DNA from: Anaerolineae bacterium
GTDB taxonomy: Bacteria > Chloroflexota > Anaerolineae > CG2-30-64-16
NCBI GenBank assembly: GCA_034434235.1
Contig: DAOTZV010000129.1
Location: 24,284 to 88,283, forward strand
Direction: 5' to 3'
Length of the DNA stretch: 64,000 bases
The translations under genes were made by a program, and so were the position numbers. Below are positions 1 to 64,000 of the stretch, one piece after another (positions within the stretch are counted from its first letter, which is position 1; the number at the start of each line of letters is the position of its first letter). The notes under the pieces were generated by a model, which searched no databases, had not been told where the DNA came from, and saw nothing but the letters and a program-made list of their open reading frames with translations.

Positions 1-648
1 GGCATCTTCGGTCGGGACGGTGCGTTCGCCGAGTATCTGACCCTGCCGTTGCCCAACCTCTACCGCGTGCCGCCGGCCGTGCCGGACGAGCGCGCGGTGT
101 TCACCGAACCGCTCGCCGCGGCGTGCGAGATCCTGGAACAGGTCGCCATCCGGCCGACCGACCGCGTGATCGTGGTGGGGGATGGCCGGCTCGGCTTGCT
201 GGCGGCCGCGGTGCTGCGCCTGACCGGCGCCGACCTGCACCTGGTGGGCCGCCACCCCGAGAAGCTGGCCATCGCGCGCGGGTGGGGGATCGCGACGCAC
301 GAGGGGGCCGACGGCCTCCCCGAGCGCCGGGCCGATGTGGTGGTGGAGTGCACCGGTCGGCCGGCCGGCTTCGAGCTGGCGCGACGGCTGGTGCGGCCGG
401 CCGGCGTGCTGGTGTTGAAGAGCACCTATCACGGCGACGTGACGATCAATCTGGCAAGCCTGGTGGTGGACGAGATCACGCTCGTCGGCTCGCGCTGCGG
501 GCCGTTTGCGGCCGCGCTGCGGCTGCTCGAGGCGGGCCTGGTGGACCCGACCCCGCTGATCGCGGCGCGCTATGGATTGGCGGACGGCGAGGCGGCCTTC
601 GACCTGGCCTTCCATCGAGGGGCGCTGAAGGTTCTGCTGGAGCTTTGA
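1..648 (+). CDS. Zn-dependent alcohol dehydrogenase (MDR superfamily), C-terminal part; 5'-truncated by window edge
   Basis: Reading frame is open from nt 1; the Rossmann segment VIVVGDGRLGLLAAAVLRLTGA and a C-terminal GALKVLLEL are typical of zinc ADH/MDR enzymes. Track ORF 49..648 is the in-window M-start. Confidence 0.8.
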   Translation, partial: GIFGRDGAFAEYLTLPLPNLYRVPPAVPDERAVFTEPLAAACEILEQVAIRPTDRVIVVGDGRLGLLAAAVLRLTGADLHLVGRHPEKLAIARGWGIATHEGADGLPERRADVVVECTGRPAGFELARRLVRPAGVLVLKSTYHGDVTINLASLVVDEITLVGSRCGPFAAALRLLEAGLVDPTPLIAARYGLADGEAAFDLAFHRGALKVLLEL

Positions 649-656
649 GAGGAAAA

Positions 657-692
657 ACACGTGCCAGGCGCCTTTTCAGCGCCTGGCACATG
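657..692. repeat. Palindromic hairpin (family A: ACGTGCCAGGCGC-N7-GCGCCTGGCACAT) immediately after the ADH stop
   Basis: Inverted repeat read directly; the GTGCCWGGCAC core is shared with elements at 23455, 24372 and 45264. Confidence 0.5.
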
Positions 693-739
693 TGGAGCGG
701 AATCGTATGGCAGGGGCGCACGGCCGTGCGCCCTTGCCA

Positions 740-982
740 TCAGTGGCCGCAGGTCGAGCAGCTTCCGCCGGCGCACGACCCGCAGGATGATCCGCTGCCC
801 GCCACCAGCCGGCTGTTCCCGCTGGCGTCCTTGCCGACGGCCGCGAAGAGCGAGATCAGGCGCCGGCCGGTCAGCTCCGCGCAGTAGGGACAGGCCACGG
901 GCTCGTCCGCCTGGCTCATCGGACGGAGCACCTCGAAGCGCGTTTCGCAATTGGCGCAACGATATTCGTACAGTGGCATCAT
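740..982 (-). CDS. FmdB-family zinc-ribbon protein
   Basis: N-terminus MMPLYEYRCANCETRFEV and a second CxxC pair (CPYC), with a C-terminal Gly/Ser/Cys-rich tail; typical FmdB putative regulatory zinc ribbon. Confidence 0.8.
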   Translation of the reverse strand: MMPLYEYRCANCETRFEVLRPMSQADEPVACPYCAELTGRRLISLFAAVGKDASGNSRLVAGSGSSCGSCAGGSCSTCGH

Positions 983-2156
983 CTCACCTCGACGAAGGAT
1001 TGGTTTGAATTGTAGCCCGGATTCGACAGGACGTCAAGCTGGCGCGAGGTCTTGCACGATTGCGACGTTCCTCCTGGTGTGCCTCGCCGGCCTGGCCGCC
1101 GCGGGGTTCGGCCCGCCCGTGATCACCGATGGCCGACCGGGTGGATTGCGCCTGTATCCCGAGCACATCCGCGCGGCCCATGCCCTGGCCCGGCCGCCCG
1201 AGGTGACCGCGGCCGCGGCGCTCGTCGTGGACCTCGACGCCGGCCAGGCGCTCTACAGCCGCCGGCCCGCCGAGCCGTGGCCGCCCGCCAGCACGGCCAA
1301 GCTGATGACCGCCCTGGTGGTGGTGCGCCATGCCGATATCCGTCGCCAGGTCGTCGTGTCGGCCCGGGCGGCCGGAACGCCGGGCAGCCGGATGGGATTG
1401 ACGGCCGGCGAAACGTTGACTGTGCGCGACCTGCTCTACGGCCTCTTGTTGCCTTCGGGCAACGATGCGGCCGTCGCCCTGGCCGAGCACGTGGCCGGCA
1501 GCGAAGCGGCCTTCGTCGGCCTGATGAACGAGACCGCGGCCGGCCTGGGATTGCAGGGCACGCGCTTCGCCAACGCGCACGGCAGCGACGTGCCGGGCCA
1601 GGTCACCACCGCGGCCGATCTGGTGATCCTGGCGCAGGCCGTCCTGGCCGATCCGTTGCTCAGCCAGATCGTCGCGACGCCGTCGGCCCAGGTCGGGGGC
1701 CGCACGCTCGCGAACACCAACGAGCTGCTCGGCGCCTATCCGCGCGTGGATGGCGTCAAGACCGGCACGACGGACGCCGCCGGCGAATGCCTTGTCGTTT
1801 CGGTCACGCGCGAGGGCCATCGCCTGGTTGCCGTCGTGCTCGGCAGCCGGGATCGCTATGCCGACGCGCGGCGCCTGCTCGACTTTGCGTTGGTTGGCTG
1901 GCAGTGGCACAATACCGGATTGCCGGACAACGCGCTTGCGTGGACGATCGGGCCGGACGGGGTGGCCTACCGGTTGCGGAGCGTTGCGGCGTCCGACCTG
2001 TTTCTGCCGCGCTGGCAGTGGACGCTGGTGCAGCCGGTGCGCAGCCTGGACGCGGCCGCGGTGCTCACCGGCACGTTGCCGGTGGGCACCCTGACGTGGA
2101 CTTTCGCCGGCCAACCGTTGGCCGCGACGCCCCTGACCGTATGGCCGGGGCCCTGA
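951..2156 (+). CDS. dacB: D-alanyl-D-alanine carboxypeptidase (peptidase S11, PBP5/6-like); start uncertain (a TTG near 1003 is possible)
   Basis: Serine-peptidase motifs STAK (SxxK), SGN and KTGT; hydrophobic signal-like segment TFLLVCLAGLAAAG. Confidence 0.8.
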   Translation: MAQRYSYSGIISPRRRIGLNCSPDSTGRQAGARSCTIATFLLVCLAGLAAAGFGPPVITDGRPGGLRLYPEHIRAAHALARPPEVTAAAALVVDLDAGQALYSRRPAEPWPPASTAKLMTALVVVRHADIRRQVVVSARAAGTPGSRMGLTAGETLTVRDLLYGLLLPSGNDAAVALAEHVAGSEAAFVGLMNETAAGLGLQGTRFANAHGSDVPGQVTTAADLVILAQAVLADPLLSQIVATPSAQVGGRTLANTNELLGAYPRVDGVKTGTTDAAGECLVVSVTREGHRLVAVVLGSRDRYADARRLLDFALVGWQWHNTGLPDNALAWTIGPDGVAYRLRSVAASDLFLPRWQWTLVQPVRSLDAAAVLTGTLPVGTLTWTFAGQPLAATPLTVWPGP

Positions 2157-2177
2157 TGATGGCGGTTCATTTGACCT

Positions 2178-3725
2178 ATGGCTGTTGAACGACTTCAGAA
2201 GATCCTGGCGCAGGCCGGCCTGGGCTCTCGCCGCGCGTGCGAAGAGCTGATCACGGCCGGCCGCGTGAAGGTGGATGGCCGCGTGGTGGCCGAGCTGGGC
2301 GCGAAGGTGGACGCCGCCGTGGCCGAGATCACGGTGGACGACCGGCCCGTCCGACGGCAAGCCCTGCGCTACGTCATGTTGCACAAGCCGGCGGGCTACC
2401 TGTCCACGACGGACCCCCGCGCGGCCTATCCCTCTTGGGAAGAGCTGGTGCACACGCCCGAGCGCCTCTTTCCGGTCGGCCGGCTCGATCACGACAGCGA
2501 AGGGTTGCTGCTGCTGACGAACGACGGCGAGCTGGCCCAGCGCCTGTTGCATCCGAAGTACGAGCACCCCAAGACGTACCTGGTGCAGGTGGCCGGCGTG
2601 CCCACCCCGCGCAAGATCCGGCGCCTGCAACACGGCGTGATGCTGGACGACGGCCCGACCGCGCCGGCCGACGTCGAGCTGTTGCGCGAGCCGCCCCCCG
2701 GGTTTCGCTCCGCTGCTTCCGACGTCGGCCGGGGAGGAGCCGAGGCGCGGCCCACCCGCTGGCTCCAGGTGACCCTTTACGAGGGGCGCAAGCGCCAGTT
2801 GCGGCGCATGGTCGCGCTGCTCGGCCATCCGGCGTTGCGGGTCATCCGCATCGGCCTGGGACCGTTGCTCCTGGGCGATCTGCCGCCCGGCCACTGGCGC
2901 GATCTCACGCCGGACGAAGTGCGCGCCCTCCAGGAGGCGGCCCGTCGCGCCCGGCCGGAGGCGCCGGCCACATCACCCAAGAGCGAAAGGAAGAAACAGT
3001 CATTGTTGCCTGCAACGATTGCCATAGACGGCCCGGCCGCCTCGGGCAAGAGCACCATCGGCGGCCGGCTGGCCAGAAAGTACGGCTATCTCTATCTCGA
3101 CACGGGCGTGATGTATCGCGCGGTGGCGGCCGCGGCCCTGGCCCGCGGCATCCCCATCGCCGATGAAGCGGCCGTCACCGCGCTGGCGCGACGGATCGCC
3201 ATCCAGGTTTTGTCGCCCACCGTGGCCGATGGCCGCGATGTGACCGTGCTGGTGGACGGCGAGGACTTCAGTTGGGAGATCCGCAAGCCCGAAGTCGAGC
3301 GCGTGGTGTCGCCCGTGTCGGCCTATGAGGGCGTGCGCGAAGCCATGGTGCAACAACAGCGGCGCATCGCGCGGCAGGGCCCCGTGGTCATGGTGGGCCG
3401 CGATATCGGCACGGTCGTCCTGCCCGACGCCGACCTCAAGATCTATCTCGACGCGACCTTGCGCGAGCGCGCGAACCGGCGCTATCGCGAGCGGCTGGCG
3501 CGCGGGGAGCAGGCCGATTTCGAGCAGATCCTGGCCGACCTGCGCCGTCGCGACGAGATAGATTCGGGCCGCAAGCATTCGCCGCTGATGCCGGCGCCGG
3601 ATGCGATCATGATAGATAGCACGAACCTGTCCATTGACGAGGTCATGGAGCGGGTCGAGGCCCTGGTGGCGCGTTGGGTTGCCGCCCACGCCGATGGAGC
3701 AGAGCAGCACCATGGCAAAGCGTAG
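2178..3725 (+). CDS. Fusion protein: N-terminal RsuA/RluB-type pseudouridine synthase (S4 domain) plus C-terminal cytidylate kinase
   Basis: One uninterrupted 515-aa ORF. The N-terminus has S4-like LGSRRACEELITAGRVKVDGRVV and the RluB core HDSEGLLLLTNDGELAQRL. After residue ~280 come IAIDGPAASGKST (P-loop), LYLDTGVMYRAVA and the Cmk lid. Confidence 0.8.
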   Translation: MAVERLQKILAQAGLGSRRACEELITAGRVKVDGRVVAELGAKVDAAVAEITVDDRPVRRQALRYVMLHKPAGYLSTTDPRAAYPSWEELVHTPERLFPVGRLDHDSEGLLLLTNDGELAQRLLHPKYEHPKTYLVQVAGVPTPRKIRRLQHGVMLDDGPTAPADVELLREPPPGFRSAASDVGRGGAEARPTRWLQVTLYEGRKRQLRRMVALLGHPALRVIRIGLGPLLLGDLPPGHWRDLTPDEVRALQEAARRARPEAPATSPKSERKKQSLLPATIAIDGPAASGKSTIGGRLARKYGYLYLDTGVMYRAVAAAALARGIPIADEAAVTALARRIAIQVLSPTVADGRDVTVLVDGEDFSWEIRKPEVERVVSPVSAYEGVREAMVQQQRRIARQGPVVMVGRDIGTVVLPDADLKIYLDATLRERANRRYRERLARGEQADFEQILADLRRRDEIDSGRKHSPLMPAPDAIMIDSTNLSIDEVMERVEALVARWVAAHADGAEQHHGKA

Positions 3726-4413
3726 ACGTCGGATCCCGCCCGGGCGCTATTTCTGGGGCCTGGTCCTGCGCTTCTTGATCTGGCTTTTCGTCAGGGTCGA
3801 GATGCGGGGGCTGGAGAACCTCCCGCGGCGCGGTCCCGGCATCATCTATTATAACCACATCCATTGGCTCGACCCGGTCTTGATCAGCGGCAAGCTATCG
3901 CGCTACAACGTCCCTCTCACCAAGATCGAGGCCGCCTCCTGGCCGGTGGTCGGCTTTCTGTTGAAGGGCTATCACGTCATCTTCATCCGCCGCGGCACGG
4001 TGGATCGCCGCGCGTTGACCGCCACCTGGCAGGTGTTGGCCGACGGCGACATCTCCGTCATCTCGCCCGAGGGGACGCGCAGCCCCGACGGGACGCTGAA
4101 GCTGGCCAAAGAGGGGTTGGCCTTTGTCGGCCGCCGCGCGGCCGACGCCTGGTGGATTCCCTGCGCTGTCACCGGCACGCCGAAGTTCCGCTTCTCCATC
4201 CCGCTCATCAAGCGCACGCCGGTGACCCTGACCTTCGGCCGGCCGTTCCGGGTGCGCTGGCCCGAAGCTCAGCCCGAAAGCGCGAGTCGCGAGATGATGC
4301 GCGCGGTCACCGACGAGGCGATGGCCCAGCTTGCCGCGCTCCTGCCGGCCCACATGCGCGGGGACTATGCCGACGCCGATCCATCCCGGCAGCAGTGGAT
4401 CGAGTTTCTGTAA
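3712..4413 (+). CDS. plsC: 1-acyl-sn-glycerol-3-phosphate acyltransferase (PlsC family)
   Basis: HX4D motif NHIHWLDP and PEGTRS motif; N-terminal TM segment; ATG at 3712 overlaps the cmk stop by 14 nt. Confidence 0.8.
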   Translation: MAKRRRRIPPGRYFWGLVLRFLIWLFVRVEMRGLENLPRRGPGIIYYNHIHWLDPVLISGKLSRYNVPLTKIEAASWPVVGFLLKGYHVIFIRRGTVDRRALTATWQVLADGDISVISPEGTRSPDGTLKLAKEGLAFVGRRAADAWWIPCAVTGTPKFRFSIPLIKRTPVTLTFGRPFRVRWPEAQPESASREMMRAVTDEAMAQLAALLPAHMRGDYADADPSRQQWIEFL

Positions 4414-4432
4414 CGTCCGAACAGGGGGTCTC

Positions 4433-6280
4433 ATGTGTGGCATCGTAGGGTATATCGGCCCGCGCAATGCGGCGCAGATCATCATGGACGGCCTGCGCCG
4501 GCTGGAGTATCGGGGCTATGACTCGGCCGGCATCGCCGTGATCCAGGATGGGCGGATTGCCATCCGCCGGGATGTGGGCAAGTTGGGCAACCTGGCCGCC
4601 AGGCTGGAGCAGGCGCCGGTCGCCGGCAACATCGGCATCGGCCATACCCGGTGGGCCACCCACGGCAAGCCCAGCGAACGCAACGCCCACCCCCATGCCG
4701 ACTTCTCGGGCCGGCTGGTGGTGGTGCAGAACGGGATCGTCGAGAACTTTCGCGAGCTGCGCGCCGAACTGGAAGCCGAGGGGATCGAGTTCAAGTCGGA
4801 CACCGACACCGAGGTCATCGCGCACCTGATCGGCCTGTATTGCCGGGAGGGGGCGTCGTTGCCCGCAGCGGTGCGCCGGGCGCTGGCGCATCTGCGCGGG
4901 CCCAGCGCGATCGTCGTCCTCTCGCTCGATCAGCCCGACACGCTGGTCGCGGCCCGGCTGGGCAACGCCGGCGGCGTGACGATCGGCTTCGGCGACGGCG
5001 AGATGTTCATCGCCTCGGACATGCCCGCCATCCTGGAGCACACCCGGCGCATGGCCTTCCTGGAGAACCGCCAGATGGCCGTGGTGACCCGAGAAGGAGC
5101 CACCTTCAGCACCTTCGACGGCCAGCCGTTGCAGCCGGTCGTGCACACCATCCCGTGGGATCCGATCTCGGCGGCCAGGGGCGCGTACAAGCACTTCATG
5201 CAGAAGGAGATCTACGAGCAGGCCAATTCGCTGACCGATACGATTCGCGGCCGGGTAGACCTGGGCGCGGGCGAGGTGTATCTGGAGCAGCTCACCCTGT
5301 CGGCCGAGCAGGCGCGGCGCCTGACCCAGGTGGTCGGCGTGGCGTGCGGCACCTCGTACCATTCGGAGCTGGTGGGCGCGTTCATGTTCGAGCAACTGGC
5401 CCGGCTGCCGGTGCGGGTGGAGTACGCGTCGGAGTTTCGCTATCGCGATCCGGTCATTGACCAAAACACGCTGCTGTTGGCGATCACCCAGTCGGGCGAG
5501 ACGGTGGACACGTTGGCCGCGATGGAGGAGGGGCGCAACAAGGGCGCGCATCTGGCCACGATCGTGAACGTGATCGGCAGCCAGGCGGCGCGCGTCAGCG
5601 ACAGCGTGATCTACATGCACACCGGCCCGGAGATCGGCGTGGCGTCCACCAAGGCGTTCACGGCTTCGCTGGTGGATCAATATCTGCTGGCGGTGCACCT
5701 GGCCGGCCTGCGCGGCACCTTGCCCCCCGAACGGCGCCGCGCGTTGCTCGACGATCTGGCCGCGTTGCCGGCGCTCGTCGGCCGCGTGCTCGAGCCCGAG
5801 ACGCACAAGATCTACGAAGAGCTGGCGCAGCGCTTCTTCCAGTACACCAACTTCCTCTACCTGGGCCGCGGCATCAATTATCCCATCGCGCTGGAAGGCG
5901 CGCTCAAGCTGAAGGAGATCAGCTACATTCACGCGGAGGGGTATCCGGCCGGCGAGATGAAGCACGGGCCGATCGCTCTGATAGACGAGCACATGCCCGT
6001 GGTGGCCATCTGTCCCCAGGACGGCGTCTACGACAAAATGATCAGCCAGATCGAGCAGGTCAAGGCGCGCGGAGGGATCGTCATCGCGGTGGCGACGGAG
6101 GGGGACGATTTCATCCGCACCAAGGCCGATCACGTTTTGACCGTGCCGGCGGCTTCGCCGCTCCTGACGCCGGTGCTGACGGTGATCCCGCTCCAGTTGC
6201 TGGCGTACTACATTGCCGTCCGTCGCGGGGCCGACGTGGATCAGCCGCGCAACCTGGCGAAGAGCGTGACGGTGGAGTAG
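4433..6280 (+). CDS. glmS: Glutamine--fructose-6-phosphate aminotransferase (isomerising)
   Basis: N-terminal MCGIVGYIG with catalytic Cys2 (Ntn amidotransferase), two SIS domains, C-terminal KSVTVE. Confidence 0.95.
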   Translation: MCGIVGYIGPRNAAQIIMDGLRRLEYRGYDSAGIAVIQDGRIAIRRDVGKLGNLAARLEQAPVAGNIGIGHTRWATHGKPSERNAHPHADFSGRLVVVQNGIVENFRELRAELEAEGIEFKSDTDTEVIAHLIGLYCREGASLPAAVRRALAHLRGPSAIVVLSLDQPDTLVAARLGNAGGVTIGFGDGEMFIASDMPAILEHTRRMAFLENRQMAVVTREGATFSTFDGQPLQPVVHTIPWDPISAARGAYKHFMQKEIYEQANSLTDTIRGRVDLGAGEVYLEQLTLSAEQARRLTQVVGVACGTSYHSELVGAFMFEQLARLPVRVEYASEFRYRDPVIDQNTLLLAITQSGETVDTLAAMEEGRNKGAHLATIVNVIGSQAARVSDSVIYMHTGPEIGVASTKAFTASLVDQYLLAVHLAGLRGTLPPERRRALLDDLAALPALVGRVLEPETHKIYEELAQRFFQYTNFLYLGRGINYPIALEGALKLKEISYIHAEGYPAGEMKHGPIALIDEHMPVVAICPQDGVYDKMISQIEQVKARGGIVIAVATEGDDFIRTKADHVLTVPAASPLLTPVLTVIPLQLLAYYIAVRRGADVDQPRNLAKSVTVE

Positions 6281-6316
6281 GCGCACAGGATCCGGTTGAC
6301 GTATCCTCTATAAGCT

Positions 6317-6342
6317 GGGGGACGCCGGTCGCAGACCGGCTG
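6317..6342. repeat. Conserved hairpin element family B (GGGGGACGCCGGTCGCAGACCGGCTG) downstream of glmS
   Basis: A 26-nt identical copy lies at 28209-28234 and a related inverted copy at 59361-59396; the core is a 7-bp stem GCCGGTC/GACCGGC with a 3-nt loop. Confidence 0.55.
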
Positions 6343-6364
6343 GAAGCGGTTCCAATCCTCATAT

Positions 6365-6418
6365 GAACAAGGCCGTCCTGAGCGCTATCGTTGCTCAGGA
6401 CGGCCTTGTTTGTCTTCC
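6365..6418. terminator. Bidirectional intrinsic-terminator-like hairpin between convergent glmS and oppF
   Basis: Perfect 18-bp inverted repeat AACAAGGCCGTCCTGAGC/GCTCAGGACGGCCTTGTT followed by TGTCTTCC. Confidence 0.7.
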
Positions 6419-6434
6419 CCGCCGGCGGCCGGGC

Positions 6435-7445
6435 CTATGTCGGCAGCACGCTCGACAACTGTTCGGACGGCACGGACGGATGGTCTTCGTACCTGTAGCA
6501 CGCCACTGCGTGGTGATCGGCCAGGCGGAAGATCGGCGGCGGGTTCTGGCAAGGGGAAAAGGCGAACGGGCAGCGGGCGAAGAATTTGCAGCCGGTGCCC
6601 TGGTCGTTCAATTCGGATTCCTTCACCTTGATCGCGGTTTCGCCCCAGCGCCGATTGATGTCTGGCCAGGGGATCGAATCGATCAGCAGGCGCGTGTAGG
6701 GGTGTTGCGGGTTCTTGATGATCGTGTCCACATCGCCGGCCTCCATCACCGTGCCGCGATAGAGCACCACGATGGATTTGGCGATGTGGTAGGCCGTGGT
6801 CAGGTCATGGGTGATGTAGATGATGGAGACGCCGTAATCGCGTTGCAGGCCGCGCAACGTCTCCAGAATGGAGGCCCGCAACGAGGCGTCCACCATGGAG
6901 ACCGGCTCGTCGGCCACCAGCAGCTTCGGCCTGAGCACCAGGGCGCGCGCCACGTTGATGCGTTGGCGTTGCCCGCCCGAAAGCTGATGGGGAAACTTGC
7001 CGAGCACATCATCGGGGTGCAGGCCCACCGCCTTCAACGTCTCGTACATCATGCTGCGCACTTCTTTCTTGGATTGCGCCAGCTTGAAGCGGCGGATGGG
7101 CACGGTCAGCAGATGATCCACCGTGTAGAAGGGATTGAACACGGCGAAGGGATCTTGAAAGACCGCCTGCACCTCGCGGCGGAAGGTCATGCGGTCGGCT
7201 CCGCGTAGCTGGCTGATGTCCTGGCCTTTATACAGGATCTGGCCGGATGTCGGCTTGATGAACCCCAGCACCAGCATCGCCAGCGTCGTCTTGCCGCTGC
7301 CGCTTTCTCCTGCCACCGTCAAGATCGTGGGCTTCTCGTCGTCCAGCGTCAGCGAAATATTCGCCAGCGCCGTCGTCGAGATCTTGGAGAGCAGCCCGCG
7401 CGAGTAGACCTTGGTCACATGTCTGAGTTCCAATAATGGCGCCAT
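6435..7445 (-). CDS. oppF: Oligopeptide/dipeptide ABC transporter ATP-binding protein (OppF/DppF-like)
   Basis: Walker A GESGSGKTT, signature LSGGQRQR, Walker B LLVADEP, C-terminal oligopeptide-ABC extension; start MAPLLELRHV. Confidence 0.85.
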   Translation of the reverse strand: MAPLLELRHVTKVYSRGLLSKISTTALANISLTLDDEKPTILTVAGESGSGKTTLAMLVLGFIKPTSGQILYKGQDISQLRGADRMTFRREVQAVFQDPFAVFNPFYTVDHLLTVPIRRFKLAQSKKEVRSMMYETLKAVGLHPDDVLGKFPHQLSGGQRQRINVARALVLRPKLLVADEPVSMVDASLRASILETLRGLQRDYGVSIIYITHDLTTAYHIAKSIVVLYRGTVMEAGDVDTIIKNPQHPYTRLLIDSIPWPDINRRWGETAIKVKESELNDQGTGCKFFARCPFAFSPCQNPPPIFRLADHHAVACYRYEDHPSVPSEQLSSVLPT

Positions 7446-7447
7446 GG

Positions 7448-8413
7448 CTAGACCTTTGTCGAGAAGAGATGGCAGGCGACCGTGCGTTCGCCGGGCAGGG
7501 TGACCAGCGACGGAACGGTGGTGCGGCAGACCTCCATCGCGTGCATGCAACGGGGATGGAATGCGCAGCCGGGGGGCAGCCGCAACAGGGAGGGCGCCAG
7601 GCCCGGAATGCCCTGGAACACGCCTTTGTTATCCAGGCGGGGCAGGCTGTTGATCAACGCCTGCGCGTACGGGTGCTTGGGGTCGGTGAACATATCGCGC
7701 ACCGTGCTCACCTCCATCAGCCGGCCGGCGTACATCACCGCCACCTTGTCCACGAACTGGGCCATCAGCCCCATGTCGTGGCCGATCAGGATCACCGCCG
7801 CGCCGATCTGATTCTTCACCCGGTCGATCGTCTCCATCACCTGGCGCTGCGTCACCACGTCGAGGGCGCTGGTCGGCTCATCGCAGATGATCACCTTGGG
7901 CTTGAGCAGGATGCTGATGGCGATGCACACCCGCTGCTTCATGCCGCCGCTCAGCTCGTGGGCGTACATCTTGAGGACGCTGGGCTTGAGGTCCACCGAC
8001 TCGAGCGCCTGGCGGCAGCGTTCTTCGATCTCCTGCTTGGAGGCCGCGCGATCGTGCGCCCGAATGGCGTCGGCCATCTGCGCGCCGATGCGCGTCACCG
8101 GATTCAGCGAGTTCATGGCGCCCTGCGGGATATAGGCGATCTTGCTCAAGCGCGCCTGCAACATCTCCTGTTCGGAGAGATCCCGCAGATTGATCCCGTC
8201 TACGATCACCTGGCCGCCCTCGATGCGGCCAGGTGGCTTGATCATGCGCATCATGGCCAGCGCCATCGTGCTCTTGCCGGAGCCGGATTCGCCCACCAGG
8301 CCCAACTTCTCGCCCGGATTCAACGAAAACGACACGCCCGCCAGCGCCATGGCCCGGCCGGCGTCGGTGTAGTACGAAACCTGCAGGTCGCGAACTTCGA
8401 GAATCGGTTGCAT
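7448..8413 (-). CDS. oppD: Oligopeptide/dipeptide ABC transporter ATP-binding protein (OppD/DppD-like)
   Basis: GESGSGKST, LSGGMKQRV, VIICDEPTSALD; C-terminal Cys-containing extension (CAFHPRC) typical of OppD; start MQPILEVRDL. Confidence 0.85.
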   Translation of the reverse strand: MQPILEVRDLQVSYYTDAGRAMALAGVSFSLNPGEKLGLVGESGSGKSTMALAMMRMIKPPGRIEGGQVIVDGINLRDLSEQEMLQARLSKIAYIPQGAMNSLNPVTRIGAQMADAIRAHDRAASKQEIEERCRQALESVDLKPSVLKMYAHELSGGMKQRVCIAISILLKPKVIICDEPTSALDVVTQRQVMETIDRVKNQIGAAVILIGHDMGLMAQFVDKVAVMYAGRLMEVSTVRDMFTDPKHPYAQALINSLPRLDNKGVFQGIPGLAPSLLRLPPGCAFHPRCMHAMEVCRTTVPSLVTLPGERTVACHLFSTKV

Positions 8414-8420
8414 GGGGTAG

Positions 8421-9320
8421 CTACTCCGTCCGGCGGATGCGTGGGTTGGCCAGCTCATCGAGGCCCATGTTGATCAGGGCCAGCGAACCGAGGATGAGCA
8501 CCATCGCGATGGCGGGCTCAAGCGGCCACCACCACCAGCCGTTGAAGAAGGCGCCCTGCGATTGCGCCGCCCAGATCGTGTTGCCCAGCAGCGGCTCGCG
8601 CAGCGGCCCCAGGCCGAGCACCGCCAGATAAAACGAGGCGAACATGGATGAGAAGACCTGCCCCACGAATGCGGCGGCGATGAAAGGCAACAGATTGGGC
8701 AGGATCTCCTGAAAGATGATGCCCAGGTCGCCCATGCCCGACAGCTTCGCCACCGAAACGAACTGACGCTCCTTCATCGAAAGCACCTGCGCCCGAATCA
8801 CCAGGGTCGGATTCATCCAGGCCAGCAACACGACGATGAACGCCATGGTGTAGATCGTCACCTCCCGCTTATCAATCGAGCCGGCGATGACGACCTGGAT
8901 CAAGAAGGCCGGGATGGGCGTCAGGATCTGGCAGACGCCTTTGATGGCGGCGTCGATCGCGCCGCCGAAGTAGGCCGAAGTGAAGCCCAGGAACACGCCG
9001 ATCAGCGTGCCGATGGCGCCGGCGATGATGCCGATGAGCGCCGTCTGCCACAGCCCCACCACCATCGCCGCGTACAGATCGCGGCCGAAGAAGTCGGTGC
9101 CGAAGGGATACTTCGCGCTGGGGGGGAGCTTGGGGGGCGCCGCCAGCGGATAGGCGTTCTTCGGGTCAATGGTCAACATGCCGTGGATGGTGAAGACCGC
9201 CAGGGCCAGCACGACAAGCAAGCCGACGACCAGGCTTTGATTGCGGCGCAAATAGCGCAACACCAGCACCAGGCGGCTTGGTCGCAACACATCGGGTTGA
9301 GAAATCGCCACTGTAGTCAT
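8421..9320 (-). CDS. oppC: ABC transporter permease (OppC/DppC-like)
   Basis: Six predicted TM segments, N-terminal periplasmic segment, in-operon position. Confidence 0.8.
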   Translation of the reverse strand: MTTVAISQPDVLRPSRLVLVLRYLRRNQSLVVGLLVVLALAVFTIHGMLTIDPKNAYPLAAPPKLPPSAKYPFGTDFFGRDLYAAMVVGLWQTALIGIIAGAIGTLIGVFLGFTSAYFGGAIDAAIKGVCQILTPIPAFLIQVVIAGSIDKREVTIYTMAFIVVLLAWMNPTLVIRAQVLSMKERQFVSVAKLSGMGDLGIIFQEILPNLLPFIAAAFVGQVFSSMFASFYLAVLGLGPLREPLLGNTIWAAQSQGAFFNGWWWWPLEPAIAMVLILGSLALINMGLDELANPRIRRTE

Positions 9321-9333
9321 TGCGCCTCGCTTC

Positions 9334-10335
9334 TCAATCCTGTCGAATGCGTGGATCCAACAAGGGATACAGCAATTCCACCACCACCATCAGGGTCGCC
9401 ACCGCGATCGTGATAAACAAGACGATCCCGTAGATCACCAGAAAGTCGTTGGCCTGGATCGCCTGGGACAGCACGCGGCCCAGCCCGGGCAGCCCAAACA
9501 GGCTCTCCACCACGATGTTGGAGGTGACGACCGTGCCGAGCGCCAACGCCAGCCCGGTCACCTGGGGCAACAGGGCATTTCGCAGGTAGTAATCCTTGAA
9601 GATCACATAGCCGCTCAGCCCTTTGTGTTCGGCGAAGAGGACATAGTCCTCGCCCTGGATGGTGACCCCCATGCCGCGCATCGAGAGCACCCAGCCGCCG
9701 ACCGAGCCGAGGATGAGCGCCAGGGCCGGCATGATCTGGTGCTTGATCACATCCCAGATGAAGGCCGGCGAGCTCCAATCGGGCACCAGGCCGGTGGAAT
9801 AGGCGCTGCCCAGCGGCAGCAGCTTCAGGCGGAAGCCGATGAAGAAGAGCAGCAAAACGCCCATCAGCACCGGCGGCACGCCCATCAGGAGCACGAACGG
9901 CGTGGCGAGGCTGCGCAGCCAGCCGGGCGCGCGCGGCCAGGCCGCCACCGCGCCGAGCAGGTTGCCGATGACGAAGGACAGGATCGTGGTCACCAACAAG
10001 AGGGTGATCGTCCAGGGCAACGACTCCATGATCAGGTCGATCACGGTCTTGGGGTATTTGTTCAAAGAAACGCCCAAATCGAAGCGGGCAATGCTGGCGA
10101 TATAGTCGAAATACTGTTGGATCAGCGGTTTATCCAGGCCGAACTTGGTATTGTAAGAAGCGACGATGGTCTCCAGATCTTGGGGCGAGAAGCCGCCGAT
10201 CCGCGCCAATTCGGCAAAACGCTCGCGAATCGGGTTCCTGGGTGACAGGCGAGGAATAAAAAAGGTAATGGTGGACGCGGCCCAAATCACCAGGATGAGG
10301 AAGAGCAAGCGGCCCAGGATTTTTTTCAGGCTCAC
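9334..10335 (-). CDS. oppB: ABC transporter permease (OppB/DppB-like); GTG start after GGAGAA
   Basis: N-terminal SLKKILGRLLFLILVIW is typical of DppB/OppB; multi-TM protein. Confidence 0.8.
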   Translation of the reverse strand: MSLKKILGRLLFLILVIWAASTITFFIPRLSPRNPIRERFAELARIGGFSPQDLETIVASYNTKFGLDKPLIQQYFDYIASIARFDLGVSLNKYPKTVIDLIMESLPWTITLLLVTTILSFVIGNLLGAVAAWPRAPGWLRSLATPFVLLMGVPPVLMGVLLLFFIGFRLKLLPLGSAYSTGLVPDWSSPAFIWDVIKHQIMPALALILGSVGGWVLSMRGMGVTIQGEDYVLFAEHKGLSGYVIFKDYYLRNALLPQVTGLALALGTVVTSNIVVESLFGLPGLGRVLSQAIQANDFLVIYGIVLFITIAVATLMVVVELLYPLLDPRIRQD

Positions 10336-10404
10336 GGTGCTTCTCCTTGTAGATAAACAACAGCGTGGCACGTTGGCCGTGCCACGCTGTTGTGCGCCGC
10401 AGGT

Positions 10405-12276
10405 TTACTTCTGAACGCTCTTGAGACTGGTAACGACCAACATGCCGGTATGGTGCCAGAAGGCGCCGTTGCAGCCGACGCCCAGATTGGACTCAGTCGG
10501 CCAGTTGGTCCAGTAGGTCTGGTTGTAGGGGATGCGGTGCAGCCACTGAATCACCGGGATATCAATGACGTCCCGCCAGTAGATCTCCATCGCCTTGACG
10601 GCCAGCTCCGTGAACTTCGGATCGTCCGACCCCAAAGGCGCCATCGCATCTACGATCTGGTCGTACTCCGGGTTCTTGTAGCGCGAGAAGCGGTTGCTGC
10701 CCGCCGTCGTGCCGATCGCAGCGCTGTATTTGCCGTTGTACAGATCCAGGGTTGCCGCCGGATCGATCAGGCTGGCGCCATGGCCGAACATGTACAGGCC
10801 CGGCTTGCCATCGGCCATGTTGTTGTAGGCATCGGTGCCGAAGTTGACGCTGGAATCGAAGCCGCCCTGGCGCAACATCTCGGACAGGATCGGGACGATA
10901 TCGCTGTGGATGCCCTCGAAGCCATGGATGGTGGCGTTGACGGTTTGCCCCTGCTTGTCCACCCACAGACCGGCCGCATTCTTGGTGAAGCCGGCCTCTT
11001 GCATCAATCTGGCGCTCTCCTTCGGGTCGTAGGCGCCCGGATTGTACTTCTTGACCAGGGCCTGCATCTCCGGCAGTTGGGTGAACTTGACCAGGTTCGG
11101 ATAGAGCGGGAAGGGATAGATGGTCGTGACGTGGGCGCCCTCGTACACCATCTGGTCGATCTTGTCGCGATCGATCACCAGGCTCATGGCGCGGCGCACG
11201 CGCACGTCGTTATAGGGCGGAAGCTGGGTGTTGACCCACAGCGAGTTGGGCCACCAATCCAGGTAGCCGTAAGGGGGCTTGTTGCCGGTATGCGTCGTGA
11301 TCTTGGGGTTCTGCTTCAGGATGTTGCCGATGACGGCGCTGCGCATGTCGAGCGTGGCGTCATACTCGTTGTTCACGACGCGCTGGGCCACCGTGTCCAT
11401 GTTCTGGCCCACCTGGCCGCCGATGTTGGTCATCACGATCCGCTTGACATCGGGCATCGGGACGAGGCCGGCCTTGACCGCCCACCAGTCCTCGCGCAGG
11501 TCGAGGATCTTCTGGTTCTGATCCCACACCACCGTGTTGTACGGCCCGGAGTGCGGCATGTCCAACCCGCCCTGGAAGGCGTTGACGTCTTCCTGTTTGC
11601 TCAGGATGTGCGCCGGGACGATGGGAATGCCGGTGTCGAACTTCAAGGTCAGCACCTCGAACTTGAAGCGCGGGGCGGGCATCTTGAACACGACCACCAC
11701 CGTGTAATCGTCCACCAGCTTGACTTCTTTCACGAAGGTCTGGAACTGCGCGTGATAGGGCAGCTTCTCGTTCTTCATCTGCCCTTCGAACGTGAAGACC
11801 ACGTCCTTGGCCGTCAAGGGCGTGCCGTCGCTCCATTGGGCTTCCTTACGCACCTTGATGGTCAATTCGGTGAAGTCCGGCTTGGTATAGGTCATGCTTT
11901 CGGCCAACCAGGGCAATTCCTTGTTGGCATAGATCAGATAGTAGGAGAGCCCTTCCCACATCATGGCGTTGGCTTCCTGATGGGTGTAACCAGGGGAAGC
12001 CCACGGGTTCGTCACGCCGATCGGCGAGCTGATGCTCCAGGCCAGGTGCAAGGTCTGGTTGCGCGGCACGTTCTTCAGGGGGCCGACCGAAAGCGAAGGC
12101 GCCTTGGTTGGCTCTGGAGCCTTGGTGGCCGCCGGGGCCTTGGTTGGCTCCGGGGCCTTGGTGGCCTCTGCGGCTTTGGGCGCCGCCGGGGCCGCGGGGG
12201 GCTGAGCGGGCTGCGCGCACGCCGTGACAACCAGCGCGACGACAGCCAGGATCCAAAGTAACCTGAACTTCGACAT
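10405..12276 (-). CDS. oppA: ABC transporter substrate-binding lipoprotein, family 5 (OppA/DppA-like)
   Basis: Lipoprotein signal with lipobox VTAC, then a low-complexity linker with a repeated KAPEPTKAP, then a ~560-aa SBP family-5 body; first gene of the opp operon. Confidence 0.85.
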   Translation of the reverse strand: MSKFRLLWILAVVALVVTACAQPAQPPAAPAAPKAAEATKAPEPTKAPAATKAPEPTKAPSLSVGPLKNVPRNQTLHLAWSISSPIGVTNPWASPGYTHQEANAMMWEGLSYYLIYANKELPWLAESMTYTKPDFTELTIKVRKEAQWSDGTPLTAKDVVFTFEGQMKNEKLPYHAQFQTFVKEVKLVDDYTVVVVFKMPAPRFKFEVLTLKFDTGIPIVPAHILSKQEDVNAFQGGLDMPHSGPYNTVVWDQNQKILDLREDWWAVKAGLVPMPDVKRIVMTNIGGQVGQNMDTVAQRVVNNEYDATLDMRSAVIGNILKQNPKITTHTGNKPPYGYLDWWPNSLWVNTQLPPYNDVRVRRAMSLVIDRDKIDQMVYEGAHVTTIYPFPLYPNLVKFTQLPEMQALVKKYNPGAYDPKESARLMQEAGFTKNAAGLWVDKQGQTVNATIHGFEGIHSDIVPILSEMLRQGGFDSSVNFGTDAYNNMADGKPGLYMFGHGASLIDPAATLDLYNGKYSAAIGTTAGSNRFSRYKNPEYDQIVDAMAPLGSDDPKFTELAVKAMEIYWRDVIDIPVIQWLHRIPYNQTYWTNWPTESNLGVGCNGAFWHHTGMLVVTSLKSVQK

Positions 12277-12428
12277 AGTGACACCCTCCTTGTAGTGGAA
12301 TATGGATGAGTTGATCTGGAAAGCAGACTCAAGCCGCGGCTTTGGGTTGTCTGGATTTGAAGGCTATATTATAATCTTAGTATCATTCGCGAAAAAAGTC
12401 AACCGCGTCGTCTCGGGAAAGAGAGAAC

Positions 12429-12743
12429 ATGACCAAAGCATCTGGAACGATCTTATCCGCGCTGGTCGGCTGGATTGCCGCAGTCGTGACCTTGTTGGGC
12501 TGGAGTTTCCTCTGGCCGCAGATCGTCCCGCTCACCGAGCGCGCCAGCGCCCTGCCGGGCCATTGGAAGATCCTCTTGGTTGTGCTGGTGTTCATCACGC
12601 CGTTCGGTCTGACCGGCGGCATCATCGGCGGCCGGTTGCCCTATGAAGGCGGTCGCCGCGAGCAGCTCCTCTATGCCGCACTGGGCGGCGCGGCGGCGAC
12701 GTTGGTCTTCGGCTCCTGCGCGTTCTGGTATGGCGGCTGGTAA
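12429..12743 (+). CDS. Small hypothetical membrane protein (3 predicted TM helices)
   Basis: Hydrophobic segments, high-GC third positions, and an upstream AT-rich promoter-like stretch (TTGTCT-N17-TATAAT). Confidence 0.4.
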   Translation: MTKASGTILSALVGWIAAVVTLLGWSFLWPQIVPLTERASALPGHWKILLVVLVFITPFGLTGGIIGGRLPYEGGRREQLLYAALGGAAATLVFGSCAFWYGGW

Positions 12744-12753
12744 GCCGAACCGA

Positions 12754-13854
12754 TCAATAGCTGACCTTGAACGGGGTGCGCACCTCCGCAATCGTGGCCC
12801 CCACCACTTTGATCTCGTCGAGCACGTTCGTCCCCAACCCCAATTGACGCGCCATGTTCAGATGATTGTAGGCATGGACGAAGGGTGGGGCGGGATATTC
12901 CGCCTGCGGGTCGAAGCCCATGACCGCGGTGGCGACGGCGTCGGCGGCAACCGGATCCTTGCCCGCGATCAATACGCCCGGCTTGAGTTGATTCAACCCC
13001 TTGACCCACGGACCTTCTCCCCCTTCGACCGTCAGCACGCCGTCGATCACCGCCAGGTTGACCGGCCGCGCCCGATTGAGATCCATGATCACAGCCGGCA
13101 GCCGCCTGGGCGTTTCCGCCGCCTGCCCGTGAAAGCCCGAACGGTATTCATCCTTTTCGTTCATCCGATAGAAACGGAAGGGGACCAGGCCGACCAGGTT
13201 TTTGATCGAATGGGTGACGCCGCAGGTGTTGTGACATTTCATCTTGGCAATCGAGACGAACGCATCGATGTCGTTGAGGACGGGGTGAAATGTGAATTTG
13301 TCGTAGATGTGCGGCGTAGGCGGCACCGGCGTCACGGCGAAGTCGTGATACGGCGCCGGATCGTTCAGATCTATCAGCGTCGCGCCGAGCGCCCGAGCGA
13401 CCTCGTCCCAGCCGTAATCGTGCCAGTGCGCCTTGGCATAGACCGCTTCCACGATGTACAGTTTGGTGACGCCGGTATCGCGCAGGAGTTGCCCCACGGC
13501 CCGCACGACCTCGGGATGCGTATGGTAGGTCTCGATCTCGGGCAATCCATTGACGCGCTGCATCTCTTTGCTGCCGGTGATGTTGACCTTGATGGCGGCC
13601 CGGTTGCCGTGCTTGAGCACATCGGCAATCCCGCCGATCTGGTCGAGGGCCGCCTGGACTTGCTGGCGGATCAGCCGGGGATCGTAACCGGCAGCGCGCG
13701 CGATGGCAACGGTGGATTTCGCGGCCGTGCCCGGCCTGGACAGGCAACCGGCGGTCAGCGCGCCGGCAGCCGCCACGCCCAGCGTCTTCAGGAAGGCGCG
13801 CCGGGACAAGGCGTGATCGGTTGGGGAATGCACGGAGTGAAACGGACCGGACAT
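12754..13854 (-). CDS. DUF362 domain protein with twin-arginine (TAT) signal peptide
   Basis: N-terminal SRRAFLKTLGVAAAGAL is a TAT motif; overall resemblance to the DUF362 family. Confidence 0.65.
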   Translation of the reverse strand: MSGPFHSVHSPTDHALSRRAFLKTLGVAAAGALTAGCLSRPGTAAKSTVAIARAAGYDPRLIRQQVQAALDQIGGIADVLKHGNRAAIKVNITGSKEMQRVNGLPEIETYHTHPEVVRAVGQLLRDTGVTKLYIVEAVYAKAHWHDYGWDEVARALGATLIDLNDPAPYHDFAVTPVPPTPHIYDKFTFHPVLNDIDAFVSIAKMKCHNTCGVTHSIKNLVGLVPFRFYRMNEKDEYRSGFHGQAAETPRRLPAVIMDLNRARPVNLAVIDGVLTVEGGEGPWVKGLNQLKPGVLIAGKDPVAADAVATAVMGFDPQAEYPAPPFVHAYNHLNMARQLGLGTNVLDEIKVVGATIAEVRTPFKVSY

Positions 13855-14242
13855 GACGATCTACTCCCTGGCAGAGGTTTCGCGCAAGCGGTCGGCTGTT
13901 ATTATACTCATTCATGCCATCCGGTCAACTTGTCAAGGGGTAGCATCAAGCTAAGGGACTTGCCCGCCGATCAAGTCGGCGGGCTACCGAACGACGCCCC
14001 GTGAACGGAGCTATAACGGCTGGCGGCAGAAGCCCGCGGCCGCCAGCCTGCTTCAGCGGGCGTAGCCTGGGTAGCACGGGTACTTGATGCCCGTGCGGCT
14101 GGGGGACGTGGTCCACGATCCCGCCGAGCGATGCGCAGGGAGCGGTGCGGGTCCGGTCTTGTTTTCTCCGCTATGTAATGTGATTCGTAACATTAAAATC
14201 GTATACTCGCAGTGGCGATTATGATCTGAAAGGAAGGGGAAG

Positions 14243-17200
14243 ATGGGAATTTCAGTGCGCGCTTTGGCAATTGCGGTCATTTCCGCTGTGCTCGTTGTGG
14301 CCGGCGCGGGCGCCCTGGTGTGGGCGACGGGCACACAGGATGGCACCGGCGCAATTGCTGGCGTCGTCTTCTTTGACAAAGATGCCGACGCTGCGCGCGG
14401 ACCGGCCGAAGGCGGACTTGCCGGAGTGACGGTGGAACTGCGCGATGGCGTGACCGGCGGCCAGGCCGTGCATCGCTTTGTGCAAACCGCCTCTGACGGC
14501 TCCTTCAGCTTCGCGGAGCTGAGCGCTGGCGCCTACACGGTCGCCGTCCTCCCGGCCGATCCCTTCACGGCCACGACGACCAGCCCCGTAGCGGTGGTGG
14601 TCGACTCTGCGCCTGTCGTCGGCGTGGATTTCGGCGCCACGCTTCTCCAGACTCTCACCGGCACCGAATTCAACGATCTGAACGGCGATGGCGCCAAGGG
14701 ACCACGCGAGCCGGGCATCGCCGGCTGGCTGATCCAGGTCTTCGACGATGTCAACGGCAACGGCCTGGTCGACATGGGTGAGGCGTTGTTGGGCTCGGCC
14801 GTTAGCGACCACCAGGGAAACTGGAAGGTGTCCGGGCTGTTGCCGGGCCGCCGCGTGGTCGTGCGTCGGCCTCCGGCCGGCGCAGAAGCGATGGCCGATC
14901 CGCTCTCGCTGACGGCCGAGGAGGCCGGCGGCGCCGGCCATCTGTGGAACGGCCGGCCCGAGGCGCGGACGGCGCCTGCCTCTGTCAATGCCGATGCCGC
15001 GGCCTATGTGCCGGGCGAGCTGTTGGTGGGCGTTCAGCCGGGCCTCTCGCTGGCGCGCGTCGCCGAGATCTTCCGGGATCTCGGTCTCGCGATCAGAGAG
15101 CCGTTGGGCGGAGATGCCTATCGGGTGGCGACGACCGAGGACGCGGCCGATGCCGCGCTGGATGCGTTGAAACGCCTGCCCGAGGTGCGTTACGCTGAGC
15201 GCAACGGCCTCGTCAGCGCGCTGCTCACGCCGACCGAGCCGCTCTTCAACGATCCGTTTTACATCTTTGCGCCGCAGACGATCAACGCGCCGACGGCCTG
15301 GGACATCTCCACCGGTTCGCCGGAGGTGATCGTTGCCATCGTGGATTCGGGCATCTCGCTTTCGCATCCTGAGTTTGCCGGTCGTCTGGTTGCCGGCTGG
15401 GACTACGTCAACGGCGACAGCGATCCGTCCGATGACAACGGCCATGGCACACACGTGGCCGGCATCGTGGCCGCAGCCATGAACGGCGAGGGTGTGGTCG
15501 GCATCGCGCCGAACGTCAGGCTGATGCCCGTCAAGATCCTCAACGCATCGAAGACCGCCACCTGGGCCAACACGGCCTTGGGGATCCGCTATGCGGCCGA
15601 CCACGGCGCGAAGGTGATCAACCTGAGCATGGGAGGCACTTCCTACTCGGCCGCGCTTCAGGATGCCATCCGTTACGCCGCCGGCAAGGGGGTCGTCATA
15701 GTCGCTGCTGCGGGCAATCAGGGGAGCAGCGGGCCGTTCTATCCGGCCTATTTCGAGGAGACGATCGCCGTCGGCGCGACGGACGAACACGACGAATATT
15801 GGACGATCTCCAACTATGGCAACTGGGTGGACGTAACGGCGCCCGGCGCCAGCATCTACAGCACCTGGTGGACGGCGGACAACCCCAATACCTATGGCTT
15901 CATGAGCGGGACTTCGATGGCGGCCCCGCACGTCAGCGGCCTGGCCGCCCTTCTGCTTTCGTATCGGCCCCAGCTTTCGGCGGCCGATGTGCGCGCCATC
16001 ATCCAGCAGACCGCGGTGGACAAGGGCGCGGCCGGCTTCGATATTTACTACGGTTGGGGCCGCATTGACGCAGGCGCGGCCATGACACTGGCGACGACCT
16101 GGATCCCCTACACTCCCACGCCGACGGCCACGGCGACGGCCACGCCGTCGGCCACGCCGACAGCGACGCCAACGAATACACCGACACCGACGTCGACGAA
16201 TACGCCGACAGCGACGCCAACGAATACACCGACACCGACGGCAACGAATACGCCGACGCCCACGCCGACCGCCACGCCGACGGCAGTGCCGTATCTGAAG
16301 CGGGTCAACGCGGGCGGGGCGAGCTTCACCGACAGCCTGGGCCAGGTGTGGGATCCGGATCAGGCGTATGCGACCGGTGGCTGGGGCTATGTGAGCGGCA
16401 CGGCCAAATCCTCGACCACTGCGGTGAACGGCACGGTGGACGACCTGCTCTACCAGAAGTACCGCGAGGGGATGACCGCATATCAATTCACGGTGCCGAA
16501 CGGTCAGTACCAGGTGACGCTCAAATTCGCCGAGTTCGCCGCCAGCAGTTCGAAGCAGCGCATCATGAAGATCACGATCGAGGGCGTGGTGGTGGAAAGC
16601 GCGCTCAACGTGCTGGCGTTGGCCGGCAAGGCCACGGCTTTCGATCGCACCTACACGACGACGGTGGCCGACGGCATACTGAACATCGCCTTTGCGCAGA
16701 ACGGCGGCAGCTACAAGCCGATGGTGTCGGCCATCGAAGTGAAAAGCGCCGAGGCCGGGCCGACCGGCACGGGCACCGAGCCGACGCCGATAGCAACAAA
16801 TGTGCCGATCGCAACGGCAACGAATACGCCGACCCCGACGCCGACGCCAACCCGGCCGGCCTACAGCGTGCGCGTGGACGCGGGTGGCCCGACCTTTACC
16901 GATGGCCAGGGGCTCACCTGGCAGGCCGACCAGGCCTTCAGCGCGGGGTCGTGGGGCTACATCGGTGGGTCGCCCGGCTCCTCGACGGTCGCAGTGGCCG
17001 GCACGAAGGACGACCTGCTGTTCCAGAAGTACCGACAGGGGATGTCGGAGTTCAGGTTCACGGTGCCGAACGGCAGCTATCAGGTGCAGTTGCGGTTCGC
17101 CGAGTTCGCGGCCACCGGGCCGGGCCAGCGGGTGATGGAGATCACCCTGGAAGGGACGCCGGTGGAGAGCGCGTTGGACGTGTATGCGGCGGCCGGCGGC

Positions 17201-17320
17201 GCGGCCAGGGCGCTGGACAGGACTTACCAGGTGACGGTGAACGACGGCATCCTGAACATCGGCTTTGCTCAGGTCGGGGGCGCCCTGCCGCCAATGGTGT
17301 CGGCTATCGAAATTAAATAG
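14243..17320 (+). CDS. Secreted S8 (subtilisin-like) serine peptidase with N-terminal carboxypeptidase-regulatory-like domains, a Pro/Thr linker and two C-terminal malectin-like carbohydrate-binding domains
   Basis: Signal peptide; catalytic triad motifs AIVDSGI (Asp), HGTHVAGI (His) and [11 protein letters not shown] (Ser). PT-rich linker [27 protein letters not shown]. Two copies of a ~150-aa module (YQKYREGM...FAEF...ILNI.FAQ.GG...PMVSAIE[VI]K) resembling malectin/di-glucose-binding domains. Confidence 0.85.
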
Positions 17321-17429
17321 ATAAACTGGTGCAAAACCAGGACTTGATTTGGTGCGAATTTGTGATATGATGAATATAGTGTATCCGGTTCATCCGTCCC
17401 ATTGTCACAGCGCAGGAGAGGATTTTGCC

Positions 17430-19334
17430 ATGAAGCAGATGCGGAGGATGCAGAGCGCGCGACCGGCATGGGGGTTGGTGCTGGTGACGTTGGCCTTGCT
17501 GCTCAGCATGATGCCGGGTGCAGCGGCCGCCAGCAGCCCGGCGGGCAGCGGTTCGGTAGCCGGGGTGGTCTTTTTCGACGCCTACGGAGTTGGCTCGGCC
17601 GCCGGTCGGCCGGGCGTGGCCGGAGCGACGGTGCGGCTTGCCGGGTCGGGCGTGGCTCTGACCGCGGCGACCGATGCGGCCGGCGCCTACCTCTTCGCCG
17701 GGTTGGCGGCCGGCAGCTACACGGTGACGGTCGAGCCGCCGACGGGCTATGTGACGACCACCGCCAGCACTCGCGCGGTCTCGGTGACGGGCAGCCCGTT
17801 GACCGGCGTGGACTTCGGCCTGGCATATCCCATCTCGCTGTGGGGCGTCCTGTGTCAGGACCTCAACGGGGACGGCATGTGCGGTCCGGCCACGGCCGAG
17901 CCGCGCATCGCCGACGCCCTGGTGCAGGTGTTCGACGACGCCAATCGCAACGGATTGATTGACCTGGGCGAAGGCGTCGTGGCCAGCACCACTTCCAGCA
18001 GCAAGGGGCTATATCTCCTGTCCGATCTGCGTCCCGGCAGCCGCAACCTGGTCGTCCGCCTGCCGGGCGGCGCGGAGAGCAACAGCGAACCGCTGGTGTT
18101 GGAAAGCGACGAAGCGGGCGCCACGAGCTTCGAGTACAATATGGCCATCGGCCGGGCCACCCTTCAGGGGGTTGTCTTCAACGATGTGAACGGCGACGAA
18201 TTCCCGGATGCAACTGAGCCGCGCATCCGCGGCGCGGTCGTCCAGCTCCTGGCCGCCGCGTCGGGCCAGGTGGTGACGCCCATCACCGTGGTTGCCACGG
18301 CCACCACCGGCGCGGATGGCCGGTACGTGTTCGCCGATGTGCTGGCCGCCACCTATCAGGTGCGGGTCTATTCGGCGCCCGTGCCGCCCGCCTGGTGGCA
18401 AAGCTCCGATCCCTCGGCGCTCCTCCGCACCTTGCCGGCCGGCGTGACCACCACGCTGGACATCGGCTTCTTCGACCCCGCGGCGGCGCCGCCGATGAGC
18501 GTGGCCGATTGGAAGCGCGAGCTGCGCCAGGCCGATCAGTGGGCCTATACCGCGAGCGAAGTCGCGACCTTCAGCGCGGCGGCCGAAGAGATCTCGCGCG
18601 TGTTCTCCGAGACCGTGGCCTTGCGCAATGCGCTCCTGTTGGGCGGCGCGACGGGGATCTCGGGAGCCCAATGGCGGGCTTTGAAGGAGCATGCGGCGCT
18701 CTCGTTGAACATCGCCAGCGGCCGGCTGCGACCCGAGACGATCGTCAACCTGGGTACGCTCTCCACCGCCACCACGGTGCGTCAGGCGCGCGATCAGATC
18801 GAGGCGCTTTTGTTGGCGCCATCGTCGTCTGACGACGACTTCGGGTTGGCGTTTGCCATCGCCCGGTCGCTCAACACGGCCCAGGGGGTGGGGGCGGGAC
18901 GCATGGGCCTGTCGGCCGTCATTGACGCCGTCTATCGCGGCGCGCAGGTGGCGAGCAAGCTCAGGCCCGGCGGCGACATCGTGGATCTGAGGGCCGATGG
19001 GCTGTTGACCCTGCGCAAGTGGAGTGCCGGCTCTTACGGCGCCACGACGAACACGTTGATGCCCAGGATCCGCCTGCGGGTGAAATCGTTCAACGAGGGG
19101 GGCGTCCTCGACGTCGTCCAGGTCTTCCCCGATGGCCGGCGCCTGAAGCTCGGCACCCTGCAGTCGGCGGTGCAGAACCGGGACGTGAACAAGGTCTATC
19201 AGCTCGATCTTGCCCGTGTGACGACGGTCGCCGAGATGGTCAATGCGACCATCGTCTTGACGGTGCGCGATGTGAACGGCGGCAAGCCCGCCTCGGTCAA
19301 GCTGGATAGCGCGGAGATCATTTTCGGCTATTAG
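17430..19334 (+). CDS. Secreted hypothetical protein; N-terminal carboxypeptidase-regulatory-like repeats and an uncharacterised C-terminal domain
   Basis: Signal peptide MKQMRRMQSARPAWGLVLVTLALLLSMMPGAAAA; repeated modules (GVVFFDAYG..., GVVFNDVNGDEFPD...) paralogous to the N-terminus of the S8 peptidase; no catalytic motifs recognised. Confidence 0.6.
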   Translation: MKQMRRMQSARPAWGLVLVTLALLLSMMPGAAAASSPAGSGSVAGVVFFDAYGVGSAAGRPGVAGATVRLAGSGVALTAATDAAGAYLFAGLAAGSYTVTVEPPTGYVTTTASTRAVSVTGSPLTGVDFGLAYPISLWGVLCQDLNGDGMCGPATAEPRIADALVQVFDDANRNGLIDLGEGVVASTTSSSKGLYLLSDLRPGSRNLVVRLPGGAESNSEPLVLESDEAGATSFEYNMAIGRATLQGVVFNDVNGDEFPDATEPRIRGAVVQLLAAASGQVVTPITVVATATTGADGRYVFADVLAATYQVRVYSAPVPPAWWQSSDPSALLRTLPAGVTTTLDIGFFDPAAAPPMSVADWKRELRQADQWAYTASEVATFSAAAEEISRVFSETVALRNALLLGGATGISGAQWRALKEHAALSLNIASGRLRPETIVNLGTLSTATTVRQARDQIEALLLAPSSSDDDFGLAFAIARSLNTAQGVGAGRMGLSAVIDAVYRGAQVASKLRPGGDIVDLRADGLLTLRKWSAGSYGATTNTLMPRIRLRVKSFNEGGVLDVVQVFPDGRRLKLGTLQSAVQNRDVNKVYQLDLARVTTVAEMVNATIVLTVRDVNGGKPASVKLDSAEIIFGY

Positions 19335-19339
19335 GCGGT

Positions 19340-19500
19340 GTGGGGGCGAGATGAATCTCGCCTTACGTAGCGTAGGGCGAGATTGATCTCGCCCTGGATT
19401 CAATCGGGGTGTGGGGGCGAGATGAATCTCGCCCTACATTCTCGCTGGGACCGGATCGGGACGCCCACATCCTCGGTCGAACAGGATGTGGGCGTCCGTT
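19340..19500. repeat. Array of four hairpins: three copies of GGGCGAGAT-NN-ATCTCGCCC (two preceded by GTGTGG) plus a 15-bp perfect stem
   Basis: Read directly at 19345-19362, 19376-19395 and 19414-19433; the long stem GGACGCCCACATCCT/AGGATGTGGGCGTCC is at 19459-19497. It lies between two same-strand genes. Confidence 0.6.
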
Positions 19501-19529
19501 TAAGCAAACACCGGCAGAGGCGAAGCACC

Positions 19530-21746
19530 ATGATGAGATGGTTGCAGTTCTTGCGGCAGCGCGCCGTGTCGAGTTGGCTTGCCGGGGCCGTGCTGGCGTG
19601 GGCATGCGTGGGCATGGCAGGAGCCAGTCCGTGGCGCGCCGCCGTCGCAGATTCCTGGACGATCGCGTGTGTAGAGTGCCCACGGAGCTTCGATGCCCTG
19701 ACCGATCGCAGCCTGCGCCTGTTGCCCGATGGCCGGCCGGCCGTCGCTTACGGGGGAGATCATCTCTATTATGCCTGGCGCGTCGATGTCGGCTGGCAGG
19801 TTCAGGTGGTAGATGAGGCGCCGGCCGTCGGCGGGTCGGCGTCGCTGGCGGTGTCGGCCGCCGGCCGGCCGCACATCGCGTATTACGACGCGCTCAACCG
19901 CGACCTGAAGTACGCGCGGATGGAGGCTGACGGCTGGGCCCGCGAGACCGTGGATGCGACGGGAGATGCGGCCGCGGTGGCGGCGTTGGCGTTGGACCGA
20001 TTCGACCGGCCGCACATCGTCTATTACCGGGACAATGGCGACGGAGCATCGCCGCGGCTGGCGTATGCCCGACGGGGCGATTCGGGGTGGGAGTTCGCCG
20101 TGATCGCCGTATTGACTTCCACGGCGCGCTACATTTCGCTGGCGCTGGACGGCGCCGATCGGCCGCACGTGGCCTATTACGACGAGGGGACGCATCACCT
20201 GCGCTATGCCCGGCTGACCGAGGGCGGCTGGGACGTGCAGGCGGTGGACGGCGACGGCGACGTCGGTTCGGGGTGTTCCCTTGCGCTCGACGCGGCCGGC
20301 CACCCGCACATCAGCTATTACGATTACGACACCGTGCGCGGCGCGCTGCGCTATGCCGCGTGGGACGGCGACGCGACGCATCCCTGGCAGATCGCGGTGG
20401 TGGACGACGCGGACGACGTCGGCGGCTACACCTCGCTGGCGCTGGATCGCCTGGGCCGGCCGGTGATCAGCTATCACGATTACACGCACGGCGCGCTCAA
20501 GCTGGCGCGCGGCGCTGCGGCGCTATCGGCCGGCGCATCCGCCTTCTCCTGGCAGATCGAGACCGTCGAGGACGAGGGGGACGTGGGGCTCTACACGTCT
20601 CTGGCGCTCGACGCTGAGGACCGGCCGCATATCCTGCACTTCGATCTGACCCGCCGGGCGATCCGCTACGCGGGGTGGGAAGGAGATCGCTGGCAGTTCG
20701 CGGAGGTGGATCGCGCCGGCCGCGTCGGCGAGTACACCTCTCTGGCGCGGGATGCGGCCGGCATCCTTCACGTCAGTTACTACGACGTGGATGGCGGACA
20801 TCTGAAGCATGCCCATCGGGCCGGCGCGGGCTGGTCGAGCGAAACGGTGGACGATGCGCCGGGCGCGGGCCTTTACACGAGCCTGGCGCTGGATGGAAAC
20901 GGCGCCGGGCACATCAGCTATCAGGACGGCTACGCGTTGGCCCTGAAGTATGCGTTCCAGACGCCGACCGGCTGGCAGACCGTTACGGTGGACGCCGACG
21001 GCGAGGTGGGCGCGCACACGTCCATCGCCGTGGACGCCGCGGGCCGGCCCCACATCAGCTACTACGACGCGACCGCCCAGGCGGTCAAGCACGCGGCCCG
21101 CGGCGAGACCGGCTGGACGGTCGAGACCGTCGAGCGGGTCGGCCCTCCGACCGCTACGGCCCTGGCGGTGGATGCGACCGGTGCGGTACACGTCGCCTAT
21201 TGTGCGGGCGAAACGGCCGGCGTGCTGCACTATGCCGTGCGCAGCGGAGGCGGATGGCAGATCGAGCCGGTCGACGCGGCGGGCGACATGGGCGGCCGCA
21301 TCGCGTTGGCCCTCGATGCCCAGGCCGCGGCCTATATCAGCTACTACGACTTCGCCGGCCGGCGCGTGCTGCTTGCCCATCGCGGGCCGACCGGCTGGGC
21401 GACGGAGGTCGTGGCCGTCGGGGTCGGCGAGAGCCACACGGCGTTGGCCCTGGATCGCGACGCCGCGCCGGCCGTGGCGTTTTACGACAGCGCGGAGGGC
21501 GCTTTGAAGTTCGGCCGCCGGTCGGCTTCGCGCGCGCGGGGCGTGGCCGGCGTTGCCGCGGGGTGGGACGTCGTGACCGTCTACCGCCAGGGGGATGCCG
21601 GCGCATATCCTTCGCTGCAGTTCGACGCCGCCGGCCGGCCCTGGATCAGCTTCTATGACGCGACGAACGGCGACCTCCTGATCGCCCAGGGCCCCGCCAT
21701 CGCGAGGGCGACCTTCCTCCCGCTCTTGTTGCGCAACGCCCGTTGA
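19530..21746 (+). CDS. Secreted repeat protein: about 13 tandem ~48-aa repeats (consensus ...SLALD..GRPHISYYD.....LKYA...GW....VD..GDVG...), probable beta-propeller
   Basis: Signal-peptide-like N-terminus (MMRWLQFLRQRAVSSWLAGAVLAWACVGMAGA); the repeat periodicity is visible in the translation; no family recognised. Confidence 0.6.
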   Translation: MMRWLQFLRQRAVSSWLAGAVLAWACVGMAGASPWRAAVADSWTIACVECPRSFDALTDRSLRLLPDGRPAVAYGGDHLYYAWRVDVGWQVQVVDEAPAVGGSASLAVSAAGRPHIAYYDALNRDLKYARMEADGWARETVDATGDAAAVAALALDRFDRPHIVYYRDNGDGASPRLAYARRGDSGWEFAVIAVLTSTARYISLALDGADRPHVAYYDEGTHHLRYARLTEGGWDVQAVDGDGDVGSGCSLALDAAGHPHISYYDYDTVRGALRYAAWDGDATHPWQIAVVDDADDVGGYTSLALDRLGRPVISYHDYTHGALKLARGAAALSAGASAFSWQIETVEDEGDVGLYTSLALDAEDRPHILHFDLTRRAIRYAGWEGDRWQFAEVDRAGRVGEYTSLARDAAGILHVSYYDVDGGHLKHAHRAGAGWSSETVDDAPGAGLYTSLALDGNGAGHISYQDGYALALKYAFQTPTGWQTVTVDADGEVGAHTSIAVDAAGRPHISYYDATAQAVKHAARGETGWTVETVERVGPPTATALAVDATGAVHVAYCAGETAGVLHYAVRSGGGWQIEPVDAAGDMGGRIALALDAQAAAYISYYDFAGRRVLLAHRGPTGWATEVVAVGVGESHTALALDRDAAPAVAFYDSAEGALKFGRRSASRARGVAGVAAGWDVVTVYRQGDAGAYPSLQFDAAGRPWISFYDATNGDLLIAQGPAIARATFLPLLLRNAR

Positions 21747-21768
21747 TGATGAAAACGCACAGGATAGC

Positions 21769-22959
21769 TTGTCCCACAAGGATGGCGCCATGTTTCGCAC
21801 CGGCCTCGACGTCCTTTTGCACGAGAATCTGGCGCGCGTGGCCGGCCGCCGCGTCGGCCTGATCAGCCACCCGGCGGCCGTCACGGCCGATCTCACTCCG
21901 GCGGTGGATGCGCTTCACGCGGCCGGGGCGAAGCTGGCCGCGCTGTTCGGCATGGAACACGGCTTCGGCGGCGCGATTGCCGACGGCGCGGCCGTGGCCG
22001 ATGCGCTGGACGGCCGGCTGGCGGCGCCGATCTACAGCCTCTATGGCGCGACGCGCGAGCCGACCGCCGCCATGCTCGCCGGATTGGATCTCCTGTTGTT
22101 CGACGTGCAGGATGTCGGCGCGCGTTTTTACACGTTCATCAGCACCCTGTACTACGTGTTGCGCGCGGCCGGCCGCCACGGCATCCCGCTCGTCGTGCTC
22201 GACCGGCCCAACCCCATCGGCGGCGACGCCATCGAGGGGCCGCCGGTCGCGTCGGGGCTGGAGTCGTTCGTCGGCATCGCGTCGATCCCCATCCGCCACG
22301 GGATGACGATGGGCGAGCTGGCGCGCTATTTCAACGCCGCCTTCGGCTTCGGCGCCGACCTGACGGTTGTCTCGATGAGCGGCTGGCGCCGGGCCATGTG
22401 GTTCGACGACACGGGCCGGCCGTGGGTGCCGACCTCGCCGGCCATGCCGCACCTTTCGACCGCGACCGTTTATCCCGGCACGTGCCTGGCCGAGGGCACG
22501 AACCTGTCGGAAGGCCGCGGCACCGCGCTGCCGTTTGAGGTGATCGGCGCGCCGTGGCTCGACGGCCACGCGCTGGCGGCCGCGCTCAATCGGCTCGATC
22601 TGCCGGGAGTGCGCTTCCGGCCGGCCGAATTCGCGCCGTCGGCCGGCAAATACGCCGGCGAGCTGTGTCGCGGGGTCCAGGTGCACGTGACGGACCGTCG
22701 CGCCTTCCGGCCGGTTGCGGCCGGCCTCCACCTGATCGCCGCGTGTCGCCATCAAGCCCCCGACCGTTTCACATTCCTCCCCTCCAGTTGGGAAGGGAAA
22801 CCACCCCACTTCGATCTGTTGATCGGCGATCCCCGCATCCGGCCGGCTCTGCTGTCCGGCACGCCGGTGGAAGCACTGGTCGCATCCTGGGATGTCGACG
22901 CGGCTTTTTGGGCCGAACAACGTCGGCCTTACCTGCTGTACGATATGACGACGGACTGA
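21769..22959 (+). CDS. DUF1343 domain protein (NamZ-like exo-beta-N-acetylmuramidase family)
   Basis: The conserved LLFDVQDVGARFYTFISTLYYVL block and overall ~390-aa architecture match DUF1343. Confidence 0.8.
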   Translation: MSHKDGAMFRTGLDVLLHENLARVAGRRVGLISHPAAVTADLTPAVDALHAAGAKLAALFGMEHGFGGAIADGAAVADALDGRLAAPIYSLYGATREPTAAMLAGLDLLLFDVQDVGARFYTFISTLYYVLRAAGRHGIPLVVLDRPNPIGGDAIEGPPVASGLESFVGIASIPIRHGMTMGELARYFNAAFGFGADLTVVSMSGWRRAMWFDDTGRPWVPTSPAMPHLSTATVYPGTCLAEGTNLSEGRGTALPFEVIGAPWLDGHALAAALNRLDLPGVRFRPAEFAPSAGKYAGELCRGVQVHVTDRRAFRPVAAGLHLIAACRHQAPDRFTFLPSSWEGKPPHFDLLIGDPRIRPALLSGTPVEALVASWDVDAAFWAEQRRPYLLYDMTTD

Positions 22960-23070
22960 TCCGCGTCATACCCTCCAGGCCGAATCTGGCGTAGCATGCT
23001 CTATGCATGAATGCGCATAGAGCAAGAAGTAGCGCATCGGATGGACCTCGCATAGCCAGGAGGTGGCCGG

Positions 23071-23448
23071 ATGTGGCGTCCGCGTGCATGGACTTATCAG
23101 GGTTTATTGGCGGATAACATCGTCCCGCTCGTTCTGCTCGGCAGCAACCTGTTTTTCAACATCCTCGCCAACGCCGGCTTCAAGCTGTCGGCGGCCAGCT
23201 CCGGTTGGCGCGGCTTCCTGGCGTGGCAGGTCGTCGGCAACCTGGCCGGCTTTATCACCGTGTTGACCCTGACCGGCCTGCTGCGCTACCTGCCGCTGCA
23301 CGTCGCCTATCCGATCACCGCCGGGTTGGCCGTGATCGGCGTCCAGGTGGTGGCGGCGCGCTGGCTGTTCGGCGAGGCGATTTCGTCCGGCCAGTGGCTG
23401 GGCACGTTGCTCGTCGCCATCGGGATCGTGCTGGTATCCAGGGGATAA
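23071..23448 (+). CDS. Small DMT-superfamily membrane protein (EamA/ArnE-like, 4 TM)
   Basis: 125 aa with four hydrophobic helices; upstream inverted repeat GCTCTATGC-ATGAAT-GCATAGAGC (22995-23020) may be an operator. Confidence 0.5.
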   Translation: MWRPRAWTYQGLLADNIVPLVLLGSNLFFNILANAGFKLSAASSGWRGFLAWQVVGNLAGFITVLTLTGLLRYLPLHVAYPITAGLAVIGVQVVAARWLFGEAISSGQWLGTLLVAIGIVLVSRG

Positions 23449-23454
23449 AAGACG

Positions 23455-23505
23455 CACGTGCTTTTACGTGCCTGGCACTTCCAAAGCGCCAGGCACGTAA
23501 AAGCC
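23455..23505. repeat. Palindromic element family A (CTTTTACGTGCCTGGCAC-loop-GCCAGGCACGTAAAAG)
   Basis: 16-17-bp perfect stem; near-identical to the element at 45264-45309. Confidence 0.6.
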
Positions 23506-23525
23506 TCTCAAGGATAAACACAGCC

Positions 23526-24380
23526 ATGAAACCCGCGCCTCGAACGAGCCACATCATCGTGACCGCCGACGATTTCGGCCGCTCGCCGGCCATCAACGCG
23601 GCGATCATGCGGGCGCACCGTGAGGGGATCCTCACCGCCGCCAGCCTGATGGTGGCCGGCGACGCCTGGGCCGAGGCGGTCGAGCTGGCGCGCGCCATGC
23701 CCACCCTGGCGGTCGGGCTTCACCTGGTGGTGTCCGGCGGCCGCGCCGTGTTGAGTCCCGGCGAGATCCCCCACCTGGTAGGCCCCGACGGCCTCTTTCC
23801 CGATGATCCGTTGCGCCTGGGCCTGCGCTACACTTTCGACCGCGCCGCACAGAGGGAGCTGGCGGCCGAGATCGCGGCGCAGTTCGCACGCTATGCCGCC
23901 ACGGGCCTGCCGCTTTCGCACGTGGACGGTCACCAGCACCTGCACGTGCATCCGGTCGTGTTCAACCTGTTGTTGTCCCTGGCCAAACAGTATGGCGCGC
24001 ACGGCGTGCGCGTGCCGGCCGACGACCTGATGTTCGCGCTGCGCTACGATCGCCGCGGGGCCGGCGCAAAGATCGGCTGGGCGCTGGGCCTGGGATTGGT
24101 GCTCGGCTGGTGTCGCCGCCGGGCGCGCGCCGGCGGCCTGGCCGTGGCCGATCGGGTGTACGGCGTCTTCCAGAGCGGCCGGATGACGGAGGGGTACGTG
24201 ATGGGTGTGTTGCGTGCGCTCAAGGCCCCTGTGGCCGAGTTCTACTTCCACCCGTCGCTGGAGAGCCTGGGCGAGGCGCTCGGCCCCAACCCCGGCGACC
24301 TGGCGACCCTGCTCAGCCCGGCGGTGCGCCAGGTGATCGAGGCGCGCGGGTTGCGCCTGGCGACATATGCGACCGCGTAA
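23526..24380 (+). CDS. ChbG/YdjC/HpnK-family carbohydrate deacetylase
   Basis: N-terminal IIVTADDFGRSPAINAAI is the hallmark of YdjC-like proteins; catalytic D/H residues (HVDGHQHLH). Confidence 0.75.
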   Translation: MKPAPRTSHIIVTADDFGRSPAINAAIMRAHREGILTAASLMVAGDAWAEAVELARAMPTLAVGLHLVVSGGRAVLSPGEIPHLVGPDGLFPDDPLRLGLRYTFDRAAQRELAAEIAAQFARYAATGLPLSHVDGHQHLHVHPVVFNLLLSLAKQYGAHGVRVPADDLMFALRYDRRGAGAKIGWALGLGLVLGWCRRRARAGGLAVADRVYGVFQSGRMTEGYVMGVLRALKAPVAEFYFHPSLESLGEALGPNPGDLATLLSPAVRQVIEARGLRLATYATA

Positions 24381-24440
24381 CGTGCCTGACGCTCTGGCAT
24401 ACCGCCGATTGACTTCACGTGCCTGGCACGTAACGCCAGA
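24372..24440. repeat. Palindromic element family A variant (CGTAACGTGCCTG...CACGTGCCTGGCACGTAACGCC)
   Basis: Central palindrome ACGTGCCTGGCACGT plus flanking inverted CGTAACGTGCC/GGCACGTAACG; lies between ydjC-like and modE-like genes. Confidence 0.5.
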
Positions 24441-24455
24441 ACTGCGACCGATGCC

Positions 24456-24821
24456 ATGGAACCATCCGATAACCTGTCTGGGGCACCCCTCACCGCCCAC
24501 GCCAATCTCTGGCTGGAAGCCAACGGCCAGGTCGCGCTGAGCCGCTGGCGCGTGCAACTGTTAGAAGCGATCGCCGCGACCGGCTCGATTCGCGCCGCGG
24601 CCGCGCAGATGAAGATCACCTACAACCTGGCGTGGCACCGCCTGGACGAGATGGAGCAGGCGCTGGGCGTCCAGTTGGTGCATCGGCAGCGCGGCGGCCC
24701 CGGGGGCGGCGCGGCGCAGCTCACCGAACAAGGCCGGGCCTATGTAGCGCGCTTCAACCGCTTTGCCGCAGAGGTGGACGCGGTCATGGCGCGGGCCTTC
24801 GAGGCCCATTTCGGCAGCTGA
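24456..24821 (+). CDS. ModE-N-terminal-like (LysR-type HTH) transcriptional regulator lacking molybdate-binding domains
   Basis: LSRWRVQLLEAIAATGSIRAAAAQMKITYNLAWHRLDEMEQALGVQLV resembles the ModE N-terminal HTH; located directly upstream of a tungstoenzyme gene. Confidence 0.65.
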   Translation: MEPSDNLSGAPLTAHANLWLEANGQVALSRWRVQLLEAIAATGSIRAAAAQMKITYNLAWHRLDEMEQALGVQLVHRQRGGPGGGAAQLTEQGRAYVARFNRFAAEVDAVMARAFEAHFGS

Positions 24822-24850
24822 GGCGCAGGAGATTTGGGGCTGCCGCAAAC

Positions 24851-24880
24851 TTGCATAATCGGCCGAAATGCGTACAATGA
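24851..24880 (+). promoter_or_regulatory. Sigma-70-like promoter TTGCAT-N17-TACAAT
   Basis: Near-consensus -35/-10 read directly in an AT-richer intergenic segment upstream of the AOR gene. Confidence 0.5.
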
Positions 24881-25116
24881 TTTTGTAAGCCTGCTCCCTA
24901 TCTTGCTTGTAGTCCACCGACAGGGTAATGACAGCGCAGTATTTGCCCGGCAACACTTCGCAGCGGTCCGGAACATCTCTGATCAAGCTGTTTCGGAAGG
25001 GTGAGGAAGCGAAAGGGCGTTATATCTGGCCGATATAACGCCCTTTTTGTTTCACATGAGGATGGCCAGCCACATCATTCCCATAAAATGTCCGCAGAAT
25101 GCATAAGGAGGTGCAC
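24881..25116 (+). promoter_or_regulatory. About 230-nt structured 5' leader of the AOR gene ending in an intrinsic terminator; candidate riboswitch/attenuator (Moco/Tuco-type suspected but not confirmed)
   Basis: Long leader between the predicted promoter and the SD-ATG (GGAGG 6 nt upstream of ATG 25117). Terminator 25014-25053 lies inside the leader, with a purine-rich segment GGAAGGGTGAGGAAGCGAAAGGGCG capable of alternative pairing. Confidence 0.35.
25014..25053 (+). terminator. Rho-independent terminator (AAGGGCGTTATAT-CTGGCCG-ATATAACGCCCTT + TTTTGTTT)
   Basis: 13-bp perfect stem followed by a T-run, 65 nt upstream of the AOR start codon. Confidence 0.7.
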
Positions 25117-26934
25117 ATGAATCTGGGCGGATATGCCAATCGGGTGGCCTGGATCGACCTGACCAAAGGGACGGTCGAGTACAAGCCGATCGCGGAGGAG
25201 GACGCGCTGAAGTACATCGGCGCGCGCGGCCTGGGGGTGAAGTACGTCTTCGACAACGGCCCCAAGGTGGATCCGCTGTCGCCGGAAAACATCCTGTGCT
25301 TCATGAACGGCCCGTTGACCGGCACCGACGCCAACATGAGCGGTCGCATGGCCATCGTGACCAAGTCGCCGCTCACCGGCACCGTGACCGACTCGCATCA
25401 CGGCGGCTGGTCGGCGGCCCGGCTCAAGTGGGCGGGCTTCGACGGCCTGGTCTTCAAGGGCAAGGCCGAAAAGCCGGTCTATGCCTATGTGGAGAACGGC
25501 CAGGTGACGTTGCACGACGCCAGCGACCTGTGGGGCAAGGGGGTCCACGAGACGATCAAGATCCTGCAAGAGCGCTACGGCAACGAAAAGGAGCTGAGCA
25601 TCATCGCGATCGGCCCGGCCGGCGAGAACCTGGTGAAGTTCGCCTGCTGGGTGAACGAGAACGATCGCGCCTCGGGTCGCGGCGGCACCGGCTGCGTGGG
25701 CGGCAGCAAGCACCTGAAGGCCATCGTGATCCGCGGCAAGCACGCCGATCGGCCCCGGCCGGTGGACCGGGACGGCTGGAAGACGGCCCACCAGCGCGCG
25801 CTGGCTACCATCATGGACGAGGCCAACGTCACCTCCCCGCGCAAGGGCGGCCTGTCGGTCTACGGCACCAACGTGCTGATGAACATCACCAGCAACATGG
25901 GCGCGCTGCCCAGCTACAACAGCAAGGTGACCAGCTTCGGCGAGAACGGCGAGCTGATCAGCGGCGAGTGGGTCAAGGCGAACATCCTGGTGAATGACCC
26001 CACTTGCCACGCCTGCCCGGTGGCCTGCAAGAAGGAGGTCGAGGTCAAGGAAGGGCCGTTCAAGATCCACATGGAGAGCCTGGAGTACGAGCCGGCCTGG
26101 TCGCTGGGCGCCAACTGCGGCAACAACGACGCCGGCGCGATTGCCTACATGATTGACCGGGCCAACGACTACGGCTACGACGCCATCGAGATCGGCGATG
26201 TCCTCTCCCTGTACATGGAGTACAGCGAGCGGGGCTACGCCAACGGCGACGGCCTGGCCTGGGGCGACCGCCACGGCATGGTCGAGCTCATGCGCAAGAT
26301 CGCCTACCGCGAGGGGATCGGCGACATCCTGGCCGAGGGCACCGGCAAGGCGGCCGCGAAGCTGGGCCATCCCGAGCTGGGCATGCACGTCAAGGGCCAG
26401 GGCATCCCGGCCTACGATCCGCGCGGCCTCAAGGGCATGGGCATCGCCTACGCCACCTCGAACCGCGGCGCGTGCCACCTGCGCGGCTACACCCCGGCCA
26501 GCGAGCTGGGCCTGATCCCGCTCAAGACCGACCCGCTGGCCTGGAAGGGCAAGGGCGAGCTGCTCAAGCTGCTCCAGGACTTGCATGCGTTCTCCGACAG
26601 CCTGGATCTGTGCAAGTTCTCGGCCTTCGCCGAGGGCGCGGAGGAGTACGCCCTCCAGTACAGCGCCATGACCGGCCGGGCCATCACGGCCGATGAGGTG
26701 CTCAAGACCGGCGAGCGCATCTACAACCTGGAGCGCTACTACAACAACCTCTGCGGCTTCGACGGCAAGGACGACACCCTGCCGGAGCGCTTCCTGAAGG
26801 AGCCTTCCACCATGCCCGGCTCCCAGGGCCATGTCTGCGAGCTGGACCTGATGAAGGAGGAGTACTATCGGGTGCGCGGCTGGGATAACGGCGTGGTCAC
26901 CGAGGCCAAGCTGAAGGAGCTGGGGATCGCTTAA
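25117..26934 (+). CDS. aor: Tungsten-containing aldehyde:ferredoxin oxidoreductase (AOR family)
   Basis: N-terminal domain (GYANRVAWIDLTKGTVEY...GARGLGVKYV), AOR motifs including GRMAIVTKSPLTG, Cys ligands for the [4Fe-4S] cluster (CHACPVAC), about 605 aa. Confidence 0.9.
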   Translation: MNLGGYANRVAWIDLTKGTVEYKPIAEEDALKYIGARGLGVKYVFDNGPKVDPLSPENILCFMNGPLTGTDANMSGRMAIVTKSPLTGTVTDSHHGGWSAARLKWAGFDGLVFKGKAEKPVYAYVENGQVTLHDASDLWGKGVHETIKILQERYGNEKELSIIAIGPAGENLVKFACWVNENDRASGRGGTGCVGGSKHLKAIVIRGKHADRPRPVDRDGWKTAHQRALATIMDEANVTSPRKGGLSVYGTNVLMNITSNMGALPSYNSKVTSFGENGELISGEWVKANILVNDPTCHACPVACKKEVEVKEGPFKIHMESLEYEPAWSLGANCGNNDAGAIAYMIDRANDYGYDAIEIGDVLSLYMEYSERGYANGDGLAWGDRHGMVELMRKIAYREGIGDILAEGTGKAAAKLGHPELGMHVKGQGIPAYDPRGLKGMGIAYATSNRGACHLRGYTPASELGLIPLKTDPLAWKGKGELLKLLQDLHAFSDSLDLCKFSAFAEGAEEYALQYSAMTGRAITADEVLKTGERIYNLERYYNNLCGFDGKDDTLPERFLKEPSTMPGSQGHVCELDLMKEEYYRVRGWDNGVVTEAKLKELGIA

Positions 26935-26974
26935 AAAAGCTCACACAAAGACACAAAGAGCACAAATTGGACAA

Positions 26975-27016
26975 GATAGCAACCGGCACACTCCGCGCCG
27001 GTTGCTATCTTTTTAT
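26975..27016. terminator. Bidirectional intrinsic terminator (GATAGCAACCGGC-loop-GCCGGTTGCTATC-TTTTTA)
   Basis: 13-bp perfect stem plus T-run between the convergent AOR gene and the 27013-27921 gene. Confidence 0.7.
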
Positions 27017-27921
27017 CTTCCCGGCGGGAAGATGCTCAGCCGGTCGCCGGGCACCAGCGCGGCCTGCAACCCGCCCGCGTATTCCACGTTGCGGCCGTTG
27101 AGGCGGATGTTCCAATCGCGCCGCGGCCGATAGGCCGGCCGCACCCGCATCCAGGGGGTGCCCTCCTCGTCCGGCCGATATTCGTCCAGCCACACGGGAT
27201 CGAACACCTCGCGGCGCAGTTCGGGGAAGTAGTTGAAGAACTTGCGCAGGGCATGTTCGACGCGGCTGCCCGCCCCCAGCTTCACGCTCACCTCTTCGGC
27301 CTCGATCAGCGTGCGCAGCCGGCCGTAGACTTCGACCGGCAGGGCGAAGTCGCCCGCGTCCAGCTCGCGCGCGGCATGATAGCCGGCCGACATCAGGTGC
27401 CCGTGCATGGTGAGCAGCTTGTGCCAGCCGCTCAACGCGCGCGCCACCAGCGCCGCATCGCGCAGCTCGGCCGCGATGTAGCCGGCGAAGTTGGCCTGCG
27501 CCAGGCTGATCGCGCCGGACACGTAGACCTCGGGCACGTGGATGTGCCGCGGGCCGTGGCCGGCATGGTACTTGCCGGCGCGGTACAGGTAGCGGGCCAG
27601 GTCGTCGCTCAGGTCCAGGCCGATGGTGCGCGCCAGCCAGATGGTGAAGAAGCGCCGGCGTTCGGCCAGGTGCTCGGGGTCGGGGCCCTGCTCCCAGCCC
27701 AGGATCTCGGCCGTCTCCTTGAAGTTCAGCAGATAATCATACGCGCCGACGACGAATTCCGTGCCGTGGCGCATCAGGATCTCGACCGTCTCGGCCATGG
27801 CCGCCAGGTCCTGCCGGTTGAGATCCAGGAAGCTGCGCAGGCGCCGCCACTCTTCTTCCGGCGCCGGCGCCAGATCGGTCAACAACATGGCATCGGCATG
27901 TACACCCTCTCCGCCGTCCAT
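27013..27921 (-). CDS. Hypothetical protein (all-alpha N-terminal domain; the C-terminal tail ...GDRLSIFPPGR weakly resembles the end of ThiS/MoaD-like beta-grasp proteins)
   Basis: Codon usage supports a real gene; no confident family assignment. Confidence 0.45.
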   Translation of the reverse strand: MDGGEGVHADAMLLTDLAPAPEEEWRRLRSFLDLNRQDLAAMAETVEILMRHGTEFVVGAYDYLLNFKETAEILGWEQGPDPEHLAERRRFFTIWLARTIGLDLSDDLARYLYRAGKYHAGHGPRHIHVPEVYVSGAISLAQANFAGYIAAELRDAALVARALSGWHKLLTMHGHLMSAGYHAARELDAGDFALPVEVYGRLRTLIEAEEVSVKLGAGSRVEHALRKFFNYFPELRREVFDPVWLDEYRPDEEGTPWMRVRPAYRPRRDWNIRLNGRNVEYAGGLQAALVPGDRLSIFPPGR

Positions 27922-27936
27922 ACTTCCCTCCGTCGG

Positions 27937-28185
27937 CTATCCGCCCGCGCGGATGGCTTTCTTCTGCAACGCCGCAATGACCTGCTCAACGGCGGCTGGC
28001 TCGCCGCTGAACGCCACCTCGGTGACCCCCAGCCGCAGCGCGTGGAGGCGGACCGGCTCGCCGGCCCATACCCGCGCCTGCCACCCCGGCCCCGCGATCA
28101 GGCCTGGCGCCGTCTCCGCGCCGCCCAGCTCGGTCAGGTAGAGGATCACGATGGGCACGCCGATCCCGCGCAGTGTCAGTTGCAT
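27937..28185 (-). CDS. Small hypothetical protein (82 aa) ending in Gly-Gly
   Basis: Fills the gap between two minus-strand genes with coding-like GC3; the C-terminal ...AIRAGG could indicate a ubiquitin-like/sulfur-carrier protein but the body is not typical. Confidence 0.35.
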   Translation of the reverse strand: MQLTLRGIGVPIVILYLTELGGAETAPGLIAGPGWQARVWAGEPVRLHALRLGVTEVAFSGEPAAVEQVIAALQKKAIRAGG

Positions 28186-28198
28186 CGGCTTGTTTCTC

Positions 28199-29074
28199 TC
28201 AATAAGCCGGGGGACGCCGGTCGCAGACCGGCTGCAAGCTCGCTTGCAAGAACTTCAAGCCGGCGCGCACGAACTCCTCGCCGTTCGGGCAAACGTTGTG
28301 GAACATGCCGCGGCGATAGGCGAAGTCGCCCCGGCCGGAGTTGTAGCTCTCCATCAGCACGTAGCCGTCGAAGGCCAGCTCGCGCAGGGCCGCGAAAACG
28401 GCTTCCCACGGCACCAGGCCGCCGCCGGGCGCGCCCCGGTCGTTCTCGCACGCGTGCAATCCCCACAGCCGCCGGCCCACCGTCCGGATCGCCTGGCCAT
28501 AGTCACGCACTTCGGTGATCAGGTGATAGGTGTCCAGCAGGACGCTCAGGTTGGGATGGCCGGCCAGATCAAGCAGGCGCATGGCCTGGGCCGGCGTGTT
28601 GACCACGTGCGTGCGAAAGTGGCTCATCGGCTCGATCACGATCGCCACCCCACGGCGGTCGGCGTATTCGGCCAGGCGCGCCAGGCCCTCGGCCGTGCGC
28701 GGGTATTCGTCGGCCGGGGGGATGCGCCGCTTGACGGTGCCGGGATGGCCGTAGAGCGCGCCGGTATAGGCTACGGCGCCGATCTCGGCCGCGCGATCCA
28801 CCTGGCGCATGTGCCACGCCAGGCCCGCGGCCCGCTCGGCCGGATCGTCGGCCGAAAGGTCGCACGCGGCGGGCCACTCGCCGCCCGGGCTCACGATCAA
28901 CGTCAGGCCGAGCGCCTCGGCCCGCCGCCGGGTCAACGCAGACGTGAACTCTACGTCGTCGCCGACGGCGATCTCGAAGCAATCCAGGCCCAGCCCGGCG
29001 GCCACGTCCAGGATGCCGATCTGGTCGTCGGCCCACCGCTCGGTGAAGATGAAGCTGTGCGCGCCGAACTTCAT
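28199..29074 (-). CDS. Sugar phosphate isomerase/epimerase (xylose-isomerase-like TIM barrel)
   Basis: Family-typical blocks: DCFEIAV, a metal-binding E in VIEPMSH, and LLDTYHL. Confidence 0.7.
   Translation of the reverse strand: MKFGAHSFIFTERWADDQIGILDVAAGLGLDCFEIAVGDDVEFTSALTRRRAEALGLTLIVSPGGEWPAACDLSADDPAERAAGLAWHMRQVDRAAEIGAVAYTGALYGHPGTVKRRIPPADEYPRTAEGLARLAEYADRRGVAIVIEPMSHFRTHVVNTPAQAMRLLDLAGHPNLSVLLDTYHLITEVRDYGQAIRTVGRRLWGLHACENDRGAPGGGLVPWEAVFAALRELAFDGYVLMESYNSGRGDFAYRRGMFHNVCPNGEEFVRAGLKFLQASLQPVCDRRPPAY
28209..28234. repeat. Family B hairpin element (identical 26-mer to 6317-6342) immediately after the isomerase stop
   Basis: GGGGGACGCCGGTCGCAGACCGGCTG read directly. Confidence 0.55.
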
Positions 29075-30168
29075 GGCCCGGCCGCCGGTTCGACGCCGGT
29101 CACCGCGCCGAAGGTGTTGATCTTCAGCTTCCAGCGCGTGCCGGGCTGAAAGCGGCTGAACTCCGCGGCGTCGGCCGGACTAAACGTGTAAGTCTTGTCG
29201 TTCGCCAGGAAGTTGACCTGATAGCTTTCCTGCCGCGCGCCGGCGCGCTGGCCCTCGGCCAGCCGCACTTCGGGCCAGATGGGGTTGGGATCGGCGCCCT
29301 GGGCCACCACCGTGTTGATCACGCGCCATTCGAGCGCCTGATAGTCGCACCAGTCGGCATACACCTCGTACCAGCATTGTTGCACGACCTTGCCGTAGCC
29401 GCTGCCCTGATCTACGGTGTAGGGCGTGCCGCACACCTCTTTGGCATCCGGCGCGGGGTTCGGCTGGGTGTGGTGCACCTTGCGCGTGCACTGGCCCACC
29501 GTCGCACCGGCGGGGATCTCGTCTCGCCACGCCTGCCGCGTGACCGGCGCCAGCGCCTCGACGGCGATGGCGCGCCGCCAGCTCACCCCGTTTACCTGGC
29601 CGATTGTGTCGGTGGTGCGCGTCGAGAGCGCGAAGAGGAGGCCCCCCAGCAGACAGAGGCCCAGGAGCACTGCAACGAGGATGCCGGTCGGGAATTTCGC
29701 TTTGGCCGGCGCGGGCGCCGCGGCCGGGGCCACAGGTTGCGCCAGGGCCGCGCCGCACGCCGCGCACTTCAGCGCGGTGGCCGGGTTCTCTTTGCCGCAC
29801 GCCGGACACTTCAGCGGCGCCGCGGGCTCAGCGCGAAACGCGCCGAGGACCTGTCCCGCCTGGCGCGCCTTGCCTTCGGCCAGGTCCGCGCCGCACTGCT
29901 TGCACGTCTTGGCCGTGGCCGGGTTGGCCGTGCCGCAATAAGCGCACTGGATGTCGGGGCCGGCCCTGGCCTGGGCAAGCCTGGCCTCGTCGGTGATCAG
30001 TTCTTCCTGGGGCGCCTGCTCGAACCGGATCTCCTCGGTGAGCGCCGCGCCGCATTGCCGGCATTTCTTCGCGCTGCCGGGGTTGCGCGTGCCGCAGCTC
30101 GGACACCGCCACTCCAGCTCGACATAGCCTAATTCTCTCTCGGTCATCTTGCCCCTTTGCGAGCTCAA
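29071..30168 (-). CDS. Membrane protein with four N-terminal zinc-ribbon repeats, one TM helix and an uncharacterised extracytoplasmic domain
   Basis: Repeats CPSCGTRNPGSAKKCRQCGA / CAYCGTANPATAKTCKQCGA / CPACGKENPATALKCAACGA, followed by TGILVAVLLGLCLLGGLLFAL. Confidence 0.6.
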   Translation of the reverse strand: MSSQRGKMTERELGYVELEWRCPSCGTRNPGSAKKCRQCGAALTEEIRFEQAPQEELITDEARLAQARAGPDIQCAYCGTANPATAKTCKQCGADLAEGKARQAGQVLGAFRAEPAAPLKCPACGKENPATALKCAACGAALAQPVAPAAAPAPAKAKFPTGILVAVLLGLCLLGGLLFALSTRTTDTIGQVNGVSWRRAIAVEALAPVTRQAWRDEIPAGATVGQCTRKVHHTQPNPAPDAKEVCGTPYTVDQGSGYGKVVQQCWYEVYADWCDYQALEWRVINTVVAQGADPNPIWPEVRLAEGQRAGARQESYQVNFLANDKTYTFSPADAAEFSRFQPGTRWKLKINTFGAVTGVEPAAGP

Positions 30169-30175
30169 GCTCGCC

Positions 30176-31195
30176 CTACGAAATGAGCTCTCCTGCGTAG
30201 GCGAAGAGCGCCGGACTGCCGCCGGTGTGCCAGAAGATGATCGTGTGCGCGTCGGCGATGCCGAAACGCGCCAGGGCGCCGGGCCGACGCAACAGCTCGA
30301 GCAGGCCGCCGAATGCCCGGCCGGTGTACACCGGATCGAGCAGGATGCCTTCAGTGCGGGCCATCAGGCGAATGGCTTCGCGTTCCAGGTCGCCCATGAC
30401 GCCGTAGCCGCCGCCCAGGAACGCGTCGCTCACCAGGATGTCGGCCGCGGCGAAGGTGTGGGGCTTGCCCAGGCGCCCGGCGGTGCGGGTGGCCAGTTCG
30501 GCGACCGCAGCTTGCAGTTTCGCCTCCGGCTCGTCTATGCTGATGCCCAGGATCGGCACATCCCAGCCGAGCGCGTATGCGCCGGCCACCAATCCCGCCT
30601 GGGTGCCGCCCGAGCTAGAGGGGACCACGATCAGGTCGGGTGTGATGTCCAGCGCATGCACCTGCTCGTGCAGTTCCTCCAGCGCCAGCGCGTAGCCGCA
30701 AGCGCCGACCGGATCGGACCCGCCGTAGGTGATGAGATAGGGGCGTCGTCCGGCCGCGCGCAGTTCTGCGGCCAGCTCGTTCAGCCGGTTCAGCCGGTTT
30801 GCGCGCGTTGTCCAGTGGCATCTGGCGCCGAAGAGCAGGTCGAGCAGGTAGTTGCCGGTCGGCGGATCGGTCGGCTGGCCGGCGAGCACCAGCTCGCACG
30901 CGAGGCCGGCGAGGGCCGCCGCGGCCGCCGTCTGCCGACAGTGGTTCGATTGCACGGCGCCGGTCGTGATCAACGTGTCGCACCCCTGCGCCAGCGCGTC
31001 GGCCACCAGGAACTCCAGCTTGCGCGTCTTGTTGCCGCCGGTCGCCAGGCCGGTCTGGTCATCGCGCTTGAGCCAGAGCTGGATGGGCGCCCGGCCGACG
31101 TCGTTCGTCAGCCGGGCGCTCAATCGCGACGCCGGGTGGAGCGGCGTGGGCAGAAAGGCGATGGGATGACGAGGGAGATGGGAAGTGATAGACAT
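30176..31195 (-). CDS. PLP-dependent 1-aminocyclopropane-1-carboxylate deaminase / D-cysteine desulfhydrase family protein
   Basis: The PLP-Lys block LWLKRDDQTGLATGGNKTRKLEF defines the ACCD/DcyD family. Confidence 0.75.
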   Translation of the reverse strand: MSITSHLPRHPIAFLPTPLHPASRLSARLTNDVGRAPIQLWLKRDDQTGLATGGNKTRKLEFLVADALAQGCDTLITTGAVQSNHCRQTAAAAALAGLACELVLAGQPTDPPTGNYLLDLLFGARCHWTTRANRLNRLNELAAELRAAGRRPYLITYGGSDPVGACGYALALEELHEQVHALDITPDLIVVPSSSGGTQAGLVAGAYALGWDVPILGISIDEPEAKLQAAVAELATRTAGRLGKPHTFAAADILVSDAFLGGGYGVMGDLEREAIRLMARTEGILLDPVYTGRAFGGLLELLRRPGALARFGIADAHTIIFWHTGGSPALFAYAGELIS

Positions 31196-31214
31196 GAGTT
31201 TTTCCGCTCGCTGC

Positions 31215-32531
31215 TTACAGGATCCGCCGCGCTTCCATGTAGAAGCGCTTTTCGCGCGCCTCGCCCATCGAAAAGGTCTTGCGCGGCAACACGCCGTCCA
31301 CGATCACGGTCTTGAAAAAGCTGCTCTTGGCGATGGCCGGCAGATAGAAGCCGATGTTCCCCTGTTGTGTCCCCAGCCGTTCAACCACATCGCGTCCGTG
31401 GACATAATCTATGCGTTGATAGCCGCCGGCCTTGCCCCAGGCATCCAGGAAGTTTTGCAGCGTGCCCACCGGCAGGTTGGAGGGCGGATCGGCCACATAG
31501 GCCACGGTGAAGCCGTCGGCCGTAATGACGCCGAAGGTGTGCTCGGGACGCTCCTCGTGCTCGACCAGGTCTATCATGGCCTGAGCGTTGGCGCACGGCA
31601 CCAGGTGACAGCGATCCGGGTAGAAGTCGCACAGTGCGGCCAGGGCATCGGAGCGGGCGCCGAAGAGCACGCGATGGATCGGCTCGAACACCAGGCCGGG
31701 GTCGTGGATGTTCTCCACTTCCACCAGGGCGTAGCGCGCCGGATGGTCCATGCCCACCTGCGGCCTGATCTCCTCCCAGATGGCCCTGGCGGTCGCCAGG
31801 GAATGGTTGCCGTCGCCCACCGCGAAGAGCAGGGGCGGACTGCCGGCCGGCAGGCCGTATCTGGCCGCGCAGGTTTCGGCGTCGGCCAGCCGGTTGAGCG
31901 CGGCCACGACCTGCTGCTCCAGGTGCGGATCGTCCACCGAGTAGCCGGTCAGGTGGCCGCTGCCGAGCATCAGCTCGAAGTCGTAGAGCCGCGGCAAAGC
32001 TGCGCGCGCCCGCACCAGCGGCCCGATGACCGTGTGCTCGGGGTCGTCAATCAGCACCAGGATGTGCGGCAGCTCCAGGATGGCCCCGCGGCGGATGCGC
32101 ACGCGCGGGGGGATGCGCTCCTGGATGACGCCTTCCGAGGCGCGGATCAGGCCGGTGGCGCCCGGCTTGTAGTCGTAGTGCTCCAGGTCGAGCGCGAGCA
32201 TGATGCCGTGTCGCGTGCGGCCGGCGGCCGTCCGTTCGACCAGGATCAACCTTTCGTGCTCGACGAAGAGCCCTTGGTCCAGATAGGCCCGCATGGCCTC
32301 CTGGATCTGGCGGCCGCGACGCTCCTCTTCGGCGGTCCCCAGGAAGATCTCCGGCAGGGTCAGGTGGTAGGTGGAAGGCGCGTCGCCGACCAGCGCCTCC
32401 ACGGCTTGCCAGTATTCCGGCTCGGAGGTGAACTGATCGCAGGCGATGACCGCCCATTTGTGCAGGTCAATGCCCGGGCCCGGCAGGAGGACCGTGGGGA
32501 TCTGAAAGCCGACCGGTTGCGACATGGCCAT
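31215..32531 (-). CDS. DUF1015-like hypothetical protein
   Basis: About 438 aa with the block AVGDGNHSLATA and an architecture reminiscent of DUF1015; the assignment is from memory. Confidence 0.4.
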   Translation of the reverse strand: MAMSQPVGFQIPTVLLPGPGIDLHKWAVIACDQFTSEPEYWQAVEALVGDAPSTYHLTLPEIFLGTAEEERRGRQIQEAMRAYLDQGLFVEHERLILVERTAAGRTRHGIMLALDLEHYDYKPGATGLIRASEGVIQERIPPRVRIRRGAILELPHILVLIDDPEHTVIGPLVRARAALPRLYDFELMLGSGHLTGYSVDDPHLEQQVVAALNRLADAETCAARYGLPAGSPPLLFAVGDGNHSLATARAIWEEIRPQVGMDHPARYALVEVENIHDPGLVFEPIHRVLFGARSDALAALCDFYPDRCHLVPCANAQAMIDLVEHEERPEHTFGVITADGFTVAYVADPPSNLPVGTLQNFLDAWGKAGGYQRIDYVHGRDVVERLGTQQGNIGFYLPAIAKSSFFKTVIVDGVLPRKTFSMGEAREKRFYMEARRIL

Positions 32532-32610
32532 GAAAGCACCTCACAGGACATGGTTTGTTGCGCGCCGGGTGCTCGCGGCGAGGCGCCCGGCGCGGCATCT
32601 GGCAGGCGCG

Positions 32611-33519
32611 TCAACACCCGTCCCGGTTGAGGCCGATCAGGATGTCGGCCACTTCGTCGCCGATGCGGGCGGTGGCTTCGTGCGTGCTCGCGCCGATGTG
32701 CGGCGAGCCGATCACCTGCGGCAGCTCGAACAGCTTGCGGTCGGTCAGCGGCTCATTCTCGAACACGTCCAGCGCGGCGCCGGCCACCTTGCCGGCGCGG
32801 ATCGCGTCGTAGAGCGCGCCTTCATCTATCACGCCGCCGCGCGCACAGTCCACGATGCGGACGCCCGTCTTCATCTTGGCGATGGTCTCGGCGTTGATCA
32901 TATGATGCGATTCCGGGGTGAGCGGCAGGTGCAGCGTGATGAAGTCGGACTTCGCCAGCAGCTCGTCGAGGGTCACCATCTGCATGAAGGGCGCCGGGCC
33001 GATCGAGCGGCTGTCGTAGCCGAGCACGATCATGCCCAGGGCTGCGGCGCGCGTGGCGACCGCCGTGCCGATCCGCCCCATGCCGATGATGCCCAGGACC
33101 TTGCCTTGCAGCTCGATCCCCTCGAATTTGGACTTTTCCCACAGCCCTTCGCGCATGGAGATCGTGGCCTGGACGATGGGCCGGGCCAGGGCGAACAGAT
33201 AGGCTAATGTCAGCTCGGCCACCGAGGCGGTGCTGGCGCCCGGGGTGTTCATGATCCTGATCCCCTTTGCCTGGGCGTAATCCACGTCAATGTTGTCCAC
33301 GCCCACGCCGCCCCGCACGATGACCTTTAGCTTTTTGGCCGCGTCGATGACCGGCTTGCGCACCTTCGTTCGGCTGCGCACCACGATCGCATCGTACTCG
33401 CCGACGACCTGCAACAGCTCGTCGGCCGTGATCTTGTCCTGGACATCTACCTCGATGCACGCCTTGCGCATCCGTTCGATGGCGTGCGGGGAGATGGAAT
33501 CGCAAACGAGAACTTTCAT
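32611..33519 (-). CDS. D-isomer-specific 2-hydroxyacid dehydrogenase (short SerA/D-3-phosphoglycerate dehydrogenase-like)
   Basis: NAD-binding GIIGMGRIGTAVA and the catalytic R/E/H pattern. Confidence 0.8.
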   Translation of the reverse strand: MKVLVCDSISPHAIERMRKACIEVDVQDKITADELLQVVGEYDAIVVRSRTKVRKPVIDAAKKLKVIVRGGVGVDNIDVDYAQAKGIRIMNTPGASTASVAELTLAYLFALARPIVQATISMREGLWEKSKFEGIELQGKVLGIIGMGRIGTAVATRAAALGMIVLGYDSRSIGPAPFMQMVTLDELLAKSDFITLHLPLTPESHHMINAETIAKMKTGVRIVDCARGGVIDEGALYDAIRAGKVAGAALDVFENEPLTDRKLFELPQVIGSPHIGASTHEATARIGDEVADILIGLNRDGC

Positions 33520-33536
33520 GATGGATTTGCTCCCGC

Positions 33537-34607
33537 CTATTGCAGGCCAAGTATATCATCTATCTGCGCAGTGAGCCACTGCACGTCGGCCAGCGTCAAA
33601 TCGCCCATGTGGCCGATGCGGAAGGTCTTGCCCTTGAAGGGGCCGTAGCCGTCCGAGATCTGGGCGCCGCGCCGGCCCAGCTCCTTGTTCAGCGCGCTGA
33701 AGTCGAAGCCGATGGTGTTGGTGATATGCGTGACGGTCGGCGAGGCGTAGCGCTCGTCTCCGTAAAGCGCGAAGTGCTTCTTGGCCCACGCCCGGCAGTG
33801 TTCGGCCATGGCCCGGTGGCGGGCATAGCGGTTCTCCAGCCCCTCGGCGAACATGCGATCCATCTGTTTGTCCAGGGCGAAGAGGTGGCTGATGCTCGGA
33901 GTGGCGGGGGTGTTGTTCTTGACGGCGAACTTTTCCATCTCGAGGAAATCGAAGTAGTAGCCGCGGTAGGGGATCGTCCTGGCGCGTTCCAGCGCGCGGG
34001 CGCTCACGGTGGCCACGGCCAGGCCGGGCGGCAGGCCGAAGCATTTCTGCACGCCGGCCAGACATACGTCGAGCCCCCATTCGTCGTTCTTGATTTCGAC
34101 CCCGGCCATGCACGAGACGGCATCCACCAGGATCAGCACGTCGGGGTATTTGGCGCGCACCAGCCTGGCGATCTCGGGCACGGGGCTCAGGATGCCGGTC
34201 GAGGTTTCGTTGTAGGTGAGACAGACCGCGTCGAAGCCGCCCTTCGCCAGCGCTGCATCTACGATCTCCGGGGTGATGGCCTGGCCGGGCGCCACCTCGA
34301 CCGTTTCGGCTGCCACGCCGCACGCTTTGGCGATCTCGTGCCAGCGGCGGGAGAATTCTCCGTTCAGGGTGTTCAGCACCTTTTTGCCGACGCAGTTGCG
34401 GATCGCGCCTTCCATGACGCCGGTGGACGAGGAGGTGAAGAGCATCACCCGTCCTTCGGTGTTCAGCAGCTTTTTGAGCTTGGCCTCGCACGAGGCGTGC
34501 AGCTCGGCATAGGCCGAGGAGCGATGGCCGATCATGGGCGTGGCCATGGCCTGCAGTATTTCGTCTACGACTTCGGTCGGTCCGGGGATGAAGAGCTTTT
34601 TGTGCAT
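33537..34607 (-). CDS. Class V aminotransferase (serine--pyruvate / alanine--glyoxylate / archaeal-type phosphoserine aminotransferase family)
   Basis: N-terminal LFIPGPTEV is typical of this family, with a PLP-Lys region (GVQKCFGLPPGLA); it sits next to the SerA-like gene. Confidence 0.8.
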   Translation of the reverse strand: MHKKLFIPGPTEVVDEILQAMATPMIGHRSSAYAELHASCEAKLKKLLNTEGRVMLFTSSSTGVMEGAIRNCVGKKVLNTLNGEFSRRWHEIAKACGVAAETVEVAPGQAITPEIVDAALAKGGFDAVCLTYNETSTGILSPVPEIARLVRAKYPDVLILVDAVSCMAGVEIKNDEWGLDVCLAGVQKCFGLPPGLAVATVSARALERARTIPYRGYYFDFLEMEKFAVKNNTPATPSISHLFALDKQMDRMFAEGLENRYARHRAMAEHCRAWAKKHFALYGDERYASPTVTHITNTIGFDFSALNKELGRRGAQISDGYGPFKGKTFRIGHMGDLTLADVQWLTAQIDDILGLQ

Positions 34608-34675
34608 GAAGGTGACCCTCCTTATGGGATGGTGATATTTTACACCAAGATCGCCAGCGATTGAAATCCCGTCTC

Positions 34676-34836
34676 GTAGCCGCGCGGCGGCGCGTGAAGC
34701 GCAAGCCGGAGGCTTGCGTTACGGGGCCGATGCCGCGCGGCTCGGCTTGTAGCGGGATACCCGTAGCATAAGCCTCCGGCTTGTAGCCGCGCGGCGGCGC
34801 GTGAAGCGCAAGCCGGAGGCTTGCGTTACGGGGCCG
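34676..34836. repeat. Two copies of a 54-bp direct repeat separated by a 53-bp spacer that contains an inverted copy of the core
   Basis: The repeat GTAGCCGCGCGGCGGCGCGTGAAGCGCAAGCCGGAGGCTTGCGTTACGGGGCCG occurs at 34676-34729 and 34783-34836; each copy carries the hairpin CAAGCC-GGA-GGCTTG; the spacer holds AAGCCTCCGGCTT. Confidence 0.6.
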
Positions 34837-34846
34837 GCGATGCGCG

Positions 34847-37800
34847 TTACTGCGACAGCGTCAGCCGTACGGTCTTGATCTCAAACGGCCGGAAGTCGAG
34901 CGCGATCTGGCCATCGTCGCACGCCAGGTCGGCCACATGCGCCTCCAGCATGTCGGTCAGCGCGGCGCGGCCGACCGGCAGGGTGGTGGACAGGACCGCG
35001 CGCGTCGCCGTGTGCTTCGCCTCATAGAGCCGCACCACCACATCGGCCGAGCCGTCTTCGGCCGGCTTGACCGTCTCGATGATGATATTCGGCGCATCCA
35101 CGCTGAAGAGAGAGCGCTCCCCGCCGTCGCCGGCCGCGGTCGTGGCCGGCACGTTCAGCTCGTAGGCCTCGCGCACGACATCGCTCTCGGCCAGGGGACC
35201 GTTCCAGGCGTAGAAGCTGTAGGTGAAGGTCTGGATCCCTTTGTCGGCCGTCATGTCGGGCGCCAGGGCCGATTTGAGCAGGGTCAGGTTGATCGAGTTG
35301 CCCAGGACGTTGACGCCGTACTTGCTGTCGTTGAGCACCGCGCAACCCCGCGCCTCTTCGGCCAGCGCGGTCCACTTGTGGTTGCACACCTCGAAGCGGT
35401 TGGCGTCGAACGGCCGCGAGTAGTGGTTGGGCCGCCGGATGTGGCCGAACTGGATCTCGTGAATTGCTTCGTTGGCGTGCACGGTGACCGGGAAGGCCAC
35501 CTTGAGGAGCTTGTGGCTTTCGCGCCAGTCCACGGTCGTGGCGAAATCCACCCGTCGGCTGTTGCGGCGCAGGCTGATCACCTGCGTCATGGTCGAGTGG
35601 TGCAGTTGCCGGGTGACGCGCAGCCGCGCTTCGAGCGGCCCCGCGGCCTCCACGACGATCGTCGCCGGCTCGGTCAGTTCCACCGGTGTCTCCGTGTACA
35701 TGCTGTCGATGTCCCAGGCGTCCCACGCGCCCGGCACGTCCTTGTACATCTTGAAGCTGTTGCACGGCCCGGCGGCCAGCTCGCGCTGCGCCTCCTTGTC
35801 GAAGAGGCTGACGATCTCGCCCAGGTCGTTGAACTCGATCCGCAGGCACTCGTTCTCCAGCATGCGCGGGGTCGCCTGCAGGGCATTCGATGTCGCTGCC
35901 GCCCCTGCCCCCCCAAAGTTGGGGGGAACGGAGGGCCACCAGATCGTCGTCCAGCCGCACGACGGCACGGTTACCTCGGCCCAGGCGGCATCGGCTTCGA
36001 CCTGCACCGGCAGCGGCCGGCCCGCGCGGTCGGCCGCCGTCTGCGCGCCGGCCGGCAGGCGCACCAGCGCCCGTCGTGGCCACGAGAGGGAGTTGAACAC
36101 GGTGACGGCCTCGGCCGGCCGCACCAGGGCCGCCTGCGCCTGGCCGGCCGCCCGGCGGGCCGCGGCGATCGCCTCGGCGTGGCTGGCCTCGGCTTCCTCG
36201 TAGACGCGATGGATCGAGGAGCCGGGCAGGATGTCGTGGAACTGGTTCAGCAGGACGGTGCGCCACGCCTCTTCCAGGTCGGCCGCCGGATAGGCGTAGC
36301 CGGGTCCGGCAAGAGCGCGCGCGGCCGCGCCCCACATCTCGGCTTCGCGCAACGCCAGCTCGGCGCGACGGTTGTTCTGCTTGGTCCTGGCCTGCGATGT
36401 GTACGTGCCGCGGTGCGCCTGGAAGTAGAGCTCGCCCACGTAGCGCTCGCGCGGCAGGCCGCGGCGCTCCAGGTCCTTGAAGAATTCGATCGGGGAAGCC
36501 ATCTTCACCCGCGGGAGGCCCTCCAGGTCTTTGGTCCGGCGCAGGAACTCCAGATGGTTGCGGGTGGGGCCGCCGCCGCCGTCGCCGTGGCCGAACGCCA
36601 GCAGGATCGTGCTGATGCCGTCCTTCTGGACGCGCTGGCGCCAGCGTTGCATCAGCGCGTTGGGATCGGTGTAGCTGTTGTAGTCGTTGAAGATGTGGGC
36701 CAGGACGGCGGTGCCGTCGATCCCTTCCCACATGAACGTGTTGTAGGGGAACGGATCGCCGCCGTTGTAGGTCCAAAAGATCTTCTGCGTGGCGAAATAC
36801 TTGATGCCGCAGCCGGCCATGATCTGCGGCAGCGCGCCGGAATAGCCGAACACGTCGGGCAACCAGAGCAGTTCGTTTTCCGCGCCGAACTCCTGTTTGA
36901 AGAAGCGCTTGCCGTGGATGAACTGGCGGATCAGCGCCTCGCCGCCGCTGATGTTGGTGTCGGCCTCGATCCACATGCCGCCTTCGGGGATGATCTTGCC
37001 GGCCTTGACCGCGGCCTTGACCTCCTCGTACTTGGCCGGATAGCGGCGTCGGAGCATCCAGTAGAGGTGCGGCTGGCTCTGGATGAACTTGAACTCGGGG
37101 TATTCCTGCATCAGCGCCAGTTGGGTGCTGATGGTGCGCGCCATCTTGCGCTCGGTCTCCTGGAGCGGCCAGAGCCACGCCACGTCTATGTGCGAATGGC
37201 CGATGGCGAAGAGGGTCGGCGCGGTGCTGCCGTTGACGCATTCGAGGAGCGGCTTGAGCCGCGCCCGCGCCCGGCGCACGGTGGCCAGGAACTCGTCGGG
37301 CGGCAGCTCGGGATCGGCGATCAGCGTGAAGTCCTTCAGGCCGGCGTCTATCTCGGCCACGCGGAGCGAATCGGGGTCGAGCAGGTTGCGGGTCTGGAAC
37401 AGCGTTTCGACGTCGAGCCAGAGCTGATAGACCTCTTCGTTCCAGATGCCGAAGGTGGTTTCGCCGACGGCGGTTTGCGTGGGGGGCGGCTCGGGCACGC
37501 TTTCGCGGCCGTAGCCCACCGGCCCCTTGCCGGCGGTGCGCAGGCCGTGGCCGGCGTAGGCTTCGATCAGAAGCTCGTAGCGGGCGCCCGGCGCGCCGCT
37601 CATGGCCAGGGTGATCTCGGTGTGCTCGCGGTCAATTGCGCCGGCCAGCCGGCCGTTGATCCACACCGCGCTTTCGCCGCCCGGGTTGGCCCGCAATACG
37701 ATGCGTTGGCCGGCCGCGGAAGGCGGCAGGACGATCTCGCCCTTGAACCAGCCGTATTCCCACTTGGCGCCCCAGCGGGTGCCGACCGGCATCGGCGCGA

Positions 37801-37948
37801 AGGGGCCGGCCAGGGCCTGGTCGGCCGTCAGTTGCTCTTTGGTGACGAAGCCGCTCAGCTCGACGGCGCCGAGCGGGCGGTAGAAGTGGTTCGTCAGCTC
37901 ATCGCGCCAGTTGGTGACGCGACGCAGCCACTCGGGATTGAGGGACAT
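34847..37948 (-). CDS. Alpha-mannosidase, glycoside hydrolase family 38
   Basis: 1033 aa; the N-terminal region and the GH38 catalytic block FAIGHSHIDVAWLWP are recognised. Confidence 0.85.
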   Translation of the reverse strand: MSLNPEWLRRVTNWRDELTNHFYRPLGAVELSGFVTKEQLTADQALAGPFAPMPVGTRWGAKWEYGWFKGEIVLPPSAAGQRIVLRANPGGESAVWINGRLAGAIDREHTEITLAMSGAPGARYELLIEAYAGHGLRTAGKGPVGYGRESVPEPPPTQTAVGETTFGIWNEEVYQLWLDVETLFQTRNLLDPDSLRVAEIDAGLKDFTLIADPELPPDEFLATVRRARARLKPLLECVNGSTAPTLFAIGHSHIDVAWLWPLQETERKMARTISTQLALMQEYPEFKFIQSQPHLYWMLRRRYPAKYEEVKAAVKAGKIIPEGGMWIEADTNISGGEALIRQFIHGKRFFKQEFGAENELLWLPDVFGYSGALPQIMAGCGIKYFATQKIFWTYNGGDPFPYNTFMWEGIDGTAVLAHIFNDYNSYTDPNALMQRWRQRVQKDGISTILLAFGHGDGGGGPTRNHLEFLRRTKDLEGLPRVKMASPIEFFKDLERRGLPRERYVGELYFQAHRGTYTSQARTKQNNRRAELALREAEMWGAAARALAGPGYAYPAADLEEAWRTVLLNQFHDILPGSSIHRVYEEAEASHAEAIAAARRAAGQAQAALVRPAEAVTVFNSLSWPRRALVRLPAGAQTAADRAGRPLPVQVEADAAWAEVTVPSCGWTTIWWPSVPPNFGGAGAAATSNALQATPRMLENECLRIEFNDLGEIVSLFDKEAQRELAAGPCNSFKMYKDVPGAWDAWDIDSMYTETPVELTEPATIVVEAAGPLEARLRVTRQLHHSTMTQVISLRRNSRRVDFATTVDWRESHKLLKVAFPVTVHANEAIHEIQFGHIRRPNHYSRPFDANRFEVCNHKWTALAEEARGCAVLNDSKYGVNVLGNSINLTLLKSALAPDMTADKGIQTFTYSFYAWNGPLAESDVVREAYELNVPATTAAGDGGERSLFSVDAPNIIIETVKPAEDGSADVVVRLYEAKHTATRAVLSTTLPVGRAALTDMLEAHVADLACDDGQIALDFRPFEIKTVRLTLSQ
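35905..35937. repeat. Palindromic G/C-run element (CCCCTGCCCCCCC-AAAGTT-GGGGGG) embedded in frame in the mannosidase gene
   Basis: Read directly; the translated insert is ...SVPPNFGGAGAAA...; same family as the three copies at 42596-42716. Confidence 0.6.
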
Positions 37949-38135
37949 GAAGTGACTCCTTGCTGTAACGACTGAATGCGGTACTGCGGTTCATATCTAC
38001 CATGCGGCAGAGATTTCGTCAAGAATGCCATCGTAACGATGCAAGGAGTAGCCCGGACATGGCGGCATGATGAGCGCCTATGTCGGTTTGGCTCTGCCCC
38101 TCGGACGTGCTATACTCTGACGGTTAGGGAGATGA

Positions 38136-39995
38136 ATGCCCGGCACCCCATTGGCCGATAAGGTATTTGATCGAATGTCTGTACCCCTGATTCTGACCCT
38201 GTTGATTTTGGTAGCGGCGATCGCTTTGTTGTTGACCGATCGGTTGCGCGCCGACCTGGTGGCCCTCTTGGTGGTAGTGGCGCTGGGCCTTACAGGAGTG
38301 CTTACCCCGCGCGAGGCATTTTCTGGCCTGGCCAGCTCGGCTGTGATCACGATTATCGCCATTTTCGTGCTCGCCGAAGCTTTGCGCGTGACCGGCGTTA
38401 GCGATCGTGTCGGTAGCCTGTTGTTACGGGTGGCCGGCATGGGCGAGGGCCGGCTGGTGGCAGTGATCATGTTGGCCGGCGCGACATTATCTCTGTTTAT
38501 GAACAACATCGCGGCCGCGGCCGTGTTGCTGCCGGCAATCTCCGGCATCGCGCGCAAGAGCAAGGTCAGCACCGGGCGCCTGCTGATGCCGCTGGCCTTC
38601 GCTACCATTCTCGGTGGCATGGCGACTTTGTTTACTACAACCAATATTGTGGTTAGCGGAATTCTCCGCACACAAGATCTGCCTGGCTTTGGCGTGTTGG
38701 ATTTCGCGCCGGTGGGCGTGCCGATCGTAGCGGCGGGGGTGCTTTACATGGCATTGTGGGGCCGTCGGCTGCTGCCGGGCCATTCCGGCATGGAGATTGA
38801 CCTGCCGACCGATCTCGCCGCCAACGGCCTGGCCGATGTTTATCGTTTGAGCGAACGGTTGTTTCGGGCGCGTCTGCCGGAGGGTTCCTGTCTGGTCGGT
38901 CTGCCGCTGGCGCGCAGTGGCCTGCGCGAAGCCCACCGGGCCAACGTGATCGCCATCGAGCGGAATGGCCGGCTGTGGACCGCGCCATCGGCCGATATGG
39001 TTCTGGCTGCCGGCGACATCCTGCTGCTGTTGGGCCGGGTGGATGAGGTGCGGGCCCGCGACCGGGAAGGGTGTCTGGAGATCCTGCCGCTTCAGCCAGA
39101 GCATCTGGACGGACTGACGGCAGGCGACCAGGTGCTGGTGGAGGCCGTGTTGGCCCCGCGCTCGGCTCTCCTCGGCCAGACGTTGCGAACGGCGCGCTTC
39201 CGCGAAAAGTACGGCATGGCTGTTTTGGGCATCTGGCGGGCGGGCCGACCGATCCGTACCGGCCTGGGCGACCTGCCGCTGGAATTCGGCGATGCGTTGT
39301 TGCTTCAGGGGCCGGCCGAACGGGTGGCCGTGTTGCGCAGCGAACCCGATCTGGTGATCCTGGATCGTCAGATCATGCGGCCTGTGAGCACCATGCGCCG
39401 CCAGGGTTGGCTGGCAGTGGCGATTCTGGCCGGCGCGTTAGTGGCGGCCTCTTTGAATACGGCGCTGGTAGGTGAGATCATGCTGGGCGCCGCGTTGCTC
39501 ACCGTCCTGTCCGGTATTTTGACAATGGATCAGGTCTACGGCGCCATCGAGTGGCGCACAGTGTTCCTGGTGGCCGGGACGCTGCCGCTCGGTCTTGCGT
39601 TGAGCAAGAGCGGCGCGGCGGTGTTATTGGCCAATCTGTTGATCGGCGCTCTGGTCCCTTATGGGCCGTTGGTCATCCTGGCCGGGCTATTTATCCTGAC
39701 GGTTTTGTTGACACAAGCCATAGCCGGGCCGGCGGTGGCGGGCATCATTGCGCCGATCGCTGTTCAGGCGGCCATCCAGACCGGCATGAATCCGCGGGCT
39801 CTGGGAATGGCTGTGGCGTTGGCTACTTCGATGGCTTTCATCACCCCCCTGGGACACCCGGTCAACATCCTCGTGATGGGGCCGGGAGGCTATCGCTTCC
39901 GGGATTATCTGCGCGTGGGCCTGCCCCTTACCTTGCTCCTCTTTGGCGTTGTCATGGTGTGCCTGCCGATCTTCTGGCCGTTGGCCGGCCGCTGA
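38136..39995 (+). CDS. SLC13/DASS-family permease with two central TrkA-C (RCK C-terminal) domains
   Basis: N- and C-terminal multi-TM halves flank two soluble ~80-aa modules (ARLPEGSCLVGLPLARSGLRE...; ...LLGQTLRTARFREKYGMAVLGIWR), the typical TrkA-C-containing DASS architecture. Confidence 0.75.
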   Translation: MPGTPLADKVFDRMSVPLILTLLILVAAIALLLTDRLRADLVALLVVVALGLTGVLTPREAFSGLASSAVITIIAIFVLAEALRVTGVSDRVGSLLLRVAGMGEGRLVAVIMLAGATLSLFMNNIAAAAVLLPAISGIARKSKVSTGRLLMPLAFATILGGMATLFTTTNIVVSGILRTQDLPGFGVLDFAPVGVPIVAAGVLYMALWGRRLLPGHSGMEIDLPTDLAANGLADVYRLSERLFRARLPEGSCLVGLPLARSGLREAHRANVIAIERNGRLWTAPSADMVLAAGDILLLLGRVDEVRARDREGCLEILPLQPEHLDGLTAGDQVLVEAVLAPRSALLGQTLRTARFREKYGMAVLGIWRAGRPIRTGLGDLPLEFGDALLLQGPAERVAVLRSEPDLVILDRQIMRPVSTMRRQGWLAVAILAGALVAASLNTALVGEIMLGAALLTVLSGILTMDQVYGAIEWRTVFLVAGTLPLGLALSKSGAAVLLANLLIGALVPYGPLVILAGLFILTVLLTQAIAGPAVAGIIAPIAVQAAIQTGMNPRALGMAVALATSMAFITPLGHPVNILVMGPGGYRFRDYLRVGLPLTLLLFGVVMVCLPIFWPLAGR

Positions 39996-40035
39996 GCGAT
40001 CTCCGCGCCGCCAGAGCCGACATCGCCGACGAAGT

Positions 40036-41094
40036 TCACACCTGGCCGATGGCCGGATCGTCCAGCCGCACGCGGCGCCCCTCGCGCGTCGAGACATAGG
40101 TGGCGAGCACCATGCGGAGCACGGCGCGGCCTTCTTCGGCGGTTGCAATGGGAGGCCGCCGGCCGGCGAAGAAGTCGGCCAGGGGACCGGCCAGGCCGGC
40201 GATGCGCGCGCTGTGGTTGGCGGGGCTGGGGATGGCGCTCGGCGTCCAGTCCTTCTTGTCGAGCGTGTACCACTTCTGCCCGACCGCGCCGGCCGGCCGG
40301 GGCACGTTGCAGCTCGGCACGTCGCCGTAGTTCTGGATCAGGGTGCCCTTCTCGCCGATCACCTCTACCGTGTTTTCGGCCGCCACGCAGGTGAAGGAGC
40401 AGACGACCTCGGCCAACATGCCGTCGGCGTAGCGGTAGATGGCGACGCCGTTGTCGTTGGGCGCCCGCGGATTCAAGAGCGAGGCGATCTCGGCCGTCAC
40501 GGTCTCCGGCTCGCCCAGCAGCCAGTAGATGAAGTCCACCGGGTGCGCGGCGTCGTCGGCCCAGATGTCGCGGTTGAGCTGCGGGTCGAAGTGCCACATG
40601 CCGGCGACATCCCAGAGCTGGGTGGGCAATCCGTGCCGTCGGCGCACCATGAAGATCTTGCCGAGCGCGCCGCTCTCGATGATCTGCTTGATCTCGATGT
40701 TTTGTGGGTCCACGCGCATCTGCCAGGCCATGGTGAAGGGCACGCGATGCCGCTCGACCGCGGCGACGATGCGGTCGGCCTGGGCCATGGTGAGCGCGAT
40801 CGGCTTTTGCAGCGCGATCATCTTGCCCGCGGCGGCCGCCTTCTCGACCACATCGGCATGCATGGAGGTTTCGACGCCGATGACGACCGCCGGCATGTCG
40901 GGCCGGGCCAGGAACGCGTCCAGGTCGGCGTAGCCGGCGACGCCGAACTGGTCGCAGTTCTTCTGCAGCCGGGCTGCGTCGTGATCCCACCCCGCGACCA
41001 GGTTGATCTCCAGGCCGGGGTTCTGTTTCCACTGATGGCAATACATCCCGACATGCCCGTGGGCGAAGCCGAGGACGCCGAGGTTGATGGTCAT
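40036..41094 (-). CDS. Gfo/Idh/MocA-family NAD(P)-dependent oxidoreductase
   Basis: N-terminal Rossmann fold MTINLGVLGFAHGHVGMY..., about 350 aa; start at the ATG after GGAG. The track ORF extends upstream through the heptamer array in an out-of-context frame. Confidence 0.8.
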   Translation of the reverse strand: MTINLGVLGFAHGHVGMYCHQWKQNPGLEINLVAGWDHDAARLQKNCDQFGVAGYADLDAFLARPDMPAVVIGVETSMHADVVEKAAAAGKMIALQKPIALTMAQADRIVAAVERHRVPFTMAWQMRVDPQNIEIKQIIESGALGKIFMVRRRHGLPTQLWDVAGMWHFDPQLNRDIWADDAAHPVDFIYWLLGEPETVTAEIASLLNPRAPNDNGVAIYRYADGMLAEVVCSFTCVAAENTVEVIGEKGTLIQNYGDVPSCNVPRPAGAVGQKWYTLDKKDWTPSAIPSPANHSARIAGLAGPLADFFAGRRPPIATAEEGRAVLRMVLATYVSTREGRRVRLDDPAIGQV

Positions 41095-41106
41095 GGTGGA
41101 TGCTCC

Positions 41107-41160
41107 GTGAAACGTAAAACGTAAAACGTAAAACGTAAAACGTGAAGCGTGAAATGTGAG
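41107..41160. repeat. Tandem heptamer array (R)AAACGT x7 (mRNA-sense ACGTTTY) filling the intergenic 5' leader of the Gfo/Idh/MocA gene
   Basis: Read directly: GAAACGT AAAACGT AAAACGT AAAACGT AAAACGT GAAGCGT GAAATGT; it ends 13 nt before the start codon. Confidence 0.7.
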
Positions 41161-41168
41161 CAGTTTGG

Positions 41169-43175
41169 TTACTGGATCTCGACCTCCCCACACCGGATCT
41201 GGCCCGGCGCGCCGGGCGCTTCGAGGATGAGCCGATAGGTTCCGCGCGGGGTCACGGGGTTCAGGTTGACGTCGTGATGGCTGCGCACGATCTCGCCGGC
41301 CACCCAGCGGTCGGCCGGCCAGAGGCCGAACGCGTCGTTCGGCCGGGCCATGCTCTCGCCCCACACCTGGCCCTGCGCGTCCACCAGCCGGAAGCGCGGG
41401 CGGAGCTCGCCGGCGGCCGGCCGGTCGCCGGGCCGCCAGTAGCTCGTTACGTGGATCCATGCGCTCGGCGGATGGAACAGGTCGTCGCGCGGGCGCAAGG
41501 CGGCCGGATCATACAGACAGGCCAACGGCTGCACGCCGTCCAGGGCCGGCCAATCGCTGCGAGACGGCACGTTCGACGGCAGGTCGGCCAGCCGATAGCG
41601 CTGGTCGTAGACGTGGATGGCGATCCCCGGCGGGAATACCTCGGTGATCAGCGGATAGCGCGCGGCGAACCAGCCCAACACCACGTTGTTCGGGTCCAGC
41701 TCCTGATGGTGCGACTGTACCACCCACACCGCGTCGAAGGGGGCCAGCCCCGCCAGCGGCCCCTCCACCTGGTCCGCATCGCGGATCCGGTCGGTGAACG
41801 GGACGAAGATGTCCTGCGGGCCGCGGAAGTAGCGCCGGAACGCGATCTGGACGTAGTCGGGCTGGATCAGGATGGCGTCATGGGGGCCGGCGTGCGCCTG
41901 CACGAACGCCGCGGCCTCGCGCCATGCCTCGCGGCGATTCTGCGGCGCCCAATCGTAGGGCAGCGCGGCCGCCGTCGTCGCGAAGATCAGGCCGGCCGCC
42001 GCCAACCCGACCGGCCGGCGCCAGGCCCACAGCCGGTCGAGCGCCCGGCCCAGCGCCACGCAGAGCGCCGGCGCCAGGGCGATCTGGTAGCGCGTTTCGG
42101 CGAAGGTGCGGCTGTCGCGGCTCAGCAGGGCGCCGCCGATCAGGATCACGACGAGCGGCCAGATGAGGATGTAGAGTCCGCCACTTCGCCGGTTGCCGCG
42201 ATCGGCCGGCAGGAAGCAGCCGAGGAGGGCCAGCGCTCCCATCCCCGCGGCCAGGATCGTCGTCAGGCGGGCGTCCCATGCGGGCCAGCCGAGCGTGTAG
42301 GCCCTCAGCATCGTCGCGAGGGGCGCCCACATTCCCTCGAACGGCCGACCCGGTACGGCCTCGGCACCGCTCACCCGCCACGCCGACCAGGCCAGCGGCA
42401 GGAAGAGCACTGCGGCGATGCCCAGGCCCAGGACGCCCAGCCAGAAATCGCGATCCGCGTCCCGTTCGCCCCGCCGCGTCCAGCGCGCCATCAGCAGCCA
42501 GAGCCCGGCCACCGGCAGCAGGAAGGCACTGTAGAGATAGCTGTAGAGCGCGGCCGCGAAGCCGCCGCTGAGCAACAGCAGGGCGAGCGAGGACGGCCCC
42601 CCCCTCCCCCCAACTTTGGGGGGCGCCCCCCCTTCCCCCCAATCTTGGGGGGCCAGGGGGGCGGCCCCCCCCTCCCCCCCAATGTTGGGGGGCCAGGGGC
42701 GCGGGGGCGTGCGCCATGCGCCATGCGCCGCCCGCAGGAGGCCGTAAAGCCCCACCAGCGCGAAGGCCGTCGCCGGCATGAACATGCGCGCTTCCTGGCT
42801 ATACCACACCAGGAACGGGTTGATCGCCAGCAGGAGCGCGGCGAACGCGGCCCCGCGTGGCCCGCTCAGCCGCCGGCCGATTCCGTAGAGCGGCAACACG
42901 GCCAGCGCGCCGATCAGCGCGCCGAGGGAACGCACGGCCAGATCGCTCCCGCCGACCAGCGCCGTCCAGCCGTGCAGCAGGAGGTAATAGAGCGGCGGGT
43001 GCTTGTCCTGGACGAGCGCCATGCCCACGCGCCAGATCTCGCCGGCCGGCCGACCGGCCCAGTACGTACTGACGACCTCGTCGAACCACAGGCTATGGTA
43101 CGTGAGATGGTAGAAGCGCACGCCGAGCGCCAGGACCAGGATCCAGCTCAGCGGATGGCACAGTAATCGCCTCAT
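41169..43175 (-). CDS. Membrane glycosyltransferase, family 39 / PMT-ArnT-like (dolichyl-phosphate-mannose-protein mannosyltransferase superfamily)
   Basis: N-terminal multi-TM region with the family-typical WFDEVVSTYWAG...DKHPPLYYLL, and a large C-terminal soluble domain. It contains a low-complexity Pro/Gly insertion encoded by the repeat at 42596-42716. Confidence 0.7.
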   Translation of the reverse strand: MRRLLCHPLSWILVLALGVRFYHLTYHSLWFDEVVSTYWAGRPAGEIWRVGMALVQDKHPPLYYLLLHGWTALVGGSDLAVRSLGALIGALAVLPLYGIGRRLSGPRGAAFAALLLAINPFLVWYSQEARMFMPATAFALVGLYGLLRAAHGAWRTPPRPWPPNIGGEGGAAPLAPQDWGEGGAPPKVGGRGGPSSLALLLLSGGFAAALYSYLYSAFLLPVAGLWLLMARWTRRGERDADRDFWLGVLGLGIAAVLFLPLAWSAWRVSGAEAVPGRPFEGMWAPLATMLRAYTLGWPAWDARLTTILAAGMGALALLGCFLPADRGNRRSGGLYILIWPLVVILIGGALLSRDSRTFAETRYQIALAPALCVALGRALDRLWAWRRPVGLAAAGLIFATTAAALPYDWAPQNRREAWREAAAFVQAHAGPHDAILIQPDYVQIAFRRYFRGPQDIFVPFTDRIRDADQVEGPLAGLAPFDAVWVVQSHHQELDPNNVVLGWFAARYPLITEVFPPGIAIHVYDQRYRLADLPSNVPSRSDWPALDGVQPLACLYDPAALRPRDDLFHPPSAWIHVTSYWRPGDRPAAGELRPRFRLVDAQGQVWGESMARPNDAFGLWPADRWVAGEIVRSHHDVNLNPVTPRGTYRLILEAPGAPGQIRCGEVEIQ
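42596..42716. repeat. Three tandem copies of a palindromic G/C-run element (C7-8 T C6-7 / AAYNTT / G6) inside the GT39 coding sequence
   Basis: Read directly: CCCCCCCCTCCCCCC-AACTTT-GGGGGG, CCCCCCCTTCCCCCC-AATCTT-GGGGGG, CCCCCCCCTCCCCCCC-AATGTT-GGGGGG. Translated on the gene strand as ...PPNIGGEGGAAPLAPQDWGEGGAPPKVGGRGG.... Confidence 0.7.
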
Positions 43176-45204
43176 TGCACGATCACCTTGCCCAACAGGA
43201 TGGCGTCTTCTCCGCGCGGCCGTTGGCTGATGGCGCGCGCATTGCCGGCCGTCGGGTCATAGAGGCCGACCTCGATCTCGTATTCGCCGGCCGGCATGTC
43301 GGCCGGGAGCCGGATCTGATGCTCGTCCAGGACCAGATCGCCGGCCCGCCAGCTCGTGGTAGCCGCGCTGCCCTGGCCGGGGCGACTGTCGTGGCCGGCC
43401 CACACGATGCTCCCATCTTCCCGTGGCGGGCCGAGCACGTGCGTGAAGACGGTCCAGTCGGTCGTCGGGGTCTCGGCGGCCCGCCACCACAGTTGCAGGT
43501 AGATGATCTCGCCGGGGTGATAGATCGGCTCGTTCAGGTCGTAGCCCCATAGTGCGATGCCCGGCCAGCGGGTGCGGGTCACTGCAGTGGGCCACCGGCT
43601 GAGCGGAGCGCCGGCCGGTACCCGAAATGCCCGCGCGTAGACCCTGCCGCTGCGATCCAGAAAGACCTTGATCTCCTGCGCGTCCCTGTAGAGCTGCTGC
43701 AACAGGCCGCTGCCGCGGAAATCTTCGTGCTCGATCACGATGTAAGTCGCCTCCTGTGTCGCCTGTCCGAGCGCCACCTGGGTGATCCAGGCCGAACGGC
43801 CATCGAAGTGGCGCACGGTCGGCCCGTTGCGCCAGGCGAAGGCCAGGGTGGCATCGCTGGCCGGCCGCGGACTGATGTAGATGGCTTCGTCGGCCGACAG
43901 CGTCTGCACGTATTGCCCGATCTGCCACAATCCCTCATCGTAGGCGTAGAACAGATCGAGGCTGCGCCCCCAGACGACGAAATAGTCGCGGATGTTCCAG
44001 GCGGCGCTGCCCACCAGCAGGAGCGCCGCGATGGCCGGGCCGGCGATCGGCCGCAGCCGCCGGTCGGGCGCATAGCCGGGAGCCGCTCCGTCCTGAACTG
44101 CGCAATGGTGGCCAGGCCCAGGCCGCTCCACAGCGCGATCACCGGCGTGATGCCGAGCGCCCGCCGGAAGTGGGGCGCGTACTCGCTGAGCATGGTCGTC
44201 AACAGCATCGTGCCCGCGGCCAGGAAGAGCACGCCGGACCCCGGCTGTCTCCACCGTCGCAGCGCCGCCAGCAGCCCCAGGTAAAACGGGATGGCAATCA
44301 GGGCGTCGAGCGCCGGCCGGCCGGGGATGTTGCTGCGCGGATCGGCGTCTCCCGCCACGCTGAACATGCCCAGGGCCTTAAGCAGGTTGCCGGCGAGCAC
44401 ACCGACCGTCTCCTGCAGCGGTTGGCCGGGCCGGATGACGATCACCTGACCGCTGCGAAGGGTCGCCAGTTCCGGGTGTTGCAGGAAGAAGACGGCCAGC
44501 GGCGCGGCCAAAGCCGCCGCCAGCAGCGCGGCCAGGATCAGGCCGCGACCGCGACCGGCCAGTCGCTGCGGCGCGACGAGCCGCAAATAGACCAGGATGC
44601 CGCCCATCATGGGCCAAAGCAGCCAGGCGGCCGGATAGGTGTAAACGCTCAAGCCCAACGCCGCGGCCAACCCCACCCAGGCGACCGGCCGATCGGTACG
44701 CAACCCCGCCAACAGCGTCCACAGGATCACCGTCAGGAACAGCGGCACCAGGATCGGCTCGATTGCCACCCGGCTGAAGGTGATGTGCCAGCGCAGGACG
44801 GCCAACACGGTCGCGGCCAGCAACGGCAACTGTCGCGGCAAGCGTTCATCCGCCCGCACCATCTCCCGGCCGAGCGCATAGACCGCCGGCACCGTCAAGG
44901 TGCCGATCAGCGCGGTCACCGCGCGACTGACGGCCGGCCCGGCCGGGAACAGCCGAAACGCGCAGCTCTCCAGATAGATGAGCATGGCCGGCAGGCCGAA
45001 ATCGCCCGGAAAGAAGACCGGATGGTAATCGGGCCGGGTGATCACCCGCCAGGCTTCGAGCGCCTCCAACGCTTCATCGTAGTGGAAGCCGGGCGGAATC
45101 TGTTCCAGGTTTACCAGGCGCAGCGCTGCCGCCCACAACGTGACCAGGACCAGGCCGGGCCAGGGCGACCGACGCCAGGCGACAATGAACGAATGGACGG
45201 ACAT
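43172..45204 (-). pseudogene. Frameshifted GT39/PMT-like membrane glycosyltransferase, tandem paralog of 41169-43175
   Basis: Track ORF 43735-45204 carries the TM N-terminal half and ORF 43172-44254 the C-terminal domain in a +1 frame; homology to the neighbour is continuous across about 44050-44090, implying a frameshift or sequencing error. The C-termini are alike (...GEYEIEVGLYD... versus ...GTYRLILEAPG...). Confidence 0.55.
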
Positions 45205-45263
45205 GAGCGACCCTCTCGTGCATTGATCTCAGCTCAGCAGGCCGACATCTCCGGTCATGGCCG

Positions 45264-45309
45264 CGTTTTATGTGCCAGGCAACCTCCAAGGTGCCTGGCA
45301 CATAAAACG
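45264..45309. repeat. Palindromic element family A (CGTTTTATGTGCCAGGCA-loop-TGCCTGGCACATAAAACG)
   Basis: 18-bp perfect stem; same core as 23455-23505. Confidence 0.6.
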
Positions 45310-45369
45310 AGCTGTTTTCAAGGTAGTATAGGCGCTGTTTCTGAGAAATGTCTGAGAAGCGTCGCGTGT

Positions 45370-45624
45370 TCAGGCTTCGAACTCCTGTTCGTTGGGGTGG
45401 AGCGCCCACTTCAGGTTGACCCGCGCGCCGGCCGGCTTCGGCACAGGGCCGGCCAACAGCGGATCGGCGGTGGCGCGCATCCAGCGTTCCAGGCGCTCCG
45501 CCAGCTCAGTACGGACCGGCGCGCCCTCCCGCGCCAGCGCCATCAGGTTCGGCGTCGGGACGGCGTGGCCGTAGGGCTGGATGAAACGGCCGGTGTCGTG
45601 GGTGTGGATGTAGAGGATGTTCAT
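45370..45624 (-). pseudogene. Remnant of a sulfatase-like (alkaline-phosphatase superfamily) gene: N-terminal ~35 aa fused to C-terminal ~45 aa
   Basis: MNILYIHTHDTGRFIQPYGHAVPTPNLMALAREG resembles a sulfatase N-terminus, but the ORF is only 84 aa; suggests an internal deletion. Confidence 0.4.
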
Positions 45625-45872
45625 TCTTCTGGAGCGGACACCGCCTGACTGTGGGCATAGAGAAACTCCGGATCAAGGTCCAGGCCGTTCTTCCACGCCA
45701 CGGTGTCAAACGAGATGCCGATCTGCTTGAAGACATTGATGTCTCTGAGTTCGGCGAATCGTCCAAGACCCAGGTAGGGCTTGAGGTCGAAGAGACGATA
45801 TTCGTTGTTGTCGAACTTCAGAATCAGTCGGTAGTCATCTATGGCTCGAACTTCGGTAACTCCCCTGTACAT
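45621..45872 (-). CDS. DUF2442 domain protein
   Basis: Small protein with ...FDLKPYL...WKNGLDLDPEFLY typical of DUF2442; lower-GC region; forms a pair with DUF4160. Confidence 0.6.
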   Translation of the reverse strand: MYRGVTEVRAIDDYRLILKFDNNEYRLFDLKPYLGLGRFAELRDINVFKQIGISFDTVAWKNGLDLDPEFLYAHSQAVSAPEE

Positions 45873-45887
45873 GGCTAAGGCTCCTTG

Positions 45888-46175
45888 TCATTCCAAAGGT
45901 GCGATCTTATACGGCGTCTCACCGTTCATAACCAGTATCCAGTTAGCTCGCAACTCATCGGCGTGCAATTCGGCCCAAGCCTGCACAAGGCGTAATTGCT
46001 TTCTGGGCAAACTGCCTTCCAGAATCTCCAAGGTGTCCATTGCAACCGTGGCCTTATATTCATTGTAGTAGGCATGAAAGTGCGGAGGATTATGCTCACC
46101 AGGAGCATAATACATGCGAATAATGATGCCATAGAACATCGAGATGGTTGGCATGGCATCCTCCGGAGCAAACAC
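45888..46175 (-). CDS. DUF4160 domain protein
   Basis: PTISMFYGIIIRMYYAPGEHNPPHFHAYY is the conserved DUF4160 N-terminus. Confidence 0.65.
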   Translation of the reverse strand: MFAPEDAMPTISMFYGIIIRMYYAPGEHNPPHFHAYYNEYKATVAMDTLEILEGSLPRKQLRLVQAWAELHADELRANWILVMNGETPYKIAPLE

Positions 46176-46209
46176 CGGACCGCCGGCTTGAACAATCGGA
46201 CCCGTGCTT

Positions 46210-48135
46210 TTATAATATCGGAAACTCCGTAATTCGCAAGTTGGTGCATCCGTACGGGATCAGCGTTAGTTCTTCCGGCGGCCCGGAGACAGCGATCGGG
46301 CCGGCCGGCACGTCGGCGGCCGAGCCGTTTTCCATGCCCCAGTCGGGCACCCGCAAGCCCCGCACCGTCGCCGAGACCGGCGCGCCGTCGGGCGAGAAGG
46401 GCCGGTCGCCGAGCGGGTGCTCGTGGAAGGTCACATCTTGCGCCAGCGTCGCGGCCGAGACGGCCAGCGCGTAGTTCCACGGCGTCGTCGGATAGACCTC
46501 CCAATCCGCGTGCGGCAGCTCGCGATGCGGCAGGTCCTGGTTCACCTGTCGCCATTCCTCGCCGATCTTCAGCGCGTAGACCAGCGGCCCGCGCGCGATC
46601 GCTGCCGCGCCGTTGTACCCGGGCAACAACGTCGGCCGCATCGGCAGGGTCAGGATGATCTCCGTCGTCCCGGTCCACTCGCGTTCCAGCCGATGGAACG
46701 TCCCGGCCGTCGGCGCGATGGGTTCTTCCCCCTCGATCTGCAACCGACTCTCCTCCGCCCATGCCGGGATGCGCAGGAGCAGCGGGAAGCGCACAGGGCG
46801 GTCAACCGTCACCGTGAAGCGCAGCGTCTCGCGGAACGGATAGCCGGTGTCGAGCGCCACGTTCACGGCCGCGCCGCCGATCTGGGCAGCGACCGTCGAG
46901 GGCGCGTAAGCCACAGCCGCCAGTCCGCCGTCGGCCGTGCGCATCCACAAATGCGCGGCGAACTTGGGCCATCCCTGGCTCAGGTTGGCGGTGCAACAGC
47001 CGTAGTTTGGCTCCAGCCCGAAGATGTTGGCTTCCGGGCCGTTGCTGTTCCACGGCCGGCCGGCGCGGATAGAGCATTCGACCTGGTTGACCTGCTGGTC
47101 GTACTGGTGCGCCCACATATCGGGCGAGAAGGTGGCCGGCAGCGCGTTGAACGTCACCTGCTCCAGCCGATCGCCGAAGGCCGGGTCGCCCAGGATGCTC
47201 AGGAGGACTTCGAGCGAGTACATGAACTCCACCACCGCGCACAGCTCGGTTCCCTGCGTGGGACGCTTGCCCGCCAGGCATTCGTCGCCGGTAAACATGC
47301 CCGTGACCATGCCGTGATGCCGGTCCAGCCTGGCGATCATGTCGTAGGCCGCGAGCCGGTCGGCCTCTTCGCCCGTCAGCCGCCACCAGAGCGCCGGCGC
47401 CTTGACCGCCATGGCGTTGTTGACGACATGGCCCATGTAGGTCCACTGTCGGGGCGGGGTCGGTTTCGTCAGCGGCCAGCGTCGGAAGAAGTCGCGCCAG
47501 TTGAATCCCTGCGCGTGGAGCTTGATCGCCAGCTCGGCCAACCACTGCTTTGCGTTGTCCCCATCGGCTTTCTGCTCGGGCTCGCTGCGCTCCCACACCC
47601 AGTAGATGCTGATCAACGCCTCGAACCAGCGAAACATGGCCCAGTTGAAGAGCGGCGCCCGGTCAATGTGGCGTTCGATGCGGCGCAGGCACTTTTCGAC
47701 GGCCGGCGCGACGCGGCCATCGCCGGTCGCATCGGCGTACTGCGTGAGCGCCTTCAGGATCAAGAAGAGCGCCCAGAGGTCGTAGTGCTGAAGCGGGGTC
47801 GGGCTTTGGCCGGCCGTCCACACCATCTGGCCCGGCCCCAGCCAGCCGTCCTCGGCCTGGTGCTCCAGGATATAGCCGACGTAACGATGGACCTTCGCCT
47901 TCAGTGTCTCGTCGTCCAGCAGGAAGGCCAGCGGGATCACGCCGTCCAGCCAGTAAGGCGCACGTTCCCAGCCCTCGCGGTCGCCGCCGAACCAGCGGCT
48001 CTCCTGGATGTCGGGCCAGAACTCGTCGAGGTGGCCGCTCAGGCCGTCGGCCTGGATGCGCAGCTGGCGGGCCAACCAGCCCTGCGGCCGGACGCTGCCG
48101 AGGGGCAACGCTCGGAATACCGGAGGGAAAAGCAT
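46210..48135 (-). CDS. Six-hairpin glycoside hydrolase-like protein (GH127 / DUF1680 beta-L-arabinofuranosidase-like)
   Basis: N-terminal LPLGSVRPQGWLARQLRIQADGLSGHLDEFWPDI...GWERAPYWLDG block recalled from GH127/DUF1680-annotated proteins; 641 aa. Confidence 0.5.
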   Translation of the reverse strand: MLFPPVFRALPLGSVRPQGWLARQLRIQADGLSGHLDEFWPDIQESRWFGGDREGWERAPYWLDGVIPLAFLLDDETLKAKVHRYVGYILEHQAEDGWLGPGQMVWTAGQSPTPLQHYDLWALFLILKALTQYADATGDGRVAPAVEKCLRRIERHIDRAPLFNWAMFRWFEALISIYWVWERSEPEQKADGDNAKQWLAELAIKLHAQGFNWRDFFRRWPLTKPTPPRQWTYMGHVVNNAMAVKAPALWWRLTGEEADRLAAYDMIARLDRHHGMVTGMFTGDECLAGKRPTQGTELCAVVEFMYSLEVLLSILGDPAFGDRLEQVTFNALPATFSPDMWAHQYDQQVNQVECSIRAGRPWNSNGPEANIFGLEPNYGCCTANLSQGWPKFAAHLWMRTADGGLAAVAYAPSTVAAQIGGAAVNVALDTGYPFRETLRFTVTVDRPVRFPLLLRIPAWAEESRLQIEGEEPIAPTAGTFHRLEREWTGTTEIILTLPMRPTLLPGYNGAAAIARGPLVYALKIGEEWRQVNQDLPHRELPHADWEVYPTTPWNYALAVSAATLAQDVTFHEHPLGDRPFSPDGAPVSATVRGLRVPDWGMENGSAADVPAGPIAVSGPPEELTLIPYGCTNLRITEFPIL

Positions 48136-48138
48136 GTC

Positions 48139-48339
48139 TCAGTCCCAGATCGTTTGAATCTGACTGTCTCGAATCTTGCCGTCTCGGCTGACCAACGGAA
48201 CACCCAGGTTGACGGCGGTCGCTGCCTGCTGTCCCTGGGTCGTAGCTGCATCAATCTGTCGGTGTGCAGTCGGCGATAGCCGGGCGTCGGCGTGCAACAA
48301 CCAGATTATCGAGTGGGTGTCAAGCACCAACGCGATCAT
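48139..48339 (-). pseudogene. vapC: Truncated VapC-like PIN-domain toxin (66 aa; the N-terminal and C-terminal ends of a ~130-aa VapC)
   Basis: MIALVLDTHSIIWLL (PIN N-terminus with catalytic Asp) joined to ...LVSRDGKIRDSQIQTIW (PIN C-terminus); the middle is missing. Confidence 0.45.
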
Positions 48340-48599
48340 GACGCGTCCTCACGATCCCATGTCGCCCACAACTCGCGCCGCGTTTCATCCAGCTCGGCTG
48401 TAGACGCCACTGAGCCGCCGAGGTGACATAAGACGCCGTATAGCGACCCGGCCGAGGCCTGCGACCGCACGCTGTCTCGACGAATGGGGCGTTTTTGCAG
48501 TCTGAGCAGAGCGTGGTATTCCTCAATAGGCAAGATGACGCCGATCTGTTTGCCTGATGCATCCCTGATGTATTGTCTCGCCAGCCCAACATTGGACAT
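48336..48599 (-). CDS. vapB: Type II antitoxin (VapB/Phd-like)
   Basis: LARQYIRDASGKQIGVILPIEEYHALL is a typical antitoxin N-terminal fold; overlaps vapC by 4 nt; lower-GC region. Confidence 0.5.
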   Translation of the reverse strand: MSNVGLARQYIRDASGKQIGVILPIEEYHALLRLQKRPIRRDSVRSQASAGSLYGVLCHLGGSVASTAELDETRRELWATWDREDAS

Positions 48600-48729
48600 G
48601 ATAGCCTATCCTCCCGGTGTAAACATGCGTCTCTTTGGCTGATATTTACATCGGGGAAATTATACCTTTGGCCGACCCCGAAGTCAATGAAACGCTTGGA
48701 GACAGCGTACACGGGTGTTGTTTCATCGT

Positions 48730-49524
48730 TCACCCACCGAGCTGTTTGAGCACGCGCAGCGCGGCCGCCGCGTCCTCCCGAAAGTTCTCGGTGCGGGCCT
48801 CCACGCTCACCCGCGCCTGATAGCCGATGGCCTTGAGGTTGGCGAAGAACGACAGGAAGCCCGGTTCGACCGTCACGGGATAGGTGCGGGCCGGCGCGCT
48901 CGCGATGTGGATGTGCCGGATCGCATCCCGTGCTTCCAGCACGATGTCGGCCGATTCGCCCTCGAGCACCATGTGGTAGTAGTCAATCAGCAGTTGCACG
49001 GCCGGCCGGTCAACCTCACGCGCCAGCTTCAGTCCCTCGGCACCGGTGAGCACGATATTGGCCTCTTTCCGGTTCAGCGGCTCGATCACGATGGTGATCC
49101 CGTGCTCCTCGGCGATGGGCGCGGCGATGCGCATCGCCTGGACGATCTGCGCCCACGCCCGCTCATACGGAAAGCCCTCCGGCACGTTCTTGGCGCCGGC
49201 GCTGCCGAAGACGATCACCTGTGCGCCCAGCCGGGCCGCGCGGCCGATCGCGCGGCGATCGTAATCCTCTACCTGCGCCCAATCCACGTCCGGACCGGTC
49301 AGGCGCACGGTGCGCGGGTAGAAGACGCAACACGCCTCGCACGGGATGCCGGCCCGATCCAGGCGATCCACGACCGCCTGGAATTCCTCCTCCGGCAGAG
49401 CCGTCAGCGCGGCCAGGTAAAGCTCGACATAATCATAGCCGATCTCCGCGAGCTGCTCGATGTTCGGCGCGCGCGCGCCGTCCGGCGTGCGCGCCAGCGC
49501 GTCTACGCAACAACCGTATTTCAT
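48730..49524 (-). CDS. Sugar phosphate isomerase/epimerase (xylose-isomerase-like TIM barrel)
   Basis: Family-typical blocks DYVELYL, VIEPLNR and LIDYYHM; the start at MKYGCC overlaps the upstream stop (ATGA). Confidence 0.7.
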   Translation of the reverse strand: MKYGCCVDALARTPDGARAPNIEQLAEIGYDYVELYLAALTALPEEEFQAVVDRLDRAGIPCEACCVFYPRTVRLTGPDVDWAQVEDYDRRAIGRAARLGAQVIVFGSAGAKNVPEGFPYERAWAQIVQAMRIAAPIAEEHGITIVIEPLNRKEANIVLTGAEGLKLAREVDRPAVQLLIDYYHMVLEGESADIVLEARDAIRHIHIASAPARTYPVTVEPGFLSFFANLKAIGYQARVSVEARTENFREDAAAALRVLKQLGG

Positions 49525-50420
49525 GATCTTGTCCTCGCTTCCACTCCGGCCAGCTTCTCCAGCACGGTGATGACTGCCGTGTGATCCAGGTCGCCGCCGC
49601 CGGCCGCCAGGAGCGCCGCGAACAGCTCGTGCACCAGGCTCGTCACCGGCAGGGGCACGCCGTAATCGTTGCCCGTCTTCAGGATGATATTCAGGTCCTT
49701 GAAATGAAAGCGCGCCTTGAAGCCGGGCTGAAAGTCGCCCTGGATCACCTTTGGCCCGCGCACGTCGGCCACGCGCGACTGGGCGTAGCCGCCGCTCAGT
49801 ACCTTGTGGATGATCGCCGGATCTACGCCCGCCTTCGCGCCGAGCACCAACGCCTCGGCCATGCCGAGGATGTTCAGCGCCACCTGGATCTGGTTGCACG
49901 CCTTGACGATCTGACCCGCGCCGTTCGGCCCGCAGAGCGTGATCGTCTTGCCGAGCTTCTCGAAGATCGGTCGCATGGCCGCGAAGTCGTCCTCCGCGCC
50001 GCCGACCATGATCGAGAGGGTGGCGTTGATCGCGCCGACCTCGCCGCCGCTGACGGGCGCATCGAGACAGCGCACCCCCTTCGCCGCGAGTGCGTGCGCC
50101 ACCTTGACCGCGGCCGTCGGCGCGATGGTGCTCATATCGGCGTAAAGGACGCCGGGCCGCACGCCTTCGATCAGGCCGTCTGGGCCGAGCGCGACCGCCT
50201 CCACGTCGGGCGAGTCGGGCAACATGGTGATGATCACGTCGCTGCGCGCCGCGACTTCCCGCGGCGAAAAAGCCTCGGCCGCGCCCGCGGCAACCAGCGT
50301 CGCGACCGCCTGGCGGTTCAGGTCATGCACGACCAACGGATAGCCGGCCTTCAGCAGATGGCCGGCCATCGGCCGGCCCATGATCCCCAGTCCGATAAAG
50401 CCGATGGTAAGTGGTGTCAT
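49521..50420 (-). CDS. garR: NAD-dependent 2-hydroxy-3-oxopropionate (tartronate semialdehyde) reductase / 3-hydroxyisobutyrate dehydrogenase family
   Basis: IGFIGLGIMGRPMAGHLLKAG dinucleotide fold, catalytic Lys region (ADMSTIAP...KL), about 299 aa. Confidence 0.8.
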   Translation of the reverse strand: MTPLTIGFIGLGIMGRPMAGHLLKAGYPLVVHDLNRQAVATLVAAGAAEAFSPREVAARSDVIITMLPDSPDVEAVALGPDGLIEGVRPGVLYADMSTIAPTAAVKVAHALAAKGVRCLDAPVSGGEVGAINATLSIMVGGAEDDFAAMRPIFEKLGKTITLCGPNGAGQIVKACNQIQVALNILGMAEALVLGAKAGVDPAIIHKVLSGGYAQSRVADVRGPKVIQGDFQPGFKARFHFKDLNIILKTGNDYGVPLPVTSLVHELFAALLAAGGGDLDHTAVITVLEKLAGVEARTRS

Positions 50421-50444
50421 GGTGAACTCCCTTATGACAAGGTC

Positions 50445-51251
50445 TTACGCACTTTTTGCTCGCCGGCGGTCTGCGACCTCTGTCTGGCCGTCCAAGACGG
50501 CGCTTGCCTCTCGCCACATGATGATCTGCCGCGCAACTTCGACCACCGGCGCCGTCCAGATCTCGTTTCGGCGGCGGGCCAGGTGGCGGCACAGGGCGCG
50601 AAACGCGACCTCCGACAGGGGCAAGCTGCCGTCCCCCACATCGTGAATGGTGAAGATGACCCAGCGGCCCAGCTCGGCCGCCTGTTCCGCCAGGCCGACG
50701 AGGGTCGGCCCGGTCATGTGTTCGACGTTCCACGAGAAGAGGTAGGCCAGGTCGCACGTGGCGGGGTCGTTGTGGCCGAACTCGCCGCGGCCGCGGCCGG
50801 CGATGAAGAGCCGCGCGATCAACGGCACGTAGCTCTGTCGGGTTGGCCCCGCGCCGACATGCTCCTGGTAGCACGGATAGCAGAAGGTGAAGTCGGCCTG
50901 CTCCGGGATCGCCGCGCGCAGGCGACGGGACGCTTCTTGAATGTCCGCTTCCAGCTCGGCGAGGGTCAGCTCTTCCAGGCACGGCCGGCAGTTCGGCAAC
51001 ACCGAGCGCGTGCACGGATGCGCCAGCGTGTGGTTGCCGATCTCGTGGCCGGCGGCCGCCGCCTCGCGCCACGGCGCCAGGTCGGCGAGCCAGTTGTCTC
51101 CGCGCGGGTTCAGGTAGAAGGTGCCGGTCAGGCCGTGCTCGGCCAGGATCGGGATGGCCCGGCCGAGCTGCGACGGCCGGCCGTCGTCGAAGGTGAGCGA
51201 GACGGCACCCCGGCAGCCGCCGGGCCAGGGGGAAGATGCGGCCTCGGACAT
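50445..51251 (-). CDS. Polysaccharide deacetylase (NodB homology domain, carbohydrate esterase family 4-like)
   Basis: LTFDDG and HTLAHP motifs; start at MSEAASS after GAGGTG. The 565-aa track ORF upstream is an out-of-frame overlap with the transaldolase gene. Confidence 0.7.
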   Translation of the reverse strand: MSEAASSPWPGGCRGAVSLTFDDGRPSQLGRAIPILAEHGLTGTFYLNPRGDNWLADLAPWREAAAAGHEIGNHTLAHPCTRSVLPNCRPCLEELTLAELEADIQEASRRLRAAIPEQADFTFCYPCYQEHVGAGPTRQSYVPLIARLFIAGRGRGEFGHNDPATCDLAYLFSWNVEHMTGPTLVGLAEQAAELGRWVIFTIHDVGDGSLPLSEVAFRALCRHLARRRNEIWTAPVVEVARQIIMWREASAVLDGQTEVADRRRAKSA

Positions 51252-51274
51252 GAGCACCTCCGCTGGTGGCTGGA

Positions 51275-52309
51275 TCAGGGTCGGAACGCTTCCATCGGTC
51301 GCCAGCCGGCTTCGAGGAACTGCGTAAGGGTGCGCTGGGTGAGGCCGAAGGCGATGAACTCCTCCGGCCTCATGCCGTCCGGCTCGTAGGAGCGCACGAA
51401 CTCGGGCAGGCGACGCAAGCGCGCGATCACATCGGCGCCGATCGGCTCGTCTATTCCGCGGGCGCGGGGCACGCCATCCTGGAGCAACGTCGCCTGAACC
51501 GACGGGTGGATGGAGAGGATCAGGTCGGCGCCGACCAGGCCGAGCACGTGGTGGTTGCCGCGCAGCGCCGCGATCAGCAGCGTGGCCTCGTAACCGCGGG
51601 CCTTGTAAAGGTGATACGCGCGGCGGGCGGTCGCCAGGCCGGCGAGGCGCAGGTCGGCTTCCTCCACTCCGGCGCGCTGATCGAGCGCCATGTCGCGCAG
51701 GTAGTCGTCCAGCCGGCCGATCATCATGACCGCGAAGCAGCGGCCGGGCCGCACTCCGCCGGCGCGGGCGCGCGCCAGCCCGCGGCGGTAGCGCTCGGCG
51801 ACCGCGATGACCTGCGGCACGGTGAAGCTCACGGTCATGGTGACGGTGATCCCGTTGGCCGCGCATTCCTCCAGCACATCGAGTCCGGCCGCCGTGGCCG
51901 GCAGCTTGACCGCGATGTTGGGCGACCACTGCGCGAAGCGCTGCGCCATGGCGAACATGGCCTCGCGTTGGCCGGCCCATGCCGGGTTCACCTGCGCGCA
52001 GACATAGCCCTGGCGACCGGCCGTCTCCTCGTAGATCGGCAGCAGTTCGGCCGCCGCGTGGCCGACCACGACGCGCATCCACGCCTCGGCGCGGGCCTCC
52101 GGCGAGAGATCGGCCGGCAGGGGGCCGGCCGCCTGCGTCCACCGCTCGGCGCGGCTGCGCAGCGCCAGGCCGGCGAGCACGGGGTTGGTCGTCGCGCCGA
52201 CCGCGCCGTGCGCCAGGCCGCGCGCCAGCTCATCGGGATCGGCCGAGTCGTGCCACCAGGCGGTCGGCGTTTCCTGGGCCAACCATTGCAGATAGCTTGT
52301 TGGGCTCAA
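51275..52309 (-). CDS. tal: Transaldolase-family protein
   Basis: ATTNPVL motif near the N-terminus, Schiff-base Lys region (NIAVKLPAT), about 344 aa. Confidence 0.7.
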   Translation of the reverse strand: MSPTSYLQWLAQETPTAWWHDSADPDELARGLAHGAVGATTNPVLAGLALRSRAERWTQAAGPLPADLSPEARAEAWMRVVVGHAAAELLPIYEETAGRQGYVCAQVNPAWAGQREAMFAMAQRFAQWSPNIAVKLPATAAGLDVLEECAANGITVTMTVSFTVPQVIAVAERYRRGLARARAGGVRPGRCFAVMMIGRLDDYLRDMALDQRAGVEEADLRLAGLATARRAYHLYKARGYEATLLIAALRGNHHVLGLVGADLILSIHPSVQATLLQDGVPRARGIDEPIGADVIARLRRLPEFVRSYEPDGMRPEEFIAFGLTQRTLTQFLEAGWRPMEAFRP

Positions 52310-52316
52310 GGTGTCC

Positions 52317-53513
52317 TCACCCGCCGAACGTCTTGCGCATCTTGTCGCAGTAGTATTGCACGTTTTCCCATTTGGCGTCGGGCGCCAGGCGATGGTCGGG
52401 ACAGGGGATGTAGCCGCCCAGCTCGACCAGCGGCTTCAGGCGCTCGATCTCGGCGTCTATCGCCGCGTAGTCATAGGCGAACACCCGCTTGTCCATCCCG
52501 CCAACCCCTCGCAGCTCGGGGCCGTATTTCGCCCGCCAGGGCGCGATGCTGGCGCCCCAGGTGCCCACTTCGATGGGGAACATGGTGTTGACGCCGTTCT
52601 CGAACCAGGTAGGGATCAGCGCATCTATCTTGCCGTCGCAGTCGAGCGACACGATATGGATGCCGTGCCTGTTCAGCAGGTCGGTGATGCGCCGATAGTG
52701 CGGCCCCACCTTCTGCTTGAACACCTTCGGGCTGACGAGCGGGCCGCTCTTGAAAGCAATGTCCTCCCAGAAGTGGCCGAAGTCCCAGTTGTCGCCGTAG
52801 ACTTCCAGCGCTTTCTCGGTGGCCCAGTAACACAGATCGGCGAAGGTCACGATCATCTCATCGAAGAGCGCCGGGTCATCGGCCTGGAGGTAGGAGAGGT
52901 TGATCATGCCGACGATGTCGCGGATGCGGCCGTAGAGGCTGCCGCACATCAGGCCGAGGGGCCGCTCCCGGTCGGTGCGTTGCACCTCGTCTATGAGATC
53001 GCGGACATGGGTGCGGAAGCGGCGCCGGGGGTCATCATCCTCGCGGCCGACCTGCAGATCGCCGATCACCGGCTCGGGCCTGTAGATGCGCCGCTCGTCG
53101 GGTTGCAGCCGCGGCTTGAAGAGCTCCTCCCATTCCTTGCGGCCCTTGAACAGGTGGTCTATCTCGGTAGGGATGCCGGTCGCATCGTCCTTCTGGAGGA
53201 TGATCACGCCGTCGGCGTTGATCTCCTTGCGGGTGCCATCGGGCAAGACTTCGAGCACCTTCTGCTCGAACGGCGGCAGCAGATTGGTGTAGACGCCGAA
53301 GACGTGATACCAGTTGAAGTCGAAGCCGAGCTTTGCGCCGATGGACAGGTCGGCGGCGTTGCCGTCGGCCCAGGCGGCCGCCTCTTCCCTGGTGATGTGC
53401 CCTTCGCGGGCCCATTTGTCGAGCGTCTCGTTCCAGAAGCCGAAATGGACGACGGGCATGCGGTCGTAAGGCTGATAGTTGAGGATGGCCAGTGCACGTT
53501 CTCGATTGTTCAT
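52317..53513 (-). CDS. Uroporphyrinogen-decarboxylase (URO-D) family protein (MtaA/CmuA-like, non-heme role likely)
   Basis: C-terminal ...GGYIPCPDHRLAPD and the overall ~400-aa architecture of URO-D-like enzymes. Confidence 0.55.
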   Translation of the reverse strand: MNNRERALAILNYQPYDRMPVVHFGFWNETLDKWAREGHITREEAAAWADGNAADLSIGAKLGFDFNWYHVFGVYTNLLPPFEQKVLEVLPDGTRKEINADGVIILQKDDATGIPTEIDHLFKGRKEWEELFKPRLQPDERRIYRPEPVIGDLQVGREDDDPRRRFRTHVRDLIDEVQRTDRERPLGLMCGSLYGRIRDIVGMINLSYLQADDPALFDEMIVTFADLCYWATEKALEVYGDNWDFGHFWEDIAFKSGPLVSPKVFKQKVGPHYRRITDLLNRHGIHIVSLDCDGKIDALIPTWFENGVNTMFPIEVGTWGASIAPWRAKYGPELRGVGGMDKRVFAYDYAAIDAEIERLKPLVELGGYIPCPDHRLAPDAKWENVQYYCDKMRKTFGG

Positions 53514-53528
53514 GGGACTCCTCTCTGA

Positions 53529-56396
53529 TTATGCGCTGCTCCCGCGCAGAGTAAGCAGTCGCGGCAGGCGACGGATGAGCGCAACGGCGATGACCACCAG
53601 CTCCAGGCCGATCATGATGCCTGCAAACGTGATCGCCATTTGCGCGATCAGGTCGTCGGGCACGACCGGCAACAGGGGCGGCAAGGGCGCGTTCTTGACG
53701 CCGGCGATGCGGAAGAAGGGCGCGAACAGATAGGATGCAAAGGTGCCGATGAGCGCGCCGCCGGCCGCGCCGTAGGCCGTGATGGCGATGTATTCCAGCA
53801 GCACCTGGCCCAAGATCTGGCGGCGCTGCAGGCCGATGGCGTGGAGCACGGCAAAGCTGTGCAGGCGTTCGTTGAGGGATGCATAGGTGTTGATCAGCAG
53901 CCCGGCCAACGCCATGGCGGCCGCGGCCAGGAAGCCGACGGTCAGCGTGCCGAACACGCCGACCCGCTCGGTCTTGGCTTGCTCTTCGCGGATGGCGGCG
54001 TTGGCGTCGCGCAACCTGGCGGCTTCGACGCCCATGCCCCGCATGGCCTTCAACACATCCGATCCACTCGCGCCCGGCTTCAGGCGCAACCAGATCTGGT
54101 GTTCGACCGGCCCGCCCGTGAGCGAAAACAGGTAGTCCAGGTTGGTGATGCCGACCGGTTGATCCTCGTAGACCGTCGGAAAGTACTTATAGGTGCCGAC
54201 GATCGTAAAACGGACCTGGTAGGAACCGGCGCTGCCCAGGCTCACTTCGGCCTGGAGCGGATCGCCGATCCGCAACTGGCTGTTGGCCAGCACGGTTTCG
54301 GGGACCAGGATGCCATCGGGCCGCTGCGCGAGCAGGTTCATCAGTCCCCCGAGCGGTTCCTGGGCGAAATCGCGGCGAAACCAGGCCACAGCCGGAAAGA
54401 CCACCCGATCAATGCCGAGCAGCCGGCCGGCCGTGACCCGGCTGCCGCTGCTCAATCTGACGCGCATGGCATAGTTGCCGACGCGCGTGCCGTTGGCAAC
54501 GCCCGGCAGTTGCAGGAAATCTTCCAGGGGCAGGATCCAGGTCGCGTCGGTCGCCAGGCTGCCCTCGGCGCTGGCCGGCACCGGCACGAAGCTCAGGTCG
54601 GCGCCGGCTTCGTAATACATGCGATCCACCAGCCATTGATCGAGGCTGGCGGCCAGGGAGAAGGTATAGATCCCCAGGCCCAGCGAGATCATGATGAGCA
54701 AAAGCGGATTGACATAACTTTGGACCTGTCGGCCCAGTTGGCGGAGCGCCAGGTGCGGCGCGATCCACGGCAGCAGCGCGGCGATCCAATCCAGCGCGCG
54801 CATGATCAGCGGAAAGATGCGCATGACCAGGAGCGCGGCGGTCAGGATGAAGAGGGCCGGCACCAGCACGAGCAGCGGATCGCGAAAGAGGTCGGTGGGC
54901 CGGTCGGTGACGAGCATGGCCAGCGAGCCGTGGCGCTGGAGCTGGTCGTAGGCGTAGGCGGTGGGAAGGAGCAGGAGCAGGTCGAGATAATAGCGATACC
55001 AGAAGGGCGCGCGCACGGGGCGGGCGTGCTCGCGCTCGGCCTCGACCACGCTCTGTTGGCCGGCGCTCCAGGCCGGCACGAGGCGGGCGATCAACGACAC
55101 GAGCAGGGCCGCGATCACCAGCCGGAAGTCGAGTCCCTGCAACGAGATCGGCATCGGCGGCCGCGCGGTGAACTCCAGGAAGCTGACCGTCTGGCCCATC
55201 AGCAACGCGATGCCCGCCCCCATCGCCACGCCCAGCGGCACGGCGACGACGAAGATCAGCAGTTGCTCCACCAGGGTCAGGCCGAGCACCGAGAGCAAGC
55301 TGACCCCGCGGCTCACCAGGATCGCGGTTTCCCGGCGCTGCCAGCGGGCGACGATGGCCGAAGTGAGCACCAGGAAATAGAGCAGAAAGCCGAAGGCCGG
55401 CAGGTTGAAGCCGAGGAGGAGGATCGTCAGGGTCTGGTTGCGGTTGACGAAGTTCTCCAGCGGCTTGATCGGCGAGACGTCCAGCCGGGCGCCGGGCGCG
55501 AACTGCTCGATGACGTTCATGGCGCGCTGAAAGCCCTTCAGATAGGCCGACGAACGGGACGGATTCAGCGCGGTTTCGTCCAGGATGAGCTGCCAGGCGA
55601 CGAAGCGCGAGCCGCCGATCACCACCGGCTGGATGTGCGCCACGTAGTCTTCCTTGCGCACCAGGAAGGTATCGTTCAGTGCCAGCGACGGGTCGGTGAA
55701 CCAGAAGGGGTCTTTGGGGTTGATCGGCTTCCAAAAGCCGCGCACCCGAACGGGGATGATCTGCGACGCCATCGTGACGCCGAGGGAGTAGCGGTCGCCC
55801 ACGTTCATGCCGGCTTTGGCCGCCAGCTCGTGCGGCACCCACGCCTCCAGGATATCGCCGGCCGGCGGGGCATCCATCGGATCGCCGATGATCTCGATGT
55901 GGTCTTCCACTCCTTCGATATAGCCGACGTTGGCATTGCCCAGGTAGCGCGCCTCGCCGGTGCTGCCGCTGTCGCCGGGTTGCGCCTGGAGCATCAGGCC
56001 GCCGCTTTCGATCTCGAAGTGGGCGGCCTTCAGCGGTAGGCCGATCTCGGCCGCCAGCGTTCCTGCCACATGTGCGGTGAGCCGTTCGGCCGTCTGGAGG
56101 GTGACCGGCACGTCGGCGTTGGGCATCATGTAGACGCGCATCGAGAAGGGCGGCCGGCCGGTGGATCTGGTCAGTTCCGCCAGCTCTTGCAGGAGCACGA
56201 CGCGATCTACGGCCTGGGCGAAGAAGCCCGCGCTGGTGACCAGGCCGATCGCGAACGCGACGGCGAGCAGGGCCAGGAAGGACAGCTCGAGGCGATAGAA
56301 GAGGCGCTTGCGCGCCAGATGGATGAGTGCCCACACCATCAGCAGCGGTTGGGCGATCGTAACGAACTCGTGTTTTCGTTCAGGCATTGGAGTCAT
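53529..56396 (-). CDS. Large ABC transporter permease with two FtsX-like domains (MacB/LolE-type, 955 aa)
   Basis: Two sets of four TM helices with large extracytoplasmic loops; no cognate ATPase gene adjacent in the window. Confidence 0.75.
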   Translation of the reverse strand: MTPMPERKHEFVTIAQPLLMVWALIHLARKRLFYRLELSFLALLAVAFAIGLVTSAGFFAQAVDRVVLLQELAELTRSTGRPPFSMRVYMMPNADVPVTLQTAERLTAHVAGTLAAEIGLPLKAAHFEIESGGLMLQAQPGDSGSTGEARYLGNANVGYIEGVEDHIEIIGDPMDAPPAGDILEAWVPHELAAKAGMNVGDRYSLGVTMASQIIPVRVRGFWKPINPKDPFWFTDPSLALNDTFLVRKEDYVAHIQPVVIGGSRFVAWQLILDETALNPSRSSAYLKGFQRAMNVIEQFAPGARLDVSPIKPLENFVNRNQTLTILLLGFNLPAFGFLLYFLVLTSAIVARWQRRETAILVSRGVSLLSVLGLTLVEQLLIFVVAVPLGVAMGAGIALLMGQTVSFLEFTARPPMPISLQGLDFRLVIAALLVSLIARLVPAWSAGQQSVVEAEREHARPVRAPFWYRYYLDLLLLLPTAYAYDQLQRHGSLAMLVTDRPTDLFRDPLLVLVPALFILTAALLVMRIFPLIMRALDWIAALLPWIAPHLALRQLGRQVQSYVNPLLLIMISLGLGIYTFSLAASLDQWLVDRMYYEAGADLSFVPVPASAEGSLATDATWILPLEDFLQLPGVANGTRVGNYAMRVRLSSGSRVTAGRLLGIDRVVFPAVAWFRRDFAQEPLGGLMNLLAQRPDGILVPETVLANSQLRIGDPLQAEVSLGSAGSYQVRFTIVGTYKYFPTVYEDQPVGITNLDYLFSLTGGPVEHQIWLRLKPGASGSDVLKAMRGMGVEAARLRDANAAIREEQAKTERVGVFGTLTVGFLAAAAMALAGLLINTYASLNERLHSFAVLHAIGLQRRQILGQVLLEYIAITAYGAAGGALIGTFASYLFAPFFRIAGVKNAPLPPLLPVVPDDLIAQMAITFAGIMIGLELVVIAVALIRRLPRLLTLRGSSA

Positions 56397-56494
56397 TCAT
56401 CGGATTGCCGTACAGGCGACCGATCGTGAACATGGAATCAAGCTGCTTCATGTCTTACTATAGCAGCATGTAGCTGAATCAGCAAGCTGTGTAT

Positions 56495-56932
56495 TTATGC
56501 GTCATTCATCGGTCGGGCTGATCGGTTGCACAATCCCCGCGCTCGATACACCTCGGCCGCCTCGCGCACGAACGCGGCCGTCTCGTGCGCCTGGAACTCG
56601 TCGGCCAGGCGGGCCGCCAGCGCCAGCATCTCTTCGTATGTGGCACGGCCCGGCCGCAGCGTCTCGTACATGCGCAGCAGCTCGGCGTTGGGGACGGCGG
56701 TCAGCTCGGCCGCGCGGCGCAGGTTGGCCGCCAGCTGCGGAAAGCCGGCCCGCGCGGCGATGGCGGCCTGCGCGCGCAACGCCTCGGCCGTGATGCGCAG
56801 GTCATCGTCGGTCAGTTCGCCCGCGGCCAACCGCTCCAGCGTGATCTCGTCCAGCGGCCGGCCGCTCGCCGCCCGCAACTCTTCACCTGCGTTCTCCGTC
56901 AACGGATAAACACTCTCCATGCTGATCTCCAA
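56495..56932 (-). CDS. pduE: Coenzyme B12-dependent diol/glycerol dehydratase small (gamma) subunit (PduE/DhaB3-like)
   Basis: ...LRMYETLRPGRATYEEMLALAARLADEFQAHETAAFVREAAEVYRARGL aligns with the PduE C-terminus (IYNALRPFRS...AAFVRESAEVYQQR). Confidence 0.75.
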   Translation of the reverse strand: MEISMESVYPLTENAGEELRAASGRPLDEITLERLAAGELTDDDLRITAEALRAQAAIAARAGFPQLAANLRRAAELTAVPNAELLRMYETLRPGRATYEEMLALAARLADEFQAHETAAFVREAAEVYRARGLCNRSARPMNDA

Positions 56933-56968
56933 CCCCCAACCCCCAATCCCTAACCCCTATCCCCCGCC

Positions 56969-59287
56969 TCACTCCGGCTCCCAATCGAACCACAGCTCCT
57001 GCGGCGGCCTGTCGGCGACCTCGTCGGTCTCGCGGCGGTGCAGGAGCGCGGTCTTGACGATCAGGCGCAATCGCGCCCAGTTATCAATCTTCACCCCCAC
57101 CGGCGCCGGCGGGACGCCTTTGGCGTAGCGCGCCGCGTTTCGGCCGATCGCCCGGTACGTCTCCAGCGTCAGGCTCGGCGATTGCGGAAAGAGCTCCAGG
57201 TTGTTGAGCCGGGCCAACCCGCGCTTGTGGATGACGGCCGTGCCGCGCGATTGCAGGCCGATGGCGATGCCCGATCCGCTGAGCTCTGCGCCCGCGTAGC
57301 CGATGGCCGCCAGGTCGGAGCTGCGGTACACCTTCACCACGCGGGCGGTCAACCCTTCGTCGGCCACGCCCGCCAGGATGGCCGCCAACACCGCCTCGTG
57401 CTCCAGCCCCCCGATGGTGCGGGTGAGCGCCGCGTTGAACGCCGGGCCGACCGCGACGATCACTTCGGGTCGGGTGCCCGGCCGGGCCGGACCCAGCTCC
57501 ACCAGCTTCGGCGAGGCCGGGCCGACGTGCGGCGCGACGAATTGGCGCGGGGACTGCGCCTGGCGGATGGCCTGGAGCCGGGCCCAGCGTTCCCCTGCCA
57601 GCCGATAGCCGGTGCCCGGGCCGGTGTAGTCGTTCGGATCGTTGATCGCGCTGAGGACACGGAAGCGACCGGCCCCTCCGGCCGTCTCTGCTGCACGGGG
57701 AGAGGAAGTCCGGCTCTCCCCTCTCCTTGCAGGAGAGGGGGCGGGGGAGAGGTCGAAGATCGCGGCCGGCTGCAGATAGTCCCCCGCCACGCGCTGGCGG
57801 CCCATCTCCAGGATGTTGGCGGCCACATCTGCAAATCCGCGACGGCGCAGCGCGTCGGCCACGGCCAACATGCCCAGATCGCTCGCCAGGAAGCGGTCGG
57901 CCGCGGCCAGGTCGGCCACGGCGTCGCGGTCGGGCATGTCGTCGCTGCTGTGCGCCGTCGTGGCCGCGGCCACCTCGTCGTCGCTGATCGGCGGCAGGCC
58001 CAGCTCCGCGTAGACCGCCTGGATCGCCCGGCCGGCCCGCTCGCGCACCGCCAGGGCCGCCTTTTCGGTGATGGGGACAATCCCGCCGTCCACCTGCATG
58101 TCGCGCTGGAGCACGTTCCAGTCGTCGAAGTCCTCGGCGTCGAAGTTGCCGCCGCCGAACAGATTGTCGCGCTTGGGCACCGCGCTGTAGCCGGAGCAGA
58201 TGAAGTCGGTGCCGGGGATGAACTGGAGCATGAGCTTGGCCGATTTGCGCATGGTCGAGTGCGACGCGAGCGCGTCGTTGCCCGAGGCGCATTCCAGGCC
58301 GAGCATGGAGGCGAGCAGGTTCTCGGCGAGCACCGCGCGCACGCCGGCCGGCAGCGCTTCGGGCAAGGCGATGCATGAGATCGAGCCGTTCTGCACCCCC
58401 TGGCTGCCGGCGCCCTTCGTCACCAGCAGGCAACGCGCCTCCAGGTAGAGCATCGAGCAGCGTTCGGCGTGGCCCATCAGCGCCTCAGAGCCGGTGCCCG
58501 AGGTGAAGCGCACCTTGATTCCGCGCGATGCGTAGGCCGCGGCCAGGAACGCCTTCGACCAGGGGGTGTCGTCGCCGTCCACGAAGGCCCGTTCGGTGCC
58601 GTAGACCGAGAGGGTCTCGGCGTAGGTGGTCAACCCCTTCAGCGCGATCCGCAGGCCCAACGCCTCCTCGACCGCGCATTGGGTGAGGACGCCGCCGCGG
58701 CCCGTTTGCGTGCCGACGAGGACGGCCAGCGCGTTGAGCGGCGCGTTACGGGCCACGCGCACGGTCGTTTCGACCTCCGCGAAGCCGCGCAGGGCCGCCT
58801 CGGCCGCGTCGGCCGCGAGGAGCGCGGGATGCTCCTTCCAGTTGGTCACGTGCGCCTGGTTGGCGGGCGTCCGCCGGACGCGCATCTTGGCGAGGCCGAT
58901 CATCATCTCGAGCACGTTCATGTGGCGGATGATCTCGACCAGCTTGGCCGGGGTGCAACCGGCCGCCAGCCGGCGCACGGCCGCCTGCGGCACGTTGATG
59001 TCGGCCAACATGCGCGCGATCTGGAGGGACGGCGTCGCCATGGCCTCTTCGGCCACGGCCAGATCGAGCGCGTGGTCGGCGATGAAGATATCCAGGCTAT
59101 CGAACTCGGCCCGCGGCTTGCCGTCCATCTCGACCACGCGGCCGGCCTCCAGGCGCAGGGACGGCTGCGGGTCGTAGGGGCTATCGGCGACGATCAGCCC
59201 GGCCTCGGGCCATGGCTCGACGAACGTCTCTTTGTTGATGTCGCGTTCGGCCAGGATGGCGAAACGACGGGATGGGTTGGGTGTCAT
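56969..59287 (-). CDS. pduCD: Fused large (alpha) plus medium (beta) subunits of coenzyme B12-dependent diol/glycerol dehydratase (PduC-PduD fusion), with a ~30-aa low-complexity insertion
   Basis: Residues 1-~560 match PduC/DhaB1 closely, including QAHVTNWKEHP, DGDDTPWSKAFLA, GSQGVQNGSISC and FDDWNVLQRD. Residues ~580-772 match PduD (EVIVAVGPAFNA..., GLTARVVKVYRSSDLAAIGYAGAELSGSGIAIGLQSRGTAVIHKRGL...LELFPQSPSLTLETYRAIGRNAARYAKG). Confidence 0.85.
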   Translation of the reverse strand: MTPNPSRRFAILAERDINKETFVEPWPEAGLIVADSPYDPQPSLRLEAGRVVEMDGKPRAEFDSLDIFIADHALDLAVAEEAMATPSLQIARMLADINVPQAAVRRLAAGCTPAKLVEIIRHMNVLEMMIGLAKMRVRRTPANQAHVTNWKEHPALLAADAAEAALRGFAEVETTVRVARNAPLNALAVLVGTQTGRGGVLTQCAVEEALGLRIALKGLTTYAETLSVYGTERAFVDGDDTPWSKAFLAAAYASRGIKVRFTSGTGSEALMGHAERCSMLYLEARCLLVTKGAGSQGVQNGSISCIALPEALPAGVRAVLAENLLASMLGLECASGNDALASHSTMRKSAKLMLQFIPGTDFICSGYSAVPKRDNLFGGGNFDAEDFDDWNVLQRDMQVDGGIVPITEKAALAVRERAGRAIQAVYAELGLPPISDDEVAAATTAHSSDDMPDRDAVADLAAADRFLASDLGMLAVADALRRRGFADVAANILEMGRQRVAGDYLQPAAIFDLSPAPSPARRGESRTSSPRAAETAGGAGRFRVLSAINDPNDYTGPGTGYRLAGERWARLQAIRQAQSPRQFVAPHVGPASPKLVELGPARPGTRPEVIVAVGPAFNAALTRTIGGLEHEAVLAAILAGVADEGLTARVVKVYRSSDLAAIGYAGAELSGSGIAIGLQSRGTAVIHKRGLARLNNLELFPQSPSLTLETYRAIGRNAARYAKGVPPAPVGVKIDNWARLRLIVKTALLHRRETDEVADRPPQELWFDWEPE
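57670..57752. repeat. In-frame palindromic insertion inside the dehydratase gene (…CTCCCCTCTCC-TTGCA-GGAGAGGGGG…)
   Basis: Inverted repeat read directly; encodes DLSPAPSPARRGESRTSSPRAAETAGGAGR, which is absent from canonical PduC at this position. Confidence 0.55.
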
Positions 59288-59352
59288 GGGTAGTCGAGTA
59301 GTCGAGTAGTCAGATAGTCAAGTAGTCAGATAGTCGGGTAATCGGACAGTCA
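59288..59352. repeat. Tandem octamer array (GAGTAGTC-like x8; mRNA-sense GACTACTC) directly abutting the dehydratase start codon
   Basis: Read directly: GGTAGTC GAGTAGTC GAGTAGTC AGATAGTC AAGTAGTC AGATAGTC GGGTAATC GGACAGTC; no canonical SD between the array and the ATG. Confidence 0.7.
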
Positions 59353-59360
59353 GCGATGCT

Positions 59361-59396
59361 CCAAGCCGGTCTGTGACCGGCGGTCGGGGGTCACCC
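59361..59396. repeat. Family B hairpin element (inverted orientation: GCCGGTC-TGT-GACCGGC + GGTCGGGGG)
   Basis: Its reverse complement closely matches the 26-mer at 6317 and 28209; it lies downstream of the isomerase gene end. Confidence 0.5.
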
Positions 59397-59524
59397 TCTG
59401 AGCCTGAATGCGTGGTCTACTGAGTCTTGTGTGCTTTGGCGGCCCGGACTGCGTTGAGATAGGTCTCTTCGGTCTTGAGCACGTGTTCGAGCACCTGCAT
59501 CGTATCAAGCCTCGGGATTGCTTT

Positions 59525-60277
59525 CTACGCCTTCCCCATCCTGCGCAGGTTGTCCAGGCATCGCGCCACCACTTCCAGCGGCGGGTACTTGTAGCTTTCC
59601 TGCTCGACGATGTACCACTCGGTGCCGCCCTGCGTCTCGCACAGCTCGAAGACGCGTTGCCACGGCACATCCCCTTCGCCCAGGATCGCCAGCGGATCGG
59701 TCGCCGAGTACTCCTTGAGGTGCACGGTGATCGCCCGGCCGGGGTAGCGCGCCAGGTAGGGGATCGGGTCGCCGCCGCCGTGCAGCGCGTTGCCGATGTC
59801 CACCTGCATGATCACCTCTTTGCGGGTGTTGCTGAAGAAGGTATCCCACGGCAGCTCGCCTTCCAGCGGCTGGAATTCGATGGCGTGATTGTGATAGCCG
59901 ACGAGCATGCCGTAGGGCCGGAGCCGCTCGGCGATCTCGTTGAAGATGCCGGCCGTGCGCAGCCACGCGGCGCGCGAGCTGCGATATTCCTCGGCCAGCG
60001 CCGGCACCACCAGGTACTTGTTGCCGAGGATCTGGTTGAACTCGACGGTGCGGAGCAGCTCATCGCCCAAGAGGGTGTCGAGCCGGATGTGCGTGCCGCA
60101 GCACTTCAAGCCCAGGTCGTCGAGCATGGCGCGCAGTTCCCTGGCCGTGCGATCGTAGTAGCCGGCGAACTCAACGCCGACGTAGCCCATCTTCGCCACC
60201 GCGGCCAACGTGCCGGGCAGATCCGCCGCGCACTCGTGGCGAACGGAATAGAGTTGGAGTCCGATTGGGATGGTCAT
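59525..60277 (-). CDS. Sugar phosphate isomerase/epimerase (xylose-isomerase-like TIM barrel)
   Basis: Family-typical blocks IGLQLYSV, GYHNHAIEF and the metal-ligand pattern; SD GGAGG before the ATG. Confidence 0.7.
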   Translation of the reverse strand: MTIPIGLQLYSVRHECAADLPGTLAAVAKMGYVGVEFAGYYDRTARELRAMLDDLGLKCCGTHIRLDTLLGDELLRTVEFNQILGNKYLVVPALAEEYRSSRAAWLRTAGIFNEIAERLRPYGMLVGYHNHAIEFQPLEGELPWDTFFSNTRKEVIMQVDIGNALHGGGDPIPYLARYPGRAITVHLKEYSATDPLAILGEGDVPWQRVFELCETQGGTEWYIVEQESYKYPPLEVVARCLDNLRRMGKA

Positions 60278-60294
60278 GGGATGTCCTCCGATAG

Positions 60295-60365
60295 TCAAAC
60301 GTCAAACGTAAAACGTCAAACGTAAAACGTCAAACGTGAAACGTGAGACGTTTTACGTTTTACTT
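60295..60365. repeat. Tandem heptamer array (C/A)AAACGT x8 followed by two inverted copies (ACGTTTT), occupying the whole intergenic leader of the isomerase gene
   Basis: Read directly: CAAACGT CAAACGT AAAACGT CAAACGT AAAACGT CAAACGT GAAACGT GAGACGT TTTACGT TTTAC; same unit as the array at 41107-41160. Confidence 0.7.
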
Positions 60366-61466
60366 TTCACGATACTCTATCCCCGCCGCCTCGATCTCCG
60401 CAGCCGTCACTTCGCGGCCGAGGTGGCTGGAGAGATAGATGCCCTCGGTGATCAGGGCGGTCTTGAGCGCCAGGCCGGCCGTGTCGAGCAGCGGCACGCG
60501 GCCGAGCTGCGCCCAAACCCAGTGGCGCTGCGAATGGTCGAAGCCGGCCTCGAGCGGGTTGCACTGATGCCAGCGCCAGTCGGCCTGTTTGATGTCGAAC
60601 GTGGCGTTCATCTCCATGTCCGACAGGGTGGTGAAGTAGCCGAACGGCTCGACCCGCAACCCGGCGTGCGAGCCGAACACGCGGTCGCCGTCCGAGCTGT
60701 CGGCGTGGATCGCCCATGCTTCTTCGATGAAGTAGGTGATCCCGCCGGCCAGGCGCACCAGGCCCATGCCGAGCTCCTCGACGTTGTAATTGCCCGAGGC
60801 CCGGCGGTCGGGGTACATGTTGTCGAGCATCTGATAGGTGCGGCCCGAGACGGTCTCGACGGCCGGATTGCCGAGCAACCACATCATGCGCGCGATGTGA
60901 TAGACCGCCATGTCCACCAGCGCGCCGCCGCCGGCCATCTCTTTCTGGACGAAGGCCGGCGTGCCGTAGCCGTCCACCCACGGCCGGCCGCGGCGGCGGT
61001 AATGCGACGACTTGGCGTAGTAGATCTGGCCGAGCTGGCCTTCGTCAATCATCCGTTTGGCCGCGCGCGCCTCCGGCGTGTAGAGCGTGTTGAGCTGGAT
61101 GTGGAGCATCCGGCCGGTGCGCCGGGCGGTGTCGTACATCGCCTTTGCCTCTGAGTATACCCAAGACATCGGCTTTTCGCAATAGACGTTCTTGCCCGCC
61201 TCCAGCGCGGCGATGGTCACCGCCGCGTGCAATCGGTTGTGCAACGCCACGTCTACCGACTGGATGTCGTCTCGTCGGAGCAGCTCCCGGTAGTCGCTGT
61301 AAACCGCCACCTCCGGGCCAATGGCCTGGGCCACCCGCCGCGCTTCGTCCTCGCGCAGGTCGCACACGGCCACGATCTCGGCTTCGGGGACCTCTTTGTA
61401 GCGCTCGACGTGGACCTTGCCGATCTGGCCCACGCCGATGATGCCGATGCGGACTTTGTCGGTCAT
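60360..61466 (-). CDS. Gfo/Idh/MocA-family NAD(P)-dependent oxidoreductase
   Basis: N-terminal Rossmann fold MTDKVRIGIIGVGQIGKVHVERY, EKP motif (YCEKPMS), 368 aa. Confidence 0.8.
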   Translation of the reverse strand: MTDKVRIGIIGVGQIGKVHVERYKEVPEAEIVAVCDLREDEARRVAQAIGPEVAVYSDYRELLRRDDIQSVDVALHNRLHAAVTIAALEAGKNVYCEKPMSWVYSEAKAMYDTARRTGRMLHIQLNTLYTPEARAAKRMIDEGQLGQIYYAKSSHYRRRGRPWVDGYGTPAFVQKEMAGGGALVDMAVYHIARMMWLLGNPAVETVSGRTYQMLDNMYPDRRASGNYNVEELGMGLVRLAGGITYFIEEAWAIHADSSDGDRVFGSHAGLRVEPFGYFTTLSDMEMNATFDIKQADWRWHQCNPLEAGFDHSQRHWVWAQLGRVPLLDTAGLALKTALITEGIYLSSHLGREVTAAEIEAAGIEYREK

Positions 61467-63337
61467 GGTGCACTCCTTGGGGAGTAGATATTGGGGTATT
61501 GGATCTTGGACGCGGTCGGTTCCGCGAAACCCATCGTGTACAGGTGGTAATATGCCCCGCGGCGCGCCAGCAGCTCCTGATGCGTCCCCTGCTCGATGAT
61601 CCGACCATGGGCGAGCACCACGATCTGGTCGGCGCGGACGATGGTGCTGAGGCGGTGCGCGATGACGAACGCGGTGCGCCCCTCCAGCAGGCGATCCATC
61701 GCCTCCTGAATGACCTTCTCGGTCTGCGTGTCAATGCTCGACGTGGCCTCGTCGAGCACGAGGATGCGCGGGTCGGCCAGGAGCGCGCGGGCGAACGCCA
61801 GCAGTTGTCGCTGGCCCACCGACAGGCTGGCGCCCCCCTCCTCCACCATCGTCTGGTAGCCGAAGGGCAGCGCCTCGATGAACTCGTGCGCGCCGATCGC
61901 CCGCGCGGCCGCGACGATCTCATCGTCGCTCGCGTCGAGCCGGCCGTAGCGAATGTTGTCGGCTACGGTGCCGCGGAAGAGGAACGTCTCCTGGAGCACG
62001 ATCCCCATCTGCCGGCGCAAAGAGGAGAGCTCCACGTCGCGCACGTCATAGCCGTCAATGCGCACGCTGCCGGCCTTCACGTCATACGAACGGTTCAGCA
62101 GCTTGACCAGCGTGCTCTTGCCCGAACCGGTCGCGCCGACCAGGGCGATGAGCTGGCCGGGCCGCACGTGCAGATTGATGTCGTGCAGAACGGGAAGATC
62201 GGGTTCGTAGTGGAAATACACGTGATCGTAGATCACCTCGCCCCGGATCGGCGGCATCTCCGGCGCGCCGGGCTTGCTCTCGATCTCGATCGGCCGATCG
62301 AGCAGGCCGAAGATGCGCTCGCCGGCCGTCATCGCCTGTTGCAGCGTGTTGTAGCGCTCGGCCAGATCGCGAATCGGGTCGAAGAAGCGACCGATGTACA
62401 TCACGAACGCCACGAGCACGCCGGGGGTGAAGACGCTACCGCCCACGGCCAGCGCGCCGCCGAAGCCGATCACCAGCGCCACCGCCAGCGTGCCGAGGAA
62501 ATCCACGGCCGGGAAAAACATGGCCGAGAGCCGCGCCGCGCGCTGTTGCGCCCGGTTGAAGCGATAGTTGATCTGGTTGACGAACTTCTCCAGGTTCAGC
62601 TTCTCCCGCGTGAACGCCTGCACCACGCGCACGCCCTGGATGTTCTCCTCGATGTAGCCCAGCATCCGTCCGTTGTAATAGCGCACGCGACGCCAGTTGT
62701 CGCGTGCCCGCGCCCGCCACATGGCCGTCAACAGCGCCATGATCGGCAGCACCGCGAAGGTGATGAGCGACAGCCGCCAGTCCAGCGCCAGCATCACGAT
62801 CACGATCCCGATCAACGTGAAGAGGTCGGACGCAGTGCCGACGATGGCCCAGGTGACCAGCTCCTGCAGCGCGTTGATGTCGGAGGTCATGCGCGACATC
62901 AGGATGCCGACGTCGGCCTTGTCGAAGAAGCTCATGGACTGGCGCTGGAACTTCTCGAACAGGTCGCGGCGCACGCCGTAGATGCTGGACTGTCCGGCCT
63001 CGGCCACGGCCGCCACCTGGGCCGCACGCGCGATCCAGCCGACCAGTTGTGCCAGGAGGAAGACGGCGATCAGCCCGCGGAGCAGTCCCATGTCGCCGGC
63101 CGGGATGGCGTTGTCGAGGGTCAGCTTGATGATGTAGGGGCCGGCGAGAGATGTGGCCGTGATGACGCCCATCAGCAGCAGCGCGATGAGCATCTGCCGG
63201 CCGTAGGGCCGCACGTAGCGGAACAGCCGGCCGACGATGCGGCGGTCGTAGCCCCGAAACTGGAGGTCTTCGGGGAGGTCGAATTCGACCTGGCCTTCCT
63301 TGAAGAGGCTGCGGAAACGTTGGATGAGCGCGGCCAT
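61463..63337 (-). CDS. ABC exporter, fused permease plus ATP-binding domains (type I exporter; second subunit of a likely heterodimer)
   Basis: Six-TM domain, then Walker A GATGSGKST, signature LSVGQRQLLAFARAL and Walker B ILVLDEATSSID; start at MAALIQRF. Confidence 0.85.
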   Translation of the reverse strand: MAALIQRFRSLFKEGQVEFDLPEDLQFRGYDRRIVGRLFRYVRPYGRQMLIALLLMGVITATSLAGPYIIKLTLDNAIPAGDMGLLRGLIAVFLLAQLVGWIARAAQVAAVAEAGQSSIYGVRRDLFEKFQRQSMSFFDKADVGILMSRMTSDINALQELVTWAIVGTASDLFTLIGIVIVMLALDWRLSLITFAVLPIMALLTAMWRARARDNWRRVRYYNGRMLGYIEENIQGVRVVQAFTREKLNLEKFVNQINYRFNRAQQRAARLSAMFFPAVDFLGTLAVALVIGFGGALAVGGSVFTPGVLVAFVMYIGRFFDPIRDLAERYNTLQQAMTAGERIFGLLDRPIEIESKPGAPEMPPIRGEVIYDHVYFHYEPDLPVLHDINLHVRPGQLIALVGATGSGKSTLVKLLNRSYDVKAGSVRIDGYDVRDVELSSLRRQMGIVLQETFLFRGTVADNIRYGRLDASDDEIVAAARAIGAHEFIEALPFGYQTMVEEGGASLSVGQRQLLAFARALLADPRILVLDEATSSIDTQTEKVIQEAMDRLLEGRTAFVIAHRLSTIVRADQIVVLAHGRIIEQGTHQELLARRGAYYHLYTMGFAEPTASKIQYPNIYSPRSAP

Positions 63338-63338
63338 G

Positions 63339-64000
<662 letters not shown>

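Follow-up and report, generated by a model that had tools for sequence, protein, structure and literature searches.

The production of 1,3-propanediol and 3-hydroxypropionate relies on B12-dependent diol and glycerol dehydratases, key enzymes that suffer from a limiting suicide inactivation and need an ATP-consuming reactivase. The question raised by the locus described here, which lies in a 64-kb stretch of Anaerolineae DNA (the window, that is, the whole stretch that was analysed), is whether a dehydratase with its large and medium subunits in a single polypeptide is genuine, and how such an enzyme might work with no reactivase gene beside it. The following features are concerned:

56969..59287, minus strand: fused alpha-beta gene, 772 aa, ATG start, with large subunit, linker and medium subunit in a single frame
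57536..59287, minus strand: large (alpha) part, about aa 1-584, defined by Pfam, NCBIfam and alignment to K. pneumoniae GDHt chains
57506..57535, minus strand: alpha-beta junction, about aa 585-594, VAPHVGPASP, defined by blastp against PduC, PduD and K. oxytoca GDHt beta
56972..57505, minus strand: medium (beta) part, aa ~595-772, with 49-51% identity to PduD and GDHt beta
56495..56920, minus strand: small (gamma) subunit gene, 141 aa, ATG at 56920, supported by Pfam PF02287 and by ENA and JGI gene calls

The 772-aa ORF, which ends with a stop codon at 56969-56971, matches Pfam Dehydratase_LU (PF02286) with 855.5 bits (cut-off 25) over residues 6-512 and a second stretch, and Dehydratase_MU (PF02288) with 101.3 bits, above cut-off, over residues 615-727, both in one frame without a stop between them. 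The large-subunit part also passes NCBIfam NF011979 (839.4 bits, cut-off 788) and matches, among solved structures, the alpha chains of K. pneumoniae GDHt (E = 1e-215) and K. oxytoca diol dehydratase (E = 4e-204). With the separate small subunit at 146.6 bits against Pfam Dehydratase_SU (PF02287), all three Pfam domains are above cut-off, and the first-pass annotation was right to see a B12 diol/glycerol dehydratase with fused large and medium subunits. The NCBIfam scores of the medium part (227 bits, curated cut-off 248, profile positions 40-214 of 219) and of the small subunit (149.5 bits, cut-off 183, positions 42-168 of 174) fall below their cut-offs, which fits truncated or missing N-terminal segments. 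The small subunit is indeed short, of GDHt-like length and without the ~35-aa N-terminal extension of PduE; its start is likely the ATG at 56920, an alternative TTG at 56932 giving an ORF at 56495..56932.

No frameshift or stop splits the PduC-like and PduD-like parts, and the fused product recurs, differing by one substitution (K409E), in two metagenome samples each from ENA and JGI, on contigs that share 99.5-99.8% identity with the window. The idea that the fusion is an artefact of sequencing or assembly (a frameshift or a lost stop) or a decaying pseudogene, which has nothing in its favour beyond the general possibility raised in that annotation, can be dismissed because four independent assemblies carry this ORF, related genomes (Chloroflexota) keep the fusion at 78 of 80 loci, hundreds of protein clusters show it as well, GC3 is 0.91 (typical for coding sequence of this genome) and the protein is strongly conserved over its entire length in the alignment of relatives. 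The fusion is real and selected.

How is this polypeptide built? The alignment to PduC reaches residue 582 (blastp) and the beta part begins at about PduD residue 46, the junction standing in place of the first ~45 residues of PduD or the first ~14 of GDHt beta. Junction and insert (see below) were placed by sequence alignment to solved structures; an AlphaFold2 model from a 20-sequence alignment was too poor to use (mean pLDDT 47, pTM 0.29). PduD Lys135, which we take to be a cobalamin phosphate contact, is conservatively replaced by Arg681, which is invariant in the relatives' alignment. Judging by the likeness of the beta domain to solved beta subunits (49-51% identity from end to end), adenosylcobalamin (AdoCbl) is predicted to bind base-on between alpha and beta, a binding mode that no simple sequence motif marks.

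The active site combines conservation with a well-defined change. In K. oxytoca, the Ca2+ ligands and catalytic residues are Q141, H143, E170, E221, Q296, D335 and S362. In the fused protein, where residue numbers are those of the K. pneumoniae GDHt chain plus 2, the Ca/substrate residues Q144, H146, E173, E224, Q299, S304, D338, S365 and F377 are all kept, and Q144, H146, E173, E224, Q299, D338 and S365 are invariant across 20 relatives. The pocket motif reads N337-D-A-L-A-S-H-S344 instead of NDQTFSHS, which corresponds to Q336A, T337L and F338A in K. oxytoca numbering, three consecutive altered residues that are invariant within the clade. A pocket of the form NDA[LI][AS]SHS is found in the fused representatives from Chloroflexota and Gaiellales and in the fused P0122 and P0138, and NDQTFSHS in the unfused Klebsiella and Haladaptatus enzymes. 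A published mutant table covers Q141, H143, E170, Q296, S301, Q336 and S362 (PMC7674605). In K. oxytoca diol dehydratase, Q336A gives a k_inact with glycerol of 0.081 versus 1.15 per min (14-fold slower) and also, in that background, cuts kcat 3-6 fold and raises Km (PMC7674605). The source paper for S301A/Q336A (Yamanishi 2012, cited in PMC7674605) reports, in its title, activity on longer-chain 1,2-diols.

The large-subunit part carries one further peculiarity, in which a palindrome is embedded:

57668..57751, minus strand: low-complexity insert, aa 513-540, LSPAPSPARRGESRTSSPRAAETAGGAG, lineage-specific, 28 aa
57718..57740, no strand assigned: palindrome in the insert, CCCCTCTCCT TGC AGGAGAGGGG, with perfect 10-bp arms and a 3-nt loop

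Described at first as an insert of ~30 aa with a DNA palindrome, this segment has no counterpart in solved structures or in most relatives (743-745 aa long), in which the loop is 3 aa (DRN), and the loop is hypervariable, its length varying between zero and about 45 aa in sequences that share 76-91% identity. The number of palindrome matches expected from window shuffles is 0.00, and of 5000 shuffled versions of the insert only 8 form stems of at least 10 bp. Relatives have other palindromic repeats, in frame and at the same spot, the GTGCCAGGC core being the only family found both in intergenic DNA and inside a relative's gene. Rickettsia palindromic elements are in-frame palindromic repeats inserted in protein-coding genes, to which the insert is similar as short in-frame palindromic DNA, in a host protein conserved along its whole length, with different elements at the same spot in separate lineages. 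However, sequences and hosts are unrelated, and any mobility of the insert is putative. The insert is probably tolerated palindromic DNA in a variable loop, which we infer to be surface-exposed and outside the mechanism.

Is such a fusion new? The first-pass annotation, by setting it against the canonical three polypeptides, implied that it was unusual, and here it was mistaken, since natural dhaB1-dhaB2 fusions have been published for Mesorhizobium, Mycobacterium and Hyphomicrobium (PMC4777399; PMC7674605; PMC6542942) and both NCBI and JGI annotate the fused protein routinely. For the tabulated fused-gene species (Mesorhizobium loti, M. opportunistum and Hyphomicrobium sp.) dhaF/dhaG are listed as absent, their absence is also stated for Mycobacterium, and the active site of fused-gene enzymes is noted as slightly different (PMC4777399). 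These DhaB1-DhaB2 fusions (Liu et al., 2010; Martins-Pinheiro et al., 2016, PMC4777399) are likewise single polypeptides with an adjacent small subunit and no reactivase genes, an absence that concerns genome listings there but the 64-kb window here. Their active site is reported to be slightly altered too, and any identity between the change described by Liu et al. (2010) and the one seen here is putative. The window's enzyme differs in coming from Chloroflexota (class Anaerolineae-like), and an alphaproteobacterial fused representative (P0124) has S301D/Q336T/T337R rather than Q336A/T337L/F338A and stands apart in a crude tree, which with ~6 full-length representatives from a 50%-identity library (mostly fragments) cannot count fusion origins. 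The literature searched contained no biochemical characterisation of any natural fused enzyme.

The fused form that had been suggested for a check in Chloroflexota and Actinobacteria is abundant in both Chloroflexota and Actinomycetota: the fusion is uninterrupted in the best 120 database relatives, species-representative genomes hold 440 matching loci, and the form is also abundant in Thermoleophilia/Gaiellales. Nearly all related loci have the small subunit directly behind the fused gene, whereas in the Gaiellales/Thermoleophilia clade (the nearest actinobacterial one), which has the Ala pocket in common, the order is gamma, then alpha-beta. The window's enzyme therefore joins an already reported fused, reactivase-less kind of dehydratase, and what is new is (i) that the fused form is widespread in Chloroflexota and Thermoleophilia and (ii) that it keeps the Ca/catalytic residues together with an NDALASHS pocket.

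The canonical enzymes, Klebsiella pneumoniae/oxytoca glycerol dehydratase DhaB123 (PDB 1IWP, 1MMF) and K. oxytoca diol dehydratase PddABC/Salmonella PduCDE (PDB 1DIO, 1EEX), show 57-60% identity to the fused protein for alpha and 49-51% for beta; they have every Ca2+ and catalytic residue in common with it, and the AdoCbl radical chemistry is presumably alike. Unlike the fused enzyme, they consist of three separate polypeptides, their reactivase alpha gene directly follows the small subunit, and adenosyltransferase or BMC shell genes lie in the same stretch; they have PduD/PduE N-terminal extensions, NDQTFSHS and Lys135, where the fused enzyme has no extensions, NDALASHS and Arg. Over the entire ORF, the top PDB matches (E = 4e-263) are engineered fused K. 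pneumoniae GDHt structures (PDB 9VIA, 9VI2, 9VIG, 9VII, 9VIJ), in which the alpha C-terminus is likewise joined to the beta N-terminus, but with artificial or read-through linkers and a wild-type Klebsiella pocket, whereas the window's protein has a short, conserved junction of natural origin and lacks the beta N-terminus. Engineered alpha-beta fusions are active, slower to inactivate and more thermostable, according to the account given of them in PMC7674605 (citing Wang 2009, Gibson 2013, Maddock 2017).

The absence of accessory genes, which had been noted for the immediate surroundings, extends to the entire 64-kb window. Its main ORFs contain no DDR reactivase (PF08841), BMC shell/EutN or adenosyltransferase domain, and tblastn of the window with three reactivase alpha and three reactivase beta queries, or with PduO-type adenosyltransferase, PduA and PduJ, gave no match. 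In 84 related loci, tblastn found no reactivase, shell or PduO-type adenosyltransferase gene within 10 kb; no reactivase lies within 10 kb to either side of the genes at 80 Chloroflexota and 2 Thermoleophilia loci, and related loci have no conserved ~600-aa neighbour. At the loci of Klebsiella, Salmonella and Haladaptatus, the gene that comes immediately after the small-subunit gene is that of reactivase alpha. The N-terminal extensions of PduD and PduE serve microcompartment targeting in Pdu systems; with neither such extensions nor shell genes in the window, the enzyme is probably not part of a Pdu-type microcompartment. As for regulation, one upstream region is of interest:

59288..59524, minus strand: upstream intergenic region, 237 bp, presumed regulatory region of the fused gene

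An Rfam scan of the whole window at gathering thresholds gave 0 matches (hence no cobalamin riboswitch), a promoter scan found 0 sigma-70-like sites in this upstream region, and a terminator scan around both genes found one terminator-like site, no more than in shuffles.

What, then, do the neighbouring genes say about function? The following lie in the window:

59525..60277: AP_endonuc_2
48730..49524: AP_endonuc_2
60360..61466: Gfo/Idh/MocA
51275..52309: TAL_FSA
49521..50420: GarR-type reductase, passing TIGR01505

Domain matches bear out the identities given in the first-pass annotation (xylose-isomerase-like enzymes, Gfo/Idh/MocA oxidoreductase, transaldolase, GarR-like reductase), and the sugar/polyol role that it drew from them fares less well. 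In related loci, homologues of AP_endonuc_2 lie near the dehydratase in 2/80, of transaldolase in 2/80, of GarR in 1/80 and of Gfo/Idh/MocA in 15/80, and the only conserved neighbour of the fused gene is the small subunit. A pathway defined by AP_endonuc_2, TAL and GarR was rejected because these recur in at most 2/80 loci, and this window's neighbours are a weak basis for assigning a function. Two other candidates were dropped: (i) an aldehyde dehydrogenase acting alongside the dehydratase, as pdu operons have it, since the one seen in the Thermoleophilia loci has no homologue near the gene in the Chloroflexota loci (where neither aldehyde nor alcohol dehydrogenases recur as conserved neighbours), and (ii) a corrinoid-related role for the 398-aa protein at 52317..53513, whose URO-D match is weak (E = 4e-4, below cut-off), which has no NCBIfam match and which is not a conserved neighbour.

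A tie to sugar catabolism is nevertheless plausible, via sugar-acid genes that recur in relatives. MR_MLE (enolase-superfamily sugar-acid dehydratase) lies within 10 kb in 36/80 loci, and in 26/44 with full flanks, in several gene orders and often with a lactonase, a PfkB kinase, a DHDPS-like or RraA-like aldolase and an SDR; the loci are phylogenetically related, so these counts overstate independence. Thermoleophilia neighbours are an SDR, an FAH hydrolase, an aldehyde dehydrogenase and an epimerase. The PfkB kinase found in some sugar-acid contexts points to phosphorylative routes without a free short aldehyde.

Taken as a whole, the locus most likely encodes a cytosolic AdoCbl-dependent dehydratase of small vicinal diols (a diol/glycerol dehydratase), a naturally fused (alpha-beta)2-gamma2 enzyme with little or no dependence on a reactivase, a reading to which we assign a probability of roughly 0.65. 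By strong homology, the Co-C bond of the cofactor would be homolysed, hydrogen abstracted from C1 of a vicinal diol bound to the Ca2+ in the active site, and a 1,2-hydroxyl shift followed by water loss to yield an aldehyde (1,2-propanediol to propionaldehyde, glycerol to 3-hydroxypropanal, ethylene glycol to acetaldehyde). The beta domain, without its N-terminal tail, would be joined straight to the C-terminus of alpha, and with gamma in its short form the enzyme lacks the N-terminal extensions of PduD and PduE. The gene pair appears to be a self-contained two-gene module, with catabolic surroundings that differ among Chloroflexota and always lack an adjacent DdrAB/PduGH-type reactivase. The tether and the altered pocket (Q336A, T337L, F338A) might slow inactivation intrinsically, in which case little or no dedicated reactivase would be needed. 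A pocket that is wider and less polar near C3 of the substrate may also broaden the substrate range, and the role could be to clear small diols formed from reduced glycolaldehyde, glyceraldehyde or lactaldehyde, presumably originating from sugar-acid aldolase pathways.

A stronger proposal, which we put forward only tentatively, is that the fused Chloroflexota/Thermoleophilia clade is truly reactivase-independent, cytosolic and without microcompartment, either because tether and pocket avoid suicide inactivation or because damaged cobalamin exchanges spontaneously for AdoCbl, the hosts being perhaps largely aerobic or facultative bacteria. It seems rather unlikely, by comparison, that this is an ordinary propanediol/glycerol dehydratase served by a conventional reactivase (DdrAB/PduGH/GdrAB) and an adenosyltransferase whose genes lie elsewhere in the genome, with the fusion as a neutral or stabilising variant. 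To our knowledge, and by the review PMC7674605, all B12 diol/glycerol dehydratases characterised so far work with a reactivase, which counts for this view, as do the conservation of all catalytic residues and the span inspected (64 kb here, 10 kb on each side in relatives). However, reactivase is adjacent in 3 canonical loci but in 0/80 Chloroflexota and 0/2 Thermoleophilia loci. In the mechanism that Shibata et al. are said to have proposed in 2005, the reactivase moves beta relative to alpha, and a covalent tether may hinder displacement of beta. Furthermore, the listed absence of dhaF/dhaG from fused-gene Mesorhizobium and Hyphomicrobium, and likewise Mycobacterium, speaks against it (PMC4777399).

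Equally doubtful is a radical dehydratase for another vicinal diol (a longer-chain 1,2-diol, 2,3-butanediol or a sugar-derived deoxy-polyol), whose pocket would reflect new specificity and not resistance to inactivation. The three consecutive pocket residues, clade-invariant and unlike those of all characterised enzymes, would suit it, as would genes that sit in sugar/sugar-acid clusters and not in pdu or dha operons, and, going by the title of Yamanishi 2012, the longer-chain activity of the S301A/Q336A redesign. Yet the residues that bind both hydroxyls and Ca2+ are unchanged, S301 is kept, a pocket enlarged by one residue could hardly take a substrate the size of a sugar, and no single conserved pathway partner indicates a particular one.

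For the window itself, these results are a confirmation and phylogenetic extension of something already in the literature. The wider interest is that a large natural fused clade without adjacent reactivase bears Q336A, the change by which engineers slow inactivation, and would be a source of sturdier enzymes and a test of how cofactor repair can be dispensed with. If truly reactivase-independent, this clade would hold the first B12 eliminase known to do without a chaperone of its own, and would offer a robust catalyst, ready to use, for making 3-hydroxypropanal, 1,3-propanediol or 2-butanone. It would also mean that many Chloroflexota and Thermoleophilia dispose of small diols by cytosolic B12 radical chemistry, without a microcompartment and probably downstream of sugar-acid catabolism.

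The fused gene, which joins the large (alpha) and medium (beta) subunits, and the gene for the small subunit (gamma) beside it very likely encode, judging by their sequences, an AdoCbl diol dehydratase. They lie in a run, from ~46.2 kb to the end of the window, in which every gene is on the same strand and which reads as follows in the order of transcription.

First in order, - strand: two ABC exporter genes
60360..61466, - strand: Gfo/Idh/MocA oxidoreductase
59525..60277, - strand: AP_endonuc_2 protein, then a 237-bp gap
56969..59287, - strand: fused alpha-beta gene, 772 residues, ATG start
56495..56932 (as ORF), - strand: gamma (small subunit), Dehydratase_SU 146.6 bits (Pfam), then a 107-bp gap
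53529-56396, - strand: FtsX/MacB-like permease of 955 aa, no partner ATPase adjoining
52317-53513, - strand: 398-aa protein without a family match (URO-D sub-threshold only, E = 4e-4)
Next, - strand: TAL_FSA aldolase
Next, - strand: polysaccharide deacetylase
Next, - strand: tartronate-semialdehyde-reductase-type (GarR-like) enzyme, which passes TIGR01505
Next, - strand: second AP_endonuc_2 protein, then two small ORFs
46210-48135, - strand: GH127-like hydrolase, last in order, weak match to aceric acid hydrolase

The 772-aa fusion and its separate small-subunit neighbour, both proposed in the first-pass annotation, are borne out by the profile searches. A single frame holds both Pfam domains, Dehydratase_LU at residues 6-512 and in a second stretch (855.5 bits) and Dehydratase_MU at residues 615-727 (101.3 bits), and the ORF scores 839 bits against the NCBIfam large-subunit model (cut-off 788) and 227 bits, slightly under the cut-off of 248, against the medium-subunit model, of which it covers positions 40-214 of 219. 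Its GC3 of 0.91 is usual for genes in the window (~67% GC). A frameshift or other artefact had been kept in view, but the fusion is not a sequencing error, since the same product, with K409E as the sole change, is recorded in two samples each from ENA and JGI, whose contigs match the window at 99.5-99.8% identity. For gamma, the ENA gene calls place the start at the ATG at 56920, which gives 141 aa.

Alignment to K. pneumoniae glycerol dehydratase (GDHt; query number = chain number + 2) and to Salmonella PduC and PduD shows that the alpha part is complete, to residue ~584, and is followed by a junction some 10 residues long (VAPHVGPASP). The beta domain starts at residue ~595 (~46 in PduD, ~15 in GDHt beta) and therefore lacks the N-terminal tail; likewise, gamma is without the ~35-residue extension of PduE. 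Such N-terminal tails target PduD and PduE to the microcompartment in Pdu systems, and their absence here fits the missing shell genes. The Ca2+-binding and catalytic residues are all kept and invariant (Q144, H146, E173, E224, Q299, S304, D338, S365 and F377). In the beta part, PduD Lys135 (IQSK-GT), which we take to be a contact to the cobalamin phosphate, is replaced by an invariant Arg681 (LQSR-GT), so that the positive charge is maintained. The pocket is where the protein departs from the canonical enzymes, since NDQTFSHS after the catalytic Asp in Klebsiella and Haladaptatus reads NDALASHS here, which in K. oxytoca numbering amounts to Q336A, T337L and F338A. The Gaiellales clade and two other fused representatives share the alanine at the Q336 position, which is missing from a fused 829-aa representative (which keeps Gln) and from an alphaproteobacterial one of 759 aa (P0124, with a cluster member named Alphaproteobacteria bacterium). 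The alphaproteobacterial protein has a pocket unlike that of both the canonical enzymes and the Chloroflexota clade (S301D, Q336T and T337R), which suggests that it may act on a different substrate.

What does the enzyme do? A role in sugar or polyol catabolism had been proposed from the neighbours in the window, whose named identities (xylose-isomerase-like enzymes, Gfo/Idh/MocA oxidoreductase, transaldolase and GarR-like reductase) are confirmed by the domain scan. This role was examined by calling and clustering ORFs in the 80 best related loci (~10 kb on each side) and tracing gene order, and it remains plausible on other grounds than those first offered. The window's own neighbours lend it little support, with homologues near the dehydratase in two (AP_endonuc_2), two (TAL), one (GarR) and 15 (Gfo/Idh/MocA) of the 80 loci; the 955-aa permease and the 398-aa protein are not conserved neighbours elsewhere either, and the sole conserved neighbour is the small subunit. 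However, the commonest neighbour in relatives, an enolase-superfamily dehydratase that matches galactonate, mannonate and arabinonate dehydratases best, occurs in 36/80 loci (26/44 of those with full flanks), which are not phylogenetically independent and whose sugar-acid contexts are heterogeneous, some with kinases. It is found in several arrangements, with 7-bladed lactonase, PfkB kinases, DHDPS-like or RraA-like aldolases, SDRs and sugar ABC transporters. At two Thermoleophilia/Gaiella loci (L089, 7601-10244, and L090, 7581-10250), both without a reactivase, the order is reversed (gamma, then alpha-beta), and the pair is divergent from a cluster of SDR, FAH-hydrolase, aldehyde dehydrogenase and epimerase genes reminiscent of non-phosphorylative deoxy-sugar or sugar-acid pathways. 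Aldolases that cleave 2-keto-3-deoxy acids release glycolaldehyde, glyceraldehyde or lactaldehyde, the reduction of which yields ethylene glycol, glycerol or 1,2-propanediol, the classic substrates of the family. Taken together, the contexts in relatives point to a dehydratase that may serve the catabolism of sugars and sugar acids.

More broadly, genes for glycan degradation and sugar oxidoreductases abound in this region of the window, in keeping with a lifestyle of scavenging polysaccharides. The window also holds a GH38 alpha-mannosidase at 34847-37948 (-), and a large secreted-type S8 subtilase at 14243-17320 (+) with SdrD-B, CarboxypepD_reg and two malectin domains, after which comes a second SdrD-B/CarboxypepD_reg repeat protein at 17349-19334 (+); such a pairing of protease with carbohydrate-binding domains is unusual. 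An aldehyde:ferredoxin oxidoreductase at 25099-26934 (+; AFOR_N and AFOR_C, E = 5e-129), with, in the matching ENA contig, a MoaD-like gene call just over 1 kb further downstream, is a possible aldehyde sink, although no link to the dehydratase is claimed because the two are 30 kb apart. At 27013-27921 (-), a protein of 302 aa has a protoglobin domain (E = 3e-15) and may be a haem-based sensor.

The large-subunit part carries an insert that was thought to be encoded by a DNA palindrome, and so it proved.

57668..57751, - strand: 28-aa insert, residues 513-540, unmatched in all solved structures
57718..57740: perfect palindrome within the insert, CCCCTCTCCT-TGC-AGGAGAGGGG

A stem of at least 10 bp arose in 8/5000 shuffles of the insert. 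In most relatives, the loop is simply AAIF-DRN-FHV, and among proteins 76-91% identical to that of the window it gains from none to ~45 extra residues of unrelated sequence. The loop probably lies on the protein surface. The same loop contains, in frame, a different palindrome with 15-bp arms in one relative (L009; ACGTGCCAGGCAC-TTCCGAA-GTGCCTGGCACGT) and a third one in another (L006). The element family of the former (core GTGCCAGGC/GCCTGGCAC) is also intergenic in the window, at 661-689, ~23466-23500, ~24417-24433 and 45264-45309. This suggests, as the likeliest explanation, that small palindromic repeats have been captured in frame, repeatedly, at one permissive loop, for which the in-frame palindromic repeat insertions known as Rickettsia palindromic elements offer a comparison. 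For catalysis, the insert probably does not matter.

The fused architecture is widespread in related Chloroflexota and Actinobacteria, where it had been suggested to look for it. The best 120 matches among 5.8 billion proteins are all of 743-790 aa with both domains, their named sources being Litorilinea aerophila, Caldilineaceae, Anaerolineae, Kouleothrix and Thermoflexales. When each species was represented by one genome, 440 loci with a relative came to light, the best 80 of which are nearly all named Chloroflexota (one MAG is labelled Bacteroidetes and one is an unclassified 'uncultured bacterium'), span Anaerolineae, Caldilineales, Chloroflexia, Thermoflexales, Aggregatilineales, Phototrophicaceae, Oscillochloris and Roseilinea, and have a full-length fused ORF in 78 cases. 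Gaiellales/Thermoleophilia form a second large fused clade, and other representatives come from Alphaproteobacteria and metagenome lineages. Natural dhaB1-dhaB2 fusions are on record in Mesorhizobium, Mycobacterium and Hyphomicrobium (PMC4777399; PMC7674605; PMC6542942), with dhaF/dhaG listed as absent in the tabulated Mesorhizobium and Hyphomicrobium genomes and stated to be absent in all three genera, a slightly different active site, and the proposal that reactivation is absent or takes another route (PMC4777399). The architecture and the missing reactivase are thus already described in Alphaproteobacteria and mycobacteria, and the fusion is annotated routinely; the literature searched yielded no study of the biochemistry of a natural fusion. 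What is new is (i) how far the architecture extends across Chloroflexota and Thermoleophilia, (ii) the Q336A-type pocket across the clade, (iii) gamma as sole conserved partner, (iv) the recurring sugar-acid neighbourhood and (v) the hot spot for palindromic repeats.

The absence of reactivase, shell and adenosyltransferase genes, first noted close to the dehydratase, extends to the whole 64-kb window. Scanned ORF by ORF, it has no PF08841 reactivase, BMC shell, EutN or adenosyltransferase domain, tblastn with reactivase alpha and beta (Klebsiella, Haladaptatus and Salmonella), PduO-type adenosyltransferase, PduA and PduJ gave no match in it, and it has no cobalamin riboswitch. In Klebsiella, Salmonella and Haladaptatus, the reactivase alpha gene directly follows the small-subunit gene, whereas the fused Chloroflexota clade has no reactivase within 10 kb in the 80 loci. 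In K. oxytoca, Q336A lowers k_inact with glycerol from 1.15 to 0.081 per min, at the cost of a 3-6 fold lower kcat and a rise in Km for propanediol from 0.06 to 0.57 mM (PMC7674605); going by the title of its source paper (cited in PMC7674605), the redesigned enzyme also takes longer-chain 1,2-diols. Engineered alpha-beta fusions are inactivated more slowly and have an optimum temperature ~20 degrees C higher, while their influence on how the reactivase works is considered open (PMC7674605). The natural clade has both the fusion and the Q336A-type pocket. Because both are present and an adjacent reactivase is missing, unlike in canonical loci, we hypothesise that these enzymes may be intrinsically resistant to inactivation and would need little or no dedicated reactivase.

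Follow-up and report, generated by a model that had tools for sequence, protein, structure and literature searches.

A putative triplex-type repeat translated in frame within a B12-dependent diol/glycerol dehydratase of Chloroflexota

Relation to described palindromic repeats

G/C-rich class II triplex motifs (TM), also named BoxC or PIT repeats, have been known since the 1990s and were described by Holder et al. (2015, PMC4666352), citing Bachellier (1990s) and Hoyne/Maher (2000). In E. coli the copies are reported to be always intergenic, and the triplex was formed in vitro by the isolated strand, not in duplex DNA or in vivo (PMC4666352). The element investigated here, from a 64-kb window (the whole stretch of DNA that was analysed), resembles the BoxC/PIT/TM repeats of that study in its three-block architecture with 3-nt loops and stems of 9–10 nt, in its near-identical arms (CCCTCTCCC / GGGAGAGGG / GGGTGAGGG in E. 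coli), in the occurrence of inverted pairs, in its presence in cyanobacteria and many other bacteria and in its link to small deletions and to local instability of the sequence. The arms in the window, CCCTCTCCT / AGGAGAGGG / GGGAGAGGT, are each one base off the E. coli subtype TMECO (the arm is CCCTCTCCT, not CCCTCNCCC), and the strict TMECO consensus CCCTCNCCC-N3-6-GGGNGAGGG-N3-GGGNGAGGG is not matched by the window motif, which appears to be a sequence variant of the class and not the E. coli subtype. Unlike the TM copies of E. coli, the window copy lies within the coding sequence of an enzyme and is translated in frame. Chloroflexota are unmentioned in the main text of Holder et al. (2015).

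Palindromic repeats that are translated in frame are known from the Rickettsia palindromic elements (RPEs). According to the sections of a review that deal with them (PMC10969869, citing Ogata et al.), RPEs occur in unrelated metabolic genes and have been proposed to be compatible with fold and function of the host protein. They differ from the window element in being ~150 bp long, Rickettsia-specific, presumably unrelated in sequence and in encoding a conserved peptide, and the RPE descriptions given there include neither a triplex-type third arm nor a multi-family hotspot at one codon. We treat RPEs as a functional analogy only.

With REPINs, or REP doublets, the element shares the two inverted palindromic units that form a larger hairpin of ~90–100 bp; as far as described in the two sources cited, REPINs are likewise dispersed and non-autonomous, and they are mobilised by RAYT transposases (Bertels and Rainey 2011, PMC3116915; Di Nocera et al. 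2013, PMC3733652). An inverted doublet of this type is found in two orthologs, P0002 (DNA-fold z -3.5) and P0004 (z -6.6), with the second unit decayed in the window. REPs are, however, extragenic by the description in these sources, and a third mirror arm is not among the REP features given in them. Furthermore, no REP tag (GTAG/CTAC or CGTC/GACG) abuts either end of the window palindrome, which is flanked by CTCT and CGAA. Small size, strong hairpin potential and occasional in-frame fusion with a host ORF are also known from MITEs, in the treatment of the above review (PMC10969869). The MITE-like terminal inverted sequences here, ACCTC[AT]CCCC ... GGGG[TA]GAGGT, are the third arms of two triplex units; unlike in MITEs, no direct duplication was found at the junctions when filled and empty sites were compared.

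Structure of the motif and of the insert

The original prediction had placed a hairpin-forming palindrome at positions 57670–57752, which proved right within 1–2 nt. This palindrome is real and non-random. CCTCTCC-N(1-12)-GGAGAGG matches once in the window, with 0.01 matches expected, and the 23-mer palindrome had no match in 100 shuffles. An ITxF-like scan with a stem of at least 7 found two matches in the window and a total of two across 20 shuffles; for the three-armed motif approximately 0.1 instances per window would be expected even at stem 7. Directly read on the + strand, the motif is CCCCTCTCCT-TGC-AGGAGAGGGG-GCG-GGGGAGAGGT (Table 1). Its hairpin has a perfect stem of 10 bp with a 3-nt loop or, alternatively, of 9 bp with a 5-nt loop. 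The latter form is the one noted originally, when the third arm GGGGAGAGGT had been missed. This arm is the exact mirror of the G-arm, which results in a 10-triad class II motif without mismatch.

In class II motifs a pyrimidine arm is followed on the same strand by a purine arm, its Watson-Crick complement, and then by a third, reverse-Hoogsteen arm, the mirror image of the second (G.G, A.A or T.A); ITxF defines them through a stem of 6–15 nt, not more than one mismatch and loops of 1–6 nt (Holder et al. 2015). In terms of base-triad compatibility, the window motif has a stem of 10, loops of 3 and 3 and no mismatch. Judged from these triads, the palindrome would be the hairpin of a G/C-rich class II intrastrand-triplex motif of the BoxC / PIT / "TM" repeat kind. 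Elsewhere in the window no further copies of the palindrome or of its arm were found, and no Rfam family reached the gathering threshold there. Elements at other loci match only sub-threshold microRNA-hairpin look-alikes in Rfam.

Table 1. Features of the locus, with positions in the window.
Feature	Position	Strand	Remark
Intact putative class II intrastrand-triplex motif (TM / BoxC / PIT type)	57718–57753	+	Antisense strand of dehydratase gene
C-arm CCCCTCTCCT	57718–57727	+	
Loop TGC	57728–57730	+	
G-arm AGGAGAGGGG	57731–57740	+	
Loop GCG		+	Followed by mirror arm
Mirror (reverse-Hoogsteen) arm GGGGAGAGGT	57744–57753	+	
84-nt in-frame insert, aa 513–540, peptide LSPAPSPARRGESRTSSPRAAETAGGAG	57668–57751	-	Predicted disordered loop at beta-hairpin turn
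Putative decayed second half of element	57668–57717	-	Alignment with ortholog P0002
Fused large (alpha) + medium (beta) subunit, B12-dependent diol/glycerol dehydratase, 772 aa	56969..59287	-	PF02286 + PF02288
Dehydratase small (gamma) subunit gene	56495..56932	-	PF02287, E 5.8e-43; immediately downstream of fused gene

The ORF of the fused gene reads through the insert region without a stop, and all six frames of the window copy are stop-free. The resulting peptide LSPAPSPARRGESRTSSPRAAETAGGAG is 28 residues long, low-complexity, rich in Pro, Ser, Arg and Gly and not conserved between orthologs. As had been predicted, it stands directly before a conserved block, RFRVLSAINDPNDY, at a place where the canonical enzyme has no residues: solved glycerol/diol dehydratases show a gap opposite it, between residues 510 and 512 of 9via_B, as do most orthologs (see below), and the match to 1dio_A ends one residue earlier, at residue 508. 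The final 2 nt of the motif overlap the codon of the conserved Asp512.

The motif (36 nt) is the only structured part of the insert, which as a whole does not fold significantly (RNA z -1.55, DNA z -0.9). In ortholog P0002, the counterpart of the remaining part is a second, inverted hairpin unit, CCCCCTTCCCT-TGC-AGGGAAGGGGG, plus GGGAGGTCAGGTC; in the window, an extra GGGGAGAGG copy at 57697–57705 is able to pair with 57714–57721. From this alignment the window insert appears to be a half-decayed double unit. Three further assemblies encode an identical protein, with 4–7 substitutions against the window gene and none of these within the insert. As the assemblies agree throughout the insert despite differences in the rest of the gene, the insert is not an artefact. 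The species of the window is present in metagenomes ERZ27296006, 3300010938 and 3300027515.

Hairpins accompanied by a third arm are plentiful in many phyla, with at least 120 loci. A third arm GG[TA]GAGG lies within ~20 nt in 115 of the 128 hairpin copies fetched from other phyla, compared to 0.3% of control windows. Elements in Tolypothrix, Plectonema and another MAG align colinearly with the double unit, the window element being ~70% identical to the cyanobacterial ones over ~90 nt, and orthologs P0002 and P0013 have the same architecture with arms that vary from gene to gene. These likenesses place the window repeat, by its sequence, in a known cross-phylum family. Long ORFs contain 16 out of 132 copies fetched from other phyla, and one of these adds 15 aa in frame to a GluRS, as compared with PDB 6brl_A. 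We also considered that triplex motifs might be intrinsically stop-free. This holds for the window copy with its six open frames but not for the family, which has on average 3.9 open frames against 3.8 in random 38-mers; therefore, the element is not intrinsically "ORF-friendly".

Host gene, predicted structure and orthologs

A large subunit (PduC) of a dehydratase had been predicted as the host protein. Such a subunit is indeed present, but the gene is a fusion of large and medium subunit and not PduC alone: PF02286 covers aa 6–512 (E 2e-257) and PF02288 aa 615–727 of the protein, for which 9via_B, 1iwp_A and 1dio_A are the best PDB matches. Residues Q144, H146, E173, E224, Q299, D338 and S365 are invariant in 55 orthologs. 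With an offset of +3 they correspond to positions 141, 143, 170, 221, 296, 335 and 362 of 1dio_A, which we take to be the Ca-binding and catalytic residues. Thus, the three subunit domains, the seven invariant residues and the fold all agree with a B12-dependent diol/glycerol dehydratase. The gene is probably still functional, because these seven residues are invariant, changes in the flanks of the insert fall mostly on third codon positions, a gene for the small subunit follows immediately downstream and four assemblies share an identical insert.

An AlphaFold prediction from 55 close homologs gave a pLDDT of 60, and a more diverse alignment raised it to 90.4. The resulting AF2 model has a TM-score of 0.98 to the solved alpha chains (1dio_A, 1iwp_A). 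In the model the insert, whose structural mapping had been suggested originally, lies at the turn between beta strands 510–514 and 541–545; residues 528–537 within it are the only internal segment with a pLDDT below 50. According to the model, the insert would form a floppy surface loop on an otherwise crystal-like fold.

The insert is absent in 98 of 115 and in 59 of 72 orthologs (about 85%), among them P0012, which is 86% identical. In the other 17 and 13, respectively, 13–68 aa lie between the flanking conserved motifs, whereas empty sites have 5 aa there. Among 46 orthologs there is no other internal indel site, except for a single 1-aa indel. Nearly every member of the closest clade carries some insert, and among the orthologs this codon holds no fewer than 12 unrelated inserts; four are recognisable palindromic repeats, with three families besides that of the window. 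The homologous segments of P0002, P0013 and P0004 retain palindromic symmetry, with stems of 9, 12 and 18 bp, and the insert of P0002 consists of two hairpins plus an outer stem. Loss of this symmetry in a homologous segment, which would have spoken against the original reading, was thus not found in these orthologs. In two sister pairs, each with 100% bootstrap, a triplex-type element in one member (P0004, P0013) is opposed to a different element, type B, in the other (P0010 and P0014, respectively). The inserts of P0013 and P0014, alleles occurring in metagenomes ERZ27250192 and JGI 3300020603, are unrelated, whereas their flanks are 94–96% identical in DNA. The comparison and the model together demonstrate insertion relative to the orthologs, location in a loop, a hotspot and recent turnover at it.

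By DNA-fold z the inserts can be arranged in a series that begins with fresh elements at -11.6 and -6.6 (the latter being P0004), passes -3.5 (P0002) and the window insert at -0.9 and ends with an unstructured one at +1.2. For the inserts of P0007 and P0003, which are short or lack structure, derivation from the window element was considered. Their alignment scores were no better than those of shuffles, therefore we do not claim a link by decay for these two.

All four triplex-type copies have the same orientation, frame and left junction, GAC-CTC-[AT]CC, and their left end has up to 4 nt (GACC) in common with GAC CGC, the usual sequence of an empty site. Comparison of filled and empty sites revealed no convincing target-site duplication at the junctions, and in the empty sites neither a convincing intrinsic palindrome nor a conserved target beyond codon constraints. 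No transposase was found among the neighbouring genes scanned against Pfam.

Origin of the insert and its implications

We consider it probable that the insert is the remnant of a dispersed non-coding triplex-type repeat, which came to lie in frame in a permissive loop of the dehydratase and which is selfish or neutral, tolerated and half decayed. The original element would have measured ~85–90 bp and consisted of two inverted units, each a G/C-rich hairpin plus mirror third arm. It would have landed in frame in the beta-hairpin turn near the C-terminal end of the alpha part, in a Caldilineae-like member of the Chloroflexota, where one unit (57718–57753) would have stayed perfect and the other decayed. 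With a length of 84 nt and no stop in any of the six frames, the insert can simply be translated; the product would be a disordered loop of 28 residues, tolerated rather than used. We infer insertion from comparison rather than from mechanism, since neither a target-site duplication nor, among the neighbouring genes, a mobilising enzyme was found.

The repeated hits at this site could have two causes. It is nearly the sole indel-tolerant place in the protein, so that selection would act as a filter, and a resident hairpin/triplex element may make the spot fragile. A plausible route would be replication stalling, slippage and either template switching or gene conversion that draws on copies elsewhere in the genome, and a route of the stalling, slippage or template-switching type has been proposed for TM loci in E. 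coli (PMC4666352). After insertion, elements would decay into ordinary variable loop sequence. The near-universal presence of inserts in the closest clade fits one old insertion plus turnover, and equally a benefit from a longer loop.

Alternatively, a site-specific process might repeatedly deliver hairpin elements to this exact sequence, for instance an HUH/RAYT-like or IS200-type single-strand transposase or a fork-linked mechanism recognising the resident hairpin; the hotspot would then reflect targeting, not tolerance. At least four palindromic families plus several other inserts at one codon position, with ~745 aa of the protein otherwise free of indels, point in this direction, as do the recent replacement between genes 94–96% identical, the orientation, frame and left junction common to all four triplex-type copies and the GACC shared by empty site and element end. 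Yet the empty sites have neither palindrome nor conserved target beyond codon constraints, a target-site duplication was not seen, and the Pfam-scanned neighbouring genes include no transposase. The common junction is equally explained by shared descent plus recombination, and an essential enzyme would show survivors at tolerant sites only. We regard targeted integration as unlikely. That the codon position is a true integration hotspot, at which hairpin/triplex families are delivered and replaced by a structure-directed process, we judge a little less sceptically, but still as doubtful; template switching at a stalled fork or a single-strand transposase targeting the resident element could be the process.

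Against neutrality, the stems stay perfect in several orthologs despite sequence differences, and the type-B copies L139 and L140 differ by a compensatory change from A:T to G:C. Together with the inserts in nearly all members of the closest clade, this could indicate selection on structure: a hairpin or triplex might be kept because it affects transcription as a DNA structure or because, as a hairpin in the mRNA, it makes translation pause after the alpha core and before the C-terminal segment of the latter. However, quasi-palindromes can regain perfect stems through template switching, with no need for selection. Moreover, the same site is also occupied by unrelated sequences, some of them unstructured (z +1.0 and +1.2), and is empty in P0012 and ~85% of relatives; in the window copy the second hairpin is decayed and the RNA fold of the whole insert reaches a z of only -1.55. 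The E. coli motifs showed neither promoter nor terminator activity (PMC4666352). A functional nucleic-acid structure thus seems quite improbable. That slippage expanded an ordinary low-complexity loop in this lineage, with a palindrome arising by chance, is hardly credible, and neither is an assembly artefact: the peptide is of low complexity, and in this genome of 66% G+C short G/C palindromes are common (32 hairpin matches with a stem of at least 9 bp listed, some nested at one locus, versus 3–12 in shuffles), but such an origin appears already contradicted by the low expectation for the three-armed motif, by the colinearity with the cyanobacterial elements and by the identical insert in independent assemblies.

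If the dispersed-repeat origin is correct, a perfect copy of a repeat reported as strictly intergenic in E. coli is translated inside a conserved catalytic subunit, with related copies in frame in other phyla, e.g. in GluRS. The dehydratase would then exemplify, outside Rickettsia, how repeat DNA can give rise to protein loops. The locus also offers, at a single defined site, elements that apparently range from fresh to decayed, and its filled, empty and replaced alleles in near-identical genes can be mined for the insertion mechanism. For annotation, PSPARRGE, PLLAGEG and VPGTSEVPGTS should be regarded as probable repeat-derived peptides, not as functional motifs. The element itself belongs to a type already described; more notable is the recurrent hotspot. 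Should this be a true one, a conserved and otherwise indel-free gene would be a natural trap that records clean before-and-after junctions, the decades-old question of how BoxC/triplex-motif repeats spread would become directly testable, and selfish hairpin DNA would regularly supply proteins with new loops in organisms other than Rickettsia.

From this insert and from C-AANNTT-G elements, a general tendency of the genome towards palindromic insertions inside ORFs had been proposed. The location inside ORFs was borne out, but the phenomenon is not specific to this genome, of which 64 kb formed the only basis; the tendency is a property of repeat families and of one codon position across Chloroflexota. 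As for the second type of element, four instances of C6-AANNTT-G6 were found (0.04 expected), all inside real ORFs, which encode a GH38 mannosidase and a PMT_2 glycosyltransferase.

The insert and its three-armed motif

The original prediction, that a hairpin-forming palindrome is inserted in frame in the dehydratase large-subunit region, is confirmed as an observation, and its interpretation is supported. Alignment to solved glycerol/diol dehydratases is unbroken save for query residues 513–540, which have no counterpart in these enzymes; on the glycerol dehydratase chain their place is between residues 510 and 512. The inverted repeat is perfect, and its core, CCTCTCC-N(1-12)-GGAGAGG, gave one match in a pattern count of the 64-kb window versus 0.01 expected; the hairpin 23-mer had no match in shuffled sequence. 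An assembly artefact is ruled out, since an identical protein is encoded in three other assemblies with 4–7 substitutions relative to the window gene outside the insert and none inside.

Features in and around the dehydratase gene and further hairpins of the window
Feature	Position	Strand	Details
Fused dehydratase ORF, 772 aa	56969-59287	-	Dehydratase_LU and Dehydratase_MU domains
Dehydratase small-subunit gene	56495-56932		next after the fused ORF
Insert, 84 nt	57668-57751		query residues 513-540
Hairpin of triplex motif	57718-57740	+	CCCCTCTCCT-TGC-AGGAGAGGGG; perfect 10-bp inverted repeat, 3-nt loop (direct reading)
Third arm	57744-57753	+	GGGGAGAGGT, after GCG spacer; exact mirror image of purine arm
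C6-AANNTT-G6 hairpins (n=4)	35909-35926; 42606-42623; 42635-42652; 42675-42692		0.04 expected; all in real ORFs
Hairpins on GTGCCAGGCAC / GTGCCTGGCAC	661-689; 23468-23496; 24419-24429; 45264-45309		10 matches vs 2.3 expected

Seven residues are invariant across 55 orthologs; with an offset of +3 to 1dio_A, we take these to be the Ca-binding and catalytic positions of the Klebsiella oxytoca enzyme. A first structure model, built on close homologs alone, was poor. With 50%-identity cluster representatives added to the alignment, a second model reached a mean pLDDT of 90.4 and a pTM of 0.88, residues 528–537 being the sole internal stretch with pLDDT <50. In this model the insert joins strands 510–514 and 541–545, so that it takes the place of the tight turn of a beta-hairpin. 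The model superimposes on solved alpha chains with TM 0.98 and rmsd 1.3–1.9 Å (beta chains, TM 0.90–0.95), and the 577–580 alignment columns, against alpha chains of 550–555 residues, are in keeping with the insert as the sole large extra segment.

Among the scanned neighbours (46210-63508) are an AP_endonuc_2 (xylose-isomerase-like) protein, a GFO/IDH/MocA oxidoreductase, an ABC transporter, an FtsX-type permease, a 3-hydroxyisobutyrate-dehydrogenase-like protein and sugar-active enzymes, and none is a dehydratase reactivase or microcompartment shell gene. From this gene content, the enzyme seems to act in the catabolism of sugars or deoxy-sugars, not as part of a classical pdu operon.

The palindrome is two arms belonging to a three-armed motif. 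A scan modelled on the published ITxF rules for triplex motifs (pyrimidine arm, complementary purine arm and mirror third arm; loops of 1–6 nt; at most one mismatch) identified 57718-57753 as a zero-mismatch, 10-triad class II motif and returned only one further, weak match in the window; 20 shuffles gave 2 matches in total with a stem of at least 7. The purine-type motif is located on the template strand of the dehydratase gene, and the sense strand and mRNA carry the C-rich complement ACCTCTCCCC-CGC-CCCCTCTCCT-GCA-AGGAGAGGGG, which would form a pyrimidine-type motif. According to Holder et al. (2015, PMC4666352), pyrimidine-type motifs are more stable at acidic conditions, which are usually absent from the cell, and the purine type cannot form in RNA.

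A known kind of repeat across phyla

The element belongs to a known kind of repeat, of which this is a new occurrence. It has exactly the architecture of the BoxC / PIT / TMECO motif, whose E. coli form is CCCTCTCCC-loop-GGGAGAGGG-TTA/CCG-GGGTGAGGG; such G/C-rich motifs occur in more than 260 genomes, cyanobacteria being rich in them (PMC4666352). The E. coli motif is intergenic in every case and occurs five times as an inverted pair, and neither promoter or terminator activity nor a link to known mobile elements was found. The isolated motif strand forms a triplex in vitro; with duplex DNA, and in vivo, none was detected. The sequence around the motifs shows marked instability, with small deletions among the changes that leave the hairpin potential intact (PMC4666352). 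No Rfam family matched the triplex-type element.

A pattern scan for CCCTCTCCT-NNN-AGGAGAGGG with one genome per species yielded at least 120 loci; the matches listed include cyanobacteria, Chloroflexota, Acinetobacter, Bosea, Ignavibacteria, Armatimonadota, candidate-phyla-radiation bacteria and others. A third arm GG[TA]GAGG lies at most ~20 nt away in 115 of 128 copies among the matches listed, versus 0.3% of control windows. The two-unit element of the window and of the ortholog P0002 has colinear counterparts in Tolypothrix, Plectonema and another MAG, in the order ACCTC[AT]CCCC; CCCCTCTCCT-GCA-AGGAGAGGGG; spacer; CTCCCCCTTCCCT-loop-AGGGAAGGGGG; GGGGGGTTAGGTC.

Recurrence and turnover at one codon position

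The closest homologs are Chloroflexota fused dehydratases (Litorilinea, Caldilineaceae MAGs), typically of 743–745 aa, in which the insert-free site consists of five residues, D-R-D-F-R. Inserts are present in 17 of 115 readable sequences among the 120 best matches and in 13 of 72 readable metagenome loci; representatives of the wider family have none at the site. One 1-aa indel excepted, this is the sole internal indel site in 46 aligned orthologs.

At least 12 classes of insert, unrelated to one another, can be told apart, and four of these are recognisable palindromic elements. Class A is the triplex-type element (window, P0002, P0013 and P0004, with stems of 10, 9+11, 12 and 18 bp; DNA-fold z from -0.9 in the window to -6.6 in P0004). 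Class B is a 33-nt palindrome, ACGTGCCAGGCACTTC-C-GAAGTGCCTGGCACGT (P0014, P0010 and the loci L139 and L186; z -6.1 for a perfect and -2.2 for a decaying copy), and class C an imperfect one (P0005, P0008, P0011, L142; z -0.5 to -1.6). The fourth occurs in a more distant ortholog (L162:301-1254, Ga0233425_10000403), where a 68-aa insert at the same codon position has as its core a 126-nt element of three hairpins (closed by an outer stem of ~15 bp; DNA fold -58 kcal/mol, z -11.6); this is a different, larger repeat family. No structure was detectable in the inserts of P0003 and P0009, among others (z +1.0 and +1.2).

The four copies of class A agree in orientation, frame and left junction, which fits a single ancestral insertion of that class. 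In a bootstrapped tree from gap-free columns, two sister pairs with 100% support each mix classes (P0004 A with P0010 B, P0013 A with P0014 B). P0013 and P0014 are 94–96% identical over 600 nt on either side of the site, and their similarity ends exactly at ...ATCTTTCAG and restarts at GTCCTCAG.... These mixed pairs and abrupt breakpoints between near-identical flanks point either to recent exchange of the elements or to recombination of short allelic segments between lineages. The P0013 insert (L005:2500-2670) contains the left arm [AG]ACCTCACCCCCCTG twice, ~21 nt apart, and the spacer, CCATCTTCTACTGCCAGTCAC, bears a loose resemblance to the type-B palindrome in the sister gene P0014; the insert may thus have arisen by nested insertion or by partial duplication.

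The element is best viewed as selfish or neutral repeat DNA, which would survive at the site since a longer beta-hairpin turn leaves the enzyme undisturbed. Recurrence at one codon position would require a strong selection filter, because hardly any other indel is tolerated in the protein, and fragility of the resident hairpin/triplex element plausibly adds to it, as has been reported for loci in E. coli. Inserts grade from perfect to structureless, which suggests that they decay into ordinary loop sequence; alignment of decayed with fresh inserts could not, however, show that they are homologous. The perfect 16-bp type-B palindromes of L139 and L140 differ by a compensatory pair (GCCGGGC/GCCCGGC versus GCCAGGC/GCCTGGC), thus perfect symmetry is retained despite divergence. 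Perfect stems and this change could reflect selection; they could equally come from quasi-palindromes being corrected by template switching, or from renewed copying of other genomic copies. Further study is best directed at the hotspot and its rapid turnover.

In-frame copies and other hairpins

Among the matches listed, 16 of 132 copies from other phyla lie inside ORFs that stay open for at least 100 codons on either side, and Pfam places such copies in a P-type ATPase, an NB-ARC protein and a PatG-like protease (L034, L124 and L051). In the GluRS of Ignavibacteria bacterium UBA2360 (L098:6731-7999, -) the same triplex-type element is translated in frame (PPLSSQERGQGGEV...), opposite a 15-residue gap in the solved GluRS 6brl_A. 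Such an in-frame context is known for Rickettsia palindromic elements; the literature consulted on triplex motifs and on Chloroflexota does not report it.

One of the C6-AANNTT-G6 hairpins falls in an interdomain stretch of a GH38 alpha-mannosidase (34847-37990, -). The other three form a cluster in a PMT_2 glycosyltransferase (41169-43256, -), whose Pfam match ends at profile position 93 of 160, just ahead of them. Some are followed by an extra G6 run (G6-CCA-G6), a weak triplex-type arrangement. The core of the GTGCCAGGCAC / GTGCCTGGCAC hairpins is that of the 33-nt type-B palindrome at the dehydratase site; the one at 45264-45309, with a stem of 18 bp, is situated between called ORFs.

Follow-up and report, generated by a model that had tools for sequence, protein, structure and literature searches.

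An octamer tandem repeat abuts the start codon of a diol dehydratase gene without Shine-Dalgarno sequence and belongs to a dispersed repeat class of Chloroflexota

Gene context

The window (the whole 64-kb stretch of DNA that was analysed) comes from a Chloroflexota bacterium related closely to Caldilineaceae/Litorilinea. It contains a gene for a B12-dependent diol/glycerol dehydratase in which the large and medium subunits are fused (PduC-PduD, 772 aa; 56969..59287, minus strand; here called pduCD). In its product, residues 6-512 match Pfam Dehydratase_LU (profile positions 3-509) and residues 615-727 match Dehydratase_MU; a low-complexity linker of Pro, Ser, Ala and Arg (about residues 520-600) connects the two domains. 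One residue differs between this protein and the metagenome consensus P0001. The order on the minus strand is ABC exporters, a GFO/IDH/MocA oxidoreductase gene, an (ACGTTTN)n array, GGAGG and a xylose-isomerase-like TIM-barrel gene, followed by a spacer of 237 nt, pduCD, a G-rich heptamer array, GGAG, the gene for a PduE-like dehydratase small subunit (pduE; 56495..56920, minus strand) and an FtsX permease gene. No microcompartment shell or reactivase gene was found among the immediate neighbours of pduCD that were examined.

The 237-nt spacer before pduCD contains, in this order, the remains of a DinB_2 gene, a hairpin rich in GC, the motif GGAG, 7 nt and an octamer array. The remnant (59417..59500, minus strand) consists of 27 in-frame codons of the DinB_2 C-terminus (MQVLEHVLKTEETYLNAVRAAKAHKTQ*) and has a GAGG 9 nt upstream of its ATG. 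In five relatives (L005, L006, L007, L127, L129) an intact DinB_2 gene of 140-143 aa lies between the TIM-barrel gene and pduCD. At the DNA level the remnant hardly differs from the 3' end of the gene in these relatives; judged by this comparison, it marks a deletion that took place recently and reshaped the pduCD spacer. The predicted GC-rich hairpin (59361..59387, minus strand; core GCCGGUC-ACA-GACCGGC) lies upstream of the octamer array and is not terminator-like, as it has no T-tract. The GGAG (59359..59362, minus strand) is located 7 nt 5' of the octamer array and 72 nt from the ATG.

The octamer array

Between the DinB_2 remnant and the pduCD ATG, in non-coding DNA, eight units with the consensus GACTAYYY follow each other head to tail (59351->59288, minus strand; 64 nt). 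In mRNA sense they read, 5' to 3', GACTGTCC GATTACCC GACTATCT GACTACTT GACTATCT GACTACTC GACTACTC GACTACCC. The ATG (59287-59285) comes directly after the last unit, with 0 nt between them. The array consists of 22 C, 18 T, 15 A and 9 G (14% G on the sense strand) and contains neither ATG nor GTG; its single TTG (59321-59319) is out of frame and is lost in the conspecific L002.

The array is not a chance arrangement of letters. TRF called it at 59290-59351 with a period of 8/16 and 6.9 copies. GACTAYYYGACTAYYY, allowing for at most two mismatches, had 7 overlapping matches versus 0.2 expected, a number reached in none of 100 shuffles, and a separate periodicity detector gave no comparable array in 20 shuffles. 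Nor is it an assembly artefact, since the identical 8-unit array is present in four independent metagenome assemblies besides the window. An earlier note on this DNA had described an array abutting the start codon; sequence, TRF and shuffles agree that it is real. The count of about eight units given there was right, whereas the nine units listed there contained one GACTACTC too many. A search for (GACTAYYY)n within the 64-kb window returned this one octamer array only.

Start codon and initiation signals

The pduCD ATG and the conserved start motif MxxSRRFAIL (SRRFAIL) line up in all relatives. Hence the start codon is correct, and the concern that the true start of the dehydratase gene might lie elsewhere is answered by homology: the annotated ATG is the one that adjoins the array. 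The last 25 nt of the leader form a duplex with the anti-Shine-Dalgarno (anti-SD) sequence at +0.1 kcal/mol, i. e. they hold no canonical SD, as compared with -9.5, -5.8 and -7.2 kcal/mol at three neighbouring genes. The absence of an SD at this gene, also claimed before, is thereby confirmed.

Other signals were looked for around the start. Translational coupling is excluded, because no upstream ORF with a canonical start runs through the octamer array to an ATGA overlap. A consensus scan of 59200-60500 gave no sigma-70-like promoter. As a promoter inside the array we considered the TTGACT at the junction of units 4 and 5; it was rejected, having no -10 partner and being lost in L002. With the Rfam covariance models nothing in the window reached the gathering score and nothing in 59150-59650 reached E<=1, so that a cobalamin riboswitch or another known structured RNA was rejected.

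Predicted folding of the leader

The pduCD leader together with the first 30 nt of the coding sequence has a predicted minimum free energy of -7.4 kcal/mol over 94 nt (z -0.36). Shuffled sequences fold equally weakly, so that the weak folding is due to composition (14% G). Among all 12,782 sliding 94-nt segments of the window (mean -35.2 kcal/mol, sd 8.0) this leader takes rank 7 by weak folding, and the few segments that fold less stem mostly from the strand opposite the G-rich array at 56.9 kb, which is not transcribed. Two orthologous pduCD leaders have predicted energies of -44.3 and -39.9 kcal/mol over 131 nt. A role of the array in translation initiation, as suggested previously, is physically plausible given a leader that is almost free of structure. 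The additional suggestion that it could be the target of a CsrA-like protein is rejected, because the octamer array contains no GGA, whereas a CsrA/RsmA leader would have several GGA motifs, one of them over the SD.

Variation within the species and among relatives

Four conspecific contigs, assembled from metagenomes of different samples, match the window at 99.5-99.8% identity, and all of them carry the array. With the window this makes five alleles of 8 units each, in which a single SNP occurs (in one contig); the metagenome scan gave no alleles beyond these five. Thus the comparison of copy numbers between strains proposed in the earlier note shows a constant 8 units in all five alleles of consensus assemblies, which does not indicate a phase-variable contingency locus but, with consensus assemblies only, is a weak test for one. 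In pduCD itself the four contigs differ from the window at 4-9 sites, 3-8 of them synonymous and 1 nonsynonymous. Purifying selection acts on the gene in the species that bears the array, and therefore a leader consisting of the octamer array must allow its expression.

The situation is different in the relatives. In six of them, with 87-91% protein identity, the GACTAYYY array is absent before pduCD. Five (L128, L129, L005, L006, L007) have no array of any kind at this position, and most relatives without an array keep an SD-like site 6-9 nt before the ATG. In L127 (90%) an unrelated array, (ACGTGAAA)x18.8, runs into the pduCD ATG, likewise without SD. In neighbouring spacers the relatives carry 7-8-nt units such as GGGAGACA, TGCGTAT, GGTAGATT, GGAAACAA, AGATTGGT, CAGGAAT and GAATGCG. 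Since relatives have either no units or differing ones in given spacers, arrays must be gained, lost and replaced rapidly there. The earlier note had named absence of the array from related genomes without a difference in expression as an argument against its proposal; the first half of this, the absence, is what we found.

Other arrays of the window

Further tandem arrays occur in the window, although most other spacers of the 64 kb have none. A G-rich heptamer array (GGGGTTG/GGGATTG, about 5 units; 56929..56965, minus strand) lies between the pduCD stop and the GGAG and ATG (56920) of pduE. The copy number is 5.3 in the window, L001 and L003 and 7.9 in the conspecific L002 (7323-7377). At the matching site, L127 has a similar array of GGGGCTG units. 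An (ACGTTTN)n heptamer array (60294..60360, minus strand) lies between the stop of the GFO/IDH/MocA gene and the GGAGG and ATG (60277) of the TIM-barrel gene; its RNA is predicted to form a long hairpin just upstream of the SD (-34.6 kcal/mol, z -3.8). A (CGTTTTA)n heptamer array of the same unit family (41106..41160, minus strand) is intercistronic as well and is followed by GGAG and an ATG (41094). The near-palindromic family ACGTTTN/ACGTGAAA is thus found at two intercistronic sites of the window 19 kb apart, and in L127 (1117-1260) before pduCD.

On the plus strand, an octamer array of another unit, (ACACAAAG)x3 (26943..26966), directly follows a stop codon and precedes a terminator-like hairpin. 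The whole element (26943-27012) continues from the three units into a perfect hairpin, gatagcaaccggc...gccggttgctatc, and TTTTT, i. e. this array is 3' untranslated and not a leader. Two repeats lie inside ORFs. At 42596-42709 (minus strand) the long ORF 41169-43256 of the GC3 map contains three units of about 29-40 nt in tandem that are all C6-loop-G6 hairpins (ggccccccaaNattggggggg); this may be the sign of a gene boundary that went unrecognised, or of a repeat element. At 16116-16284 (plus strand) repeats of period 6/12/48 (ACGCCG-type) lie within a 1032-aa ORF (14225-17320) and are probably coding low-complexity sequence, as the period is a multiple of three.

It had been implied that three repeat leaders on this catabolic island form a common feature. 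Other arrays do exist there (60294-60360, 41106-41160), but a shared design is not apparent. The units are unrelated and their physical properties differ, one array being unstructured, one hairpin-forming and one G-rich. They are not kept at these genes in the relatives at 87-91%, where other arrays substitute for them, and the octamer family also precedes unrelated housekeeping genes across Chloroflexota. A structure-free leader was considered as the property that all arrays have in common and was discarded, since the (ACGUUUN)n RNA forms a strong hairpin (z -3.8) and G is abundant in another array. With arrays differing in structure in this way, an unstructured leader cannot explain the general build-up of 7-8-nt arrays.

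The octamer as a dispersed family

The search for (GACTAYYY)n suggested in the earlier note was run across species, with (GACTAYYY)3 or longer as the query and one genome per species. It returned at least 118 genome stretches. Among the matches listed, 78 are from Chloroflexota (Anaerolineae, Ardenticatenaceae, Thermoflexales, Chloroflexia, Thermomicrobiales and Dehalococcoidia), 14 from Saprospiraceae, 5-6 from Desulfobacteraceae or related organisms, and 20 are scattered. Chloroflexota make up only a few percent of species. Often a genome has several matches, up to about 12 loci in one Ardenticatenaceae MAG among the matches listed.

The orientation of the arrays was analysed with clusters as units and ORF-based gene calls, again for loci among the matches listed. 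Arrays nearest a gene start were in sense orientation in 65 cases and in antisense orientation in 30 (p=4e-4); arrays nearest a stop showed no bias in the same test. A cruder test on the longest flanking ORF gave 33 versus 29 and hence no bias among the matches listed, but inverted array pairs confounded it and it was therefore replaced by the cluster-based one. The sense bias accordingly depends on the treatment of inverted pairs and on gene calls made from ORFs. Predicted folding offers a physical explanation for the prevalence of sense arrays at starts: over 98 arrays of the family the sense strand folds with -0.046 and the antisense strand, which can form G-U pairs, with -0.200 kcal/mol/nt (p=8e-17), a difference of about fourfold.

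Among the matches listed, 32 Chloroflexota sense arrays have an ORF with an ATG start and at least 100 aa no more than 45 nt downstream. An SD is absent in 16 of these 32, and the gap to the start is 8 nt or less in 10. Ten ORFs behind such arrays were tested; all ten proved to be real genes, their Pfam domains beginning at the N-terminus and their functions being unrelated. Thus the arrangement seen at pduCD, a sense array that abuts a start without SD, recurs in 10-16 Chloroflexota genes among the matches listed.

In the listed loci (L009-L126), the window and relatives, periods 7 and 8 dominate with 57 and 89 arrays, compared with 1, 5, 10 and 0 for periods 5, 6, 9 and 10; the period-7 arrays in the fetched loci were not selected by the octamer query. 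Their units are very diverse, and the 7-8-nt ruler is explained so far by the polymerase-footprint hypothesis only.

Three further observations concern the surroundings and the sequence of the family. Both orientations are present in 17 of the 109 clusters among the matches listed (e. g. L029, L041, L045, L059, L087, L103, L125), as (RRRTAGTC)n after the upstream stop and (GACTAMNN)n before the next SD/ATG. Such inverted pairs could form long imperfect hairpins if they are co-transcribed, or a promoter could lie in between. Near octamer arrays, 23S_rRNA_IVP genes (PF05635, four-helix bundle) were found in L021, L038, L039, L046, L050 and L084, immediately beside the array in L038, L039, L046 and L084 (E=5e-35 for the copy in L084). 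This family includes accessory proteins of diversity-generating retroelements; as regards the idea of a mobile cassette, the 64-kb window holds no 23S_rRNA_IVP gene. Finally, the GACUAC core and its variant GACUACCA (32 units in L117, 29-284) are complementary to the universal 16S rRNA segment UGGUAGUC ('GGUAGUC'), the 806R primer site. The complementarity is probably due to chance, because this rRNA segment is base-paired in helix 24. A text search of the literature for the octamer sequences gave primer-like coincidences only.

Interpretation

These results show that the pduCD array is one instance of a phylum-wide, fast-changing class of 7-8-nt intergenic repeats in Chloroflexota. The view that it is a regulatory leader specific for the dehydratase gene most likely does not hold; it is the local case of a dispersed, fast-evolving repeat class.

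For its role at pduCD we prefer, with roughly even confidence, the interpretation that a slippage-born repeat has been tolerated or favoured as an unstructured, SD-independent initiation region. We infer three elements of this account, namely the origin by slippage, the displacement of the SD, and the support of translation by lack of structure (with S1). Between the genes of Chloroflexota, tandem repeats of 7-8 nt would arise and turn over fast, with replication slippage as the most likely cause. At this locus the recurrent (GACTAYYY)n unit would have been inserted between the former SD (the GGAG now 72 nt upstream) and the pduCD ATG; possibly the single GGAG at 59359-59362 is this ancestral SD, displaced by the array. 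The octamer array would then be the entire translation initiation region of pduCD. Its C/U/A-rich, G-poor sense RNA would keep the start codon single-stranded: with so little G the mRNA around the start should be unable to fold, and the 30S subunit could therefore load without SD pairing, presumably aided by ribosomal protein S1, a binder of single-stranded pyrimidine/A-rich RNA. In this manner the array would permit initiation without an SD in a generic way and would not be a switch specific to this gene.

Precedent exists for the central step, since a locally unstructured start region suffices for translating SD-less mRNAs (Scharff et al. 2011, PMC3121790). Selection for unstructured RNA at the start would agree with both the sense preference of start-proximal arrays and the fourfold difference in folding between the strands. 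Yet about one third of the start-proximal arrays among the matches listed are antisense, which is a counterpoint to this interpretation, and slippage alone does not explain why one unit recurs across Chloroflexota classes and Saprospiraceae. Initiation of pduCD behind the array could also be worse than in the SD-bearing relatives.

A rather unlikely alternative takes the array for a neutral or selfish microsatellite expansion without function. pduCD would then be translated despite the array, perhaps poorly, and the sense bias would reflect only weaker counter-selection or strand-asymmetric mutation. The fast turnover at the locus fits this well: the octamer array is absent from the six relatives at 87-91%, with a different array in its place in L127, neighbouring spacers hold diverse unrelated units, the G-rich array (56929-56965) varies in copy number within the species, and the pduCD spacer was recently reshaped by the DinB_2 deletion. 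Likewise the genes downstream of family arrays share no functional theme. A neutral origin does not, however, readily account for the recurrence of the GACTAYYY unit in many Chloroflexota classes with several loci per genome, nor for a bias of 65:30 at starts and none at stops among the matches listed. In addition, the five conspecific alleles have exactly 8 units and are one SNP apart, and pduCD is under purifying selection though the array fills its whole initiation region.

The conserved unit could instead be read by a protein. In this case a dedicated multimeric or cooperative RNA-binding protein, either an OB-fold protein of the S1 or Csp type or a ring-shaped one such as TRAP or HutP, would bind the array with one protomer per 8-nt unit and thereby define a post-transcriptional regulon. 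MacGregor (2015, PMC4679880) proposes an analogue and notes that CspB binds heptamer repeats with one protein per unit. The GACTA core and the pyrimidine tail are conserved over distant Chloroflexota and Saprospiraceae, and the strict period of 7-8 nt and the sense bias beside starts would also be expected. We nevertheless consider such a protein quite unlikely. No candidate was identified in this analysis, the array is not conserved at orthologous genes, and one third of the start-proximal arrays are antisense. Moreover, several unrelated units are found beside starts within this genome, so that a single specific binder cannot serve all start arrays.

Likewise quite unlikely is an extended form of this idea, in which Chloroflexota as a whole, together with Saprospiraceae, would possess an alternative system of initiation or regulation with (GACUAYYY)n as its cis element, read by a factor or a ribosomal site. 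The dedicated factor (OB-fold or ring-shaped, one protomer per 8 nt) or ribosomal site would recruit or block ribosomes at SD-less starts, and the 7-8-nt ruler of STRR, TAACTGA, GATAGRA and GACTAYYY repeats, which recurs in several filamentous phyla, would be the footprint of that factor. If this were true, the family would be a post-transcriptional regulon and no slippage debris.

Another very unlikely possibility is that the displaced GGAG (59359-59362) still serves as a standby site, from which the 30S subunit (or a 70S ribosome) would slide over 72 nt to the first AUG. Its distance of exactly 7 nt from the array is as expected for an array inserted between SD and ATG, and the way would be clear, the array being unstructured and free of ATG and GTG, with a single out-of-frame TTG that is lost in L002. 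A lone 4-mer may be due to chance, though, most other start-abutting arrays of the family have no SD-like motif just 5' of them, and the mechanism is not established over such distances. An element acting at the DNA level (promoter or operator repeats, or a phase-variable spacer that tunes transcription by copy number) is most improbable, even though some pathogens control phase variation by short-unit repeats located between promoter and start (reviewed in PMC4679880) and inverted array pairs occur in 17 of 109 clusters among the matches listed: no sigma-70-like promoter was found in 59200-60500 and the chance TTGACT is lost in L002, the copy number does not vary in the five conspecific alleles, the 8-bp period is out of step with the helical repeat, and the orientation bias relative to the downstream start points to a constraint at the RNA level.

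Significance

The start of translation without SD is still only partly understood in bacteria, and heptamer-type repeats fill the spacers between genes in some large-genome bacteria, which are often filamentous. The pduCD locus amounts to a natural experiment, as an essential-looking catabolic gene is led among close relatives by an SD, by eight octamers or by 19 copies of an unrelated unit. The system is also tractable: the octamer family at SD-less starts includes cultured Chloroflexota relatives such as Anaerolinea or Ardenticatena strains, and the cultured strains Neolewinella agarilytica DSM 24740 and N. persica DSM 23188 are carriers too. If the arrays merely supply structure-free RNA, they illustrate how a ribosome-loading site can be rebuilt by slippage; if instead a factor binds them, a new regulon is defined.

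Comparison with known repeat systems

The closest precedent for the octamer array are the TAACTGA heptamer direct repeats of marine Beggiatoaceae, some Cyanobacteria and Bacteroidetes (MacGregor 2015, Front Microbiol, PMC4679880). These are intergenic tandem direct repeats as well, mostly in forward orientation and a few nt from the start codon. Since their unit has a single G, the leaders are mostly without SD, and binding of S1, Csp or CsrA has been proposed for them (PMC4679880). As for the octamer family, the downstream genes are functionally unrelated. The pduCD array corresponds in its position (forward, 0 nt to the ATG, no SD), whereas its unit is different (GACTAYYY, 8 nt), even if the rotated octamer (TATCTGA+C) matches TAACTGA at 6 of 7 positions. 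Many dispersed sets are found in other Chloroflexota, at multiple loci and before unrelated Pfam families, as compared with one octamer array in the 64 kb of the window. Further differences are the carriers, which for the octamer are mainly Chloroflexota, a phylum absent from the TAACTGA study (PMC4679880), and the length: 8 units here and up to about 30 in relatives, versus typically 2-6 for TAACTGA. The sense bias of the octamer (about 2:1) is weaker, and this genome mixes several unrelated units. TAACTGA arrays differ by whole units between close strains, and their carriers are filamentous with large genomes.

A broader frame is given by LSSR(5-11), long simple sequence repeats with units of 5-11 nt (Mrazek, Guo and Shah 2007, as summarised in PMC4679880 and PMC4692102). 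The octamer array belongs to them as a head-to-tail repeat of a unit in this size range, beyond chance length and in a non-coding location. According to these summaries the excess of heptamers was attributed to polymerase slippage, and the dominance of periods 7 and 8 in our loci matches this excess. In Chloroflexus aurantiacus, (GATAGRA)n satellites are scattered over the genome, and a Chloroflexi genome tops the list of bacterial satellites (Subirana and Messeguer 2019, PMC6749651). Like the octamer, the repeats of both surveys are, as far as these accounts go, non-coding, have units around 7 nt, are scattered over the genome and are over-represented in large genomes of non-pathogens; in the same accounts slippage tied to the polymerase footprint is proposed. 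To the extent that they are represented there, neither the LSSR nor the GATAGRA survey includes the GACTAYYY octamer, its phylum-wide spread or a placement at SD-less starts.

Cyanobacterial STRR heptamers and the G-rich intergenic heptamers GGGGATT/GGGAATC of Nostoc and Xanthomonas (Rehm et al. 2015, PMC4692102) are intergenic or intercistronic (e. g. pecE-pecF) and vary in length between relatives. By its sequence the window's array at 56929-56965 (GGGGTTG/GGGATTG) closely resembles the quadruplex-prone GGGGATT repeats of Nostoc. The octamer array, in contrast, has little G on the mRNA strand and is unable to form G-quadruplexes, and while the repeats of Rehm et al. lie closer to the upstream ORF (PMC4692102), it abuts the start codon. 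In the heptamer-repeat literature compared here (PMC4679880, PMC4692102, PMC6749651) neither the GACTAYYY octamer nor a start-proximal role in Chloroflexota is reported. The family-level pattern of octamer arrays at SD-less starts thus appears to be undescribed, whereas the single pduCD array is ordinary for its lineage.

With the known systems of SD-independent initiation (Scharff et al. 2011, PMC3121790; Nakagawa et al. 2017, PMC5397173) pduCD has in common that an SD is absent and that the predicted structure at the AUG is minimal. In those cases, however, the lack of structure is a diffuse property of the sequence; in pduCD it is the product of a tandem repeat.
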